Positions 1 through 44,122 of a DNA stretch of 44,122 bases are shown here, one piece after another. The stretch is taken from positions 1 through 44,122 of the forward strand of contig CAZFRV010000174.1 in the NCBI GenBank assembly GCA_964521445.1, given 5' to 3'. Both the position numbers and the translations under genes were made by a program. Origin of the DNA: an uncultured Acidobacteriaceae bacterium (GTDB lineage Bacteria > Acidobacteriota > Terriglobia > Terriglobales > Acidobacteriaceae). Under the pieces are notes generated by a model, which was not told the origin of the DNA, did not search any database, and saw only the letters and a program-made list of their open reading frames with translations. Numbering within the stretch: the stretch's first letter is position 1; each line of letters begins with the position of its first letter.

Positions 1-1062
1 GTCGGGCTTGTTGAGCAGCGAAACCGAGGAGTACAGCGTGTTGGTCTTGCCCGATCCCGTAGGCCCGGTAACCAGCACCATGCCATACGGTTTGAGCACG
101 GCGTGTTGAAACTTTTCGAGCGACTCTTGCTCGAAGCCCAGCTTGGTCATGTCCAGGCGCAGGTTTTCCTTGTCGAGCAGCCGCATCACGACTTTTTCGC
201 CCCACAGGGTGGGCAGGCAGTTGACGCGGAAGTCGAGCTGTTTCTTCTTGCCTCCCACCTGCATTTTCAGCATGATGCGCCCGTCCTGGGGCAGGCGCTT
301 TTCGCTGATGTCCATCTTGGCCATGATCTTGATGCGGGAGGTGATGGCGTCTTTCAGCCGCAACGGCGGGGACATGATCGCCTGCAACACACCGTCAATA
401 CGGAAGCGGACCCGGTATTCTTTTTCGTAGGGCTCAATGTGGATGTCGCTGGCGCCGCGCTTCACGGCGTCGCTCATGATGATGTTCACCAGCTTGACAA
501 TCGGCGCTTCATCGGCCGACTTCTCCAGCTCCGCCAGGTCCATCTCCGACTGTTCGGCCTGGAGCTCCACGTCGGCATCGTCACCCATGGAGGCCAGCAG
601 GTCGTCCACGTTTTCTTCCGGCCCAGCGTTGGCGTTTCCGTAAGCTTTGTCGATCGCCTCCGCGATGGCCGGCTCGGAAGCCACCACCGGCTCAATGTTG
701 AAGCCGGTCATGAACTTGATGTCGTCCATGGCAAACACATTGGTGGGGTCCACCATGGCGATGGTCAATGACGCGCCTACCCGGCTTAGCGGCAGGATCT
801 GGTAGCGCTTCGCGGTCTCTTCCGGAATCAGCTTGACCACCGCTTGGTCAATTTCGAAGTATTGCAGATTGATGGCGGGCACGCCGTACTGGCGGGAGAG
901 GAAATTCGTGACCTCTTCGTCGGTCACATAACCTAGTTGCACCAGCGTGGAGCCCAAACGGGAGCGCGGACCAGCTTCCTTTTGCGCCTTCAACGCCTTG
1001 TCGAGCTGTTCCGTAGTGATGATCTTCTCTTTGACCAGAAGATCGCCGAGCCGCTGAGACAT
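1..1062 (-). CDS. pilB: Type IV pilus assembly / type II secretion family ATPase (PilB/GspE-like). N-terminal 354 codons only; the 3' end runs off the window.
   Basis: This gene is not in the supplied ORF track because it is open at the window edge. Reverse-strand translation from the ATG at 1062..1060 gives MSQRLGDLLVKEKIITTEQLDKALKAQ..., an MshEN/T2SSE_N-like N-domain. It continues through ...DIHIEPYEKEYRVRFRIDGVL..., ...KRLPQDGRI... and Walker A VTGPTGSGKTNTLYS within the first ~100 nt. The + ORF 103..771 is its antisense shadow. Confidence 0.85.
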   Translation of the reverse strand, partial: MSQRLGDLLVKEKIITTEQLDKALKAQKEAGPRSRLGSTLVQLGYVTDEEVTNFLSRQYGVPAINLQYFEIDQAVVKLIPEETAKRYQILPLSRVGASLTIAMVDPTNVFAMDDIKFMTGFNIEPVVASEPAIAEAIDKAYGNANAGPEENVDDLLASMGDDADVELQAEQSEMDLAELEKSADEAPIVKLVNIIMSDAVKRGASDIHIEPYEKEYRVRFRIDGVLQAIMSPPLRLKDAITSRIKIMAKMDISEKRLPQDGRIMLKMQVGGKKKQLDFRVNCLPTLWGEKVVMRLLDKENLRLDMTKLGFEQESLEKFQHAVLKPYGMVLVTGPTGSGKTNTLYSSVSLLNKPD

Positions 1063-1479
1063 ATCCCCCGCTGACCGCAACAAGAATTAACTCAGACGCG
1101 CTTCCGAAGGCGGCTTGGGGGAAAGCCTCATGCAGGAAAAACGTGAGCACCGCGATTGTGTCTCCGGTGACAGAAATTGTCAATTAGCCGCACACTACTA
1201 TTTCACCCTCTAAGGTGCATGCACTGTTGGTAAGACGAAAGCCGGCCAAATTTCTGCGATGGAATTGAAGGCGAAAACCGTTCGGGAAGCCTTGCCGACT
1301 AGTAGGTTTACCTTAAAAAACCGGCTATATTCGGAGCTACAACGCGATGCAAGGACGAGCGAGAGTTCCGGTAACGCCCCTAGGTCGAGAGTGCTCTATT
1401 CAAGCCCTGGGTGTTTGAGCATGGAAGCAGCGCGCTCTTAAATTGGAATCCCGCCGGGCCTGCGCCGAATCGAAGATTC

Positions 1480-2352
1480 ATGACCACACCGAATGCAGCC
1501 GCGGCCGGCAAGTTTTCCATTGCCGAAGACCTCAACGTAACTCGCCTCGGATTTGGCGCCATGCGCCTCACCGGCGAAGGTATCTGGGGTAATCCCAAAG
1601 ATCCAGCGGAATCCAAGCGGGTCCTGAAGCGTCTGCTCGACTTGAACGTGAATTTCATCGATACAGCAGATGCTTATGGCCCCGAAGTGAGCGAAAACCT
1701 GATCGCCGAGGCACTCCACCCTTACCCGAAGAATCTGGTGATCGCTACCAAGGGCGGTCTCACACGCTCGGGGCCCTGGAAATGGGCTCCTTTAGGACGC
1801 GCAGAATACCTGCGGCAGTGCGTTGAGATGAGCTTGCGCCGCCTGAAAGTGGAGCGTATCGATCTCTACCAGCTCCATCGTTTTGATCCCAGAGTCCCGG
1901 TCGAAGAATCGCTCGGCGAACTCAAAAAGATGCAACAGGAAGGCAAGATTCGCCACATTGGGGTTTCAGAGACCACGGTCGCCGAGATTCGGCAAGCGCA
2001 GACCATCGTCGAGGTTGTGACCGTTCAGAATAAGTACAACATATCGGATCGAGCTCACGAAGACGTGGTCGAGCACTGCGCCAAGAACAAAATTGGCTTT
2101 ATCCCGTGGTTCCCGCTCGCAGCCGGAGAGCTGACCAAACCGGGCAGTGTTCTCGACAAGCTCGCGAAAAAGCACCAGGCCACAACCTCGCAAGTTGCCC
2201 TGGCGTGGTTGCTCCGCCGCTCACCGGTGATGTTGCCGATTCCGGGAACCTCGAGCGTCGACCATCTGGAACAAAACGTTGCCGCGGCGGAATTGCAATT
2301 GAGTGAAACAGAATGGCAATCACTGGAGAAAGCGGTCACACGAGTAGCCTGA
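1480..2352 (+). CDS. Aldo/keto reductase family oxidoreductase
   Basis: Lies in ORF 1411..2352. The first ATG giving a sensible N-terminus is at 1480 (MTTPNAAAAGKF...). AKR hallmarks present: GFGAMRL, NFIDTADAYG, LVIATKGG, IDLYQLHR, IRHIGVSE, PIPGTSSVDHLEQN. Confidence 0.85.
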   Translation: MTTPNAAAAGKFSIAEDLNVTRLGFGAMRLTGEGIWGNPKDPAESKRVLKRLLDLNVNFIDTADAYGPEVSENLIAEALHPYPKNLVIATKGGLTRSGPWKWAPLGRAEYLRQCVEMSLRRLKVERIDLYQLHRFDPRVPVEESLGELKKMQQEGKIRHIGVSETTVAEIRQAQTIVEVVTVQNKYNISDRAHEDVVEHCAKNKIGFIPWFPLAAGELTKPGSVLDKLAKKHQATTSQVALAWLLRRSPVMLPIPGTSSVDHLEQNVAAAELQLSETEWQSLEKAVTRVA

Positions 2353-2383
2353 GACCGATCCTTGGAATGAGGGACGGCCTTCT

Positions 2384-2839
2384 TCAGAGGTCGTCCCGGT
2401 CCAAATATTCGGCAGGAACATCGTCCTCAGGAACCTCCGAGGTAGTCACTTCGCCCTGATCCGGGTCTTTCGCATCTTCGACCCCGCTCACCGCTTCCGC
2501 TTCGAAGTATTGACCTTCTTCCGCCAACTCTTCAACGCTCTCTGAATCCTCGCGATGGCGGCGAGAGAGTCCCTGGGTATCGCCGGACTGTCCTCCCGAT
2601 GCCGCATCCAAGCCACGGCTGCTCCTGATCGCGACGGGATACGTGGTCTGCTGGGCGGCCCGTGAACTCTGTTTCTTACGGACGCTCGGTTTCTTTCCGG
2701 CTGCTGACTTTTTCTTCGCCGCAGGCTTCTTCGCGGGCTTCTTCAAGGCTGGCTTTTTCTTGAGCGATGCTTTTTTCTTGAGGGCTGGCTTCTTCCTGCT
2801 CTTAAGCTTCTTCTTGGGTGTTGATTTCTTCTTGGCCAT
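2384..2839 (-). CDS. Lys/Pro/Ala-rich histone-H1-like (AlgP-like) basic N-terminus fused to a strongly acidic C-terminal tail; hypothetical nucleoid-associated protein
   Basis: 151-aa ORF. The first ~60 aa are KKKPALKK-type repeats. The last ~70 aa are Asp/Glu-rich (SESVEELAEEGQYFEAEAVSGVEDAKDPDQGEVTTSEVPEDDVPAEYLDRDDL). It is convergent with the upstream AKR gene. Confidence 0.6.
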   Translation of the reverse strand: MAKKKSTPKKKLKSRKKPALKKKASLKKKPALKKPAKKPAAKKKSAAGKKPSVRKKQSSRAAQQTTYPVAIRSSRGLDAASGGQSGDTQGLSRRHREDSESVEELAEEGQYFEAEAVSGVEDAKDPDQGEVTTSEVPEDDVPAEYLDRDDL

Positions 2840-2918
2840 GGAGAAAGTCTATCAAACGCAACCTTAAACCGCTCAAACCCGCCCCATGAATGGGTTTGCG
2901 TTGTAGGATGGACGGGCT

Positions 2919-4169
2919 ATGGCAGAGTTCCCCATTTCCCATGTCCGCCGCGTTTTCCCGGCGCTCGAGGAGCCGTTCATTTTTTTTGACAATGCGGCCG
3001 GCGCGCAGTCACCTGACGTTGTGCTTTCAGCCGTGGCCGAGCATTTGCTGCATCGGCATGTCCAGCGGGGCGGCCGATACCGCCAGTCCCAGGAAGTAGA
3101 CCAGGTGATTGCCAACGCGCGAGAAAGCGTGGGATTGCTGGTCAACGCCCGCCATCCTGACGAGATCGCCTTCGGGATGAACGCGACTTCATTCATGCGG
3201 CTCATCAGCCTGGCCATCGGTCAGTCTCTGAAAGATCGGCGCGAAATCATCGTGACCGACCTGGATCACGAATCCAACATTGCCACCTGGCTGGCCTTGG
3301 AACGGGAAGGCGCGAAGATCGTCTGGTGGCATTTTAGGGATGATGGCCGGCTTCACCCCGAGGACCTGGACGCATTGCTCTCACCAAGAACGCGGCTGGT
3401 GGCCTGCACATTGGCTTCCAATGCAATCGGCTCCATTCTCGACATTGCCAAGGTTTCCCAACGGGCCCATGCCGCTGGAGCGGAGGTATTCGTCGATGCG
3501 GTGCACTATGGGCCGCACGGCCCCATCGATGTCCGAGCCTTCGACTGCGATTACCTGGTGTGCTCGGGTTACAAGATCTTTTCGCCGCACATGGGCTTCC
3601 TGTGGGGCCGCCTGGAGACACTGAACGCTCTCCCAACTTTCCGGGAGGATTTCATTCCGGACACCTCTCCCTTCAAACTCGAGATTGGCACATACGTATA
3701 TGAAAACGTGGCTGGCATGGCAGCGGCCGTGCGTTACCTGGAAGATTTGGGACGTAGGATCAGCCCCGCTGCGGCTTCCAGACGTGCAGCTCTGGTGGCG
3801 GCAACGGAGGCGATCCGCGATTATGAGACCCACCTCTCTCGCGCAATGCTAAATGTGCTCGCCGACCGAAAGGCCGTGGTCTATGGCATTACTGACCAAG
3901 AAAAGCTGTCGCAGCGGACGCCGACATTATGTTTCAATCTTCCGGGCATTGCGCCGGCCACGGTTGCCGAAGAGCTTGCAAAGAGAGGGATCGGTGTCCG
4001 CGATGGACACATGTATTCGCCACGATTGATGAAGCGCCTCGGGCTGACGCAAGAGAGCGGCGCAGTCAGGGCATCATTGGTACACTACAACACGCTGGAC
4101 GAGATCCGCGGGTTTGGAAGCGCGTTGCGTGAGGTCACAACAGGTCAAGCGCAATCTCCGCAGTCCTGA
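2919..4169 (+). CDS. Class V aminotransferase / cysteine desulfurase-like PLP enzyme
   Basis: 416-aa ORF. Contains [20 protein letters not shown] and a PLP-lysine context [16 protein letters not shown]. From memory it resembles the VC1184-type cysteine desulfurase-family subgroup. Confidence 0.8.
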
Positions 4170-4235
4170 CACCTCTTCTCCAGAGACTGGCACGCATTCG
4201 TAAAGGATCAGACGGCAAAAACAGACTCATGCTGA

Positions 4236-5687
4236 GTGAAAAGCAAATCTGCGTTGGCAGTCATGACTGAGCAAAAATCTTCGGCTGTCGCGCCCGAGTT
4301 GAGCAGCGGTGCGCTTCCGGCAAGCGGGCCCGAAGGGCTTCACCGGCGCTTGAGCCAGAGGCAGCTCACCATGATGGCTATCGGCGGCGCCATCGGGGTA
4401 GGCCTGTTTCTGGGGAGCAGCGTCACCATCCGCCTTGCCGGCCCGGGAGTCATCCTTTCTTATCTTCTGGGCGCGGCCGTGGCTTTGATCATGGCCTATG
4501 CGGTCACGGAGATGGCGGTGGTTCATCCTGTCGCCGGCGCCTTCGGAGTCTATGCGGAGAAGTACCTCAATTCATGGGCCGGCTTCTCGGTTCGTGCCAC
4601 CTACGGACTGGTGCAGATCATTGCCATCGGTGCGGAGGTGACCGCGGTCGGCATCTATTTCTCTTTTTGGTTTCCCACTGTGCCGCAATGGGTCTGGGTG
4701 GTCACGGCTTCGATGGCGTTCGTCGCCCTCAATTCCATGCAGGTCAATCGCCTGGGTGAATTTGAATACTGGTTTGCCATGATCAAGGTGGTAGCCATCG
4801 TGGCATTCATCCTGGTGGGCCTGGCTCTCATCTTTGGAATCGGGATTGGCTCCCGTTCGGCGGTGGGTTTTGCCAACCTGACCCGGCATGGCGGATTTCT
4901 TCCCGGCGGATGGAAAGGAGTATGGCTGTCGCTGACGCTGACCATCACCAGCTACATGGGCGTGGAGATCATCGCGGTCACCGCCGGAGAAGCCAAGTCG
5001 CCGGAGGTTTCCATCCCGCGGGCGATGAAGAACATCGTTTACCGGCTGATTTTGTTCTATGTTTTGGCGATCACCGTCATGGTGACCATGGTTCCGTGGA
5101 ATCAGAGCAGCAGTGCGTCGGGGATCACCGGGAGTCCCTTTGTAGCCGCGTTTACCGCGGCGCATATACCCTTCGCTGCGGCGATCATGAATTTTGTGGT
5201 GCTCACGGCCGCGCTCTCCAGCGTGAACACCAACCTTTATCTATCTACGCGCATGGTCTTCTCTCTGGCCGGCGATGGGCGTCCCACCGCATGGTTGAGC
5301 AAGGTGAGCCGCAACGGAGTTCCTCATCGCGCGCTGCTGGCATCGACCGCCGGCATGATCGCCGCGATTCTGCTGGCTATCTTCGCCCCAAGCAATGCTT
5401 TTCTGCTTCTCTACGGGACGGCGGTTGCGGGAATGCTCTTCGTGTGGCTGGTCATTTTGCTCACCCACCTTCGCTTCCGAGAATCGATCACACCGGAGCG
5501 CGAGGCCACCTTGCCGATGCGCTTCCGGGCCCATCCTTTATTTACAATGCTCGGCATCATGGTCCTGGCGGGAATCGCGGCTTCGACGTTCTTTGTGGAC
5601 GGTTTGCGGTGGTCGGTCCCCGCATTTCTTCCTTTCTTGGGCATTATTTCGCTGTTGTACTTGCGAAGCAGGCGGCGCCTTGCATGA
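4236..5687 (+). CDS. Amino acid permease (APC superfamily)
   Basis: 483-aa ORF with about 12 hydrophobic helices. It has the APC N-terminal signature LSQRQLTMMAIGGAIGVGLFLGS. The start is either GTG 4236 or ATG 4263. Confidence 0.85.
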   Translation: MKSKSALAVMTEQKSSAVAPELSSGALPASGPEGLHRRLSQRQLTMMAIGGAIGVGLFLGSSVTIRLAGPGVILSYLLGAAVALIMAYAVTEMAVVHPVAGAFGVYAEKYLNSWAGFSVRATYGLVQIIAIGAEVTAVGIYFSFWFPTVPQWVWVVTASMAFVALNSMQVNRLGEFEYWFAMIKVVAIVAFILVGLALIFGIGIGSRSAVGFANLTRHGGFLPGGWKGVWLSLTLTITSYMGVEIIAVTAGEAKSPEVSIPRAMKNIVYRLILFYVLAITVMVTMVPWNQSSSASGITGSPFVAAFTAAHIPFAAAIMNFVVLTAALSSVNTNLYLSTRMVFSLAGDGRPTAWLSKVSRNGVPHRALLASTAGMIAAILLAIFAPSNAFLLLYGTAVAGMLFVWLVILLTHLRFRESITPEREATLPMRFRAHPLFTMLGIMVLAGIAASTFFVDGLRWSVPAFLPFLGIISLLYLRSRRRLA

Positions 5688-5706
5688 TGTACAGGTTGAA
5701 CCCTGC

Positions 5707-7149
5707 ATGACCCAAGACATTGAAGAAGTTCATGCTTCCCTGCAGAGCCATTTCAAAGGAGATTTGTTACGTCCCAACGAAGATGGGTACGCCGATGCCC
5801 GAAGTATTTGGAATGGCATGGTGGCGCGGACGCCGGGCCTGATTGCCCGTTGCGCCGGCGTCAAAGATGTGCAGGCTGCGGTTCGAGCTGGCGGCGCCGC
5901 GGGTGTGCTGACGGCGATCCGCTGCGGGGGGCACAGCCTTGCAGGATTCGGCAGTTGCGATGGCGGCCTGGTGATCGACTTGTCGAAAATGCGGCAGGTA
6001 ACTGTCGATCCAAATAACCGCCGAGCACGGTTCGCAGGTGGATGTCTGCTTGGCTCCGTCGATGTCGCGACGCAAAGGGCGGGACTCGTTTTTCCTTCCG
6101 GCGTCGTCTCTCATACCGGCGCCGCCGGGTTAATCCTGGGCGGGGGAACCGGATGGCTTACCCGGCGCTTCGGCCTCTCCTGTGACAACGTTGAAGGTTA
6201 CACGATCGTGACTGCGGACGGATCCCTGGTGCATGCCGGCGCCAAAGACAACCCTGATTTGTTCTGGGCGCTTCGCGGCGGAGGCGGCAACTTCGGCGTA
6301 GTGACTGAGTTCGAGGTAAAACTTTACCCGACGACTTCCCTGATTCTCGGCGAAGGAATGTGCGCGGGAGATGACATCCCGCACTTCCTCCGGCGCTGGC
6401 GAGAATTCATGCCGGAAGCGCCCGACAACTTGAAATGGAACATCAGTTTGCGGCTCGCTGCGGATGCGGAAAACGTGCCCGCGCATGTCCGTGGACGTCC
6501 GGCCGTGAGCGGGGCTTTGGTTTGGCTTGGCGATCTCGATGCTGGCAGCCGCCATGTGGACCGCGCTTTGTCGCTCTGCGATCCGACGACCGTGACCAAG
6601 AAGGTTGTATCTTTCCTCGCCTTGCAGACTATGGCCGATCACGAGTTTCCCCACGGCCAGCGCTACTATTCCAAGTCCGGCTACTTTTCCAGTCTCACGA
6701 ATAGCACGCTGGACCGCATGGTAGAAGCCGTGGCTACGATTCCCTCTCCACACTCCCAGATCGAGCTTGCCTATCTTGGCGGTGCGATGGCGCGGGTGGC
6801 CGCGGAGGAAACTGCGTTCGGTGACCGCAGTGCGCCCTTCATCGTCAATTTTCTGGGGAACTGGTCCGAGGAACGCGCTGACGCCGGCAACGTCGCCTGG
6901 ATTCGCAACACCTTCAACGCCCTCCGCCCTTCCATGAAGCCCGGCGTTTATATCAATTTCATGAGCGCCGACGAAGAGGACCGGGTCCCTGAGGCTTACC
7001 AGGAACGCTGGGAGCGCTTGGTGGCGGTCAAGTCACATTATGACCCGACAAATTTCTTTCGCCTGAACCAGAACATTCCGCCGCAGAAAACGGCAGACGA
7101 ATTCTCATCGACCAAAGGCGCGGGATCGGTTCCGCCAAAATCGCGCTAG
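5707..7149 (+). CDS. FAD-binding oxidoreductase with C-terminal berberine-bridge-enzyme-like domain
   Basis: In ORF 5395..7149 the first 104 codons overlap the permease gene, so I use the ATG at 5707 (MTQDIEEVH...). Motifs: RCGGHS, GGGGNFGVVTEFE (FAD_binding_4 type) and a terminal YDPTNFFRLNQNI (BBE type). Confidence 0.85.
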   Translation: MTQDIEEVHASLQSHFKGDLLRPNEDGYADARSIWNGMVARTPGLIARCAGVKDVQAAVRAGGAAGVLTAIRCGGHSLAGFGSCDGGLVIDLSKMRQVTVDPNNRRARFAGGCLLGSVDVATQRAGLVFPSGVVSHTGAAGLILGGGTGWLTRRFGLSCDNVEGYTIVTADGSLVHAGAKDNPDLFWALRGGGGNFGVVTEFEVKLYPTTSLILGEGMCAGDDIPHFLRRWREFMPEAPDNLKWNISLRLAADAENVPAHVRGRPAVSGALVWLGDLDAGSRHVDRALSLCDPTTVTKKVVSFLALQTMADHEFPHGQRYYSKSGYFSSLTNSTLDRMVEAVATIPSPHSQIELAYLGGAMARVAAEETAFGDRSAPFIVNFLGNWSEERADAGNVAWIRNTFNALRPSMKPGVYINFMSADEEDRVPEAYQERWERLVAVKSHYDPTNFFRLNQNIPPQKTADEFSSTKGAGSVPPKSR

Positions 7150-7201
7150 GACTTGTGGGCGTGGTTTGGTGCTACTATGTCTCCCGGAGAAGGATACGGG
7201 C

Positions 7202-9415
7202 ATGGACCCGATGCAGTCTTTTGTCTTCCTGCAGCTACTGGTGACGGCTTTCCTGGTGGTGCTGTTGTGGTGTGTTTACGTACGCCTTCGCAGGCAGGAG
7301 TTTTTCAGGTGGTGGGCCTGGGCGTGGACTGCATCCGCCGCCTATCTTGCCCTCGGCGTTCTGATCTTCCAACTGGGGAGGGCATGGACGCCGATCAAAG
7401 GCACAACGGTCTTGTTCGCGATGCTCTTCGGTTTCCTGCAGGTTGCTCTCCTGATGTTTGGAGCGTGGAGTCTGCGTTTCCCGGAAAGGCCGTCGCGGCG
7501 CTGGCTGTGGTTGGGAACCGGAGCTGCGCTCGCGGTGGGCGGGCTCAGTTTTGTGCTTGCCTTCTTGTGGCGGGAACGGCCTGTCATCAGCTTCGTGTCG
7601 CGTGAAGCACCGCGAACCTTCGCGCTGGCCGCAGCCTTGCTCTTCTGCGCCGTATTGTTTCTTGCACAATGGCGCAAAAGCCGAAGTTCGGCGGCCGCGA
7701 TCAGCGGTGGGTTTTGTTTGCTCTATGGCATTCACCAGGGCCTCTACGGCATGGCTTTTGTCCACCTGATGATCGTTGGCTACGGGGCGCCCCTTCATCC
7801 CGTTTTTGACTTGCCGATGCGCGCGGCTTCGCTGTTCTCCGCCCTGGACGTAGTGTACGTTTCGGGGATTTGCCTTGGCATCGTGCTGTTACTGGTGGAG
7901 GAACACCGCCGGGCCGAGCAAGCGTTGTTGGAGAGCGCCATGCGCGGCCGCCAAATCACTGAGAACAACGTGGCTTTGCAGACCGAGATCGCGGAGCGGG
8001 AAAGAGTCGAGCAGACCCTACGAGACAGCGAAGCCAAGTTCCGCCTGGTTGCTGAGACAGTCGCCTGCGCTATCTGGATCCATCAAGACGGGCACTTTCG
8101 CTACGTCAACCCGCAAGTTGAAGCCATCGCAGGATACGCCCCCAAAGACCTTGCCTCGGTGGATGTATGGCAACTCGTGCATCCCGATTTCCGGGAAGCA
8201 GTACGGAAGCGAGCGGAGGCGAGATTGCGGGGCGAGCAGGTGCCGTCGCGATACGAATTCAAGATCCTGACCTGGGGCGGCAAAGAACGATGGGTGGACT
8301 TTACCGCGACCATGATCCAATACGAGGGGCGCCCTGCCGTTCTGGCGAGCGGCTTCGATATCACCGAGGCCAAACGCATCGAGCATCAGATCAGGGAACG
8401 CACGGCTTACCTGGAGACCCTGATTTCCAACAACCCGCTTGGCATTGTGGTCATGGACGCCGACCACCGCGTGCAGCTCTGTAATCCGGCCTTCGAAGAG
8501 ATGTTTGCCTACTCGCAGAATGAGCTGGAGGGAGCGAATCTCGATTACTTCATCGCGCCTGAGGATGAAGAAGCAGCCGAGTTGACGCGGCGTATCCAGA
8601 GCGGGCAGAGCGTTCACGCAACCACACGAAGATACCGGAAGGACGGGACGGCTGTGGATGTGGAACTTCACGGAGTTCCCATGTCGCTGGATGGCAGGTT
8701 AGTAGGATGTTACGGCATCTATCAGGACATCACCGAGCGGAAGAAGGTGGAAGAGGGCCTTAGGAATCTGACTTTCCGGGTGATGCAGATCCAGGAGGAG
8801 GAACGGGCGCGCATCGCACGCGAACTGCATGACGACGTCAGCCAGCGGCTGGGCCTGCTTACTTTCCAACTGGACCAAGTGCTGCAAGGTTCTTTGCAAA
8901 CACAATCGCCTTATAGCCGGCAACTGATCGGGCTATCGAAGATCGCGCACCAGCTGTGCGGCGACATTCAGCACCTCACCCGCCATCTTCATCCTTCCCA
9001 CGTTGAGATTGCCGGTCTGGTTTCCGCGGTGTCGGAGTTTTGCGCGGAGTATTCCAGGCAGAACAGGTTTGAAATTGAATTTGCGCACGCCGGGGTACCG
9101 GACGCGCTGCCGCAAGAGGTGAAGTTATGCCTCTATCGCGTGGTCCAGGAAGCTATTCGTAACTCCCAGAAACACAGCGGTTGCCGTTCCGTTAGTGTCG
9201 AATTGAGCGGCTCCACAGAAGCTATCCGTTTGTGCATTTCCGACACCGGGAAAGGATTCGACCCCGGCTCGGCGCGAGGCGCCGGTCTGGGACTGGTTAG
9301 CATGACGGAGCGCGTGAAGAGCCTGGGCGGACAGCTCCGGGTTCAGTCGCGGCCGGGTGGTGGAACTTCCGTGCAAGCCTCCATTCCACTAGCCCGGAGG
9401 GCGGCCGCCAGCTAA
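7202..9415 (+). CDS. Sensor histidine kinase: multi-TM N-terminal sensor, two PAS domains, HisKA_3 (NarL-class) dimerisation domain and HATPase_c
   Basis: About 7 hydrophobic helices in the first ~240 aa. PAS-like segments start at EAKFRLVAETVACAIWIHQDG and LETLISNNPLGIVVMDADHRV. H-box ARIARELHDDVSQRL. G-boxes ISDTGKGFD and GLGLVSMTERV. The start is ATG 7202, or 7166 as in the ORF track. No response regulator is adjacent. Confidence 0.85.
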   Translation: MDPMQSFVFLQLLVTAFLVVLLWCVYVRLRRQEFFRWWAWAWTASAAYLALGVLIFQLGRAWTPIKGTTVLFAMLFGFLQVALLMFGAWSLRFPERPSRRWLWLGTGAALAVGGLSFVLAFLWRERPVISFVSREAPRTFALAAALLFCAVLFLAQWRKSRSSAAAISGGFCLLYGIHQGLYGMAFVHLMIVGYGAPLHPVFDLPMRAASLFSALDVVYVSGICLGIVLLLVEEHRRAEQALLESAMRGRQITENNVALQTEIAERERVEQTLRDSEAKFRLVAETVACAIWIHQDGHFRYVNPQVEAIAGYAPKDLASVDVWQLVHPDFREAVRKRAEARLRGEQVPSRYEFKILTWGGKERWVDFTATMIQYEGRPAVLASGFDITEAKRIEHQIRERTAYLETLISNNPLGIVVMDADHRVQLCNPAFEEMFAYSQNELEGANLDYFIAPEDEEAAELTRRIQSGQSVHATTRRYRKDGTAVDVELHGVPMSLDGRLVGCYGIYQDITERKKVEEGLRNLTFRVMQIQEEERARIARELHDDVSQRLGLLTFQLDQVLQGSLQTQSPYSRQLIGLSKIAHQLCGDIQHLTRHLHPSHVEIAGLVSAVSEFCAEYSRQNRFEIEFAHAGVPDALPQEVKLCLYRVVQEAIRNSQKHSGCRSVSVELSGSTEAIRLCISDTGKGFDPGSARGAGLGLVSMTERVKSLGGQLRVQSRPGGGTSVQASIPLARRAAAS

Positions 9416-9588
9416 ACAATCGAAGCCGCCGCTGACCTGGATGGAGTAAGAGTTCCAGCCGTGTTAGCTGGAAGTTCATGACCGTGCCGTGTCTATTCCT
9501 GATGGGATGTTATTTGTGCGAGATTGAGTTCTTCCAAAGTTGGACTTTAGGGGCCGCAAACCTCATTTGCCCAGGAGGACGTGACTCT

Positions 9589-10008
9589 ATGCAACCGGCA
9601 AGCAAACGGGTTATCCAGCTTGCGCTTTTCGCGGCGTGGGCCTCTGCCGCATGCGGCACGTGGATGCAGGCGGCGAGACATGAGGTGGCAACCGGCACAT
9701 GGGGCGGCGAACACATCCTCTTGCAAGTGTCCGACAAAGGCGCCGAGGTCGAATTCGATTGTGCGCACGGTCAAATCACCCAGCCCATGGCGGTCAATCA
9801 GCACGGCGACTTCGATGTCCCAGGAACTTTTACGGCGGAGCACGGCGGCCCCGTGCGTCGGGATGAACCAGCGTCCGTCAATCAAGCCCGCTACTCCGGA
9901 CATGTTGAGGGCGACACCCTGAGCCTGACGGTCGCTTTGGAGAAAGATACGCTGGGCCCCTTTTCCCTCACCCACGGTGGCCGGCCAATCTTGACGAAAT
10001 GCCGGTGA
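9589..10008 (+). CDS. Small secreted/lipoprotein-like hypothetical protein
   Basis: ATG at 9589 is preceded by AGGAGG (9573..9578). Signal-like N-terminus MQPASKRVIQLALFAAWASAAC. I recognise no family. Confidence 0.5.
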   Translation: MQPASKRVIQLALFAAWASAACGTWMQAARHEVATGTWGGEHILLQVSDKGAEVEFDCAHGQITQPMAVNQHGDFDVPGTFTAEHGGPVRRDEPASVNQARYSGHVEGDTLSLTVALEKDTLGPFSLTHGGRPILTKCR

Positions 10009-10523
10009 GTACGGACCTCGCCCTTAGCTGGAGCGATGCGCCGGAAAAAGATTGGCTCCTCAGTTAGGACTCGAACTTGCAACCCTCGAAGGGAAAAGGA
10101 CTATTTCTTTCGTTGTGGTTTTGCGTAATTGCCCGTCATCCGCACAGAATTCCACACGGAGCTGCGCTAACGACGAGAGGCGAGCGCGCGATTTGTGTCA
10201 TTTCCCTGAGCCGGCTTGCTCATCGTAGACGATGCCGCACGTCCTGGGGATCGGTGACCTGGTCGCGGTGACCTTAGTCATCGTCCGATTCGCTCCAGAA
10301 AATCAGAGCTGCCATTGGCGGAGTCCTCCCCGTCTGCAAAGGTACCGGCGATTCACATTAGTACGACGGTAACGTTTGCCGTTAGCGACTGCTGGTTTAA
10401 ATTGCTCACAACGCAGCAGAAATTGGCCCGAAGTGACTCCTCATTTCCTCCCAAGACTCATGGACGGGCACAGGTGCCTCGGGAGTAAACCGAACAATCA
10501 GTGAAAAGGATCAGCAAACGCAC

Positions 10524-11000
10524 ATGAACTCACGCATTTTCAAGACAGCCTTCGTGATCGCGGGGGCGCTCGCCTTGTACCTCCCCCTGCATGCTCAAGT
10601 CAAAGTAACCCTGGTGGCCAGCAAGATCGTCAAGCTTGACGGAGCCGAACAGAAGCAATCCGGTGACAAAGCCAAACCGGGCGATGTGATCGAGTACGAC
10701 GCGGAATACAAAAACACCGAGAAGAGCGCGGTCAAAGATGTTGTCGCCACTCTACCAGTGCCTGCGGGAATGGAATACCTTCCGCAAACGGCCATGCCGG
10801 GCCAGGTGTTGGCCAGCACCGACGGAGCGAATTATGCCCCTGTGCCCTTAAAGAGGGCGGTGCGCGACGCGGGCGGGCAGACGGTCCAGGAGTTGGTCCC
10901 TTATTCAGAGTACCGCTCTTTGCGCTGGAACCTTGGAGACATGGCCGGCGGAATGAGCAAGTCAGTGAAAGCGAGAATGAAAGTAAAGACACAGCAATAG
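10524..11000 (+). CDS. Secreted single-domain DUF11/TIGR01451-type protein; the domain is truncated before its terminal hairpin
   Basis: Signal peptide MNSRIFKTAFVIAGALALYLPLHAQ. The domain core is KPGDVIEYDAEYKNTEKSAVKDVVATLPVPAGMEY...RWNLGDMAGGMSKSVKARMKVKTQQ-stop. It is the first gene of the co-directional operon. Confidence 0.7.
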   Translation: MNSRIFKTAFVIAGALALYLPLHAQVKVTLVASKIVKLDGAEQKQSGDKAKPGDVIEYDAEYKNTEKSAVKDVVATLPVPAGMEYLPQTAMPGQVLASTDGANYAPVPLKRAVRDAGGQTVQELVPYSEYRSLRWNLGDMAGGMSKSVKARMKVKTQQ

Positions 11001-11077
11001 GCAAACAAACACGCACGCAAGAAACCATCAAGCGATTCCCCAGAGCTTGAGATTTTTCTGTAATCGAGGAGAAGGCG

Positions 11078-13750
11078 ATGAAACGGAAGAACTCGCAAGG
11101 GAGGGGGTCGTTTGCAACAGCGGTGCCCTTCATAGTCTTAACGGTGTTGGCTGTAGCGGCGCTTCTTGTGCCCACAGTGGCCAGCGCTCAAACCGCAGCC
11201 GGGACGTCCATCGGCAACCAGGCATCGGCCACATACACAGACAGCTCATCGGTCTCGCGTACGGCGACTTCGAACGTGGTCAACACCATCGTTCAACAGG
11301 TTGCCAGCTTGACTTTGACCGCCAACGGGGCAAAGACAGCGTCTCCGGGTGCACCTGTTTTTTACCCGCACACGTTGACGAACACCGGAAACGGGTCCGA
11401 CAGCTTTACTCTCACGCTGGCCCCGGCACAGTCGGGCGCCTTTACGCTGACCGGCACCCACATCTACCTTGACGCCAATGGCGACGGCATACCGGACAAC
11501 TTTACCGACTTGACTGGGACCAGCGTCACCGTGACCCCGGGCGCGGCGAACGCTTTCAAGTTCGTAATTACCGGTACGGTGCCTCCAGGCGCGACCGCGG
11601 GACAGACCAACAACTTCTCGGTCAGCGCTACTTCGGTTTTTGACAACACCAAGAGCGCCTCCAACACCGATACCACCACGGTCACCTCGAACGCCGTGAT
11701 CAACCTGAACAAGACGATGAGTTCCAACTCTGGTGCGTCACCAAGTGGTCCGTACACGGTCACGTTGACGTACACCAACAGCGGCAACCTCACTGCCACG
11801 ACGCTGAATATCGGCGATGCTCTGCCTGCGGGCATGACCTACGTTGCCGGCAGCGGTCGCTGGAGCGTCACCGGCGCAACCGTCCTGACCGATGCCACAG
11901 GCGACGTCCAGCCGGCCGCAGGATCGCCGCACATCGACTACAGCGTGACCGGCAATACCGTGACCGCGATCGTCGATCAAGTCGCAGCCGGCGTTTCCGG
12001 GCAGATCACCTTCCAGGTAAACATCGCCGCCGGCGTATCTCCCGGCGTGCTGAACAACACCGCAACGCTTTCTTTCAACGACGGCACTGGCACCACGGTG
12101 AACGGTTCCAGCAACACCTATAGCTTTACCGTGCGTCAGAGCGCCGCCGTCACCATCAGCGATACCGGCGTTGCCGCCAACGACAACGACGGCACCATCA
12201 ACGGCATTGACACCATCAACGCCGCCGCTCAAGGCAGCACGGTTACCTTCACCGATGTCGTTACCAATACCGGCAACGGCACCGATTCGTTCGATATCAC
12301 CGTCCCGTCGAACACTTTCCCGGCGGGAACGGTCTTTACCTTGTACAAGAGCGATGGCGTAACGCCGCTTATCGATACCACTGGAAACAGTATTCCCGAT
12401 ACCGGACCGCTGGCCGCCGGCGCCTCCTACACAGTCATTGTGAAGGCCGCGCTGCCTGCGGGCGCGACCGGAGGTCCGTTCAACGCGACGGTAACAGCGA
12501 CATCTACCGTTGCCGGCGCCCTAAACGCCGGCGCGAACGCCAGCATGACGGACCGTTTGGTGGCCATTACCAGCAGCACGGTGGACGTGACCAACAACGC
12601 AGCCATCGGCAGCCCGGGCGTACTAGGCGTCGGCCCCGGTCCGGAAGCATCACCGGTTGTGACCAACGCAACCAATCCCGGTACCACGACTACCTTTACG
12701 CTCTATGTCAACAATACCAGCGGCGCCAGCGTGGCCGATTCGTATGATCTGCTGGCTTCTTCCACCACCACCTTCGGCAGCAGCAGCACGCTCCCGCCAG
12801 GATGGTCGGTGACCTTCCGCGCCAGCAACGGCGCAGATTGCACCGCGGCCAACCTCGGCAGCGTGATCAGCAATACCGGCGTGGTGAACGGCGGTACGGC
12901 AAAGCTTGTATGCGCCGTGATCAGCGTTCCCGCCAACTACGCTGCCGGTGCGCAGGCGGTTTACTTCCAGGCGAAGTCACCCACCTCGGGCGCCCTGGAC
13001 CAGATCCACGATCAGGTGACGGTCAACACCGTGCATAACGTGACCCTCACTCCCAACGGCTCCAACCAGATATTCCCCGGCGGGTCCGTGGTGTACACGC
13101 ATAACTTGACCAACAACGGTAACGTGAGCGAAGCGATCACCTTCAGCAATCCGATCACGTCCGACACACTGGCCGGCTGGTCGTCGGTCCTGTACCAGGA
13201 CACCAACGGCAACGGCATCCTGGACGGAGCTGACCAAGCAGTGTCCACGGCTACAACGTTTACGCTGACGCCCGGGCAGAGCGTGACTATGTTCGTGAAA
13301 GTCACGTCTCCGTCGGGAGCGGCAGTGGGCGCTATCGACACAACCACGCCGCGTGCAGGTTACAACGCAACCTTTGCGACGGCCCAGGACCAGACCACTG
13401 TCATCGACGGCGAATTGCGCCTGGTGAAGCAGCAGGCGCTCGACGCCAACTGTGACGGTGTTCCGGATACCGCGTATCAACAGACCAACATCACCGCTGG
13501 GGCCGTTCCCGGCGCGTGTGTCATCTATCAAATCAATGCAACCAATGCCGGTACCTCGAACATTACCAATGTTGTTGTCAGTGACGCGACACCGGCCTTC
13601 ACCCTGTATCGGAACATTCCGCCGGCAAGCACGACAGTGGGAACCATTGTTGCGCCTGCCAACGGAACCGCTGGAACTATCAGTGCGACGGTGGGCACGC
13701 TGACCCCTGGCCAGTCAGCCGTGATCGTCTTCGCAGTGAAGATCCAGTAA
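11078..13750 (+). CDS. Secreted 890-aa multi-domain DUF11/Ig-like repeat protein (candidate polymerising fibre subunit)
   Basis: AGGAGAAGG RBS followed by ATG 11078. Signal peptide ends ...VPTVASA. About 6-7 beta-sandwich repeats with xPGxxVxYxxTxTNTGN cores and xNTAxLxx...SNxxxxxV ends. T/S/N/G/A-rich composition. Ends ...GQSAVIVFAVKIQ-stop. Confidence 0.85.
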   Translation: MKRKNSQGRGSFATAVPFIVLTVLAVAALLVPTVASAQTAAGTSIGNQASATYTDSSSVSRTATSNVVNTIVQQVASLTLTANGAKTASPGAPVFYPHTLTNTGNGSDSFTLTLAPAQSGAFTLTGTHIYLDANGDGIPDNFTDLTGTSVTVTPGAANAFKFVITGTVPPGATAGQTNNFSVSATSVFDNTKSASNTDTTTVTSNAVINLNKTMSSNSGASPSGPYTVTLTYTNSGNLTATTLNIGDALPAGMTYVAGSGRWSVTGATVLTDATGDVQPAAGSPHIDYSVTGNTVTAIVDQVAAGVSGQITFQVNIAAGVSPGVLNNTATLSFNDGTGTTVNGSSNTYSFTVRQSAAVTISDTGVAANDNDGTINGIDTINAAAQGSTVTFTDVVTNTGNGTDSFDITVPSNTFPAGTVFTLYKSDGVTPLIDTTGNSIPDTGPLAAGASYTVIVKAALPAGATGGPFNATVTATSTVAGALNAGANASMTDRLVAITSSTVDVTNNAAIGSPGVLGVGPGPEASPVVTNATNPGTTTTFTLYVNNTSGASVADSYDLLASSTTTFGSSSTLPPGWSVTFRASNGADCTAANLGSVISNTGVVNGGTAKLVCAVISVPANYAAGAQAVYFQAKSPTSGALDQIHDQVTVNTVHNVTLTPNGSNQIFPGGSVVYTHNLTNNGNVSEAITFSNPITSDTLAGWSSVLYQDTNGNGILDGADQAVSTATTFTLTPGQSVTMFVKVTSPSGAAVGAIDTTTPRAGYNATFATAQDQTTVIDGELRLVKQQALDANCDGVPDTAYQQTNITAGAVPGACVIYQINATNAGTSNITNVVVSDATPAFTLYRNIPPASTTVGTIVAPANGTAGTISATVGTLTPGQSAVIVFAVKIQ

Positions 13751-13760
13751 GAGACAGAAA

Positions 13761-13787
13761 CGGGGAGGCGCTCACGGCGCCTCCCCG
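13761..13787 (+). terminator. Perfect 11-bp GC-rich stem with a 5-nt loop, 10 nt after the stop of the 890-aa gene and with no U-tract. Candidate partial terminator or mRNA-stabilising hairpin inside the operon.
   Basis: CGGGGAGGCGC-tcacg-GCGCCTCCCCG read directly from the sequence. A ~160-nt gap follows before the next start codon. Confidence 0.4.
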
Positions 13788-13945
13788 CAGCTTGAACACG
13801 TTAAACATGGGCCAGGTTCTCTGACTTGGGCGCTCCGAGTAGTCCCGCAGGTTAGGACCGCGGGAGTCAGCCGACAGTCAGGACCCTGGCTGCCATGTGC
13901 AGCTAGTTAGCGTGTTGAGCGAAGTCTCGGCAGAAGTTGGTTCCG

Positions 13946-16900
13946 ATGCGAAAGTCGTATTACATTCTGGCGTGGCTGTACTTGGCGCTCGGGCTCATGG
14001 CCCAGGCGTCTGGGGCCAGTGTTCCTCCCGGGACCTCCATCGACAACCAGGCGACGGCTTCTTACCAGTCTTCCGGGGGGTCGGCAACTTCGGCCAATTC
14101 CAACGTAGTGCATGTGATCGCGCAGGCATCCGGCGCAGGCGCTGCGCTGACCGTCAGCAAGTCAGTATCGAAAGCAACCGCCAACCCCGGAGACCAGCTT
14201 ACTTTCACGTTGAATGTCGCCAATGGCGGGACGGGAGATGCCGTTCCCGTATCGGTTAGCGTTGACGGTGTTCCCGTGCTTAAGATCGTGGTGCGCGACG
14301 TTATTCCGAACAACACCAGGTTTTCGTCGTTTGTCACCGCGGGATCCTCGACGCCGCTTTATCACATATTCGGTTCTCCGCTGCAAAGTTACGTGAGCGC
14401 TGCTCCCTCCGACCTTTCCACCGTTGATGCGATCGCTTTCGTCCTGGATACATTCCCGGCGGCAACCAACGCGAGCTTCAGCTTTAACGTGACGGTCGAC
14501 AGCAACGCCAGCGGGATCCTTCGTAACACCGCGGTGGTGTTTTTCAATAACGGCAGCGATACTTCATCGTCTTCGAACGAAGTTGATGTGACCGTCAATG
14601 GCCCGCCGCCGGGAATCGCCTACTACTTTGATGCGACTTTTTCCAAGGCCATTCAGGCGACGGCCATCACCTCGCCCTTGTGGGTCCAGGTCAACGCCGC
14701 AGCATGCAATGCCGATCCCACAACCGTTGAGACGCGGCCCGTGACTCTGCAGTCCGCGCTGACCGGAGACACGGAAACCTTCACAGCAACGGAAACCGGT
14801 CCCAACACCGGGATCTTCCGCATCTTGCCTGCGGTGCCCATGCGTGACGCCAGCGTGAATCCCGTTGTCTCAGGCAACAAGATCATGGAGGTGCTCAGAA
14901 ACGATCAATTGACGGCATCGTTGAGCGGCTGCGGCACGGCCACGGTCACCGCCACCATCCTGATTGATCCGGGCGGCGTCGTTTTTGACAGCCACAGCAA
15001 TGCGCTGGTTGCCGGAGCGAACGTCACGCTGATCGACGTCACCGGCGGCGGCAACGGCGGCAAGCCTAACCAGCCGGCTTCGGTCTTTCAGTTTGATGGC
15101 GTCACTCCAGCGCCCAGTTCCATAACCACCGGGGCCAACGGCCAGTTCCAGTTTCCGCAGGTGCTGCCGAGCACCTACAAAATCGTAGTGGCGCCGCCGG
15201 CAAACTACACGTTCCCTTCTACCGTCCCGCCAGGGCAGCTTCCTGCCGGGCGCCGAATCGACCCTGCAGCTTCGTACGACGGAAGTTTTGTGGTGAGCAT
15301 CAGCGCCGGCGCAACGATCTTTGACGTTCCCGTGGATACGTCGGCGGCAACGCCGATCTTCATCCAGAAGACGGCCGACCGCGTGAGCGTGGAGCAAGGC
15401 GACTTTGTGAACTACACCGTCGAGATCAAGAACCTGACCTCCACGCCGCTCCCCAACGCGCAGGTAAAAGATACGTTGCCTCCCGGCTTTGTTTACCAGC
15501 TCAAAAGCGCACGCCTGGATGGCGCGCCGATTACCGATCCCGCCGGCGGCAAAGGGCCGATTCTCACCTTCAGCATCGGAACCCTCGCTGCCAACGCGGA
15601 CGTCAAGCTGACATACCGCGTCTTCGTCGGTCCGGGAGCAGGCGTTGGCGACGCGCTCAACAAGGCAGTGGCGCTGAGCGGACAGAGCCAGTCCAACGTG
15701 GCTTCGGCGCGCGTGACCATCACGGCCGGCATCTTCAGCGATAACGGTTTCATCGTCGGCAAGGTGTTCGAAGACTGCAACCGAAACCGCGTGCAGGATC
15801 CCGGAGAACTGGGAATCCCCGGGGTTCGCCTGTACCTGGAAGACGGCACCTTCGCCGTTACCGACGAACGCGGCAAATACAGCCTCTACGGAGTGCCCGG
15901 TCGCACTCACATTCTGAAAGTGGACACTTACAGCCTGCCCGCCGGCGTTGACCTGGTTCCGATCTCCAGCCGCAACGCCGGCGACGGTGGGAGCCGTTTC
16001 ATTGATCTCAAGTTTGGCGAAATGCAGAAAGCGGACTTTGCGGTCATCGGCTGCTCCGAGCCTCTCACCCGCGAGATCGCGAGCCGCGCGAAGAGGCAGG
16101 CTGGCAACGGCGACGAGATGGCCCGCGGAGTGAAGGCTCAATTCAACCCGCAACCTGTCGAGAAGAGCGCGGCGGAGGTCAAGGCTCTGGGGGCCAGCGG
16201 CTTTGTCGGCGCAACCGGCGCGTCGCAACAAGCTCCTGGCAACGCCGTCTCGGGCCAACCCGCCGCAAACATCGCGCCTTCGAGTAAGCCCGCGGCCACA
16301 TCGCCTGCTACGGTCGCTGATCCCAATGAGGAACTCTTGAAGATGGACAACGAACTCGGGTTTGTCGATCTTCATGACCACATCGTGCTGCCTTTTGCGC
16401 AAACTAGAATCCGTGTCAAAGGCCGCATGGGAAACACCTTCAGGCTTACCGTCAATGGCACGGAGCTACCGGCAAAACAGATAGGCAGCAAGTCCACCGT
16501 GGCCGCCAGGCAGTTGGAGGTCTGGGAGTTCGTTGGCGTCAATCTCCGCCCCGGTAAGAATGAGCTCATCCTGACCCAGCTCGATTCATGGGGCAACGAT
16601 CGCGGCACGCACATCATCGAGGTAGTCGCCCCCAGCCAGCTTGGCAAGCTGAAGATTGATGTACCCAAGACGACGTTCGCTGCTGACGGCAAGACTCCCG
16701 TCAAGGTAACGGTCCGGCTGACCGACTCCAACGATGTGCCGGTAACCGTGCGCACACCCATCACCCTGGAGACGACCAACGGGGTGTGGCTGGTTCGGGA
16801 CCTGAATCCCAAGGAGCCGGGAACTCAGGTGTTTATCGAAGGTGGACACGCCGAGTATGAACTGATGCCCCCCAGCGATCCCGGTCCCGGCGTGATCCGT

Positions 16901-19417
16901 GTCAGCAGCGGCGGAGTCAGCTTTGAAAGAAAGGTCGAATTCGTTCCTGAACTGCGCCCGATGATCGCCGCGGGCATTGTGGAGTATCAGGTAAACTTCG
17001 GCAGCCTGGGCCACAACGCGATCCAGCCTTCCCTGAATGATGGCTTCGAGCACGAGCTGCAGCTCTTCTCCGCGCAGAGCGCCGATGGCTCAACCAGTTC
17101 CGGCGGCCACGCCGCTCTGCTGCTGAAAGGAAAGATCAAAGGCGACAATCTTCTCACCCTGGCCTACGATTCCGACAAAGCGTCCGGAGAGCGGCTCTTT
17201 CGAGACATTCAGCCGGACCAGTATTATCCGGTCTACGGAGATGCCTCGGTCCGCGGGTACGACGCTCAGTCCACCAGCAAGGCCTACATTCGCATCGACC
17301 ATGGCCGCACCTACGTGCTGTACGGAGACTTCCTGACTTCCGATCCCGGTGCAGGCAACAGCCTGAGCAACTACAGCCGGAGCATGACCGGCGTCAAGGA
17401 GCACTTTGAAAATGAAAGGGTGAATCTGAGCGGCTTCGCCAGCTACGATTCCAAGCGGCAGATTGTCGATGAACTGCCCGCCAACGGAACCTCCGGGCCG
17501 TTTACGCTTTCCAATCCGAATGGAGTGGAGAACAGCGAAAAGGTCGAGGTACTGACACGAGACCGCAATCAGCCCGCCGTCATTTTGGACATAAGACAAC
17601 TGACGCGATTTGTCGACTATGAGTTCGAGCCCTTTACCGGACAGTTGCTCCTGAAAGCTCCTATTCCGACACTGGATCCGAACCTCAACCCCCTCTCCCT
17701 CAGAATCACCTACGAGGTCAACACTGGCGGCGACAAGTTCTGGGTGGGCGGAGGAACAGCGCAGGTGAAGCTGACCAAATCACTGCAAATCGGCGGAACT
17801 TTCGTGAACGACAGCGATCCCCAAGACCCGAACAAGTTGTACGCGATCAACACCGTCATCAAGCTCCAGGAAAAGACTTCCTTCATCGCCGAGTTTGCCG
17901 GCACTCAGCATGAGAGCGAGGGCACCGGCACCGGCTACCGGCTCGAACTGAATCACGACGGCGCCAGGCTGAAGATGAAGGCCTACTTCACGCGCACCGA
18001 CGCCAATTTCGATAACCCGACCTCGATCATGAACAAGGGGAGAGGAGAATCGGGAATCAAGACCAGTTATGCACTCAACAGCACAACCCGCATCGTAGGT
18101 GAGTTTATTCGCACCGAAGACGTGACCACCACAGGCACCCAGCAGGGCGGCCAGCTTGCCTTGCAGAAGAGCCTGCCTGGGAACATGCAGATGAGCTTTG
18201 GTTTCCGCCATGCGCAAGAGAGCGCAGCTCCAGCTAACACCAGCGACGTAGGGGTGACTCCCAACACGATTGATACGCTGTTCAGCAAGCTCAGCTTGCA
18301 GGTTCCCCACTTCAGCCGCGCGACCGCCAGCGGCGAGTACGAGCAGGACATCGCCGACATGGACAAGCGTATGGTCGCGCTGGGCGGGAACTACCAGCTC
18401 TGGTCGAAAGGCAAGCTCTATTTCCGCCAGGAGCTCATCTCCTCGCTCGGCGACGTGTACTCCCTGAACAGCTTGCAGCACCGGAACACCACCCAGTTTG
18501 GCATTGATACGACGTATTTCAAGGATGCTCACGTTTTCAGCGAGTACCGCATCCGCGATCTCTCCAATGGCCGCGAGGCTGAAGCCGCAATCGGTCTGCG
18601 GAACAACTGGCACCTGGCCCAGGGGCTGGTGGCCAGCACCGGAGTGGAAAGCATCCGCACTCTGAACGGAACCGACGCCAGCTCGCTGGCTCTCACCGGA
18701 GCCGTGGATTACACTGCGCATCCTGACTGGAAGGGTTCGGCCCGCATGGAGTGGCGCGGCAGCTCCACCACCAACAACATTCTGAGCACTCTGGGGTTTG
18801 CCGCGCGTCTCAGCGATAGCTGGACCTTCCTGGGTCGCGAGGTTCTTGCCACCACCACAACCAAGGGAACCAGCGGCGGCACGCATGTCCAAGACCGGCT
18901 GCAGTTCGGCTTCGCACTGCGCGATGCCGAGCGAAACCGCTGGAACGCCCTCAACATGTTCGAAATCAAGGCCGACGACAATAACTCCGTCCCCGGACAG
19001 CCGTCGCGAACCACCGCAGGCATCTTCTCCACCACTGCCAACTACCAGGTGGCCGCGCCGTTTACGCTTTCCGGACGGTACGCCGCCAAGTGGAGCTTGT
19101 CGGGCGATAACCTCCTCTCCAGTTCCGCAACCACGCAGCTGGTGGGCGGCCGCGCCACCTGGGATCTGAGCCGTAAATGGGATTTCGGAGTGGCTGCCAG
19201 CACTACTTACAGTCTGGGCGTTGCCTCGCAGCAATACGGCATGGGATTTGAAACCGGCTACAAGCTGGTGCAGAACCTGTGGATCTCAACCGGCTACAAC
19301 CTCCTGGGGTTCCGCAATCCAGACCTGACGGGAGAAGACGTTACGCGCCGGGGCGCTTTCATCCGCATGAGATTCAAGTTCGATGAAAACGTCTTCTCGC
19401 CGAGGAAGAAAAATTGA
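13946..19417 (+). CDS. Giant (~1823 aa) secreted protein: DUF11, Cna-B/SdrD-B and Big_1 Ig-like domains fused to a ~820-aa C-terminal predicted outer-membrane beta-barrel
   Basis: ORF 13937..19417, with the ATG at 13946 (MRKSYYILAWLYLALGLMAQASG signal). DUF11 cores: NPGDQLTFTLNVANGG and EQGDFVNYTVEIKNLT. SdrD-B-like: GKVFEDCNRNRVQDPGELGIPGVRLYLEDG. Big_1-like: FAADGKTPVKVTVRLTDSNDVPV. The C-terminal ~820 aa show alternating amphipathic strands and end ...GAFIRMRFKFDENVFSPRKKN. Confidence 0.85.
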   Translation: MRKSYYILAWLYLALGLMAQASGASVPPGTSIDNQATASYQSSGGSATSANSNVVHVIAQASGAGAALTVSKSVSKATANPGDQLTFTLNVANGGTGDAVPVSVSVDGVPVLKIVVRDVIPNNTRFSSFVTAGSSTPLYHIFGSPLQSYVSAAPSDLSTVDAIAFVLDTFPAATNASFSFNVTVDSNASGILRNTAVVFFNNGSDTSSSSNEVDVTVNGPPPGIAYYFDATFSKAIQATAITSPLWVQVNAAACNADPTTVETRPVTLQSALTGDTETFTATETGPNTGIFRILPAVPMRDASVNPVVSGNKIMEVLRNDQLTASLSGCGTATVTATILIDPGGVVFDSHSNALVAGANVTLIDVTGGGNGGKPNQPASVFQFDGVTPAPSSITTGANGQFQFPQVLPSTYKIVVAPPANYTFPSTVPPGQLPAGRRIDPAASYDGSFVVSISAGATIFDVPVDTSAATPIFIQKTADRVSVEQGDFVNYTVEIKNLTSTPLPNAQVKDTLPPGFVYQLKSARLDGAPITDPAGGKGPILTFSIGTLAANADVKLTYRVFVGPGAGVGDALNKAVALSGQSQSNVASARVTITAGIFSDNGFIVGKVFEDCNRNRVQDPGELGIPGVRLYLEDGTFAVTDERGKYSLYGVPGRTHILKVDTYSLPAGVDLVPISSRNAGDGGSRFIDLKFGEMQKADFAVIGCSEPLTREIASRAKRQAGNGDEMARGVKAQFNPQPVEKSAAEVKALGASGFVGATGASQQAPGNAVSGQPAANIAPSSKPAATSPATVADPNEELLKMDNELGFVDLHDHIVLPFAQTRIRVKGRMGNTFRLTVNGTELPAKQIGSKSTVAARQLEVWEFVGVNLRPGKNELILTQLDSWGNDRGTHIIEVVAPSQLGKLKIDVPKTTFAADGKTPVKVTVRLTDSNDVPVTVRTPITLETTNGVWLVRDLNPKEPGTQVFIEGGHAEYELMPPSDPGPGVIRVSSGGVSFERKVEFVPELRPMIAAGIVEYQVNFGSLGHNAIQPSLNDGFEHELQLFSAQSADGSTSSGGHAALLLKGKIKGDNLLTLAYDSDKASGERLFRDIQPDQYYPVYGDASVRGYDAQSTSKAYIRIDHGRTYVLYGDFLTSDPGAGNSLSNYSRSMTGVKEHFENERVNLSGFASYDSKRQIVDELPANGTSGPFTLSNPNGVENSEKVEVLTRDRNQPAVILDIRQLTRFVDYEFEPFTGQLLLKAPIPTLDPNLNPLSLRITYEVNTGGDKFWVGGGTAQVKLTKSLQIGGTFVNDSDPQDPNKLYAINTVIKLQEKTSFIAEFAGTQHESEGTGTGYRLELNHDGARLKMKAYFTRTDANFDNPTSIMNKGRGESGIKTSYALNSTTRIVGEFIRTEDVTTTGTQQGGQLALQKSLPGNMQMSFGFRHAQESAAPANTSDVGVTPNTIDTLFSKLSLQVPHFSRATASGEYEQDIADMDKRMVALGGNYQLWSKGKLYFRQELISSLGDVYSLNSLQHRNTTQFGIDTTYFKDAHVFSEYRIRDLSNGREAEAAIGLRNNWHLAQGLVASTGVESIRTLNGTDASSLALTGAVDYTAHPDWKGSARMEWRGSSTTNNILSTLGFAARLSDSWTFLGREVLATTTTKGTSGGTHVQDRLQFGFALRDAERNRWNALNMFEIKADDNNSVPGQPSRTTAGIFSTTANYQVAAPFTLSGRYAAKWSLSGDNLLSSSATTQLVGGRATWDLSRKWDFGVAASTTYSLGVASQQYGMGFETGYKLVQNLWISTGYNLLGFRNPDLTGEDVTRRGAFIRMRFKFDENVFSPRKKN

Positions 19418-22400
19418 TGCGTCACATGGCAGGAGCAGAAATCCGATGGCTGGCCCGCGGTTCAGATTTAACTGAAAACCGAAGGCCGAAGTCTTTTCTG
19501 GCCTGGTGTGTTGCAGCGCTGGTCATTCTCATTTCCGGCGCAACGGCGACCGCCGACGTTCGTGACCAGGTATATTCAGCCGGCCTGGCTACGCGAAACA
19601 TCTACCTGGTGAATGCCAACGGGACGGTCACCTCCCAATTCACCAATTACTCCGGGACCGCGTCGGCAGCGATGGCGCAGCGGGCAAGTGACGGAGTCAT
19701 CTTCATCATTACCCAGGTGGCGAACGGCCAGGTCTATACCTGGAATCCGGCAACCCCGGCCACTGCGCCGGTTCTGTTAGGCACTACCGGCGCCGCTATT
19801 CCTTACATCCCCCGGCTGGCATTTTCTCCAGGCGGGGTACTTTACGCAGTGGACACCAACACCGCGGACCTTTACACGATCAACCAAAGCACCGGGGCGG
19901 CGACGGTGGTAGGCGCGCTCTCCGGTGTGCCAACCAACCTTGGCGGTGACATCGGGTTCGGTCCGGATGGGACGCTCTACATGGTCGCAGGCACAACCAT
20001 CTACACTGTGCCGCTCGCCGGTGGCGCTGTCACGAGCCTGGGCACGATCACGGGACTCTCCGGCGGCGCGACCGCGATCGTGGGCATGACCTTCGACGCC
20101 AACGGGCGCATGCTGGTGGAAGATGACCAGAATCCGGCTCAGCTCTACTCCGTGGCGCTCCCTTCACGCGTTGCGACTGCGTTTACCGGGACCATGACGA
20201 CTTCGCAGGGCGACTTGGCCAGCGCCCCGCGCGTCCAGATTACGGGAACAGTTTTTGAGGACGTGAACTATGGAGGCGGAGCCGGCCGCAGTCTTGCCGC
20301 TTCCAGTGGAGTCGGCAGACCCAATGCCAGAGTAGAGCTTTATGACGCTGCCGGTAATTTCATCACTTCCGCCACCACCAATTCGTCCGGAGTCTATACG
20401 CTCACGGGAGCCGCCGGACAGACGTACACGATTCGCGTGGTGGATTCGTCGGTGGCATCATCGCGTCCGGGGTCCACATCCAGCCTGATCGGAGTGCAAA
20501 CATTCCGGACCAGCGGTCTGACCGGAACCGTGGGGACAGCGGATACCAACCGCGTGGGCGGCGAAGATCCCACCAAGATCGACGCCGGCAACGGCAGCAC
20601 CACGCTGGCCGCGCTCACTAGCGGCAACAACACGGCAGAATCGATCACCAGCGTTGCTCTGGGGACCGGCAGCGTCACCGGAATTGATTTTGGTTTCAAC
20701 TTCGATACCATCGTCAGTACTCGTGATTCCGGCCAGGGAACGCTGCGCCAGTTCCTCATCAACAGCAACACCCTGACCAATGCCGGATTGGCCCAGGCGG
20801 GCGGAACGGCCGGAGTGGAAAGCAGCATCTTTATGATTTCCAACGGCAGCGCGGTTCCGGGTCTGCGCGCCGGCCTCACCAACCAATTGACTTCAGGCGT
20901 GGCGCAGATCGTTGTCACTTCGCAGCTTCCGTCGATCACCGATACCAACACCTTGCTTGACGGAACCGAACAGACCAGCAACGTCGGCGACACCAACTCC
21001 GGAGCCCTGGGCACGGGCGGTACCGTCGGCGTGGATGCGCTGGGCCTCTCCACGGTGAACAGGCCCGAGGTGCAATTGAGCGCGGCCCAAGGCACGATCG
21101 GGTTGGGAATCCAGATTCAAGCCAACAACACAGCCGTGAAGGGCTTTGCCATTTACGGGTTCGGGACCGCAGCTAACACCAACGGAAGCGCCAACATCGA
21201 GATTGAGAGCGGCATTACGGGCGCGTCCATTCAGCAGAACGTGCTGGGCACAACTGCAACCAGCCTTGCCGATCCCGGCAGCGCGGCCCGCTCCCTCGGC
21301 GACAACATACGCTCGGCCGGCGGCAAATCCGGGACCGTGCAGAACAACCTGATCGGCTTCTCCCAGGGTAAAGGCATTGCGCTCGAGAGCAGCTCCACCG
21401 GATGGTCCATCCAGAACAACGAAGTCCGCAACAACGGCATCAACAATCCGGGGTTGGGCGGCATGAACATCGGAACCGGCTCTACGGCCACTGTTTCCGG
21501 GAACCTCTTCGTCGCCTCCTTGGGTCCGGGCATCGATACCTCGCAAAGTTCCGGTTCCAACACCTTCACGGATAACACCGTCACCGGAAACGGCACCGGC
21601 AGCGGCGGTACTCTGGTCGATCCTGGCATTCGCATCTACGGCAGCAGCAACAGCGTGACCAAAAACATCATTTCGTCCAACGTGGGCGCGGGTGTCCTGG
21701 TCACTTCGGGAGCTTCCAGTACCATCATCAGCCAGAACTCGATTTTCCTGAACGGGACCGTCGGCACGCCCACGCACGAGATCGGCATCGATCTTGAATC
21801 GGCGACCGACAACGCCAGCCTGGGCACCTCGCCGTTTGTTACGCTTAACGATTCTGGCGACGTGGACACTGGCGGCAACGGCCTGCTCAACTATCCTATT
21901 CTGCAAAGCGCGACCATCAGCTCGGGAACGCTCACGCTGTCTGGCTTCGCGCGCCCTGGCTCCGTGATCGAGTTGTTCGTCGCCTCGCCTGATCCTTCCG
22001 GGTTCGGCCAGGGACAGACTTATCTGACTACAGTAACCGAGGGATCAGGCTCCGACCTGGATGCCACAACCGGAACCTACGGACCGGGCGCAATCAACGG
22101 CATCAGCCAGGGTACGGACACCACCAACAAGTTCAAGTTTGCGATTTCCGTAGGCAATGGAATCAGCCCCGGCGCTGTGCTGACGGCTACCGCGACCCTG
22201 GCCGGAGCAACATCGGAATTCAGCGGCAACGTGACCGTGAGTGTTGCCACGACGGTCAACGGAGCGGTTTACCTTGACGCCAATCACAACGGCTCGCTCG
22301 ACAGCGGCGAAAGCTGGGCCAGCGGCTCGAGCGTTTTCGTCAATCTGGTTTCCGGAGGGTCGGTGGTGCAATCCATCAGCGTACCGGCAGGCGCTGGGAC

Positions 22401-23631
22401 TTTCTCCTTCACCAACGTGGCCGCCGGAACCTACACCATGGTGGTGGCGAACTCGGCTTCCGCGACCACGGCTGTTGCTCCGAGCGGTTTTGCCTTTGTC
22501 GCACCAACCACGGGGACGCAACAGATCACCATTGCCAACGGCGTCATGAACAACCAGAATTTCGGACTCTTCAAGGGCAGCCTGGTGAGTGGCAAGGTTT
22601 TCAAGGACACCGGAACCGGCGGTGGCACGGCGAACAACGGAGTGCTCGATGGCGGCGAGGCCGGGTTGGGCGGAATCGCCGTGAAGGCTACGGACGGAGG
22701 AAGCACAACATTTGATTCCACGCTGACCGCCAGCGACGGCTCTTACTCGCTGTATATCGTCTCCGGAGCCACTTCCGTGGCTGTTATCGAAACCAACGCT
22801 GCCGGCTACGTCTCGACCGGCGCTTCGGTGGGAACCACCGGCGGCAGCTACAATCGAGCCACCGACACGGTCAGCTTCTCCAAAGCCGGAGAGGCTATCT
22901 TCACCGGCGTGAACTTCGGCGACGTTCCACAGAACACTTTTCAGAACAACGAAGCCCAGCAAGGCTTGCCTGGAACCGTGCTGTTCTACGCTCACACCTT
23001 CGCTCCAGGAACGGCTGGGCAACTTACGTTCTCTCTGGCTTCTACGACGGCTCCGAACAACGTTGCCTTCACCCGTATCCTTTATCAGGACAGCAACTGC
23101 AACGGCCTGCTGGATGCAAGTGAACCGGCGATTAATGGGCCGATTACAACGGTAGCCGGCACGAACCTGTGCATCATCATGAAGGTCACTATACCTAACG
23201 GCGCTCCGTTCAACGCCACGGACAGCACCACCGTCACCGCCAACTTTACGTACACGAACGCCAGTCCCGCGCTTTCTGCCAGCTACAGCGTAAACGACCT
23301 CACGACGGTGGGAACCGGCGCCAACGCCGGCCTGCGGTTGGACAAAGCGGTGGACAAGACAACGGCGCTCCCGGGCGCGAACCTGACCTACACCATTACC
23401 TTCACCAACGACAGCACGTCGCCCATTTCCAACCTCAAGGTGAATGACAGCACGCCCTCATATACGAGCTTCGTGAGCGCTTCCTGCGGCAGTCCGCTCC
23501 CCGCAAACCTTAGCGGCTGTTCGATTACAGCGCCCAGCGCAGGCCAGACGGGAAACATTCAGTGGACCTTTACGGGAACCCTTGCCCCCAGCCAAGCCGG
23601 CACTGTCTCATTTGTCGTGAAGATTCAATAG
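19417..23631 (+). CDS. Giant (~1404 aa) secreted protein: beta-propeller-like N-domain, SdrD-B/Cna-B domains, right-handed parallel beta-helix and a C-terminal truncated DUF11 domain
   Basis: ATG 19417 shares one nt with the upstream TGA (TGATG). Signal anchor FLAWCVAALVILISGATATA. Propeller-like repeats (LYAVDTNTADLYTINQSTGAATVVG; GPDGTLYMVAGTTIYTV). SdrD-B-like GTVFEDVNYGGGAGRS. Beta-helix repeats (NNLIGFSQGKGIALESS..., NNEVRNNG..., NIISSNVGAGVLV...). C-terminal DUF11 LPGANLTYTITFTNDS...GTVSFVVKIQ-stop. Confidence 0.85.
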   Translation: MRHMAGAEIRWLARGSDLTENRRPKSFLAWCVAALVILISGATATADVRDQVYSAGLATRNIYLVNANGTVTSQFTNYSGTASAAMAQRASDGVIFIITQVANGQVYTWNPATPATAPVLLGTTGAAIPYIPRLAFSPGGVLYAVDTNTADLYTINQSTGAATVVGALSGVPTNLGGDIGFGPDGTLYMVAGTTIYTVPLAGGAVTSLGTITGLSGGATAIVGMTFDANGRMLVEDDQNPAQLYSVALPSRVATAFTGTMTTSQGDLASAPRVQITGTVFEDVNYGGGAGRSLAASSGVGRPNARVELYDAAGNFITSATTNSSGVYTLTGAAGQTYTIRVVDSSVASSRPGSTSSLIGVQTFRTSGLTGTVGTADTNRVGGEDPTKIDAGNGSTTLAALTSGNNTAESITSVALGTGSVTGIDFGFNFDTIVSTRDSGQGTLRQFLINSNTLTNAGLAQAGGTAGVESSIFMISNGSAVPGLRAGLTNQLTSGVAQIVVTSQLPSITDTNTLLDGTEQTSNVGDTNSGALGTGGTVGVDALGLSTVNRPEVQLSAAQGTIGLGIQIQANNTAVKGFAIYGFGTAANTNGSANIEIESGITGASIQQNVLGTTATSLADPGSAARSLGDNIRSAGGKSGTVQNNLIGFSQGKGIALESSSTGWSIQNNEVRNNGINNPGLGGMNIGTGSTATVSGNLFVASLGPGIDTSQSSGSNTFTDNTVTGNGTGSGGTLVDPGIRIYGSSNSVTKNIISSNVGAGVLVTSGASSTIISQNSIFLNGTVGTPTHEIGIDLESATDNASLGTSPFVTLNDSGDVDTGGNGLLNYPILQSATISSGTLTLSGFARPGSVIELFVASPDPSGFGQGQTYLTTVTEGSGSDLDATTGTYGPGAINGISQGTDTTNKFKFAISVGNGISPGAVLTATATLAGATSEFSGNVTVSVATTVNGAVYLDANHNGSLDSGESWASGSSVFVNLVSGGSVVQSISVPAGAGTFSFTNVAAGTYTMVVANSASATTAVAPSGFAFVAPTTGTQQITIANGVMNNQNFGLFKGSLVSGKVFKDTGTGGGTANNGVLDGGEAGLGGIAVKATDGGSTTFDSTLTASDGSYSLYIVSGATSVAVIETNAAGYVSTGASVGTTGGSYNRATDTVSFSKAGEAIFTGVNFGDVPQNTFQNNEAQQGLPGTVLFYAHTFAPGTAGQLTFSLASTTAPNNVAFTRILYQDSNCNGLLDASEPAINGPITTVAGTNLCIIMKVTIPNGAPFNATDSTTVTANFTYTNASPALSASYSVNDLTTVGTGANAGLRLDKAVDKTTALPGANLTYTITFTNDSTSPISNLKVNDSTPSYTSFVSASCGSPLPANLSGCSITAPSAGQTGNIQWTFTGTLAPSQAGTVSFVVKIQ

Positions 23632-23956
23632 TTCAAAATCCGCGAAAGTCCTTGCCCGCCCGCATCGTTCTTAGCGCAGATTCTTGTTTTGCTGACACGG
23701 TCAATCCGCTAAATCCAAGAATCATGAAAACCGCCACCAACCTAAATTCTATATAGTTTTTGTTTGACAACTAACAGGATCGTTCTCTATGAAATCTGTC
23801 AGCTTAGTGCCCCGACAGGGAAACCCAGTTTCCCCAGATAAGTTGACCTATACCGCTGCGCGCTGATGGTAGGGGCGGCATAGGCAGGTCGCCCAGCTTT
23901 TTCCTTTCCTTCTGTCCCTCACGACATGCGAGGGCCACCCGCCCTCTTCGAATCGA

Positions 23957-24916
23957 CTACTGGGGCTTCTTCATGTCATTCGGAACAGGTCGCTCGCGGT
24001 TCGGCGCCTCGGTTTTAGCGATCATTTGCCGGGGTAGTGCCACCGGGCGGCCATCCATGCCAAGGTAGGCAACCGGTTTCATCCCGACCTTCGGGTCGGT
24101 TGGTGCGTAGATTACCCGTATCGCTGCAACCTGGTCTTCCACGAACGACGCCGCGGGCGAGTGGAGGATGCCCACCTGCACCGATTCAATGCGAGCTCCC
24201 TTGCGTTCCGGAGCTTTGAATTCGGCCGTCGCGATTTTCTGCAAGCGTGCAGCCTCTTCCAGCGCCTTGGGGTCGATCAGGGGCCACGAAAGTTCGAGAG
24301 CGGCAATGTTCCCATCGCCATCCAGGTCGAGCGCCAGGCGCGAGTTCAAGACCGGCACGCCGCCAACGACGCGCCTCACGATCAGGCTCCGGCGGTCCTT
24401 TCTTGGCGGGTTGACTTCCATTTGTCGCGTGTCCGGATTCATCCTGCCTTCGGTGACATATTGCTGGAGGATTTTGGTGTCGGCGATCTCATTCCTCTTG
24501 ACGCCGAGGCCGGTCAAGATAGCCATGCCGCGTTCGGTCAACTGCTCATCTGTGCCGCGAAATGCGCTCTTGCCAGCCAGTCCCGCCTTGCCGGTTTGTA
24601 CAAAATAGGCATTTCCAGCGGGGCGGTAGCTGACCGTCGTGGTGCCGTCGGTGACTGCCTGAAAGCCGTGGTCGGATACGGCAACCAGCTTGTTCCCCCA
24701 TTTGATGCCGAAGACCTTGGCGCCAATATTTTTAAGACGTGCGGCATCCTCGGCGGGCAGCTTTTCCGCCTTGGGCAAGTCTTCAACCCTCTTGGGCGAG
24801 ACGACCTCGCGTTGCTCCATGCCCGGCATTTTCTCTCCAGGCTGCTCATCTGCCGCAAAACCTGCGCCTGTTGCGGCAAGCAGCACAGAAGCCAAAACCA
24901 AATTCAGTGTGTTCAT
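23957..24916 (-). CDS. Secreted hypothetical protein (319 aa)
   Basis: Signal peptide MNTLNLVLASVLLAATGAGFA. I recognise no family. It lies 47 nt downstream of, and is co-oriented with, the 24964..25794 gene. The + ORFs across it are Arg/Ala/Gly-rich antisense shadows. Confidence 0.6.
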   Translation of the reverse strand: MNTLNLVLASVLLAATGAGFAADEQPGEKMPGMEQREVVSPKRVEDLPKAEKLPAEDAARLKNIGAKVFGIKWGNKLVAVSDHGFQAVTDGTTTVSYRPAGNAYFVQTGKAGLAGKSAFRGTDEQLTERGMAILTGLGVKRNEIADTKILQQYVTEGRMNPDTRQMEVNPPRKDRRSLIVRRVVGGVPVLNSRLALDLDGDGNIAALELSWPLIDPKALEEAARLQKIATAEFKAPERKGARIESVQVGILHSPAASFVEDQVAAIRVIYAPTDPKVGMKPVAYLGMDGRPVALPRQMIAKTEAPNRERPVPNDMKKPQ

Positions 24917-24963
24917 GAGGTACTCACTTTCGTCGAGCGTAAATTAAAGGACTTTGCCGATTG

Positions 24964-25794
24964 CTAATTGCAGACCCACCGCCATGCAAACCAATTGCCG
25001 CTGGGGTTGCCCCAGTGCGAGAAGACAAACTCATTGTCGCGGCGGTTGCTTGCGGCAGCAGCGGTGGCATCGTTGGCGACAACGACAGCGCAAACCTGGC
25101 TCTCCACGTCGATGAGGCCCGTGTCCATCCAAGCCCAGCCGACAGGTTCGGCCGGCACCGTCGAGATCACGATGCCAAGGAATGTCGTCTGGTAGCCGGT
25201 TGTGCGCATCGCAAACTGCTCACTGCGCGAAGCGCTGTCCAGCGTGTCGTGCGAGGCAGTGCCGGAATGGCCGGTCGCAATATGGAGTCCCGCGAACGGC
25301 GGGAACCAGTTGTGGCCTATGGAGATGAGATCCATGGGGCAGCTTGCGTCAATAAAGGCAAACTGCAATCTCCCGCCTGCATTTCCCCACCGCGAAGAAG
25401 CACCAATATCGGTGAACATCCCCGTTCCGTGGCTGCAGGTCACCAGAAAATCCGGATCGGTTGCGGTGGGCGGGTTTTGGCAATGACCATGGCCCGCGAA
25501 GAGGTAAATGTTCGGCAGGTCACTCCCGCCGCTGGGATCCATGTCCTTGCCGGGGCCGTCGGTGAAATCGGTGTTCCACACATCGTCGTTCTCCCACCGC
25601 GTAACCAGAGGGAATCCCGCCTGGGAATACCAATCCCGAAAGCGTTTCGCGTCCTCGAGACGGTGGTCCAGGTCCGGTGTAATGCCGCAGGTGCTGTATT
25701 GATTCACCGCACCTGTCGAAAAATTCTGGGCGCTGGCATCAGCCACCCCCAGACTCAAAGACAGTGCGGCGATTACTCCAATGAATCGTTTCAT
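24964..25794 (-). CDS. Secreted hypothetical protein (276 aa) with a caspase/clan-CD-like His...Cys motif pair
   Basis: GGAGG RBS and signal peptide MKRFIGVIAALSLSLGVADASA. IYLFAGHGH (His ~102) and FAFIDASCPMD (Cys ~152) lie 50 aa apart, like the GHG and DxC motifs of metacaspase/clan CD peptidases. This is a motif-level call only. Confidence 0.55.
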   Translation of the reverse strand: MKRFIGVIAALSLSLGVADASAQNFSTGAVNQYSTCGITPDLDHRLEDAKRFRDWYSQAGFPLVTRWENDDVWNTDFTDGPGKDMDPSGGSDLPNIYLFAGHGHCQNPPTATDPDFLVTCSHGTGMFTDIGASSRWGNAGGRLQFAFIDASCPMDLISIGHNWFPPFAGLHIATGHSGTASHDTLDSASRSEQFAMRTTGYQTTFLGIVISTVPAEPVGWAWMDTGLIDVESQVCAVVVANDATAAAASNRRDNEFVFSHWGNPSGNWFAWRWVCN

Positions 25795-26036
25795 GGAAAC
25801 CTCCGTGATCGTAGTGCTCCTGGATCGCTCAACGTTTCACGGAAATACCTTGTTACGGTTCGCATTGTTGAACTGGTTGGAATATCAGTCTGGATTGGGC
25901 GACCTGCTGGTCTCGGGACGGGGGGAGGTTTCAAAATTCTCTCTCCCCTGGGGGGCCTTTGAGTTTCGACTTAATTTCGTAAGGTGGGCGACCCAACTTC
26001 CTCCTTTCAAAGTAGAACACTCGTTATACAATATCG

Positions 26037-26065
26037 TTGACTTAGTTAGTACGTTATAGTATAGT
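26037..26065 (+). promoter_or_regulatory. Near-consensus sigma70-type promoter TTGACT-N17-TATAGT with no convincing downstream ORF
   Basis: TTGACT lies at 26037..26042, followed by a 17-nt spacer and TATAGT at 26060..26065. It sits in a locally AT-rich island of a GC-rich genome. Confidence 0.35.
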
Positions 26066-26218
26066 TAGTGTCTCCGCCCAGGCGGGGGCCAAGACGGTCA
26101 TTGATAAAAGAAGTCTTTAGCAATTAGTTCTTAGCCAAAAGCAGAACCAACAGCGTCCACGGCCGCAGCCGAGGGCGGCTGCGCTCCTGGCTCCGCTCTA
26201 GATGAGAGCTTTAATGGG

Positions 26219-26296
26219 TGGGATATCCCAGCTCAATACTTGGGACATCCCAGCCTAATATTTGCGATATCCCTGTGGAAAACTGGGAGATCCCAG
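26219..26296. repeat. Four phased copies of the palindromic 13-mer TGGGA-N-ATCCCAG (22/22/21-bp register)
   Basis: TGGGATATCCCAG at 26219, TGGGACATCCCAG at 26241, TGCGATATCCCTG at 26263, TGGGAGATCCCAG at 26284. The spacers are AT-rich and 8-9 nt long. Confidence 0.6.
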
Positions 26297-26603
26297 TGGG
26301 ATGTTTCGCCGTAAAGTCTTTGTTTGTTGGGATGGCCTTCAAACCAGGGCGAGGGGGAGGGAACAAACAGCGAAATGCGGTGATCGGCGAGAAGGGATCG
26401 CCGAAATCGCGCGTGATCGCCGTCATCCGAAGACTAAAACCTTACCGCGGATTTTCGCAGATCAACACGGATCGAGCCAAAGGCTGGAGACTAAAGGAAG
26501 CCCGCAACCACGACCCACTAGCCCAATCATACCTTGGTTTTGTCGCGTGGGCCGGCGTGTTCTTCGAGAAGCGGAGAAACCGGGGACGTTTCTGACCTCA
26601 AGA

Positions 26604-27569
26604 TTACTTGCTCACTGCAACTTCATAGGCGCTGGCCGCATTCAGCTGCTCGATCGATGCCTGATCCAGCTTGAGGTTGACCGCGTCGATCAGATCGCGC
26701 AGTTGGTCCAGGTTGGTGGCGCTGGCGATGGTCGCGGTGATACTGGGACGCGCCAGCAGCCAGGCGATGGCCACTTGTCCGGGCTCGGCGCCGACGTGCT
26801 TGGCCACCTGATCCAGCGCGTCGAGAATGTGGAAGCCGCGCTCATTGAGGTACTTGGCGACAAACTTCCCGCGCGCGCTTTTGGCCAGATCCTCCTGGCG
26901 CCGATATTTGCCGGTGAGAAAGCCACTGGCCAGAGGGAAGTAGGGAATCACCGCGAGTCCTTCTTTCAGGCACAGGGCTTCGAGGTTGGTTTCGTAATCG
27001 GCGCGTTCGTAGAGATTGTAATTCGGTTGCAGGCTCTCGTACGCGGGATATCCGTGCTTGCGGCTGGCCGCGAGCGATTGCTCGAGACGGTCGGCGGCGA
27101 AGTTGGAAGCGCCGATGGCGCGGACTTTCCCCTGGCGCACGAGTTGGTCATAGGCCTCGAGCGTTTCATCCACGGGCGTAGCGGGATCGTCGCGATGCGA
27201 CTGGTAGAGGTCGATGTAATCGGTTTGCAAGCGGGCGAGCGATTCCTCGACTTCGCTCAGAATATACGCCTTGGAGAGACCCTTCTTGCCCATGACCTCA
27301 GAACCGACTTTGGTGGCGATGATGACCTGGTCGCGGTTGCCGCGCGTCTTCAGCCAGTTGCCGATCACGGTTTCCGATTCGCCGCCTTTGTGGCCGGGCG
27401 CCCAGGTGGAGTAGCTGTCGGCAGTGTCGACGAAGTTGAATCCGGCGGCGACGAAGCTGTCGAGCAATTTGAACGACGTGGGCTCGTCGGCAGTCCATCC
27501 GAAGACGTTGCCGCCAAAGCACAGAGGCGAAACTTCCAGGGTGGAGTTGCCAAGCTTGAGCTTTTTCAT
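26604..27569 (-). CDS. Aldo/keto reductase family oxidoreductase
   Basis: 321 aa: MKKLKLGNSTLEVSPLCFGGNVFGW, FNFVDTADSYS, VIIATKVG, IDLYQSHRDD, VRAIGASNF. The 558-aa + ORF 26262..27938 is its antisense shadow. Confidence 0.9.
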   Translation of the reverse strand: MKKLKLGNSTLEVSPLCFGGNVFGWTADEPTSFKLLDSFVAAGFNFVDTADSYSTWAPGHKGGESETVIGNWLKTRGNRDQVIIATKVGSEVMGKKGLSKAYILSEVEESLARLQTDYIDLYQSHRDDPATPVDETLEAYDQLVRQGKVRAIGASNFAADRLEQSLAASRKHGYPAYESLQPNYNLYERADYETNLEALCLKEGLAVIPYFPLASGFLTGKYRRQEDLAKSARGKFVAKYLNERGFHILDALDQVAKHVGAEPGQVAIAWLLARPSITATIASATNLDQLRDLIDAVNLKLDQASIEQLNAASAYEVAVSK

Positions 27570-27587
27570 GAAACGCTCCTTCGAAGG

Positions 27588-27821
27588 CTACGGATTTTTT
27601 GGCTTCGGGCGCGCGTAGTTCTCCATCTCCGCGGTCCAATGAAGGAACCGTGCCAACTGTTTCCGCTCGCGGATCATGAAGCCCCAGAATTCGAGGAAGC
27701 CGATCTTGTCCATCTTGAGTCCGGAATAAGTCTCCATGCGCCAGCGCAAATAAGGGCTTCGCCAGGGAGCAAGATGGTGGCCGCGGGTTGCGTTCCAGAA
27801 GAAACGCAGGAGTTTACGCAT
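27588..27821 (-). CDS. Small Trp/Arg-rich hypothetical protein (77 aa)
   Basis: This ORF sits between the SAM-hydrolase-family gene and the AKR gene on the same strand, and its stop is 18 nt before the AKR start. Sequence RFFWNATRGHHLAPWRSPYLRWRMETYSG. No family assigned. Confidence 0.4.
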   Translation of the reverse strand: MRKLLRFFWNATRGHHLAPWRSPYLRWRMETYSGLKMDKIGFLEFWGFMIRERKQLARFLHWTAEMENYARPKPKNP

Positions 27822-27971
27822 GCTTCAGACAGTATAACAACGCCTCAAGGGTTCGGCTCCAATCTCGCGACGGCGGTGATTCGGAGGTACCAAGTCTCCG
27901 GACCGGGCAATCCGAGAACGCGAACCAGCGGGCCATGACCTGTCACACCTTCGCCAACCCACAGGGCGCCG

Positions 27972-28775
27972 CTACTGGAGCGTCACGCTGACTTCGGCGC
28001 CCTTGTCAGCTCCGGCCAGGCGCGAGGCCGAGCCCTTGTTGGCGGAGATCTCCAGGAATCCGCTGCTGCCTAGAAGGGCGAAGATCTCGCCGGGCGGACG
28101 CTGGGAATAACTGTCGCACAGATGCGTGACTTCGGCTTTACCGACGGTGATCTTGAAGGACTGGGCTGAGCCGTTAAAGAGTTCGGGGATATCGTTGGGC
28201 GTGATGTTGGTGATCAGATTGCCAAACTTATCTGTCTTGAGGACGGCGGCCTTCCAGGCATTGGGTCCGGCGGGTTTGGGTTTGGGAGCGAGGAAGCGCA
28301 CGTAGTCGCTGATCTCCTCGCCGAACTTGGCGAAGTCCACGCCCTTGCTGAGATACGCAGCTACCGGGGCAAAGATATCGCGCCCATGAAAAGTGTTGCT
28401 CACCGGCTGATGGAAATAATGTTCTGAGGTAATATGGCGCACGCTCACGCGCTCCTCCCGCTCGTAGACCAGGGAAAGCACGCCGTTATCGGGAGCCACG
28501 AATTGGTACATGCCGGCGCTGACCACGATGGGCCGGCGCGGACCGCCAACGCCGGGGTCGACCACCACCAGATGGACAGTGTCCTTTGGGAAATAATGGT
28601 ATGCCTGGGAGATGGCCAACGCGCCATCCAGAATATCGTACGACTGGACCGTGTTGGTAATGTCCACCATGGCGACGTTGGGGTGAATGCTCTGAATAAC
28701 TCCTTTCATTGCACCCACATAATGCTCCGTCAAACCGAAGTCGGTGGTTAAGGTAATCAGTCTTTGAGTTGGCAC
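27972..28775 (-). CDS. SAM hydroxide adenosyltransferase / SAM-dependent chlorinase-fluorinase family (DUF62) protein
   Basis: 267 aa with a GTG start. Has ITLTTDFGLTEHYVGAMKGVI and LVVVDPGVGGPRRPIV, typical of PF01887-type proteins. Confidence 0.85.
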   Translation of the reverse strand: MPTQRLITLTTDFGLTEHYVGAMKGVIQSIHPNVAMVDITNTVQSYDILDGALAISQAYHYFPKDTVHLVVVDPGVGGPRRPIVVSAGMYQFVAPDNGVLSLVYEREERVSVRHITSEHYFHQPVSNTFHGRDIFAPVAAYLSKGVDFAKFGEEISDYVRFLAPKPKPAGPNAWKAAVLKTDKFGNLITNITPNDIPELFNGSAQSFKITVGKAEVTHLCDSYSQRPPGEIFALLGSSGFLEISANKGSASRLAGADKGAEVSVTLQ

Positions 28776-29244
28776 AATTTCGCTCCCAAGCGCGAGCAGG
28801 CAATGGGGCGAAGGTATCGCGTGCCTCCGTGCGAAGTCAAGTTACCTTGGCAAACCCCGGCCTCGCGAGCCGCCCACCCAACAGCCGTATTTTTAGCCGC
28901 ACCCGGCGATTTTCTGAATCCGGAAATTTTTTGCGACACCCACGGAAAAGAGGCCGCCTTAGGTTAGGTTGTGTGTAATGGCTGTCAAGGAACCAATACA
29001 GCCAGCCTGAGTCCAGCGGAACCCAGTACGTCATGCAGACAGCAGTGCTCGCCAATTCTACCTTCCTGCAGTTGAGAAAACTCTCTGTGCGTATTTCGTC
29101 GCCGAAACCATGGCTGGGTGTGATTCATGTTTCGCCGTCCCGGCGGCGAGTGCCCGGGGACAGCTTGCGTGGGCGGGGAGCGCTGTTGCCGCCTCCCTGG
29201 CTTGTCTGGAAAGTCGAGGATAGAACTCTGCCGTTGGAGGATGC

Positions 29245-30231
29245 ATGGCACGCGAAAGACTGAAGTATGGTGCCGGATTTGGGGAGTTGGTGGGAGAGTC
29301 AGCGCCGATGCAGAGGCTGTATCGGTTGATTGCCCGGGTTTCGTCCAGCAAGCATCCGGTGCTCCTCCTGGGAGAGCGTGGGAGCGGTAAGTCGGCGGTG
29401 GCTCGTGCCATCCATTCTCATGGATTGTTCCCGGAACGTCAGTTTTTGATGGTGGACTGCGTCGTGGCAGGCGCGGCCTTGGCGGAGAGTGAGGTGTTCG
29501 GGCTGGGATCGAATCGGCCCAAGGATGGGTCTCAAGCCGGCCCGCCAGGCACACTCTTTCTGCGCGAGGTTTGGGCCATGCCTCCCATTGTCCAAGCCCG
29601 ACTCGTGCGCGCTTTGCAGGAGCGGGACATCCGCGCTATGGACGGCGAAAGAGCCTCCATGGGAGAGGCGCGTATTATCGCCGCCAGCAGCCGCGACCTT
29701 GACCTGGCCGTCCAGCAAGGGACCTTCCGGCGCGATCTCTACGTTCGATTGAATGTGGTGAGCCTGCAATTGCCTCCCCTGCGCGACCGCAAAGAGGACA
29801 TCGTTCCGCTGGCGGAACACTTCCTCGCGAAGGCCTCTTCCAGCAAGGGTACGCGTTATTCCCTCAGCGCTGAGGCCATTGATGCTCTTATGAATCAGGG
29901 TTGGCCAGGCAACGTGGCCGAGCTGAAAGACTGCCTGGAGTACGCGGTGGCCGCTTCCGCGGGGCCAGTCTTGAGGAGGGAAGATATGCCCCTCAAGTCC
30001 CAGCATGGGGAGCCTGCCGCCGAAGCCAGCGCCCCATCCCCCCAAGGCAGCAAGATCCTGCCGCTGGCGGAGGTGGAAAAGCAGACCATTCTGCGCACGC
30101 TCGAGCGCCTCAACGGCGACAAAGTGATGACCGCGCGGATGCTGGGGATTGGCAAGACCACGCTCTACCGCAAGCTGAAAGAATACGGAGCCAACGACTC
30201 CTGGATCGGCCGTCCCGCTCACAATCGTTGA
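29245..30231 (+). CDS. Sigma54-activator-like AAA+ / Fis-HTH transcriptional regulator. It has no N-terminal sensor domain, and its GAFTGA and Walker B motifs are degenerate.
   Basis: GGAGG RBS followed by ATG 29245. GESAPMQRLYRLI, Walker A GERGSGKS, FRRDLYVRLNV, PPLRDRKEDI, WPGNVAELKD, C-terminal HTH MTARMLGIGKTTLYRKLKEYG. The segment ESEVFGLGSNRPKDGSQAGPPGTLFLREV replaces the canonical ESELFGHEKGAFTGA...GTLFLDEI. Confidence 0.8.
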   Translation: MARERLKYGAGFGELVGESAPMQRLYRLIARVSSSKHPVLLLGERGSGKSAVARAIHSHGLFPERQFLMVDCVVAGAALAESEVFGLGSNRPKDGSQAGPPGTLFLREVWAMPPIVQARLVRALQERDIRAMDGERASMGEARIIAASSRDLDLAVQQGTFRRDLYVRLNVVSLQLPPLRDRKEDIVPLAEHFLAKASSSKGTRYSLSAEAIDALMNQGWPGNVAELKDCLEYAVAASAGPVLRREDMPLKSQHGEPAAEASAPSPQGSKILPLAEVEKQTILRTLERLNGDKVMTARMLGIGKTTLYRKLKEYGANDSWIGRPAHNR

Positions 30232-30328
30232 CGGCCGCGAAGCCTCTGCCACCTGCCAAAGACAACTCCGCTTGGGGAAGCGGCCTCTCACAAATCGAGA
30301 GCTGCACCTGGAGCTCCCAAGGGAACCT

Positions 30329-30475
30329 ATGCTTTGGACCATTTTCGCGATCCTGATCGTTCTCTGGCTTCTTGGTTGGGGATTCCACGTGGCCGGCAGC
30401 ATGATCCACCTGCTGCTGGTGATCGCTCTCATCGTGGCCGTCATTAACCTGGTCAGCGGCCGCAAGACTGTCTAG
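30329..30475 (+). CDS. Lmo0937-family small membrane protein (48 aa)
   Basis: MLWTIFAILIVLWLLGWGFHVAGSMIHLLLVIALIVAVINLVSGRKTV matches the two-helix Lmo0937-type pattern (MLWTI...LWLLG...IHLLLVIA...GR). The ORF-track start at 30272 is probably too early. Confidence 0.6.
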   Translation: MLWTIFAILIVLWLLGWGFHVAGSMIHLLLVIALIVAVINLVSGRKTV

Positions 30476-30759
30476 AAAAGCCTGCAAGATGTGCAGTGAT
30501 AGACGCGGGCAATGTCCTGGTCCCTCAACGGGCCCACTCCTGCATTCGTGATTGAACAGCCGAGGTTCGATTCAAGTGTTTTGTTGTGCTTACACTCTCG
30601 ATGGGTTGTCATGCGAGGAAATTGTGTGCAGCCGGTATTGAGAGCCATGAAAGAAGATCGCATCGAGTTCTCGAAGACATCCCAAGTACCTTGTGCCGAT
30701 TCTAACCCACTAATTCCACCTCTCCCCGTGGAACAAATGTAAAACCGGGTTTCAGGAGA

Positions 30760-31563
30760 ATGGCCACAACCCAGACCAATGTGATGACCTATGAGGGCGC
30801 AAAGCCGGCACTCGATGGGAAACAGTTGGCTCGCCGCATCGTCGAGTTGGGCGATTGGTTTCATAACATCGATCTCAACGGCGTGATGACTGCCCCAGAC
30901 CACTTCCTGGGAGACTTTCCCAGAGTCAAGTGGAAACAGATTGCGGCCGGAATTCCCCAGGACCTTTCCGGAGCCACGGTCTTGGATGTCGGTTGCAACG
31001 CCGGATTCTACTGCCTGGAGCTCAAGAAGCGAGGAGCTAGCCGGGTCTTGGGAGTGGACGTGGATGATCGCTATCTTCAGCAAGCCCGGTTTGCCGCCGG
31101 CGTCCTGGGTTTGGATATCGAGCTTGAGAAGTGCTCGGTCTATGACGTGGACCGGATTTCCGGCCAATTCGATTACGTCCTCTTCATGGGAGTTTTTTAT
31201 CACTTGCGCTATCCGCTCTTCGCTTTGGACAAGGTCATCACCAAGGTCCGCCACAAGTTGATTTTTCAGACCATGGTGCGCGGGTCCGTGGTGAGTCCGG
31301 AGTTGCGCGAGGACTATCACTTCTGGAACAAAGACGTGTTCAACAATCCGGATTTCCCCTGCATGTACTTCATAGAAAAAAAATACGCCGGCGACCCCAC
31401 CAACTGGTGGATCCCCAACCACGGCGCCATGGAAGCCATGCTGCGCAGCTCCGGTTTGGAAATAGAAGCTCATCCCGAGGAGGAGACGTGGTTTTGCCGT
31501 CCGGTCCAGGTCACAAGAGAGGGGAAGACGATTCTTGACCATGAACTCGCGGGGACTTTATGA
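30760..31563 (+). CDS. Class I SAM-dependent methyltransferase (DUF1698/CmoB-like; from memory the Rta_06860/TIGR04290-type family)
   Basis: 267 aa. WFHNIDLNGV..., SAM motif I VLDVGCNAGFYCLEL, GASRVLGVDVD, FDYVLFMGVFYHLRYP, NWWIPN. Confidence 0.85.
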   Translation: MATTQTNVMTYEGAKPALDGKQLARRIVELGDWFHNIDLNGVMTAPDHFLGDFPRVKWKQIAAGIPQDLSGATVLDVGCNAGFYCLELKKRGASRVLGVDVDDRYLQQARFAAGVLGLDIELEKCSVYDVDRISGQFDYVLFMGVFYHLRYPLFALDKVITKVRHKLIFQTMVRGSVVSPELREDYHFWNKDVFNNPDFPCMYFIEKKYAGDPTNWWIPNHGAMEAMLRSSGLEIEAHPEEETWFCRPVQVTREGKTILDHELAGTL

Positions 31564-31588
31564 ACCCGCCGGCGTCCGCAGGTGGTGA

Positions 31589-32509
31589 ATGGTTGAAGCA
31601 GTAATGCTTTGGAACGAACCTAACAACTTGTCCCATTGGGATTTCAAGGCGGACTCCCAATGGAAGCGGTTCGCCGAGATGGTGATTACGGCAAGCCGGG
31701 CGCTGCGCCGCGAGAATCCGCAACTGCCGTTGGTGCTGGGAGGCATCTCCCCCATCGATCCAAATTTCATCGCGCTGATGGGCTCGCACGGCGTCCTGGA
31801 CGCCGTGGACGTAGTCGCTGTTCACGGCTTTCCCCTGGATTGGAACCACTGGAGCATTCACGACTGGCCGAAGAGGATCGACGAAATTCGTGCCGTCACC
31901 GACAAGCCGGTGTGGGTCTCCGAAGCGGGCGTCTCCTCTTTTGGCGCCGAAGAAGTGCAGGTCTTTGGATTGCGCCGCACCGCGGAGCTTCTGTTGCCGG
32001 CGGTGGATCGCGTGCACTGGTACAGCTTGCTTGATCTGCCGGCCACATGGACGGCAACCACGCGCCACAAGGAAGCGGAAGGCAGCTCCTACTATCGCCA
32101 TTACTACATGGGGCTGGTGCGCGAAGACGGAACTCCGAAAGCCGCTGCTGCCAGGTTTCCCAAAGGAATGGGCATCTGCCAGTGGTTTCACTTTGAGGAC
32201 CCGCGCCTGGAAATGGCCACAGAGTGGCTCGCGCGGCTTCAAGTGAAGTACTTGCGGACTGGGATCAGCTGGGCGGACTGGTATCGGCCGCGCGCTGAAG
32301 CCTGGTTTGATCGCCAGATGCAGACGCTGGAGCCGTTTACCACAACGTTAACCCTGTGCTTTACGCCGGAGCACCTGGGCGTTTCGCCGCACTACACCAG
32401 CCCGCCGGTGCGAATCGAGGATTTTGCCGAGTTCGCCGTGTGGGCGGCGCGCAAGTACGTTCCATCACGGAAGACATCCGAAATCCTGATAGGAGCAGAG
32501 TCAGCATGA
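31589..32509 (+). CDS. Clan GH-A-like (TIM-barrel glycoside hydrolase-like) protein, apparently circularly permuted
   Basis: 306 aa. LWNEPN lies at residues 7-12 (Glu10) and VWVSEAG at ~108-114 (Glu112). The C-terminal ~90 aa carry beta1-beta3-like motifs (YLRTGISWADW, LTLCFTPEHLG, FAEFAVWAARKY). Confidence 0.7.
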   Translation: MVEAVMLWNEPNNLSHWDFKADSQWKRFAEMVITASRALRRENPQLPLVLGGISPIDPNFIALMGSHGVLDAVDVVAVHGFPLDWNHWSIHDWPKRIDEIRAVTDKPVWVSEAGVSSFGAEEVQVFGLRRTAELLLPAVDRVHWYSLLDLPATWTATTRHKEAEGSSYYRHYYMGLVREDGTPKAAAARFPKGMGICQWFHFEDPRLEMATEWLARLQVKYLRTGISWADWYRPRAEAWFDRQMQTLEPFTTTLTLCFTPEHLGVSPHYTSPPVRIEDFAEFAVWAARKYVPSRKTSEILIGAESA

Positions 32510-33624
32510 GCCAGGATGTTCTAGTCACCGGCGGCGCGGGATTTGTGGGATCGCATCTGGTGGATGCGCTGCTTGCGTCCGGCCACCGGGTGCGGGTCTT
32601 CGACAATCTTACCCAGCAAGTGCACGGCGACAGTGTGCCTGGCTACCTTTCGCCGCACGCCGAGCTGCTGCTGGGAGACATGCGCGACGCGCTCCAAGTC
32701 CGCCGTGCCCTGGAAGGAATGGAGATTGTTGTCCACCTGGCGGCAGCGGTGGGCGTGGGCCAGTCCATGTATGAGATTGCCCATTATCTTGGCGCGAACA
32801 CGCAAGGCACGGCAGTGCTGCTGCAGGAGCTTCTAGACCGCCGCCACCGCGTGCAGAAACTGGTGGTGGCTTCTTCGATGTCGGTCTACGGTGAGGGCCG
32901 GTACCTGTGCGCTCAATGCGGTGAAGCTGCGCCGGGGCTGCGTTCCGCGGAGCAACTCATTCGCCGTCAGTGGGAGCCGGAATGTCCCAGGTGCGGCAGA
33001 GCATTGACGCCCGTCGCCACCGATGAGTCCAAGCCGCCGCAGCCGAGCTCCATGTACTCGCTGTCCAAAAGAGATCAGGAGGAAATGTGCCTCCTCTTCG
33101 GACGCACCTATGGTCTCCCAGTTGTCGCGTTGCGCTATTTCAACATCTACGGGCCGCGCCAGGCGCTCTCCAACCCGTACACCGGCGTGGCGGCGATCTT
33201 CGCCTCGCGGCTGCTCAACGGAAACGCTCCGCTGATTTTTGAGGACGGAAGACAGATGCGCGACTTCGTGAACGTGGCCGACGCGGTCCAGGCCACGCTG
33301 CTGGCCATGAAGAGTCCGGGAGCCGATGGCCAGGCCCTCAATGTCGGTTCGGGTGAGCCTGTTTCCATCCGCGAAGTGGCGGCAGCGCTGGCCGGCGCGC
33401 TCGAGAGTGAGACTGCGCCGGAGCTGACCGGAAAGTATCGTTCTGGCGACATACGCCATTGCTTCGCCGACATCGCTGCGGCAAGAAAGATGCTGGGATA
33501 CGCGCCTTGCATCAGTTTGGTCCAGGGAGTAGATGAGCTAGTGAGATGGTTGCGTTCGCAGCAACCGCAAGATCGCGCGGCGGAAGCCGTGGCCCGACTC
33601 AGCAGTTTCGGGCTCACGGCCTGA
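32506..33624 (+). CDS. NAD-dependent epimerase/dehydratase (extended SDR) with a CxxC...CxxC insertion
   Basis: ATG 32506 overlaps the upstream stop (ATGA). VLVTGGAGFVGSHL, catalytic YSLSK, and the insertion CAQCGE...CPRCG. Confidence 0.85.
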   Translation: MSQDVLVTGGAGFVGSHLVDALLASGHRVRVFDNLTQQVHGDSVPGYLSPHAELLLGDMRDALQVRRALEGMEIVVHLAAAVGVGQSMYEIAHYLGANTQGTAVLLQELLDRRHRVQKLVVASSMSVYGEGRYLCAQCGEAAPGLRSAEQLIRRQWEPECPRCGRALTPVATDESKPPQPSSMYSLSKRDQEEMCLLFGRTYGLPVVALRYFNIYGPRQALSNPYTGVAAIFASRLLNGNAPLIFEDGRQMRDFVNVADAVQATLLAMKSPGADGQALNVGSGEPVSIREVAAALAGALESETAPELTGKYRSGDIRHCFADIAAARKMLGYAPCISLVQGVDELVRWLRSQQPQDRAAEAVARLSSFGLTA

Positions 33625-33646
33625 GCCGGCGATCGCCGGGGGAAGA

Positions 33647-34750
33647 ATGAAGACGCATCAGGCCCGTTCTGTGCTGATCTTTGGCGGCGCCGGTTTCATC
33701 GGCACCAACCTTGCGCAGCACCTCCTCGACAGGACGGACGCGACGGTACACATCTTCGATAACCTCAGCCGGGCCGGCGTGCACCGCAATTTGCAGTGGC
33801 TGAGAAAGGCATCGGCGGGTTCCGGACGCCTCCGCGTGACTTTCGGCGACGTGCGCGACCCCCGCCTGGTGACGAAAGCCGTGGCCCAGGCCAGCGAGAT
33901 TTATCATTTTGCCGCGCAGGTGGCCGTGACCACTTCCATCGTTGATCCGCGCCTGGACTTCGAAGTCAACCTCGGCGGGACCTTCAACATCCTGGATGCC
34001 GCGCGCCGCGCCGGGCACCGGCCTTTTCTGCTCTTTAGTTCCACCAACAAAGTGTACGGAGACTTAGGGCTGGGTACACCGGTGGAGGGACCGAGCCGCT
34101 ACTCTTACCCTGAGCACCGCGGTGTCTCGGAATTGCAGCCTCTGGACTTTCACTCTCCCTACGGTTGCTCCAAGGGTGCGGCGGACCAGTACGTCCGTGA
34201 CTTCGGCCAGATTTACGGCTTGCCCACCGTGGTCTTTCGCATGTCCTGCATTGCCGGTCCGCGGCAATTTGGCACGGAAGACCAGGGATGGGTGGCCCAC
34301 TTCCTCTATTCCGCCCTGCAACATCAGCCGGTCACGATCTACGGCGACGGTCGCCAGGTGCGTGATGTGCTCTGCGTTCATGATCTGGTGCGCGCCTTCG
34401 AAGCCGTGCAACGTGCGCTGCCTCTGACCGCCGGCCAGACCTACAACGTGGGCGGCGGCGCCGGCAATGCCGTTTCGCTTCTGGAGTTGATCGACAAGAT
34501 CGAAAAACAGATCGGATACCGGCTGGAGTACACGCTGGAGGGCAGCCGCCCGGGCGACCAGCTCGTTTATTTGACGGACTACAGCAAGATCTCCCGGCAT
34601 ACCGGCTGGAAACCTGAAATCACTTTGCCGAAGACGCTGGAGCTTCTCCAGGAATTCTGGGAGCAGAACCAGGGAGCCCTCTCAGGCCGGCGCAAGGCGC
34701 CTCCGCGCGAAACTCTGGCCTGGGCGCAACTTTCAGGAAAAGCCGCATGA
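33647..34750 (+). CDS. NAD-dependent epimerase/dehydratase (extended SDR; CDP-paratose-2-epimerase-like)
   Basis: VLIFGGAGFIGTNLAQHL, FSSTNKVYGD, YGCSKGAADQY. Confidence 0.85.
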   Translation: MKTHQARSVLIFGGAGFIGTNLAQHLLDRTDATVHIFDNLSRAGVHRNLQWLRKASAGSGRLRVTFGDVRDPRLVTKAVAQASEIYHFAAQVAVTTSIVDPRLDFEVNLGGTFNILDAARRAGHRPFLLFSSTNKVYGDLGLGTPVEGPSRYSYPEHRGVSELQPLDFHSPYGCSKGAADQYVRDFGQIYGLPTVVFRMSCIAGPRQFGTEDQGWVAHFLYSALQHQPVTIYGDGRQVRDVLCVHDLVRAFEAVQRALPLTAGQTYNVGGGAGNAVSLLELIDKIEKQIGYRLEYTLEGSRPGDQLVYLTDYSKISRHTGWKPEITLPKTLELLQEFWEQNQGALSGRRKAPPRETLAWAQLSGKAA

Positions 34751-36051
34751 AATTTGCCCTGGTCAATCCGAACTGGGACTTCGCCGGCTCGACTTACTTT
34801 GGCTGCCGCGAGCCGCACCTGCCGCTGGAGCTGATGTTTTCCGCCGCACAGATTTGCGCCGCGGGACATGAGCCGCTGCTGGTGGATGCGCATATCGGCA
34901 AGTTGAGTCTCGCAGCTGCTAAACGAAAAGTTGATGCCTTCCAGCCGGATTTTCTGGTGATTCCCACCGCTCCGACTTACCTCTTCTGGCGCTGTCCGCC
35001 CCCGGAGCTGCGCGTGCCTATGGAATGGATGCAAGCCATGAGTCCAGAAGCGGTGAAAGTCATCATCGGTCCGCATGCCTCGGCGACGCCAGGAGCAGCC
35101 ATCCGCAAGACAGGTTGCGCCGTGGCTTTGCGCGGCGAGCCGGACCAGACGCTGGCCGAGCTGCCAAGCCGGCCCTGGAGTGAGATCGCGGGCTGCTGCT
35201 TCAGGACTGACGGAGGAATCCACCTGAGTGGATCCTTGGGCGCGGCCGACATGAACGCTTTGGCGCCGCTCGATTTTCATAACTACCACGTGGAGGCCCA
35301 CCGCCATCGCCACCATGTATTCACCGCCGATCAGGGGCTTGGTGCAGAGTTGGAATTTGCACGCGGCTGTCCCTGGACCTGCACCTTCTGCAATAAGACT
35401 CTGTTTCGCAACAAATTCCGCGAGCGCAATGTGGAGGCCGTCCTGGAAGAAGTGGATGCCCTGACGGCGCGCGGCGTGGACTACATCTATTTCATCGACG
35501 AGGTCTTCGGCGTGGGCAAGAATGTGCGGCGCCTGCTGGAGGGGATCGCCGAACGTCCGGTCAAGATCGGGATGCAGACCAGGATCGATCTCTGGGACGA
35601 AGAGACGCTGGAGCTGCTGGGGCGCGCTCATTGCATTTCCATGGAGTGCGGCATCGAAGCGATCAGCGCGGAGGGCCGCGAAGACCTGAACAAGAATTGC
35701 CACATCGATACCGGGCGCATCGCCGAGCTGCTGATCTTTGCCCGCGGGCGCATTCCCTGGGTCCAGGCGAATCTGGTCCTTACCGAGAGAGACGATCGGC
35801 AGCAGATACGGGCATGGCAAGAGCATCTTCGCGCACGCGGCGTCTGGGCCAGCGAGCCGGTGCCCATGTTTCCTTTTCCGGGAAGTCCCTTGTACGTGCA
35901 AACTTTCGGCGCGCCTCCCGATGATGAAGCCTGGGAGAGGGCCCACCACTACTACACGACAACGTTTGCCGCCAAGGGCTATAGCGACATCCAGGAACAG
36001 AAGCCGGTTCCCATCGAGGATCTGGAGAATGCATATCTTAGTCACCGCTGA
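34747..36051 (+). CDS. B12-binding domain / radical SAM domain protein
   Basis: ATGA overlap with the upstream gene. The N-terminal Rossmann-like B12-type region begins MKFALVNPNW...GHEPLLVDAH. The radical SAM cluster motif is ARGCPWTCTFCNK (CxxxCxxC). Confidence 0.85.
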   Translation: MKFALVNPNWDFAGSTYFGCREPHLPLELMFSAAQICAAGHEPLLVDAHIGKLSLAAAKRKVDAFQPDFLVIPTAPTYLFWRCPPPELRVPMEWMQAMSPEAVKVIIGPHASATPGAAIRKTGCAVALRGEPDQTLAELPSRPWSEIAGCCFRTDGGIHLSGSLGAADMNALAPLDFHNYHVEAHRHRHHVFTADQGLGAELEFARGCPWTCTFCNKTLFRNKFRERNVEAVLEEVDALTARGVDYIYFIDEVFGVGKNVRRLLEGIAERPVKIGMQTRIDLWDEETLELLGRAHCISMECGIEAISAEGREDLNKNCHIDTGRIAELLIFARGRIPWVQANLVLTERDDRQQIRAWQEHLRARGVWASEPVPMFPFPGSPLYVQTFGAPPDDEAWERAHHYYTTTFAAKGYSDIQEQKPVPIEDLENAYLSHR

Positions 36052-37135
36052 TACCGTCGGCGGCGTTTGGACATACGTGCGGGAACTGGTGACGGGAATG
36101 GTCGGTCGCGGCGTGCGAGTAACGTTAGTGAGCTTTGGAGGCGCTCCCTCCCCGGGCCAGACGCGATGGATGGAGCAGCTCTCCCGTCTGGACTATCGCC
36201 CCACCACTTTCAAGCTGGAGTGGATGCAGGACTCCGCGGCCGACATGGAGGCCTCGTCGGAATTCCTGTGCGAGATCATTCGCGAAACCAAGCCCGACCT
36301 GATTCACTCCAACCAGTTCTATTACGGCGCCCTTGATTGCGACGTGCCCCGCGTGGTCGTGGCGCATAGTGATGTGGTGAGCTGGTGGGTTGCCGTTCAT
36401 GGCGAAGAGCCGCCGCAAAGTTCATGGATGAGCTGGTACCGTGCCGCAGTTGTGCGCGGGCTGGCTGCGGCGACCGCGGTGATTGCCCCTTCGCGATGGA
36501 TGCTCGACCAGGTGCAGCGCTATTACGTAAAGCCGAATCGGCGTGCCGTGATTTACAACGGACGCACACCCGCCTTGTTCAATCCTGGCATGAGCAAGGA
36601 CGAGACCATCTTGACCGCGGGTCGGTTGTGGGACCAGGGTAAGAACACCAGGCTGCTGCTCGCAGCCGAAATGCCGGGGCAGGTTCAAATCGTGGGCGCT
36701 TGTCAGCAGCCGCGATCGGCGGGCAAGGGACCTGTTTCTGGGGAAGCCGCAACCAATGTTCACTTTTTCCCGCAGCAGGATGAGCAGCAGATAGCCGGCT
36801 TTCTTGCCCGTGCGGCGATTTACGCGGTTCCTTCACGTTATGAGCCTTTCGGGCTGGCTCCGCTGGAGGCGGCGCTCTCCGGCTGCGCGCTCGTTGCCAG
36901 CGATATACCGTCCTTACGCGAATTGTGGCAGGGCGCAGCGGTCTTCTTTCCCAGTAACGATGCCGCCGAACTGCGCCAGGCGCTCAAACTTCTGATAAAC
37001 GGTCCATGCCTCCGCCGGCGATATGCCGGCCTGGCATACGACCACGCCGTCCGCAAGTTCAACGCTGCGCGGATGAGCGACGATTACATGGAGCTCTACC
37101 GGGCCTTGGCTCCGGCCGCAGTGGCCGCTGCATGA
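36029..37135 (+). CDS. Glycosyltransferase family 4 (GT-B, Glycos_transf_1)
   Basis: ATG 36029 (MHILVTADTVGGVWTYVREL) overlaps the rSAM gene by 23 nt. The C-terminal half has SRYEPFGLAPLEAALSGCALVASD, an E-x7-E type region. Confidence 0.8.
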   Translation: MHILVTADTVGGVWTYVRELVTGMVGRGVRVTLVSFGGAPSPGQTRWMEQLSRLDYRPTTFKLEWMQDSAADMEASSEFLCEIIRETKPDLIHSNQFYYGALDCDVPRVVVAHSDVVSWWVAVHGEEPPQSSWMSWYRAAVVRGLAAATAVIAPSRWMLDQVQRYYVKPNRRAVIYNGRTPALFNPGMSKDETILTAGRLWDQGKNTRLLLAAEMPGQVQIVGACQQPRSAGKGPVSGEAATNVHFFPQQDEQQIAGFLARAAIYAVPSRYEPFGLAPLEAALSGCALVASDIPSLRELWQGAAVFFPSNDAAELRQALKLLINGPCLRRRYAGLAYDHAVRKFNAARMSDDYMELYRALAPAAVAAA

Positions 37136-38253
37136 AGCGAACACTCAACATCGCGCTCTTCTCGCACTCCCTGGTCTCAGACTGGAACCATGGCAATGCG
37201 CACTTCCTGCGCGGTCTGGCCCGTGAACTGGGACGCATGGGTCATCGAGTGCGGTGTTACGAGGAGTTGGGCTGCTGGTCGCTGACCAATTTGATGAAGC
37301 ATGAGGGCCCAGTCGCCATTCAGACCATCGATCGTTTTCGGGCTGCCTATCCTGAACTGGACGTTCGCTTTTACCAGTCGTCGCACGCAGAGTTCCAGCA
37401 TTTCCTACGGCAAGAGCTGCGAGAAACCCACATTGTGATTTTGCACGAATGGAATGATCCCAAGCTGGTCAACAGCGTGCTGGCGCTCAAACAGAAGCAC
37501 GGTTTCATCGTGCTGCTCCATGACAGCCATCACCGAGCCTACACATGTGCGCACGAGATTCTGCGTTTCCACCTGCACCTGCTGGATGGCGTGCTGGCGT
37601 TTGGAGAGGCGATTCGCCGCATCTATTCCGATGGCTTCGGCCTGGCTCGCACATGGACCTTCCACGAGGCCGCGGACGTAAGCCAGTTTGGGCCTTTGAA
37701 CCGCGCCAAGGAGATCGACCTGGTGTGGATCGGCAATTGGGGCGACGGCGAGCGCACCCGCGAACTGGAGGAGTTCCTGGTGATGCCTGCGGCCGCGCTG
37801 CCGAAACGGCGCGTGGTGGCGCACGGCGTCCGCTATCCCGAGCCCGGGCTCGAAAAGCTTCGCCAGGCTGGGATCGAATACCGCGGATATCTGCCCAACC
37901 TGGCATCCGCGGAAGTTTATTCCGCGAGCGCCGTCGCTCTGCACGTCCCCAGGCAGCAGTATGCCAACGGATTAAGCGGCATCCCTACCATCCGCGTGTT
38001 TGAGGCGCTGGCCTGCGGCGTCCCGCTGCTGTGCTCCCCCTGGAACGACGATGAAGGGTTGTTCCATCCGGGACTGGATTACCTGCTGGTGCGCGACGGA
38101 AGACAGATGAAAGCGGAATGGGAGAATTTGTTGCGCGATCCCGCAGCGCGTCAGCAGATCGCCGGGCACGGCATGAAGACGATTCGCGAGCGCCACACCT
38201 GCGCGCATCGCGCCCGGCAACTCACCACAATTTGCGAGGAGCTTGGCGCATGA
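37132..38253 (+). CDS. CgeB-family (DUF3880 / Glyco_trans_1_2-type) glycosyltransferase-like protein, paralog 1
   Basis: ATGA overlap. LNIALFSHSLVSDWNHGNAHFLRGLARELGRMGHRV and RVFEALACGVPLLCSPW. Confidence 0.75.
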   Translation: MKRTLNIALFSHSLVSDWNHGNAHFLRGLARELGRMGHRVRCYEELGCWSLTNLMKHEGPVAIQTIDRFRAAYPELDVRFYQSSHAEFQHFLRQELRETHIVILHEWNDPKLVNSVLALKQKHGFIVLLHDSHHRAYTCAHEILRFHLHLLDGVLAFGEAIRRIYSDGFGLARTWTFHEAADVSQFGPLNRAKEIDLVWIGNWGDGERTRELEEFLVMPAAALPKRRVVAHGVRYPEPGLEKLRQAGIEYRGYLPNLASAEVYSASAVALHVPRQQYANGLSGIPTIRVFEALACGVPLLCSPWNDDEGLFHPGLDYLLVRDGRQMKAEWENLLRDPAARQQIAGHGMKTIRERHTCAHRARQLTTICEELGA

Positions 38254-39353
38254 AGATCTTTGTCTTCGGCTCGAGCATTACTTCTTCCTACTGGAACGGA
38301 GCGGCGACCTACTACCGCGGCATCTACAAGCAGCTTCACGCTCGGGGCCACCAGGTCACATTTGCTGAACCCGAAGCCTACGGCCGACAGCAAAAACGAG
38401 ATGCGGAAGATTTCTCGTACGTGAGTTCCATCGTGTACCGAAGCGCCGGCGACATTCCTTCGTTGCTCAAGCAGGCCGGTGAGTGTGACTTGGTTGTCAA
38501 GCACAGCGGCGTCGGAGTCTTTGACGCGCTGCTGGAGAGCGGCGTCTTGAAGACTCGATCGCGGGACGCGAAGGTCGCCTTTTGGGATGTAGATGCTCCC
38601 GCCACTCTGGCGCGACTTGACCAAAACCCGGCCGACCCGTTCCGCAGCCTGATCCCGGAGTACGACTTCATCTTTACTTACGGAGGCGGGCAGCCGGTGG
38701 TGGATCGCTATCTTCGCCTGGGAGCCGCTAATTGCCATCCTATTTACAACGCGCTCGATTCAGAGACGCACTACGCCGTTTCTCCCGACCCGGCCTGGCA
38801 ATGTGACCTGGCCTTTATGGGGCATCGCCTGCCCGATCGCGAACGGCGCGTGGAAGAATTCTTCCTGCGTGCCGCCGAGCTGGCTCCGGAACAGAAGTTC
38901 CTGCTGGGCGGCGAAGGATGGGCCGGCAAACCTTTGCCCGCGAATGTTCTCTGGATCGGACACATCGCCAGTCACGAGCACAACCGAGTGAACTGTTCGG
39001 CGCGCTTGGTGCTGAATATCAACCGCGAGTCCATGGCGGATGCGGGCTTCTCTCCGCCGACGCGCATCTTTGAAGCGGCCGGGGCCGGCGCATGCGTGGT
39101 TACCGATTCGTGGGCCGGGATCGAAAGCTTCTTTACGCCGGGGCGCGAAATCCTGCTGGCCGCCAGCGCGGAGGAGGTTGTGCAACATCTAAGAAAGTGC
39201 TCCCAGCCGGAAGCTGTTGCGATCGGCGAAAACATGCGGCAAAGGGCGTTGCGGGAACATACGTACCAACTTCGCGGGCAAGCGTTCGAGTCGATTGTGA
39301 AGAAAGCCCGGGCCTGGGCAGGTAGAAACCAGCAGCTGGTACCTAGTGGCTGA
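38250..39353 (+). CDS. CgeB-family glycosyltransferase-like protein, paralog 2
   Basis: ATGA overlap. MKIFVFGSSITSSYWNGAATYYRGIYKQLHARGHQV and RIFEAAGAGACVVTDSWAGIESFFTPGREILLA. Confidence 0.75.
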   Translation: MKIFVFGSSITSSYWNGAATYYRGIYKQLHARGHQVTFAEPEAYGRQQKRDAEDFSYVSSIVYRSAGDIPSLLKQAGECDLVVKHSGVGVFDALLESGVLKTRSRDAKVAFWDVDAPATLARLDQNPADPFRSLIPEYDFIFTYGGGQPVVDRYLRLGAANCHPIYNALDSETHYAVSPDPAWQCDLAFMGHRLPDRERRVEEFFLRAAELAPEQKFLLGGEGWAGKPLPANVLWIGHIASHEHNRVNCSARLVLNINRESMADAGFSPPTRIFEAAGAGACVVTDSWAGIESFFTPGREILLAASAEEVVQHLRKCSQPEAVAIGENMRQRALREHTYQLRGQAFESIVKKARAWAGRNQQLVPSG

Positions 39354-39357
39354 CTTT

Positions 39358-40464
39358 ATGAAAATCACCATCTTCGGGCTGTCTATCACATCTTCCTGGG
39401 GTAACGGACACGCCACTACGTTCCGCGCGCTTTGCCAGGCGCTCCAGCGACGCGGCCATCGCATTGTTTTTTTCGAACACGACCAGGAATGGTATGCGGG
39501 CAACCGCGATCTTCCAGGACCGCCCTATTGTGAAGTCCGGATTTTTGAGAGCTGGAAAGAAATTCGTTCGACAGTGCGTTCGGAGTTGCGCGCCTCCGAC
39601 GTGGCCGTGGTCGGTTCCTATGTTCCGGACGGGATCGCCGCGCTGGACGAGGTCTTGGATTCGAATGTGCGGGTCAAGGCCTTCTATGACATCGATACCC
39701 CTATCACCGTAGGACAACTGCGACGATGCGGTGCAACCGGGTACTTGCTGCCACGGCATCTGGCCGGTCTGGACGTCTATTTCAGCTTCACCGGCGGTCC
39801 TTTGTTGCAAGAGCTGGAGTCGAAATACGGCGTGCGGTTTGCTGTCCCCTTGTACTGTTCCGTGGATCCGGACCGCCACCGCGCACTGCCGGTGAATCCC
39901 GACTATGCCTGCGATCTTAGCTACATGGGGACCTACGCGGCGGATCGACAGCCCAAGCTCGAAGAGTTGTTGTGTCGTCCCGCAGGCCGTCTCCCGCGAA
40001 AGAGATTCATCATCGCGGGCCCGCAGTACCCGCCTTCCATTGCTTGGCCTGGCAACGTGAAACGGGTCTTACATCTCAGTCCGCGCCATCATGCCGCGCT
40101 TTATTGTTCGTCGCGGCTGACGCTGAACGTTACCCGCCGTGACATGGTCATGGCGGGTTACTCGCCTTCGGTCCGGCTGTTTGAAGCAGCAGCGTGCGGC
40201 GCGACTATCGTGTCGGACAACTGGCCCGGCCTGGAGACTTTCTTTGCTCCCGGAAGGGAAGTCTTGCTCGCCGCTGGCAGCGATGACGTGGTGCGTTACA
40301 TCTCGGAGTATGAGGCCGGCGAATTGCGCGGGATCGGCGGCGCCGCGCGGGAGCGCGTGCTCGCGGATCACACCAATGATATTCGCGCCGGTGAATTTGA
40401 ACGGGCAGTGGAAATCGCCGGACGCCAAAGAAAGGAGGCTAAGGTCCTGGCGGCGGAGACGTAG
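39358..40464 (+). CDS. CgeB-family glycosyltransferase-like protein, paralog 3
   Basis: MKITIFGLSITSSWGNGHATTFRALCQALQRRGHRI and RLFEAAACGATIVSDNWPGLETFFAPGREVLLA. An alternative GTG start is at 39346. Confidence 0.75.
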   Translation: MKITIFGLSITSSWGNGHATTFRALCQALQRRGHRIVFFEHDQEWYAGNRDLPGPPYCEVRIFESWKEIRSTVRSELRASDVAVVGSYVPDGIAALDEVLDSNVRVKAFYDIDTPITVGQLRRCGATGYLLPRHLAGLDVYFSFTGGPLLQELESKYGVRFAVPLYCSVDPDRHRALPVNPDYACDLSYMGTYAADRQPKLEELLCRPAGRLPRKRFIIAGPQYPPSIAWPGNVKRVLHLSPRHHAALYCSSRLTLNVTRRDMVMAGYSPSVRLFEAAACGATIVSDNWPGLETFFAPGREVLLAAGSDDVVRYISEYEAGELRGIGGAARERVLADHTNDIRAGEFERAVEIAGRQRKEAKVLAAET

Positions 40465-40588
40465 TTCTTGCTCCACGCCGAGAGAAACCGAGCTGCGCTG
40501 AGTAGCTTGTGCCGGTGAATCGAGCCATCGGAAGAAACACCGGCGCGCTGGCATGCATCTATCGAGATAGTAATCCTTTTTTGCGCCA

Positions 40589-41638
40589 ATGAGAGTAGCT
40601 TTAGTCGCCCCTCCGTTTATTACTGTCCCTCCGCAGAGGTATGGCGGTACAGAGTTGTTCGTTGCGGAACTAGCTTTAGGTCTGCAGCAAGAGGGAATTG
40701 ATGTTACGGTGTACACCAACGGTGAGTCTGTCATCGACTGTCCCATCCGATGGCTCTATGAAAAGGGAGAATGGCCGCTCAGCGGGGAAGTCGAGGCGGC
40801 GTTGGAGGGCCTGAATCACGCAGCCTGGGCCATTAAGGAAGCCGCGGCTGAATCCGACGTTATCCATCTGAACAACGCACCGGCATTGACAGCTTCCAGG
40901 TTTGTCGACGTCCCGCTGGTCTTTACCGTGCACCACGCCCATGATGCGCCGCTGGCCGAGTTCTACCGCCTGTTCCCTCGGGTTTCCTACGTGACCATCA
41001 GCCGCTTTCAGCAAAGCACTTTGCGGATGCCCTGCATGCGGGCCATTCATCACGGGATTGACGTTTCCCGATACCTGTTCCAGGAACGCAAACAGCCGTA
41101 TCTGAGTTTTCTGGGCCGAGTGGCGCCTTCCAAGGGCACGCACTTGGCGATAGAGATCGCCAAGAAGTCGGGGATCCCCCTGAAAATCGCCGGCGAAATC
41201 CAACCCTGCTATGAGGATTACTGGAAGAACGTAGTCAAGCCGCTGGTCGACGGCCGGTTCATTGAGTACGTGGGAGAAGTGGGCCTGGAAGAAAAAAATG
41301 AACTGCTGGGAAACTCTCTGGCCATGCTCTTTCCCATCCAGTGGGATGAACCGTTCGGATTGGTCATGATTGAAGCCATGGCCTGCGGCACTCCGGTGCT
41401 GGCCATACCCGGCGGGTCAGTGGAGGAGGTGGTTCGCGAAGGGATCAGCGGCCATGTTCGCGGTACCGCGGCGGAACTGGTTGCCTGTGCCCGCGACCTA
41501 AAGATTGACGCCAAGTCCGTCCGCAGATATGTGGAGAAGTACTTCTCCGCGGAGCGCATGGCGAGAGATTACATCCGCCTGTACAAAGAGCTGGCGCACG
41601 ACCAGACTGATTTCGAGGTGGAAGGCCTGGTGGCATGA
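40589..41638 (+). CDS. Glycosyltransferase family 4 (GT-B)
   Basis: MRVALVAPPFITVPPQRYGGTELFV, QWDEPFGLVMIEAMACGTPVLA. A 124-nt gap precedes it. Confidence 0.85.
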   Translation: MRVALVAPPFITVPPQRYGGTELFVAELALGLQQEGIDVTVYTNGESVIDCPIRWLYEKGEWPLSGEVEAALEGLNHAAWAIKEAAAESDVIHLNNAPALTASRFVDVPLVFTVHHAHDAPLAEFYRLFPRVSYVTISRFQQSTLRMPCMRAIHHGIDVSRYLFQERKQPYLSFLGRVAPSKGTHLAIEIAKKSGIPLKIAGEIQPCYEDYWKNVVKPLVDGRFIEYVGEVGLEEKNELLGNSLAMLFPIQWDEPFGLVMIEAMACGTPVLAIPGGSVEEVVREGISGHVRGTAAELVACARDLKIDAKSVRRYVEKYFSAERMARDYIRLYKELAHDQTDFEVEGLVA

Positions 41639-43851
41639 GCGCCAAGCTGATTGTCTCTCCCAGCGACCTGGTGGAAATCCCTTCGCCTTACCCCGAGCCG
41701 CGCATTGCCTTCCAGAACGCTGAGCCACGCAAGGCCCACAACCTCACTCTGATCGATGGGAAAACTTTTCTCTCCACCACGCTCTCGGGCGACATCATGC
41801 CTCCGGGAGCTCCCGATGCCGGCCTCTTCTATGATGACACGCGTTTCCTGAGCCGCCTGGAGCTGCGCGTGGGCGGATATCGCACGGTAGTCCTGTCGTC
41901 GAGCACGGAGCAGACTTTCGTTTCGCAGATCGAGCTGACCACCGGCCAGATCACGCTCCGCGAGACGTATGAGATCCCGGAGAACACGGTGCATATCCGG
42001 CGCGAGCAATTGCTGGCCTCCGATATCTTCTACGACCATCTCACTTTCGAGAATTTCAATTTCAATGACGTGAAGCTGGCTATCGAACTGGCTTTTGAGG
42101 CGGATTTTATGGACGTCTTCCAGGTGCGCGGCGTGGCCCGGCAGCGCCTGGGGCACTACTACAAGCCGATTGTGCACAGCGACTCCATCATTTTTCACTA
42201 TTGCGGCCTGGACGGCGTGACCCGCAACACCGCTGTCCGCTTCTCGCCCGAGCCGGAGCATGTAGATGGCACCACGGCGCGCTGGCAATTGCCGCTGGCT
42301 CCGTTCAAGCGCTTTCAATTGCAATGCACGGTTGTGCCCCAGGTAGCCGGGAAGCATTGCCGCGCCGGACGGCCGGATTTTCCCCAGCAGGTCCGCTCGC
42401 GTCGGGAAGCTTTTGCCGCCTGGGAAGAGCGCTCCACTCACTTCAATTCCAACAATCGTATCTTCGAGCAGATGCTGGGTACCTCCAAGGGCGACTTTCA
42501 TGCCCTGCAAATCCCCGAAGGCAAGGAGCATGTGATCGCCGCCGGCATTCCTTGGTTTGCCACCATGTTCGGACGGGATTCCATCCTTGCCGCTTACCAG
42601 TCCTTGCTGCTCAGCCCGCGACTGGCCAGCGAAACCTTGCGTGTCCTGGCGCGCTTCCAGGGCGACAAACACGACGACTGGCGTGACGAACAGCCCGGCA
42701 AGATCCTGCATGAGTTTCGTGAAGGCGAGATGACGCGTGCCAACGAGGTCCCGTTCAGCCCGTACTACGGGTCGGTGGACGCGACGCCGCTGTGGCTGAT
42801 CCTGCTGAGCGAGACCTACAACTGGAACGCCGATGAACAACTGGTCGCCGACATGCTGCCCCACGCCTATCGCGCGCTCGAATGGATCGAGCGTTATGGC
42901 GACCTGGATGGTGACGGCTTTGTCGAGTATCAGCGGCGTTCGCCGCGGGGCCTGGCCAACCAGGGTTGGAAGGATTCCTGGGATGCCATCATGCACCGCG
43001 ACGGCCAGATCGCCAAAGCTCCCATCGCGTTGTGCGAGGTGCAGGGTTACGTCTATGAAGCCAAATACCGTATGGCTTCGCTCTTGCGCGCCTTTGGCGA
43101 CTCGGCCACCGCCGATAAGCTCAAGAAAGAAGCCACGGAGATGGCCCGGCGCTTTGAGAAGGCTTACTGGATGCCGTCGCGCGGCTTCTACGCGCTGGCG
43201 CTCGACGGCGAAAAACGCCAGGCCCAGGTCGTCTCCTCCAATCCCGGGCATCTTTTGTTCACACGCATGTTGACGCAGGAGCGCGCGCGGACCATCACCA
43301 AGCGTTTTATGCGTCCGGACATGTTTTCCGGCTGGGGCTGGCGGACGATGTCACAGGAAGAGCGGGTCTTCAACCCGCTCAGCTATCATCGTGGCTCGGT
43401 ATGGCCGCATGACAACTCGATCGTCGCCCACGGCATGGCTCTCTATGAGTTCCGCGAGCCCGCGAACGAAATTTTCAACGCGCTGTTTCAGGCCGCGCTG
43501 AATTTTCGCGACTATCGCCTGCCCGAACTTTTCTGCGGCATCGAACGCCGCGAGTACGATGAGCCGGTGCAGTATCCCGTCTCTTGTTCCCCGCAGGCAT
43601 GGGCTTCGGGAGCGGTGTTTCTTTTCCTGACGTCGGTGTTGGGCATTCGTCCCAGCGCGCCTCGCAGGGAGTTGAACATCGTCAGCCCCACTCTGCCGCC
43701 CTTTCTGGATCAGTTGAACATCCGCAACATGCAGGTGGGAGGCAGTCGCGTGGACCTGGACTTTACACGCCGCGGAGATCGGACTTTCTGCAACTGCGTG
43801 GACATACACGGCGACAAGTTGCTGGTGAACGTGGTGTTCAAGAAAAAATAG
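41635..43851 (+). CDS. Amylo-alpha-1,6-glucosidase / glycogen-debranching-enzyme-like protein (GDE N-terminal domain plus (alpha/alpha)6 GDE_C domain)
   Basis: 738 aa with an ATGA overlap. GIPWFATMFGRDS, GKILHEFREGEM, YYGSVDATPLW, GWKDSWD, SYHRGSVWPHDN. Confidence 0.85.
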   Translation: MSAKLIVSPSDLVEIPSPYPEPRIAFQNAEPRKAHNLTLIDGKTFLSTTLSGDIMPPGAPDAGLFYDDTRFLSRLELRVGGYRTVVLSSSTEQTFVSQIELTTGQITLRETYEIPENTVHIRREQLLASDIFYDHLTFENFNFNDVKLAIELAFEADFMDVFQVRGVARQRLGHYYKPIVHSDSIIFHYCGLDGVTRNTAVRFSPEPEHVDGTTARWQLPLAPFKRFQLQCTVVPQVAGKHCRAGRPDFPQQVRSRREAFAAWEERSTHFNSNNRIFEQMLGTSKGDFHALQIPEGKEHVIAAGIPWFATMFGRDSILAAYQSLLLSPRLASETLRVLARFQGDKHDDWRDEQPGKILHEFREGEMTRANEVPFSPYYGSVDATPLWLILLSETYNWNADEQLVADMLPHAYRALEWIERYGDLDGDGFVEYQRRSPRGLANQGWKDSWDAIMHRDGQIAKAPIALCEVQGYVYEAKYRMASLLRAFGDSATADKLKKEATEMARRFEKAYWMPSRGFYALALDGEKRQAQVVSSNPGHLLFTRMLTQERARTITKRFMRPDMFSGWGWRTMSQEERVFNPLSYHRGSVWPHDNSIVAHGMALYEFREPANEIFNALFQAALNFRDYRLPELFCGIERREYDEPVQYPVSCSPQAWASGAVFLFLTSVLGIRPSAPRRELNIVSPTLPPFLDQLNIRNMQVGGSRVDLDFTRRGDRTFCNCVDIHGDKLLVNVVFKKK

Positions 43852-44028
43852 TCGAGAAGTTTAGCAATTGTATAATTTGGCAATTGAGTAATTGAAAAGC
43901 CAAGCATGCGGTTCTTCAATGACCCAATTACCAGATGACTCAATTACCCAATCCACATCGGCTCTTGCGCCGGCCCTCAGCAACCATTTAGATTGATGGG
44001 TTCCAACGACATCTTTTGAGGAGACCTC

Positions 44029-44122
44029 ATGGCCATCAATATCCTGGTCAAACCGAACGGTCCGTACGTCGTGAGCGGCGATTTGAGCCAGGTCGAGATC
44101 AAGGACATCAACGGCAACAAGT
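44029..44122 (+). CDS. CDGSH iron-sulfur domain protein-like, N-terminal fragment (runs off the window)
   Basis: GAGGAG RBS followed by the ATG. MAINILVKPNGPYVVSGDLSQVEIKDINGNK matches the (K/R)xNGPYxVxG...D..G opening of CDGSH-type proteins. Only 31 codons are visible. Confidence 0.45.
   Translation, partial: MAINILVKPNGPYVVSGDLSQVEIKDINGNK

Follow-up and report, generated by a model that had tools for sequence, protein, structure and literature searches.

A naturally split CLIPPER (DUF11) domain as the probable joint of a modular surface fibre in an uncultured Acidobacteriaceae bacterium

A four-gene operon of an uncultured Acidobacteriaceae bacterium from soil encodes secreted proteins in which one and the same adhesin domain is divided between polypeptides: three proteins end in a domain core that lacks its last two strands, and two begin, directly after the signal peptide, with those two strands as an orphan hairpin. 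We consider it probable, from sequence comparison and structure modelling, that the hairpin of one subunit complements the open domain of another in trans, that the joint is locked by an intermolecular isopeptide bond, and that the products form a modular surface fibre through their split CLIPPER domains. A preliminary description had read the hairpins as donor strands; the incomplete domain and matching hairpins support that reading, which missed the isopeptide nature of the domain. Because CLIPPER is an isopeptide domain, the contact between subunits is probably covalent and goes beyond donor-strand complementation. The window analysed is the whole 44,122-nucleotide stretch of contig CAZFRV010000174.1, and its host is known from metagenome-assembled genomes only.

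CLIPPER is the current name of DUF11 (PF01345), the stalk domain of fibrillar adhesins for which structure 9IFR is available (Costa et al., bioRxiv 10.1101/2025.04.25.650565). It has a CnaA-like Ig fold with an intramolecular Lys-Asn isopeptide bond, which in 9IFR joins a first-strand Lys to the Asn of an N-x-A strand, with an Asp in an xDxLP motif; the bond is missing altogether from some CLIPPER domains (10.1101/2025.04.25.650565). The operon has the following genes and ends.

10524..11000, + strand: gene for a 158-aa secreted single-domain protein (ORF; TIGR01451 29.9 bits; PF01345 positions 9-85 of 114)
11078..13750, + strand: gene for the 890-aa shaft (signal peptide, orphan hairpin, five Ig-like domains, truncated C-terminal CLIPPER)
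13760..13788, + strand: 12-bp G+C-rich stem-loop directly 3' of the shaft gene
13937..19417, + strand: gene for the 1826-aa anchor (signal peptide, orphan hairpin, passenger, C-terminal outer-membrane barrel region, putative)
19414..23631, + strand: gene for the 1405-aa tip (DUF6923/tachylectin-like propeller, right-handed beta-helix, SdrD_B domains, truncated C-terminal CLIPPER)
23873..23894, + strand: terminator-like stem-loop with T-run, 3' of the last gene

These are the four open reading frames of the preliminary description, whose 1823 aa for the anchor counts from an ATG and our 1826 aa from a TTG (the tip is 1405 or 1404 aa); the peptides that it quoted are encoded where it placed them. 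Shaft, anchor and tip are names for inferred roles, as set out below. PF01345 scores the whole 1826-, 1405- and 890-aa proteins at 67.1, 35.5 and 27.3 bits (cut-off 24.6); the 158-aa protein falls below it at 17.3 bits and exceeds the TIGR01451 cut-off of 24. Signal peptides, as read from the sequence, are type I-like and have no lipobox Cys. The order small protein, shaft, anchor, tip and all end features are kept wherever covered among 20 close loci, and also in 5 distant operons, so that the paired ends occur together in homologous operons, and the bookkeeping of donors and acceptors is also kept in the distant ones. The stem-loop at 23873..23894 is probably the operon end. The one behind the shaft gene (-27 kcal/mol, z -4.3) has no T-tract on the + strand; it may act in attenuation or stabilise mRNA, with the first two genes then expressed more strongly than those for anchor and tip.

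The split is defined by comparison with a complete internal domain of the shaft, which served as the intact reference for profile-profile alignment (151 columns).

11684..12136, + strand: complete internal CLIPPER domain, shaft aa 203-353 (Lys212, Asp247, Asn327; 9IFR alignment)
13403..13747, + strand: truncated C-terminal CLIPPER of the shaft (acceptor), aa 776-890 (PF01345 positions 12-84 of 114)
23311..23628, + strand: truncated C-terminal CLIPPER of the tip, aa 1300-1405 (Lys1311, Asp1345; ends ...VSFVVKIQ)
11189..11302, + strand: orphan N-terminal hairpin of the shaft, aa 38-75, QTAAGTSIGNQASATYTDSSSVSRTATSNVVNTIVQQV (hhalign columns 123-151 of 151, P 5.7e-5)
14018..14125, + strand: orphan N-terminal hairpin of the anchor, aa 28-63, SVPPGTSIDNQATASYQSSGGSATSANSNVVHVIAQ (Asn37, nt 14045-14047)

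The reference domain matches PF01345 positions 3-111 of 114 and is modelled by AlphaFold2 at a pLDDT of about 90. Complete internal copies reach profile positions 100-111; the match on all three C-terminal copies ends at position 84-85, ~30 positions short of the profile end. The tip domain alone scores 42.7 bits over positions 2-85. With hhalign, the C-terminal domain of the 890-aa protein aligns with columns 16-115 (P 1.7e-9), and since it stops at column 115 of 151 the protein ends 36 columns early. The C-terminal copies of the 158-, 890- and 1405-aa proteins, which end ...RMKVKTQQ, ...AVIVFAVKIQ and ...TVSFVVKIQ, are half-domains with a common truncation point and are not complete on their own, as the preliminary description had proposed. 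Its view that two mature N-termini consist of the hairpin only is likewise borne out: the hairpin profile aligns with the last 29 columns alone (123-151; other domains give P of at least 0.018), and in the 890- and 1826-aa proteins the segment directly follows the signal peptide and is not the tail of a full first domain. Pfam gives no DUF11 match when hairpin and first domain are taken together. The strands belong to a preceding core and not to the domain that follows, because the corresponding Asn of 9IFR is bonded to the preceding core. The last-strand Ile and the Asn have 10 residues between them in the internal domain (VNI-AAGVSPGVLN-N) and likewise at the reconstructed shaft (VKI-Q/QTAAGTSIG-N) and anchor (Q/SVPPGTSID-N) junctions, where the slash marks the nick, assuming signal-peptide cleavage by the -3/-1 rule. 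Both ends are kept by all full-length shaft orthologues among the matches listed, and the hairpin is among their most conserved segments.

Some details of the preliminary description need correction. It saw the hairpin motif in every internal domain. This goes too far, since one of the canonical internal domains, the third, reads NKAVAL; the strict form N-(T/Q)-A-x-(L/V/A)-x-(F/Y) has four matches, of which two are N-terminal and the others internal. The DNA identity of the two hairpin stretches, put at about 80%, is 57% (16/31 residues in protein) and reaches about 85% over the first ~26 nt only. With the anchor hairpin appended, the PF01345 match of the shaft C-terminal domain runs on to position 111 of 114; the gain in Pfam score from an appended hairpin (+1.7 to +4.4 bits) is uninformative because a shuffled hairpin gains as much (+1.5 bits).

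The nature of the domain bears on the chemistry of the joint. When 9IFR is aligned with an internal domain of the 1826-aa protein, Lys, Asp and Asn are all matched, and the split domain aligns in the same manner. Internal triads are K478/D512/N575 and K75/D121/N197 in the anchor and K212/D247/N327 in the shaft. In the split copy, Lys784 (nt 13427-13429) and Asp836 (nt 13583-13585) lie in the shaft acceptor, which ends ...VFAVKIQ, and Asn47 (nt 11216-11218) would come from another N-terminus; the "N-x-A" Asn of the hairpin occupies the isopeptide-Asn position and aligns with Asn806 of 9IFR. Across 59 shaft sequences with identities of 52-100%, K784, D836 and N47 never vary; tips retain the Lys plus Asp or Glu, and of the 23 anchors examined 22 have the Asn. 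Invariance of the triad is no specific proof, because many hairpin residues besides Asn47 are equally invariant. The exception among the anchors is the distant L021, in which Ser replaces Asn, so that its joint would not be an isopeptide bond.

The 158-aa protein is an acceptor-type CLIPPER core in which the last two strands are missing and which has no hairpin on either side; Lys34 stands in its first strand and Leu77 at the position of the catalytic Asp. Leu occupies this position in all orthologues, distant ones included, which among the matches listed are mostly ~150-180 aa with a KVKTQQ-like tail. The protein is a candidate non-covalent hairpin binder, which would act reversibly as a cap or as a periplasmic chaperone averting premature irreversible polymerisation. 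It alone among the family members is without the Asp, and consistently so, which suggests that the residue matters where it is kept. That observation, with the triad kept in shafts and tips and the Asn in nearly all anchors, speaks against trans complementation that stays non-covalent, with Lys, Asp and Asn inherited from an ancestral domain and no bond across chains. Such a joint, which we consider unlikely if credible, would be served equally by the evidence of anatomy and conservation, and the Ser of L021 and the CLIPPER domains that have no bond fit it. Oligomers of the Clostridium perfringens fibre protein BsaA, which remain SDS-stable without their isopeptide bond (10.1101/2024.11.04.621531), are a further point in its favour.

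The two largest proteins appear to provide the ends of the fibre. Passenger domains of the anchor are of CLIPPER, CarboxypepD_reg, SdrD_B and Big_1-like types, and its conserved C-terminus is as follows.

16937..19414, + strand: conserved C-terminal ~826 aa of the anchor, a ~290-aa module and then a ~535-aa putative beta-barrel ending ...FIRMRFKFDENVFSPRKKN

These 826 aa have no Pfam match at E <= 10 and no sequence relative in the PDB. An autotransporter or inverse autotransporter was considered and rejected: there is no recognised autotransporter or intimin/invasin barrel domain, and Big_1 and Invasin_D3 matches upstream of the barrel region are below threshold only. The region has 469 homologues with source labels that point to several Gram-negative phyla; a few weakly match the barrel families DUF2490, OMP_b-brl and KdgM, and the strand pattern is amphipathic. 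The ~535 aa are thus a putative outer-membrane beta-barrel of an uncharacterised family. Giant CLIPPER adhesins without split ends use the same barrel family. Tip heads vary between loci and the acceptor domain is constant; the same truncated domain ends proteins of 834-3950 aa from elsewhere.

Docking was modelled with AlphaFold2 as a self-complemented construct, in which the hairpin, the natural loop as linker and the shaft C-terminal domain form one chain. The hairpin reaches a pLDDT of 93-95, the domain 90-98 and the linker ~49, with a pTM of 0.81; Foldseek places BcpA, SpaD and Cna among the neighbours of the model. A control without acceptor (natural residues 38-358) also gives a confident hairpin (pLDDT 87-92), so pLDDT alone cannot discriminate docking. 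The preliminary description had looked to predicted docking as a test; the construct docks confidently, but the acceptor-free hairpin is equally confident. The pTM appears reachable only with the hairpin rigidly docked, because 146 ordered residues out of 174 allow about 0.84 and the undocked domain alone about 0.63.

The confident acceptor-free hairpin also suits a view with no complementation between subunits, in which the operon encodes four independent adhesins, secreted or anchored, the short C-terminal core is stable alone or is an export or recognition signal for the barrel, and the hairpin packs on its own first domain. The use of the same barrel family by giant adhesins without split ends agrees with this view, as do the C-terminal Ig-like sorting domains of other systems, such as that of the T9SS. 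We judge it distinctly unlikely. Homology of the hairpin is confined to the strands that the acceptors lack, and in 9IFR the equivalent strands are bonded covalently to the core before them. In the same protein, domains of the first type (A, C, E) also occur with no hairpin of their own and with only the last strands of the previous domain ahead of them, and domain A offers no invariant Lys partner in cis. The hairpin-free 158-aa protein and the bookkeeping kept in distant operons likewise argue against separate adhesins. Closure in cis, with the shaft hairpin completing its own C-terminal domain in a ring or auto-inhibited monomer and no polymer, is compatible with the linked AlphaFold2 construct but highly improbable, given the five rigid Ig-like domains (about 700 residues) between the two ends and a donor-only anchor, acceptor-only tip and 158-aa protein that make sense in trans only.

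With complementation in trans, the data fit an assignment of the four products as shaft, anchor, tip and cap or chaperone. The 890-aa protein would be both donor and acceptor, the barrel-bearing 1826-aa protein donor only and the 1405-aa protein acceptor only. Acceptors would present a CLIPPER core with first-strand Lys and catalytic Asp but without the last two strands; donors, after signal-peptide cleavage, would begin with those strands including the Asn. Insertion of the hairpin into the open C-terminal domain would restore a normal CLIPPER across two chains and juxtapose Lys784, Asp836 and Asn47, and an autocatalytic Lys-Asn isopeptide bond would most likely lock the joint, like isopeptag/pilin-C or SpyTag/SpyCatcher. 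The fibre would run from the outer-membrane barrel through the anchor passenger and n shaft subunits to the tip, with propeller and beta-helix head distal.

The operon may, we suggest tentatively, represent an unrecognised class of surface fibre of two-membrane bacteria, free of sortase and chaperone-usher machinery and polymerised covalently via a naturally split CLIPPER domain, with a barrel anchor of its own, exchangeable tip cargoes that reach ~4000 aa and, as chaperone, a 'catcher' that has lost its catalytic function. By metagenome contig labels it would occur in Acidobacteriota and Betaproteobacteria, the barrel family reaching several more phyla. If this is true, strand exchange with an autocatalytic covalent lock in a split adhesin domain is a new principle of Gram-negative fibre assembly, which explains long, mechanically resilient adhesive stalks made of separately secreted modules tied to an outer-membrane barrel. 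The Tag/Catcher chemistry of biotechnology would then have a natural counterpart and a source of new, possibly orthogonal pairs, among them one that is non-covalent by nature. Abundant soil Acidobacteriota (Candidatus Angelobacter), for which surface attachment is ecologically important, commonly carry the operon.

Our literature search found no description of a split-domain fibre with covalent lock for CLIPPER or for two-membrane bacteria; several known systems share parts of the design. Contiguous CLIPPER stalks such as that of 9IFR share the family, the CnaA-like Ig fold, the Lys/Asp/Asn triad, tandem beads-on-a-string and SdrD_B neighbours. Their bond is intramolecular, whereas here the terminal copy is split and any bond would be intermolecular, because core and last two strands lie on different proteins. 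Chaperone-usher pili (type 1 and P) also complete an incomplete Ig-like fold with the N-terminal extension of the next subunit, and have an acceptor-only tip, a dual shaft, a donor-only terminator or anchor and a stem-loop after the major-subunit gene. They donate one strand and the operon two, and the four proteins and ten neighbouring genes have no Pfam/NCBIfam match to a PapD-like chaperone, PapC-like usher or fimbrial pilin domain; multidomain subunits of 890-1826 aa, a barrel within the terminal subunit and the predicted covalent lock are further differences. Isopeptag/pilin-C, SpyTag/SpyCatcher, SnoopTag/SnoopCatcher and the RrgA 'molecular welding' pair a short strand tag with an acid-bearing catcher. 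In isopeptag/pilin-C, as in the operon, the Asn is on the tag and the Lys on the catcher; the tag residue of SpyTag is Asp, in contrast to the Asn of the hairpin. Those are laboratory constructs from Gram-positive adhesins, whereas this split would be a natural one, between separate genes of a Gram-negative operon, and would serve polymerisation. Engineered split isopeptide domains reassemble spontaneously (PMC5333627, PMC6539128). Archaeal threads (Saci_0406) combine strand exchange with an intermolecular isopeptide lock and no sortase (PMC9715654), and BsaA, of the TasA family, forms a donor-strand fibre with intermolecular isopeptide bonds, an N-E-K triad and no sortase (10.1101/2024.11.04.621531). 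Both are head-to-tail donor-strand fibres with isopeptide locks, but of unrelated folds and families, with single small subunits, one donated strand and no outer membrane or barrel anchor; Pfam and NCBIfam give no match to TasA/camelysin-type subunits or a SipW-type peptidase in the four proteins and their neighbours. Sortase pili (SpaA, BcpA, RrgB) share covalent inter-subunit isopeptide bonds, CnaA/CnaB-type Ig domains and tip, shaft and base subunits. The operon has no pilin motif and no LPXTG-type sorting signal (C-termini ...VKIQ, ...KTQQ, ...PRKKN), and neither a sortase gene nor other pilus machinery was found among the ten neighbouring genes scanned; the bond would be autocatalytic inside the reconstituted domain, and anchoring would be by an outer-membrane barrel rather than to peptidoglycan. 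Type V pili of Bacteroidota (FimA/Mfa1, with no FimA-family Pfam match in the four proteins) are Gram-negative, exchange two strands and have a dedicated anchor and tip; they are lipoproteins of another fold, activated by proteolysis, with C-terminal donor strands and no covalent lock, whereas the donor here is N-terminal.

The operon consists of four co-directional ORFs, whose products are named here after the roles proposed for them.

10524-11000, + strand: ORF, gene of the 158-aa protein (small)
11078-13750, + strand: ORF, gene of the 890-aa shaft
13937-19417, + strand: ORF, gene of the 1826-aa anchor, read from a TTG start (1823 aa from the ATG used in the preliminary description)
19414-23631, + strand: ORF, gene of the 1405-aa tip

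The start of the tip gene overlaps the anchor gene stop by 4 nt. Type I-like signal peptides appear to be present in all four proteins (N-termini read by eye), and all four have DUF11/TIGR01451 matches in Pfam and NCBIfam. The peptides quoted in the preliminary description are indeed encoded where it placed them, and its hairpin motif occurs four times, twice at mature N-termini and twice where internal domains end. The roughly 80% DNA identity that it reported for the two hairpin-coding stretches is instead 57%, with 16/31 residues identical in the proteins.

DUF11 (PF01345, "CLIPPER") is a CnaA-like Ig domain found in fibrillar-adhesin stalks, and its crystal structure 9IFR contains an intramolecular isopeptide bond between Lys715, on the first strand, and Asn806, with a catalytic Asp nearby (bioRxiv 10.1101/2025.04.25.650565). 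PDB sequence searches with the full-length proteins and a fused-domain profile gave nothing useful, and 9IFR was reached from the best internal anchor domain alone (E 0.0097). In this alignment Lys715 corresponds to K in FIQK, the LNDTL Asp to the D of VKDTLP, and Asn806 to the N of ALNKAVA, which is also the N of the N-x-A motif first noticed in the hairpins. Because the hairpin is covalently tied to the first strand of the preceding core, it belongs structurally to that core. A register shift, with the hairpin as part of the following domain, is discarded in view of the 9IFR topology and of the first domain of the shaft (domain A), which has no Lys partner.

Three proteins of the operon are acceptors, which end in a C-terminal CLIPPER core without its last two strands, and two are donors, whose mature N-terminus is an orphan hairpin made of those strands, including the Asn. 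The C-terminal DUF11 copies of the 158-, 890- and 1405-aa proteins stop at Pfam profile position 84-85 of 114, and complete copies extend to positions 100-111. In comparisons of profiles built from ~100 full-length shaft orthologues, the C-terminal shaft domain (aa 776-890) covers columns 16-115 out of 151 in the complete internal domain at aa 203-353 (domain B; P 1.7e-9), so that the shaft ends 36 columns early. For the N-terminal hairpin (aa 38-75), the profile falls on columns 123-151 of the same domain (P 5.7e-5) and aligns with none of the four other domains tested (P >= 0.018). This alignment and the 9IFR topology together indicate that the N-terminal hairpins are not the tail of a full first domain. 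Assuming signal-peptide cleavage by the -3/-1 rule, the distance from the Ile of the last strand to the Asn is 10 residues in the intact domain, at the shaft junction (VKIQ|QTAAGTSIGN) and at the anchor junction (Q|SVPPGTSIDN). The Pfam comparison suggested in the preliminary description bears out the early ends of the C-terminal copies but is weak for the hairpin: with it appended, the match reaches positions 103-111 and the score rises by 1.7-4.4 bits, and since a shuffled hairpin raises it comparably (1.5 bits), the increase was not counted as evidence. The split anatomy is genuine, not a chance pattern, and is conserved.

The expectation that orthologous operons keep both end features is borne out in the close and distant loci covered. 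A contig scan with a single protein returned close Angelobacter relatives only, and the source organism, going by the names that the nearest relatives among shaft orthologues and close loci carry, stands near Candidatus Angelobacter (Acidobacteriota); distant operons were reached via contigs encoding homologues. The covered loci all share the order small, shaft, anchor, tip; this holds for the close ones (L001-L020) and for the distant ones (L021, which belongs to a MAG labelled Rhodoferax, and L026-L029), whose shafts are 52-60% identical. In all full-length shaft orthologues listed, ...AGTxIGNQASATY... comes after a signal peptide and the C-terminus reads ...FxVKIQ(Q/P), and the hairpin ranks with the best-conserved parts of the shaft (identity 0.76-0.78 vs an average of ~0.55 in the <70% identity set). 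It also begins all anchors examined, with the Asn in 22/23. In tips the truncated end persists, with Lys and either Asp or Glu, and the N-terminal heads are completely different; those of related operons are mutually unrelated (Gly-rich, DUF8293, beta-helix). The tip N-terminus in the window (19414-20300) has a DUF6923 match and weak tachylectin-type propeller repeats, followed by a right-handed beta-helix and SdrD_B. Giant multi-repeat proteins made up most of what an exhaustive search with the tip acceptor domain returned; among the handful of usable C-terminal matches are further proteins (834-3950 aa) ending in the same truncated domain.

The isopeptide triad of the split copy is divided between Lys784 and Asp836 in the acceptor and Asn47 in the donor, and all three residues are invariant in 59/59 non-redundant shaft sequences (52-100% identity). 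Complementation in trans with a probable covalent lock is the best explanation for these findings and is moderately probable, all support being computational. Behind its first-strand Lys, the shaft acceptor domain also carries an insertion of ~20 residues (aa 784-813; window 13403-13500) with two invariant Cys, which suggest a disulfide-stapled loop adjoining the predicted bond site. Purely non-covalent complementation, in which the hairpin would dock without a bond, is a lesser but appreciable possibility. The triad is invariant in the shafts, and the anchor hairpin of L021 (12761-12900) reads ...GTVITSTATAAY..., with Ser replacing the Asn of all other anchors and shafts, so that this joint could be non-covalent or formed by other chemistry.

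An all-natural, self-complemented construct in native order (hairpin 38-75, Gly/Pro loop 508-528 as linker, domain 776-890) is predicted by AlphaFold2 with mean pLDDT 87.4 (hairpin 93-95, linker ~49, domain 90-98) and pTM 0.81. For 174 residues with ~28 disordered, arithmetic gives a ceiling of ~0.84 for a docked hairpin and ~0.63 for a rigid 115-residue domain alone; the modelled value would lie near that ceiling and well above the domain-only value. In an AlphaFold2 control without acceptor (natural residues 38-358, comprising hairpin, domain A and complete domain B), the hairpin is also confident (pLDDT 87-92); local confidence therefore does not show a need for the acceptor, and pLDDT does not separate an orphan hairpin from one packed on its own domain. 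Foldseek matches to the construct are weak and uninformative, with 9IFR absent from the best 50 listed, and those to the control are generic, namely adhesins and pilins with Ig domains in tandem (Cna, AgI/II, BcpA, SpaD, PrgB) plus a donor-strand-complemented CfaE-CfaB fusion. That the halves do not complement each other is unlikely, given the matching halves, for all that the hairpin is confident in the control. No Lys is invariant in the first shaft domain, where position 86 is Arg in two distant orthologues, which leaves Asn47 with no cis partner besides the far C-terminal domain. Closure of that domain in cis by the shaft's own hairpin is very improbable: about 700 residues in five rigid Ig-like domains lie between the two ends, and donor-only and acceptor-only proteins make sense in trans alone.

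The 158-aa protein is a conserved lone CLIPPER core with a hairpin on neither side. Its family has the first-strand Lys (Arg in at least two orthologues inspected), and the catalytic Asp position is invariably Leu (ATLPVPAG vs GDALPAG); we infer from these residues that it would bind hairpins but be incapable of locking them. Directly 3' of the shaft gene lies a 12-bp G+C-rich stem-loop (13760-13788; -27 kcal/mol, z -4.3) without a T-tract on the + strand, which, by analogy with major pilin genes, may set the ratio of shaft to anchor and tip expression. It suggests that small protein and shaft would be produced in larger amounts than anchor and tip, and such a surplus, speculatively, would suit a stoichiometric chaperone more than a cap present once per fibre. 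A 515-bp non-coding stretch (10009-10523) precedes the first operon gene, and a PAS-PAS-HisKA_3 histidine kinase gene lies upstream (7166-9415); a kinase, together with response regulators, is likewise encoded upstream of the distant operon L026. Downstream, on the - strand (23957-25794), are two secreted proteins of 319 aa (no Pfam match) and 276 aa (DUF6345), with no evident connection with the operon.

For the anchor's C-terminal ~826 aa (16937-19414) there is neither a Pfam match nor a PDB sequence relative. This region has amphipathic strand periodicity, a ...RMRFKF motif close to its end and 469 homologues labelled Acidobacteriota, Verrucomicrobiota, several Proteobacteria and Gemmatimonadota, a few of which weakly match outer-membrane barrel families. 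Its first ~290 aa form a strongly conserved, soluble-looking module (FRDIQPD..YPVYGD...LYGDF...NGTSGP). Members of the same putative barrel family (1046 and 1063 aa) occur in Hydrogenophaga laconesensis and another genome (L023, 1584-14223; L024, 1701-14355), where the barrel gene lies downstream of, and overlaps by 4 nt, the gene of a CLIPPER/SdrD_B adhesin (2767-2806 aa) and is followed by an OmpA-family gene, in what looks like an uncharacterised adhesin-barrel-OmpA module. These adhesins have ordinary ends and no split domain; the barrel is thus a general partner of CLIPPER adhesins, with the split joint added in the four-gene operon specifically. At L025 (6031-9148), on a high-G+C contig, a barrel protein has three short CLIPPER ORFs (292-350 aa) upstream; because their translations become Arg/Gly-rich nonsense, these seem to be pieces of one large adhesin broken by frameshifts and not small pilins. 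The ten neighbouring genes scanned include no chaperone-usher, sortase or secretion genes. Subunits may pass through the anchor barrel, usher-like, with the tip first, or may be added distally onto an anchored seed, with the tip last.

In full-text literature searches, which do not cover all journals, we found no description of a split CLIPPER/DUF11 joint, of a DUF11 donor-strand fibre or of such a fibre in diderm bacteria, in line with the preliminary description. The principle proposed here, strand complementation with an inter-subunit isopeptide lock, is the same as in archaeal threads (PMC9715654) and C. perfringens BsaA (bioRxiv 10.1101/2024.11.04.621531). Split isopeptide domains reassemble in vitro (PMC5333627), and engineered tag/catcher pairs divide the three residues in the same way as the split copy. 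CLIPPER has been described only as a contiguous stalk domain with an intramolecular bond (bioRxiv 10.1101/2025.04.25.650565), whereas here the terminal copy is split between two proteins.

Follow-up and report, generated by a model that had tools for sequence, protein, structure and literature searches.

An acidobacterial instance of the 'rhizo-twelve' gene cassette and its possible role in the cytoplasmic synthesis of a tailored oligosaccharide or glycoside

What kind of glycan could be made by a gene cluster that encodes a radical SAM enzyme, a methyltransferase and a series of glycosyltransferases, with no exporter among them? The question is raised by a contig of an uncultured Acidobacteriaceae bacterium, of which a stretch of 44,122 nucleotides (CAZFRV010000174.1, the window) was analysed. 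ORF calling on the window gave eleven co-directional, tightly packed genes on the + strand (g1-g11, positions 30760-43851), preceded by two further genes and a sequence motif:

29245..30231, + strand: AAA+ enhancer-binding-protein-like regulator (Sigma54_activat and HTH_8, without receiver domain)
30329..30475, + strand: 48-aa lmo0937-family small membrane protein (NF033488, 51 bits, cutoff 30)
30676..30705, + strand: bipartite motif GACATCC-N18-TCTAA, ending 54 nt before the g1 ATG
30760..31563, + strand: g1, TIGR04290-family SAM-dependent methyltransferase
31589..32509, + strand: g2, circularly permuted clan GH-A (GH39/PslG-like) TIM barrel, as predicted
32506..33624, + strand: g3, extended SDR, sugar-nucleotide 4-epimerase-like
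33647..34750, + strand: g4, extended SDR, CDP-tyvelose 2-epimerase-like (sugar-nucleotide C2 epimerase)
34747..36051, + strand: g5, TIGR04295-family radical SAM enzyme with B12-binding-type N-terminal domain
36029..37135, + strand: g6, GT4 retaining GT-B glycosyltransferase
37132..38253, + strand: g7, CgeB-like glycosyltransferase (PF13524), paralog 1
38250..39353, + strand: g8, CgeB-like glycosyltransferase (PF13524), paralog 2
39358..40464, + strand: g9, CgeB-like glycosyltransferase (PF13524), paralog 3
40589..41638, + strand: g10, GT4 glycosyltransferase, accessory acidobacterial addition
41635..43851, + strand: g11, archaeal-type glycogen-debranching-enzyme homolog, accessory

The ORF coordinates bear out the layout described in an earlier sequence-only reading of this DNA. 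Five junctions are ATGA stop/start overlaps (32506, 34747, 37132, 38250 and 41635), g5 runs 23 nt into g6 (36029-36051), and short gaps separate g1/g2 (25 nt), g3/g4 (22 nt) and g8/g9 (4 nt; with a GTG start at 39346 instead of the ATG at 39358, g9 would overlap g8 by 8 nt). Between g9 and g10 lie 124 nt (40465-40588), in which no terminator-like site above background was found. Domain searches likewise confirmed the content given in that reading, i.e. a SAM methyltransferase, a radical SAM enzyme, two SDRs, three CgeB-like and two GT4 transferases and a debranching-enzyme homolog. In the eleven genes they detected no Wzx, Wzy or ABC exporter, priming transferase or sugar-1-phosphate nucleotidyltransferase domain, in agreement with the reported absence of exporter and priming transferase. 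None of the eleven proteins has a transmembrane segment (no 19-residue window exceeds a Kyte-Doolittle value of 1.65) or a signal-peptide-like N-terminus; judged by sequence, the products of g1-g11 are all soluble and no membrane protein is encoded.

The cassette has a name. In an HMM scan g1 scored 363.4 bits with TIGR04290 (cutoff 300) and g5 617 bits with TIGR04295 (cutoff 400), and close g5 homologs are annotated by JGI as 'B12-binding domain/radical SAM domain protein of rhizo-twelve system'. A soil acidobacterial, Candidatus Angelobacter-like copy of the TIGR04290/TIGR04295 'rhizo-twelve' cassette is present in the window, as the sequence-only reading had suggested; no further cassette-specific NCBIfam model matched there. 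The cassette is already known, but defined only by HMMs and annotation, and a literature search found no publication or experimental work on it.

Dozens of species-level genomes show this gene order again, at 50-90% amino acid identity, which makes the arrangement more than a matter of chance. The order of g1-g9 is identical in more than 40 species-level acidobacterial loci and, as proposed for a synteny comparison between Acidobacteriota and Rhizobiales-type bacteria, these nine genes have 1:1 orthologs in the cassettes of Bradyrhizobium, Azospirillum, Tistrella and Geminicoccaceae, with protein identities between the phyla of 46-63%; together, these observations argue for functional linkage. 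Each of the CgeB-like paralogs g7, g8 and g9 pairs with its own ortholog in the alphaproteobacterial isolates. The conserved core across phyla is g1-g9, rather than all eleven genes described earlier, with g10-g11 as an acidobacterial addition. Genes flanking the cassette are also syntenic within Terriglobales, and its synteny in this order in part reflects shared ancestry. In some Acidobacteriaceae a 70%-identical g5 stands by itself or is accompanied by g4 only, so the link between g5 and the cassette is not a strict positional one. Neither the window nor the related loci inspected (four alphaproteobacterial isolates, dozens of acidobacterial loci) yielded an exporter, priming or membrane component.

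The proteobacterial cassettes add a module to the picture drawn from the window. An inositol-3-phosphate synthase and a phosphatase are encoded in the Bradyrhizobium and Azospirillum cassettes; this module is absent from the window and, within about 10 kb, from the acidobacterial loci. In these two genera it suggests that an inositol serves as acceptor.

All enzyme assignments in the cassette rest on homology. The nearest solved relatives of g1 are ToxA, the sugar O-methyltransferase EvdMO1, CmoB and WbdD, all of them weak; for g1 and the CgeB-like transferases the E-values with solved relatives are 1e-6 to 1e-10. The SDR g3 is closest to 6WJB (7e-48), 4ZRM, MoeE5 and WbpP, has the motifs SSMSVYG and YxxxK, and resembles a sugar-nucleotide 4-epimerase in sequence. 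Its family-specific insert of ca. 40 amino acids is kept in the alphaproteobacterial orthologs, without conservation of the insert's four cysteines. The second SDR, g4, aligns with 9RL0 (3e-85) and 1ORR (1.6e-74), and its sequence resembles CDP-tyvelose 2-epimerase (TyvE). The best 4,6-dehydratase gives only 2e-39 with g4, which also has SSTNKVYG in place of the dehydratase STDE motif.

The protein g2 has no Pfam or NCBIfam match. PslG is its nearest solved relative, with a weak match (E 1.7e-4, PslG/GH39-like), and the AF2 model (pTM 0.81) has eight strands and eight helices and starts at β4. Foldseek searches with this model gave partial matches only, to GH5, GH2, GH53 and GH128 barrels. In Tistrella the counterpart is unpermuted and fused to g4: residues 5-193 of g2 align with residues 120-306 of the fusion protein, and residues 194-295 with residues 15-113. 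This alignment and the predicted structure identify g2 as a circular permutation of the clan GH-A barrel that retains the acid/base glutamate of the NEP motif (E10) and the nucleophile glutamate of SEAG (E112). The g2-g4 fusion, which occurs in Tistrella and Geminicoccaceae, connects the hydrolase-like domain with the sugar-nucleotide step.

The radical SAM protein g5 has its CxxxCxxC motif at C208, C212 and C215, and the three cysteines are invariant. Pfam B12-binding did not match the window protein at E ≤ 1e-3. The AF2 model (pTM 0.84) gave full-length Foldseek matches to MgmA, TsrM, OxsB, AprD4, TokK and CysS with TM-scores of 0.6-0.69 at just 13-18% sequence identity, the best score being that of AprD4, a Cbl-independent enzyme (sugar diol-dehydratase). 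As modelled, g5 folds like class-B radical SAM enzymes of the TsrM, MgmA and AprD4 type; of the matched proteins, TsrM, MgmA, TokK and OxsB are Cbl-dependent.

Among the glycosyltransferases, g6 matches Glyco_transf_4 and Glycos_transf_1, and each of the four alphaproteobacterial cassettes has an ortholog of it beside the radical SAM gene. PF13524 matches g7, g8 and g9 with E-values of 2.6e-33, 2e-36 and 9.5e-36, and identities to the alphaproteobacterial orthologs are 41-46%, 47-51% and 48-50%, respectively. A search with the CgeB-like profile retrieves BshA, sucrose-phosphate synthase, GlgM and MshA, which are GT4 enzymes that act on soluble acceptors; the lipid-acceptor enzymes PimA and PimB are also among the matches, lower down. 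The accessory g10 is a GT4 protein by Pfam, with its best NCBIfam matches far under cutoff (Agl16; glgA_Coryne, 63.5 bits vs 302), and g11 combines GDE_N_bis with an (α/α)6 GDE_C/MGH1-like domain (Pfam) and aligns with PDB 7VMA over residues 63-672 (E 1.8e-96). g10 does not follow g9 in loci L009, L019, L054 and L014, and the alphaproteobacterial cassettes lack it; g11 has the same distribution, and no GlgB, GlgC or GlgP is present. An α-glucan product, considered in the sequence-only reading, has its basis solely in this accessory pair.

The motif GACATCC-N18-TCTAA has one exact match in the window, and its form GRCATCC-N18-TCTAA occurs exactly once per locus, on the + strand, in each of 43 related loci, always upstream of g1 wherever the contig includes g1 and with fixed spacing in 39 of 40 upstream regions. 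It is probably the promoter or operator of the operon, and it matches no sigma-factor consensus known to us. The AAA+ regulator is syntenic with the cluster, its gene preceding g1 in about 40 related loci; the protein lacks the GAFTGA loop, and ESEVFGLGSNRPKDGSQAGPPG stands at the expected position. The small membrane protein gene between regulator and g1 is 83-92% identical in 34 loci. In two Bradyrhizobium loci an EcfG-type GGAAC-N16-CGTT precedes the first cassette gene by 75-88 nt, near-matches precede the second operon, and in Tistrella an ECF sigma gene is directly upstream of the cassette. The link to stress is carried over from that other phylum and is based on promoter-consensus matches.

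The reading that we favour, with confidence evenly balanced, is that the cluster encodes a cytoplasmic, possibly stress-induced pathway for an oligosaccharide or glycoside modified by methylation or by radical chemistry. A nucleotide-hexose pool from primary metabolism would be diversified by g3 (C4 epimerase-like) and g4 (CDP-tyvelose-2-epimerase-like), after which four soluble GT-B transferases, g6 and the anciently diverged paralogs g7, g8 and g9, may add one residue each to give a short defined oligosaccharide or glycoside. The location would be the cytoplasm, because g1-g11 are without transmembrane segments and signal peptides and the inspected loci without exporter or priming gene. The product may be O-methylated by g1, and g5 would perform the signature step on a sugar carbon, most likely a cobalamin-dependent C-methylation or, alternatively, an AprD4-type radical dehydration finished by an SDR. 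The permuted barrel g2 could trim, recycle or transglycosylate the product, and in this lineage g10 and g11 would contribute an α-glucan-type synthase/hydrolase pair. Expression is probably from GRCATCC-N18-TCTAA and probably under the adjacent AAA+ regulator, which would be unable to use sigma-54; if the EcfG-type promoters of Bradyrhizobium are taken as a guide, an intracellular, stress-related glycan or solute is the probable product.

It is rather unlikely that the cluster is instead the sugar-supply and glycosyltransferase module of a surface polysaccharide (EPS, capsule or LPS O-chain) with priming, flippase/ABC and polymerase functions encoded elsewhere. An abundance of epimerases and GT4 enzymes is typical of surface-glycan clusters, PslG is the hydrolase of the Psl exopolysaccharide locus, and the weak relatives of g1 include WbdD, which is an O-antigen terminating methyltransferase. 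However, the four alphaproteobacterial isolates and dozens of acidobacterial loci show no membrane or export component within the cassette or beside it, the signal peptide of periplasmic PslG-type enzymes is missing from g2, the CgeB-like profile comes nearest to soluble-acceptor transferases despite PimA/PimB further down, and the proteobacterial inositol-phosphate synthase/phosphatase module points to a soluble acceptor. The earlier argument against a classical EPS or O-antigen locus stands.

CgeB is implicated in Bacillus spore-crust glycosylation, and three PF13524 transferases, the missing lipid-carrier machinery and the conserved small membrane protein gene at 30329-30475 (34 loci) would suit transfer of a methylated glycan by soluble transferases to a specific cytoplasmic or envelope protein. 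We consider this improbable: acidobacterial and alphaproteobacterial cassettes have no candidate acceptor gene in common, flagellin genes lie near g5 in just one pair of close relatives, and the inositol-phosphate and nucleotidyltransferase accessories better fit a small-molecule acceptor. A secondary-metabolite cluster of the aminocyclitol- or oligosaccharide-antibiotic type, with a sugar-tailoring role for the radical SAM enzyme like that of GenK or AprD4, is very improbable, although in Bradyrhizobium an inositol-phosphate synthase and a class-B radical SAM enzyme occur together with SDRs and glycosyltransferases in a way reminiscent of aminoglycoside clusters, AprD4 is a close structural match of g5, and EvdMO1 is related to g1. 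Aminotransferases, resistance genes and export genes are all missing, protein conservation is unusually high, with identities of 70-90% across many species and 46-63% between the phyla, the cassette is chromosomal in many Bradyrhizobium strains, and EcfG-type stress promoters suit physiology over antibiosis. That adjacent unrelated units, including ordinary glycogen metabolism (g10-g11), merely lie side by side is hardly credible, since the 124-nt gap before g10, the absence of g10-g11 from some loci and from proteobacterial cassettes and the strong similarity of g11 to an archaeal-type debranching enzyme are set against overlaps and cross-phylum synteny that join g1-g9, a g10 score far below the GlgA cutoff, the lack of other glycogen genes, an operon-start motif found just once per locus and a g9/g10 gap with no terminator-like site above background.

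Compared with glycogen systems, g10 is a GT4 protein like the GlgA-type synthases yet far under their cutoffs, and g11 aligns with the archaeal-type debranching enzyme 7VMA over about 610 residues; the other glycogen genes are missing, and the pair is accessory to the cassette. Like the PslG/GH39 enzymes of clan GH-A, g2 has a (β/α)8 architecture and keeps an NEP acid/base motif as well as a TEAG/SEAG nucleophile motif; unlike them it is permuted from β4, predicted to be cytoplasmic, without Pfam match and, in some lineages, SDR-fused. GenK, GenD1 and MoeK5 are class-B (cobalamin-dependent) radical SAM sugar tailoring enzymes, and the modelled two-domain fold of g5 is common to TsrM, MgmA, TokK, OxsB and AprD4. 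AprD4 works with the reductase AprD3, and g5 sits between SDRs and glycosyltransferases, in a context that is not an antibiotic cluster, unlike that of the class-B sugar tailoring enzymes. The mycobacterial MGLP and MMP pathways produce a cytoplasmic glycan by means of soluble GT4-type transferases, SAM methyltransferases and a dedicated hydrolase, with no export genes. They follow the same pathway logic as the cassette, a likeness of logic rather than shown orthology, and are without a radical SAM enzyme, CgeB-like transferases or a 2-/4-epimerase pair, for which the cassette has g5, g7-g9 and g3/g4.

The alphaproteobacterial 'rhizo-twelve' cassettes share with the window the order SDR-(SDR)-rSAM-GT4-three CgeB-like transferases and, like it, encode only soluble products. 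The 15-gene Bradyrhizobium form also has inositol-3-phosphate synthase, histidine phosphatase, sugar-1-phosphate nucleotidyltransferase, phosphopentomutase, a fourth CgeB-like transferase and a UXS-like SDR, all missing from the window, whereas the window adds the extra GT4 (g10) and the debranching-enzyme homolog (g11), and it carries the AAA+ regulator and GRCATCC-N18-TCTAA where Bradyrhizobium has EcfG-type promoters.

The stretch at 30760-43851 holds eleven genes on the + strand, as found by ORF listing and translation of the window. ATGA overlaps are present at 32506, 34747, 37132, 38250 and 41635, a 23-nt overlap joins g5 and g6, and short spacers lie between g1 and g2 (25 nt), g3 and g4 (22 nt) and g8 and g9 (4 nt); with GTG 39346 as the start of g9 the last of these becomes an overlap of 8 nt. 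The 124-nt spacer ahead of g10 is the single larger gap. The layout proposed in the sequence-only reading, with its co-directional genes, ATGA overlaps and gaps, was thus fully borne out. Scans with Pfam and NCBIfam gave the following family assignments.

Genes of the window cluster (g1-g11) and their Pfam/NCBIfam assignments
30760-31563, + strand: g1, SAM methyltransferase
31589-32509, + strand: g2, without any family match
32506-33624, + strand: g3, extended SDR
33647-34750, + strand: g4, extended SDR
34747-36051, + strand: g5, radical SAM protein
36029-37135, + strand: g6, GT4 glycosyltransferase
37132-38253, + strand: g7, PF13524 (CgeB-like) transferase
38250-39353, + strand: g8, PF13524 (CgeB-like) transferase
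39358-40464, + strand: g9, PF13524 (CgeB-like) transferase
40589-41638, + strand: g10, GT4 glycosyltransferase
41635-43851, + strand: g11, GDE_N_bis and GDE_C/MGH1-like protein

The g1 protein matches TIGR04290 (meth_Rta_06860) with 363.4 bits (curated cutoff 300) over model positions 1-226 of 226, and g5 gives a full-length match to TIGR04295 (B12_rSAM_oligo, positions 1-422 of 422) with 617.2 bits (curated cutoff 400). No other cassette-specific NCBIfam model matched g2-g4 or g6-g11. Public homologs of g5 are called 'B12-binding domain/radical SAM domain protein of rhizo-twelve system' by JGI and 'TIGR04295 family...' by NCBI. Both markers, for which an HMM scan had been suggested, therefore score above their curated cutoffs, and the 'rhizo-twelve' identification proposed in the sequence-only reading agrees with the scores and with the public names. 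The two markers stand together with several glycosyltransferases and epimerases in one co-directional cluster, which is established as a member of the TIGR04290/TIGR04295 cassette; the window locus represents a lineage-specific form of a gene set already flagged by databases. Full-text searches for literature by model, system or Ramlibacter locus names found no paper on this cassette.

Relatives of g5 were surveyed with one genome per species and found in 439 species-level genomes, and all window proteins were compared by tblastn with the best 80 loci. These best 80 of the 439 loci belong almost entirely to Terriglobales or Candidatus Angelobacter MAGs, the nearest of them (L001) being ca. 90% identical. 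The order regulator-g1-g2-...-g9, starting with the regulator gene at 29245-30231, recurs in dozens of these loci at 50-90% identity. In most of them g10-g11 come after g9, and in L009, L019, L054 and L014 unrelated genes are found behind g9 instead. Since the neighbours of the cluster, a DUF62 SAM-hydrolase-like gene and a 48-aa lmo0937-family ORF, are syntenic as well, the synteny within the order partly reflects shared ancestry. The DUF62/(R)-SAM hydrolase-like gene (27972-28775, - strand) is divergently adjacent, scores below the NCBIfam cutoff and keeps its position in about 35 loci; it may be linked with the SAM-consuming cluster, but plain shared ancestry could also account for the synteny. 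The lmo0937-family gene (30329-30475, 48 aa) lies between the regulator and g1, is kept in 34 loci, and encodes the only membrane protein near the cluster. Further away, three very large + strand ORFs (890, 1826 and 1405 aa; 11078-23631) with DUF11, SdrD_B, CarboxypepD_reg and beta-helix repeats probably encode surface or adhesin-like proteins with no relation to the cluster.

Two contigs labelled 'Limnocylindrales' (L002) and 'Actinomycetota' (L020) match the window gene for gene at 76-78% identity, and in L002 the flanking genes are shared besides those of the cluster. A cross-phylum spread read from these MAG labels was rejected: with acidobacterial flanks at such identity the contigs are probably mis-binned, which leaves isolate plasmids and chromosomes as the basis of the cross-phylum evidence. 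Isolate replicons carrying the cassette were found in Azospirillum, Bradyrhizobium (plasmid and chromosome), Tistrella and one Geminicoccaceae strain. In these alphaproteobacterial replicons g1-g9 each have their own best-matching ortholog at 33-63% identity, except that the Azospirillum cassette is without g4; each of the three CgeB-like paralogs pairs with a different ortholog, and g3-g9 follow the same order as in the window. This answers the synteny comparison that had been proposed, and such conservation on isolate replicons of another phylum is stronger evidence than synteny within the order. Because only g1-g9 have alphaproteobacterial orthologs, we regard g1-g9 as the cross-phylum core and g10-g11 as a lineage-specific addition. 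An arrangement of unrelated units lying side by side is less well supported than this conserved cassette.

The g2 protein, which lacks a Pfam match, starts straight at a WNEPN acid/base motif and shows a weak alignment with PslG (GH39) that begins at PslG residue 132. WNEPN (E10) and VSEAG (E112) are invariant in 27 g2 homologs and align both to PslG and to a fusion protein of Tistrella, so that g2 has the catalytic glutamates of clan GH-A, with the acid/base in NEP on strand 4 and the nucleophile on strand 7. It does not follow the canonical β1-to-β8 order, nor is it recognised by a family HMM: its barrel starts at β4, with residues 194-295 forming β1-β3. The homologous domain of Tistrella and Geminicoccaceae has the canonical order and is fused to the N-terminus of a g4-type 2-epimerase (682-684 aa).

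Genes encoding the g2-g4-type fusion
L083 (Tistrella) 8956-11004
L084 (Geminicoccaceae) 8950-11004

Residues 5-193 of g2 correspond to residues 120-306 of the Tistrella fusion, and residues 194-295 to residues 15-113. The AF2 model of g2 (pTM 0.81) shows eight strand-helix units starting from β4, with E112 on the seventh canonical strand, and Foldseek gave only partial clan GH-A barrel matches (TM ca. 0.42), as expected for a permutant. On the basis of the fusion alignment, the model and these partial matches, g2 is taken to be a circularly permuted cytoplasmic GH-A enzyme that retains both catalytic glutamates. Annotation pipelines name this family, which has at least 8,000 metagenome members, 'beta-xylosidase'. 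A permuted GH-A barrel that also occurs fused to a 2-epimerase is of interest for enzyme evolution.

The g5 protein combines the CxxxCxxC motif (C208, C212 and C215, invariant among homologs) with an N-terminal B12-binding-type domain, as is typical of TIGR04295. Pfam PF02310 gave no match to the window protein at E <= 1e-3 and is recorded for about half of its homologs; a profile reaches the Cbl domains of TokK and TsrM. In the AF2 model (pTM 0.84) both domains match MgmA, TsrM, OxsB, AprD4, TokK and CysS by Foldseek, and these matches place g5 in class B. Of these relatives by fold, MgmA, TsrM, OxsB and TokK bind Cbl, and AprD4 is not known to use it. The predicted chemistry is either a cobalamin-dependent methylation or an AprD4-like radical dehydration finished by an SDR. 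Further invariant cysteines (C20, C83, C296 and C318) and a His-rich stretch (H185-H190) are conserved across both phyla, and a second metal site is possible. The family has 5,075 metagenome protein matches. Several TIGR04295 homologs ca. 70% identical to g5 occur alone or only with a g4 homolog in Acidobacteriaceae MAGs (L072-L079), for example at L073 10001-11293. A role in flagellin glycosylation was considered for the solitary homolog in L073, which lies about 4 kb from fliD/fliC; the arrangement is shared only by the close relative L075 and was dismissed as coincidence.

Of the remaining core proteins, g4 is closest to CDP-tyvelose 2-epimerases (9RL0, 3e-85; 1ORR, 1.6e-74), as compared to 2e-39 for the 4,6-dehydratase 1G1A, and its motif SSTNKVYG carries STNK, not STDE; by sequence it would be a CDP-tyvelose 2-epimerase-type SDR. 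The g3 protein groups with 4-epimerases and has a family-specific insert of 40 residues. A zinc ribbon in g3 was rejected, as the four cysteines of the insert and the CxxC...CxxC pair are not conserved in the alphaproteobacterial orthologs. The profile of the CgeB-like proteins g7-g9 reaches BshA, sucrose-phosphate synthase, GlgM, MshA and PimB, which are retaining GT4 enzymes, most of them with soluble acceptors. Weak solved relatives of g1 include the sugar O-methyltransferase EvdMO1 and WbdD.

The regulator, a Sigma54_activat/HTH_8 protein, has an AAA+ domain with Walker A and a Fis-type HTH, and no receiver domain. It resembles an EBP, and sigma-54 control was considered and rejected: the GAFTGA loop is absent, and no TGGCAC-N5-TTGC-like -24/-12 site with up to 2 mismatches was found upstream of g1. 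The protein is therefore best read as a sigma-54-independent AAA+ regulator. Aligned upstream regions revealed a bipartite motif of fixed spacing, GRCATCC-N18-TCTAA, which occurs once in the window (30676-30705, ending 54 nt before the g1 ATG) and exactly once per locus in 43 loci, upstream of g1 wherever the contig includes g1. It departs from the consensus of sigma-70 as well as from that of sigma-54, and no second copy lies ahead of g10. Another recurrent candidate site, 'TTGGACGATTTTTGCA', proved to lie within the coding region of the small lmo0937-like ORF. Between the bipartite motif and the g1 ribosome-binding site lies a perfect inverted repeat, TTCCAC-N8-GTGGAA (30714-30733), with conserved arms and a variable loop in L001, L003, L005, L006 and L015; an operator or a 5' hairpin is conceivable. 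The length of the g9-g10 spacer (40465-40588 in the window) ranges between 55 and 243 nt across loci; the one shared part is a short, weak GCATCT element located some 35 nt ahead of the g10 ATG, and the spacer may contain an internal promoter. Consensus scans for sigma-70 promoters and terminators gave nothing above background, and Rfam and tRNA scans of the window gave no match.

In two Bradyrhizobium loci the first cassette gene is preceded, at a distance of 75-88 nt, by GGAAC-N16-CGTT, the EcfG general-stress promoter consensus (ca. 0.3 chance matches expected per locus), and a near-match precedes the second operon.

EcfG-type sites and near-matches before both Bradyrhizobium operons
L082: 3039 and 9700-9730
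L085: 1096 and 7761

In Tistrella an ECF sigma gene (L083 6866-7636) is located immediately upstream of the cassette, and neighbours in alphaproteobacterial replicons include genes for Mn catalase, a ferritin-like protein, Ku and cytochrome oxidase.

Pfam and NCBIfam scans of the cluster found no priming transferase, flippase, ABC exporter, polymerase or chain-length regulator and no nucleotidyltransferase among g1-g11, and none of these proteins has a hydrophobic stretch or N-terminus suggestive of membrane insertion or secretion. The lack of a Wzx/Wzy/ABC exporter and of a priming transferase noted in the sequence-only reading is thus confirmed, and the cluster does not belong with the Wzx/Wzy- or ABC-transporter-dependent polysaccharide loci. 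A module for a surface glycan whose export genes lie elsewhere is less well supported than an intracellular product. Nor is this bacterial glycogen metabolism (GlgA/B/C/P/X): branching enzyme, pyrophosphorylase and phosphorylase gave no match in the cluster, and g10 and g6 reach 63.5 and 51.9 bits against a cutoff of 302.4 for TIGR02149. Resemblance to debranching enzymes is confined to g11 (1.8e-96 with the archaeal-type enzyme 7VMA).

We propose that epimerases g3 and g4 would diversify NDP-hexoses, from which four soluble transferases, each making one addition, may build a short glycan or glycoside. This would be O-methylated by g1 and tailored in a radical step by g5, with the GH-A enzyme g2 acting in trimming, recycling or transglycosylation; in the window lineage, g10-g11 may form an α-glucan-type synthase/hydrolase pair. 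A protein glycosylation system and a secondary-metabolite cluster are less well supported than this intracellular pathway. Bradyrhizose biosynthesis, considered because photosynthetic Bradyrhizobium carry the cassette, was rejected, since many further Bradyrhizobium strains as well as Afipia, Azospirillum and Acidobacteria possess it too; no paper linking bradyrhizose with a radical SAM enzyme surfaced.

It is a tentative and on balance doubtful proposal that the cassette makes an undescribed class of intracellular glycans or glycosides, inositol-anchored in rhizobia, in which g5, as a cobalamin-type radical SAM enzyme, would methylate or deoxygenate one sugar carbon, and which would serve stress physiology, not antibiotics, as a widespread protectant or storage molecule of soil bacteria. 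If an intracellular methylated glycan is indeed formed via radical chemistry, class-B radical SAM enzymes would functionalise carbohydrate C-H bonds in general bacterial physiology as well as in antibiotic pathways, and the dominant, barely cultivable soil Acidobacteria would gain a new candidate stress or storage compound. The value of the cassette lies in its abundance in soil metagenomes, in a class-B radical SAM enzyme in seemingly ordinary carbohydrate physiology, and in its culturable carriers, Bradyrhizobium and Azospirillum, which make the question directly testable.

Similar to the window, the Bradyrhizobium cassette has both markers co-directional in a cluster with glycosyltransferases and epimerases, whereas the methyltransferase arm is transcribed divergently in Azospirillum and the methyltransferase lies downstream of the transferases in Tistrella and Geminicoccaceae. 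The Bradyrhizobium cassette comprises 15 genes in two operons, the first combining g1 and g2 with genes for inositol-3-phosphate synthase, a histidine phosphatase, a fourth CgeB-like transferase, a sugar-1-P nucleotidyltransferase and a bona fide phosphopentomutase, and the second consisting of g3-g9 and a UXS-like SDR gene. This accessory set suggests that activated sugar is provided from within the cassette and that the acceptor is soluble and of the inositol type. The synthase, phosphatase, fourth CgeB-like transferase, nucleotidyltransferase, mutase and UXS-like SDR are absent from the window and the 80 acidobacterial loci, where tblastn gave only generic SDR and GT paralog matches, and the window does not hold the full proteobacterial gene complement. 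In its logic, though not by demonstrated orthology, the proposed window pathway comes nearest to the mycobacterial polymethylated polysaccharide pathways.
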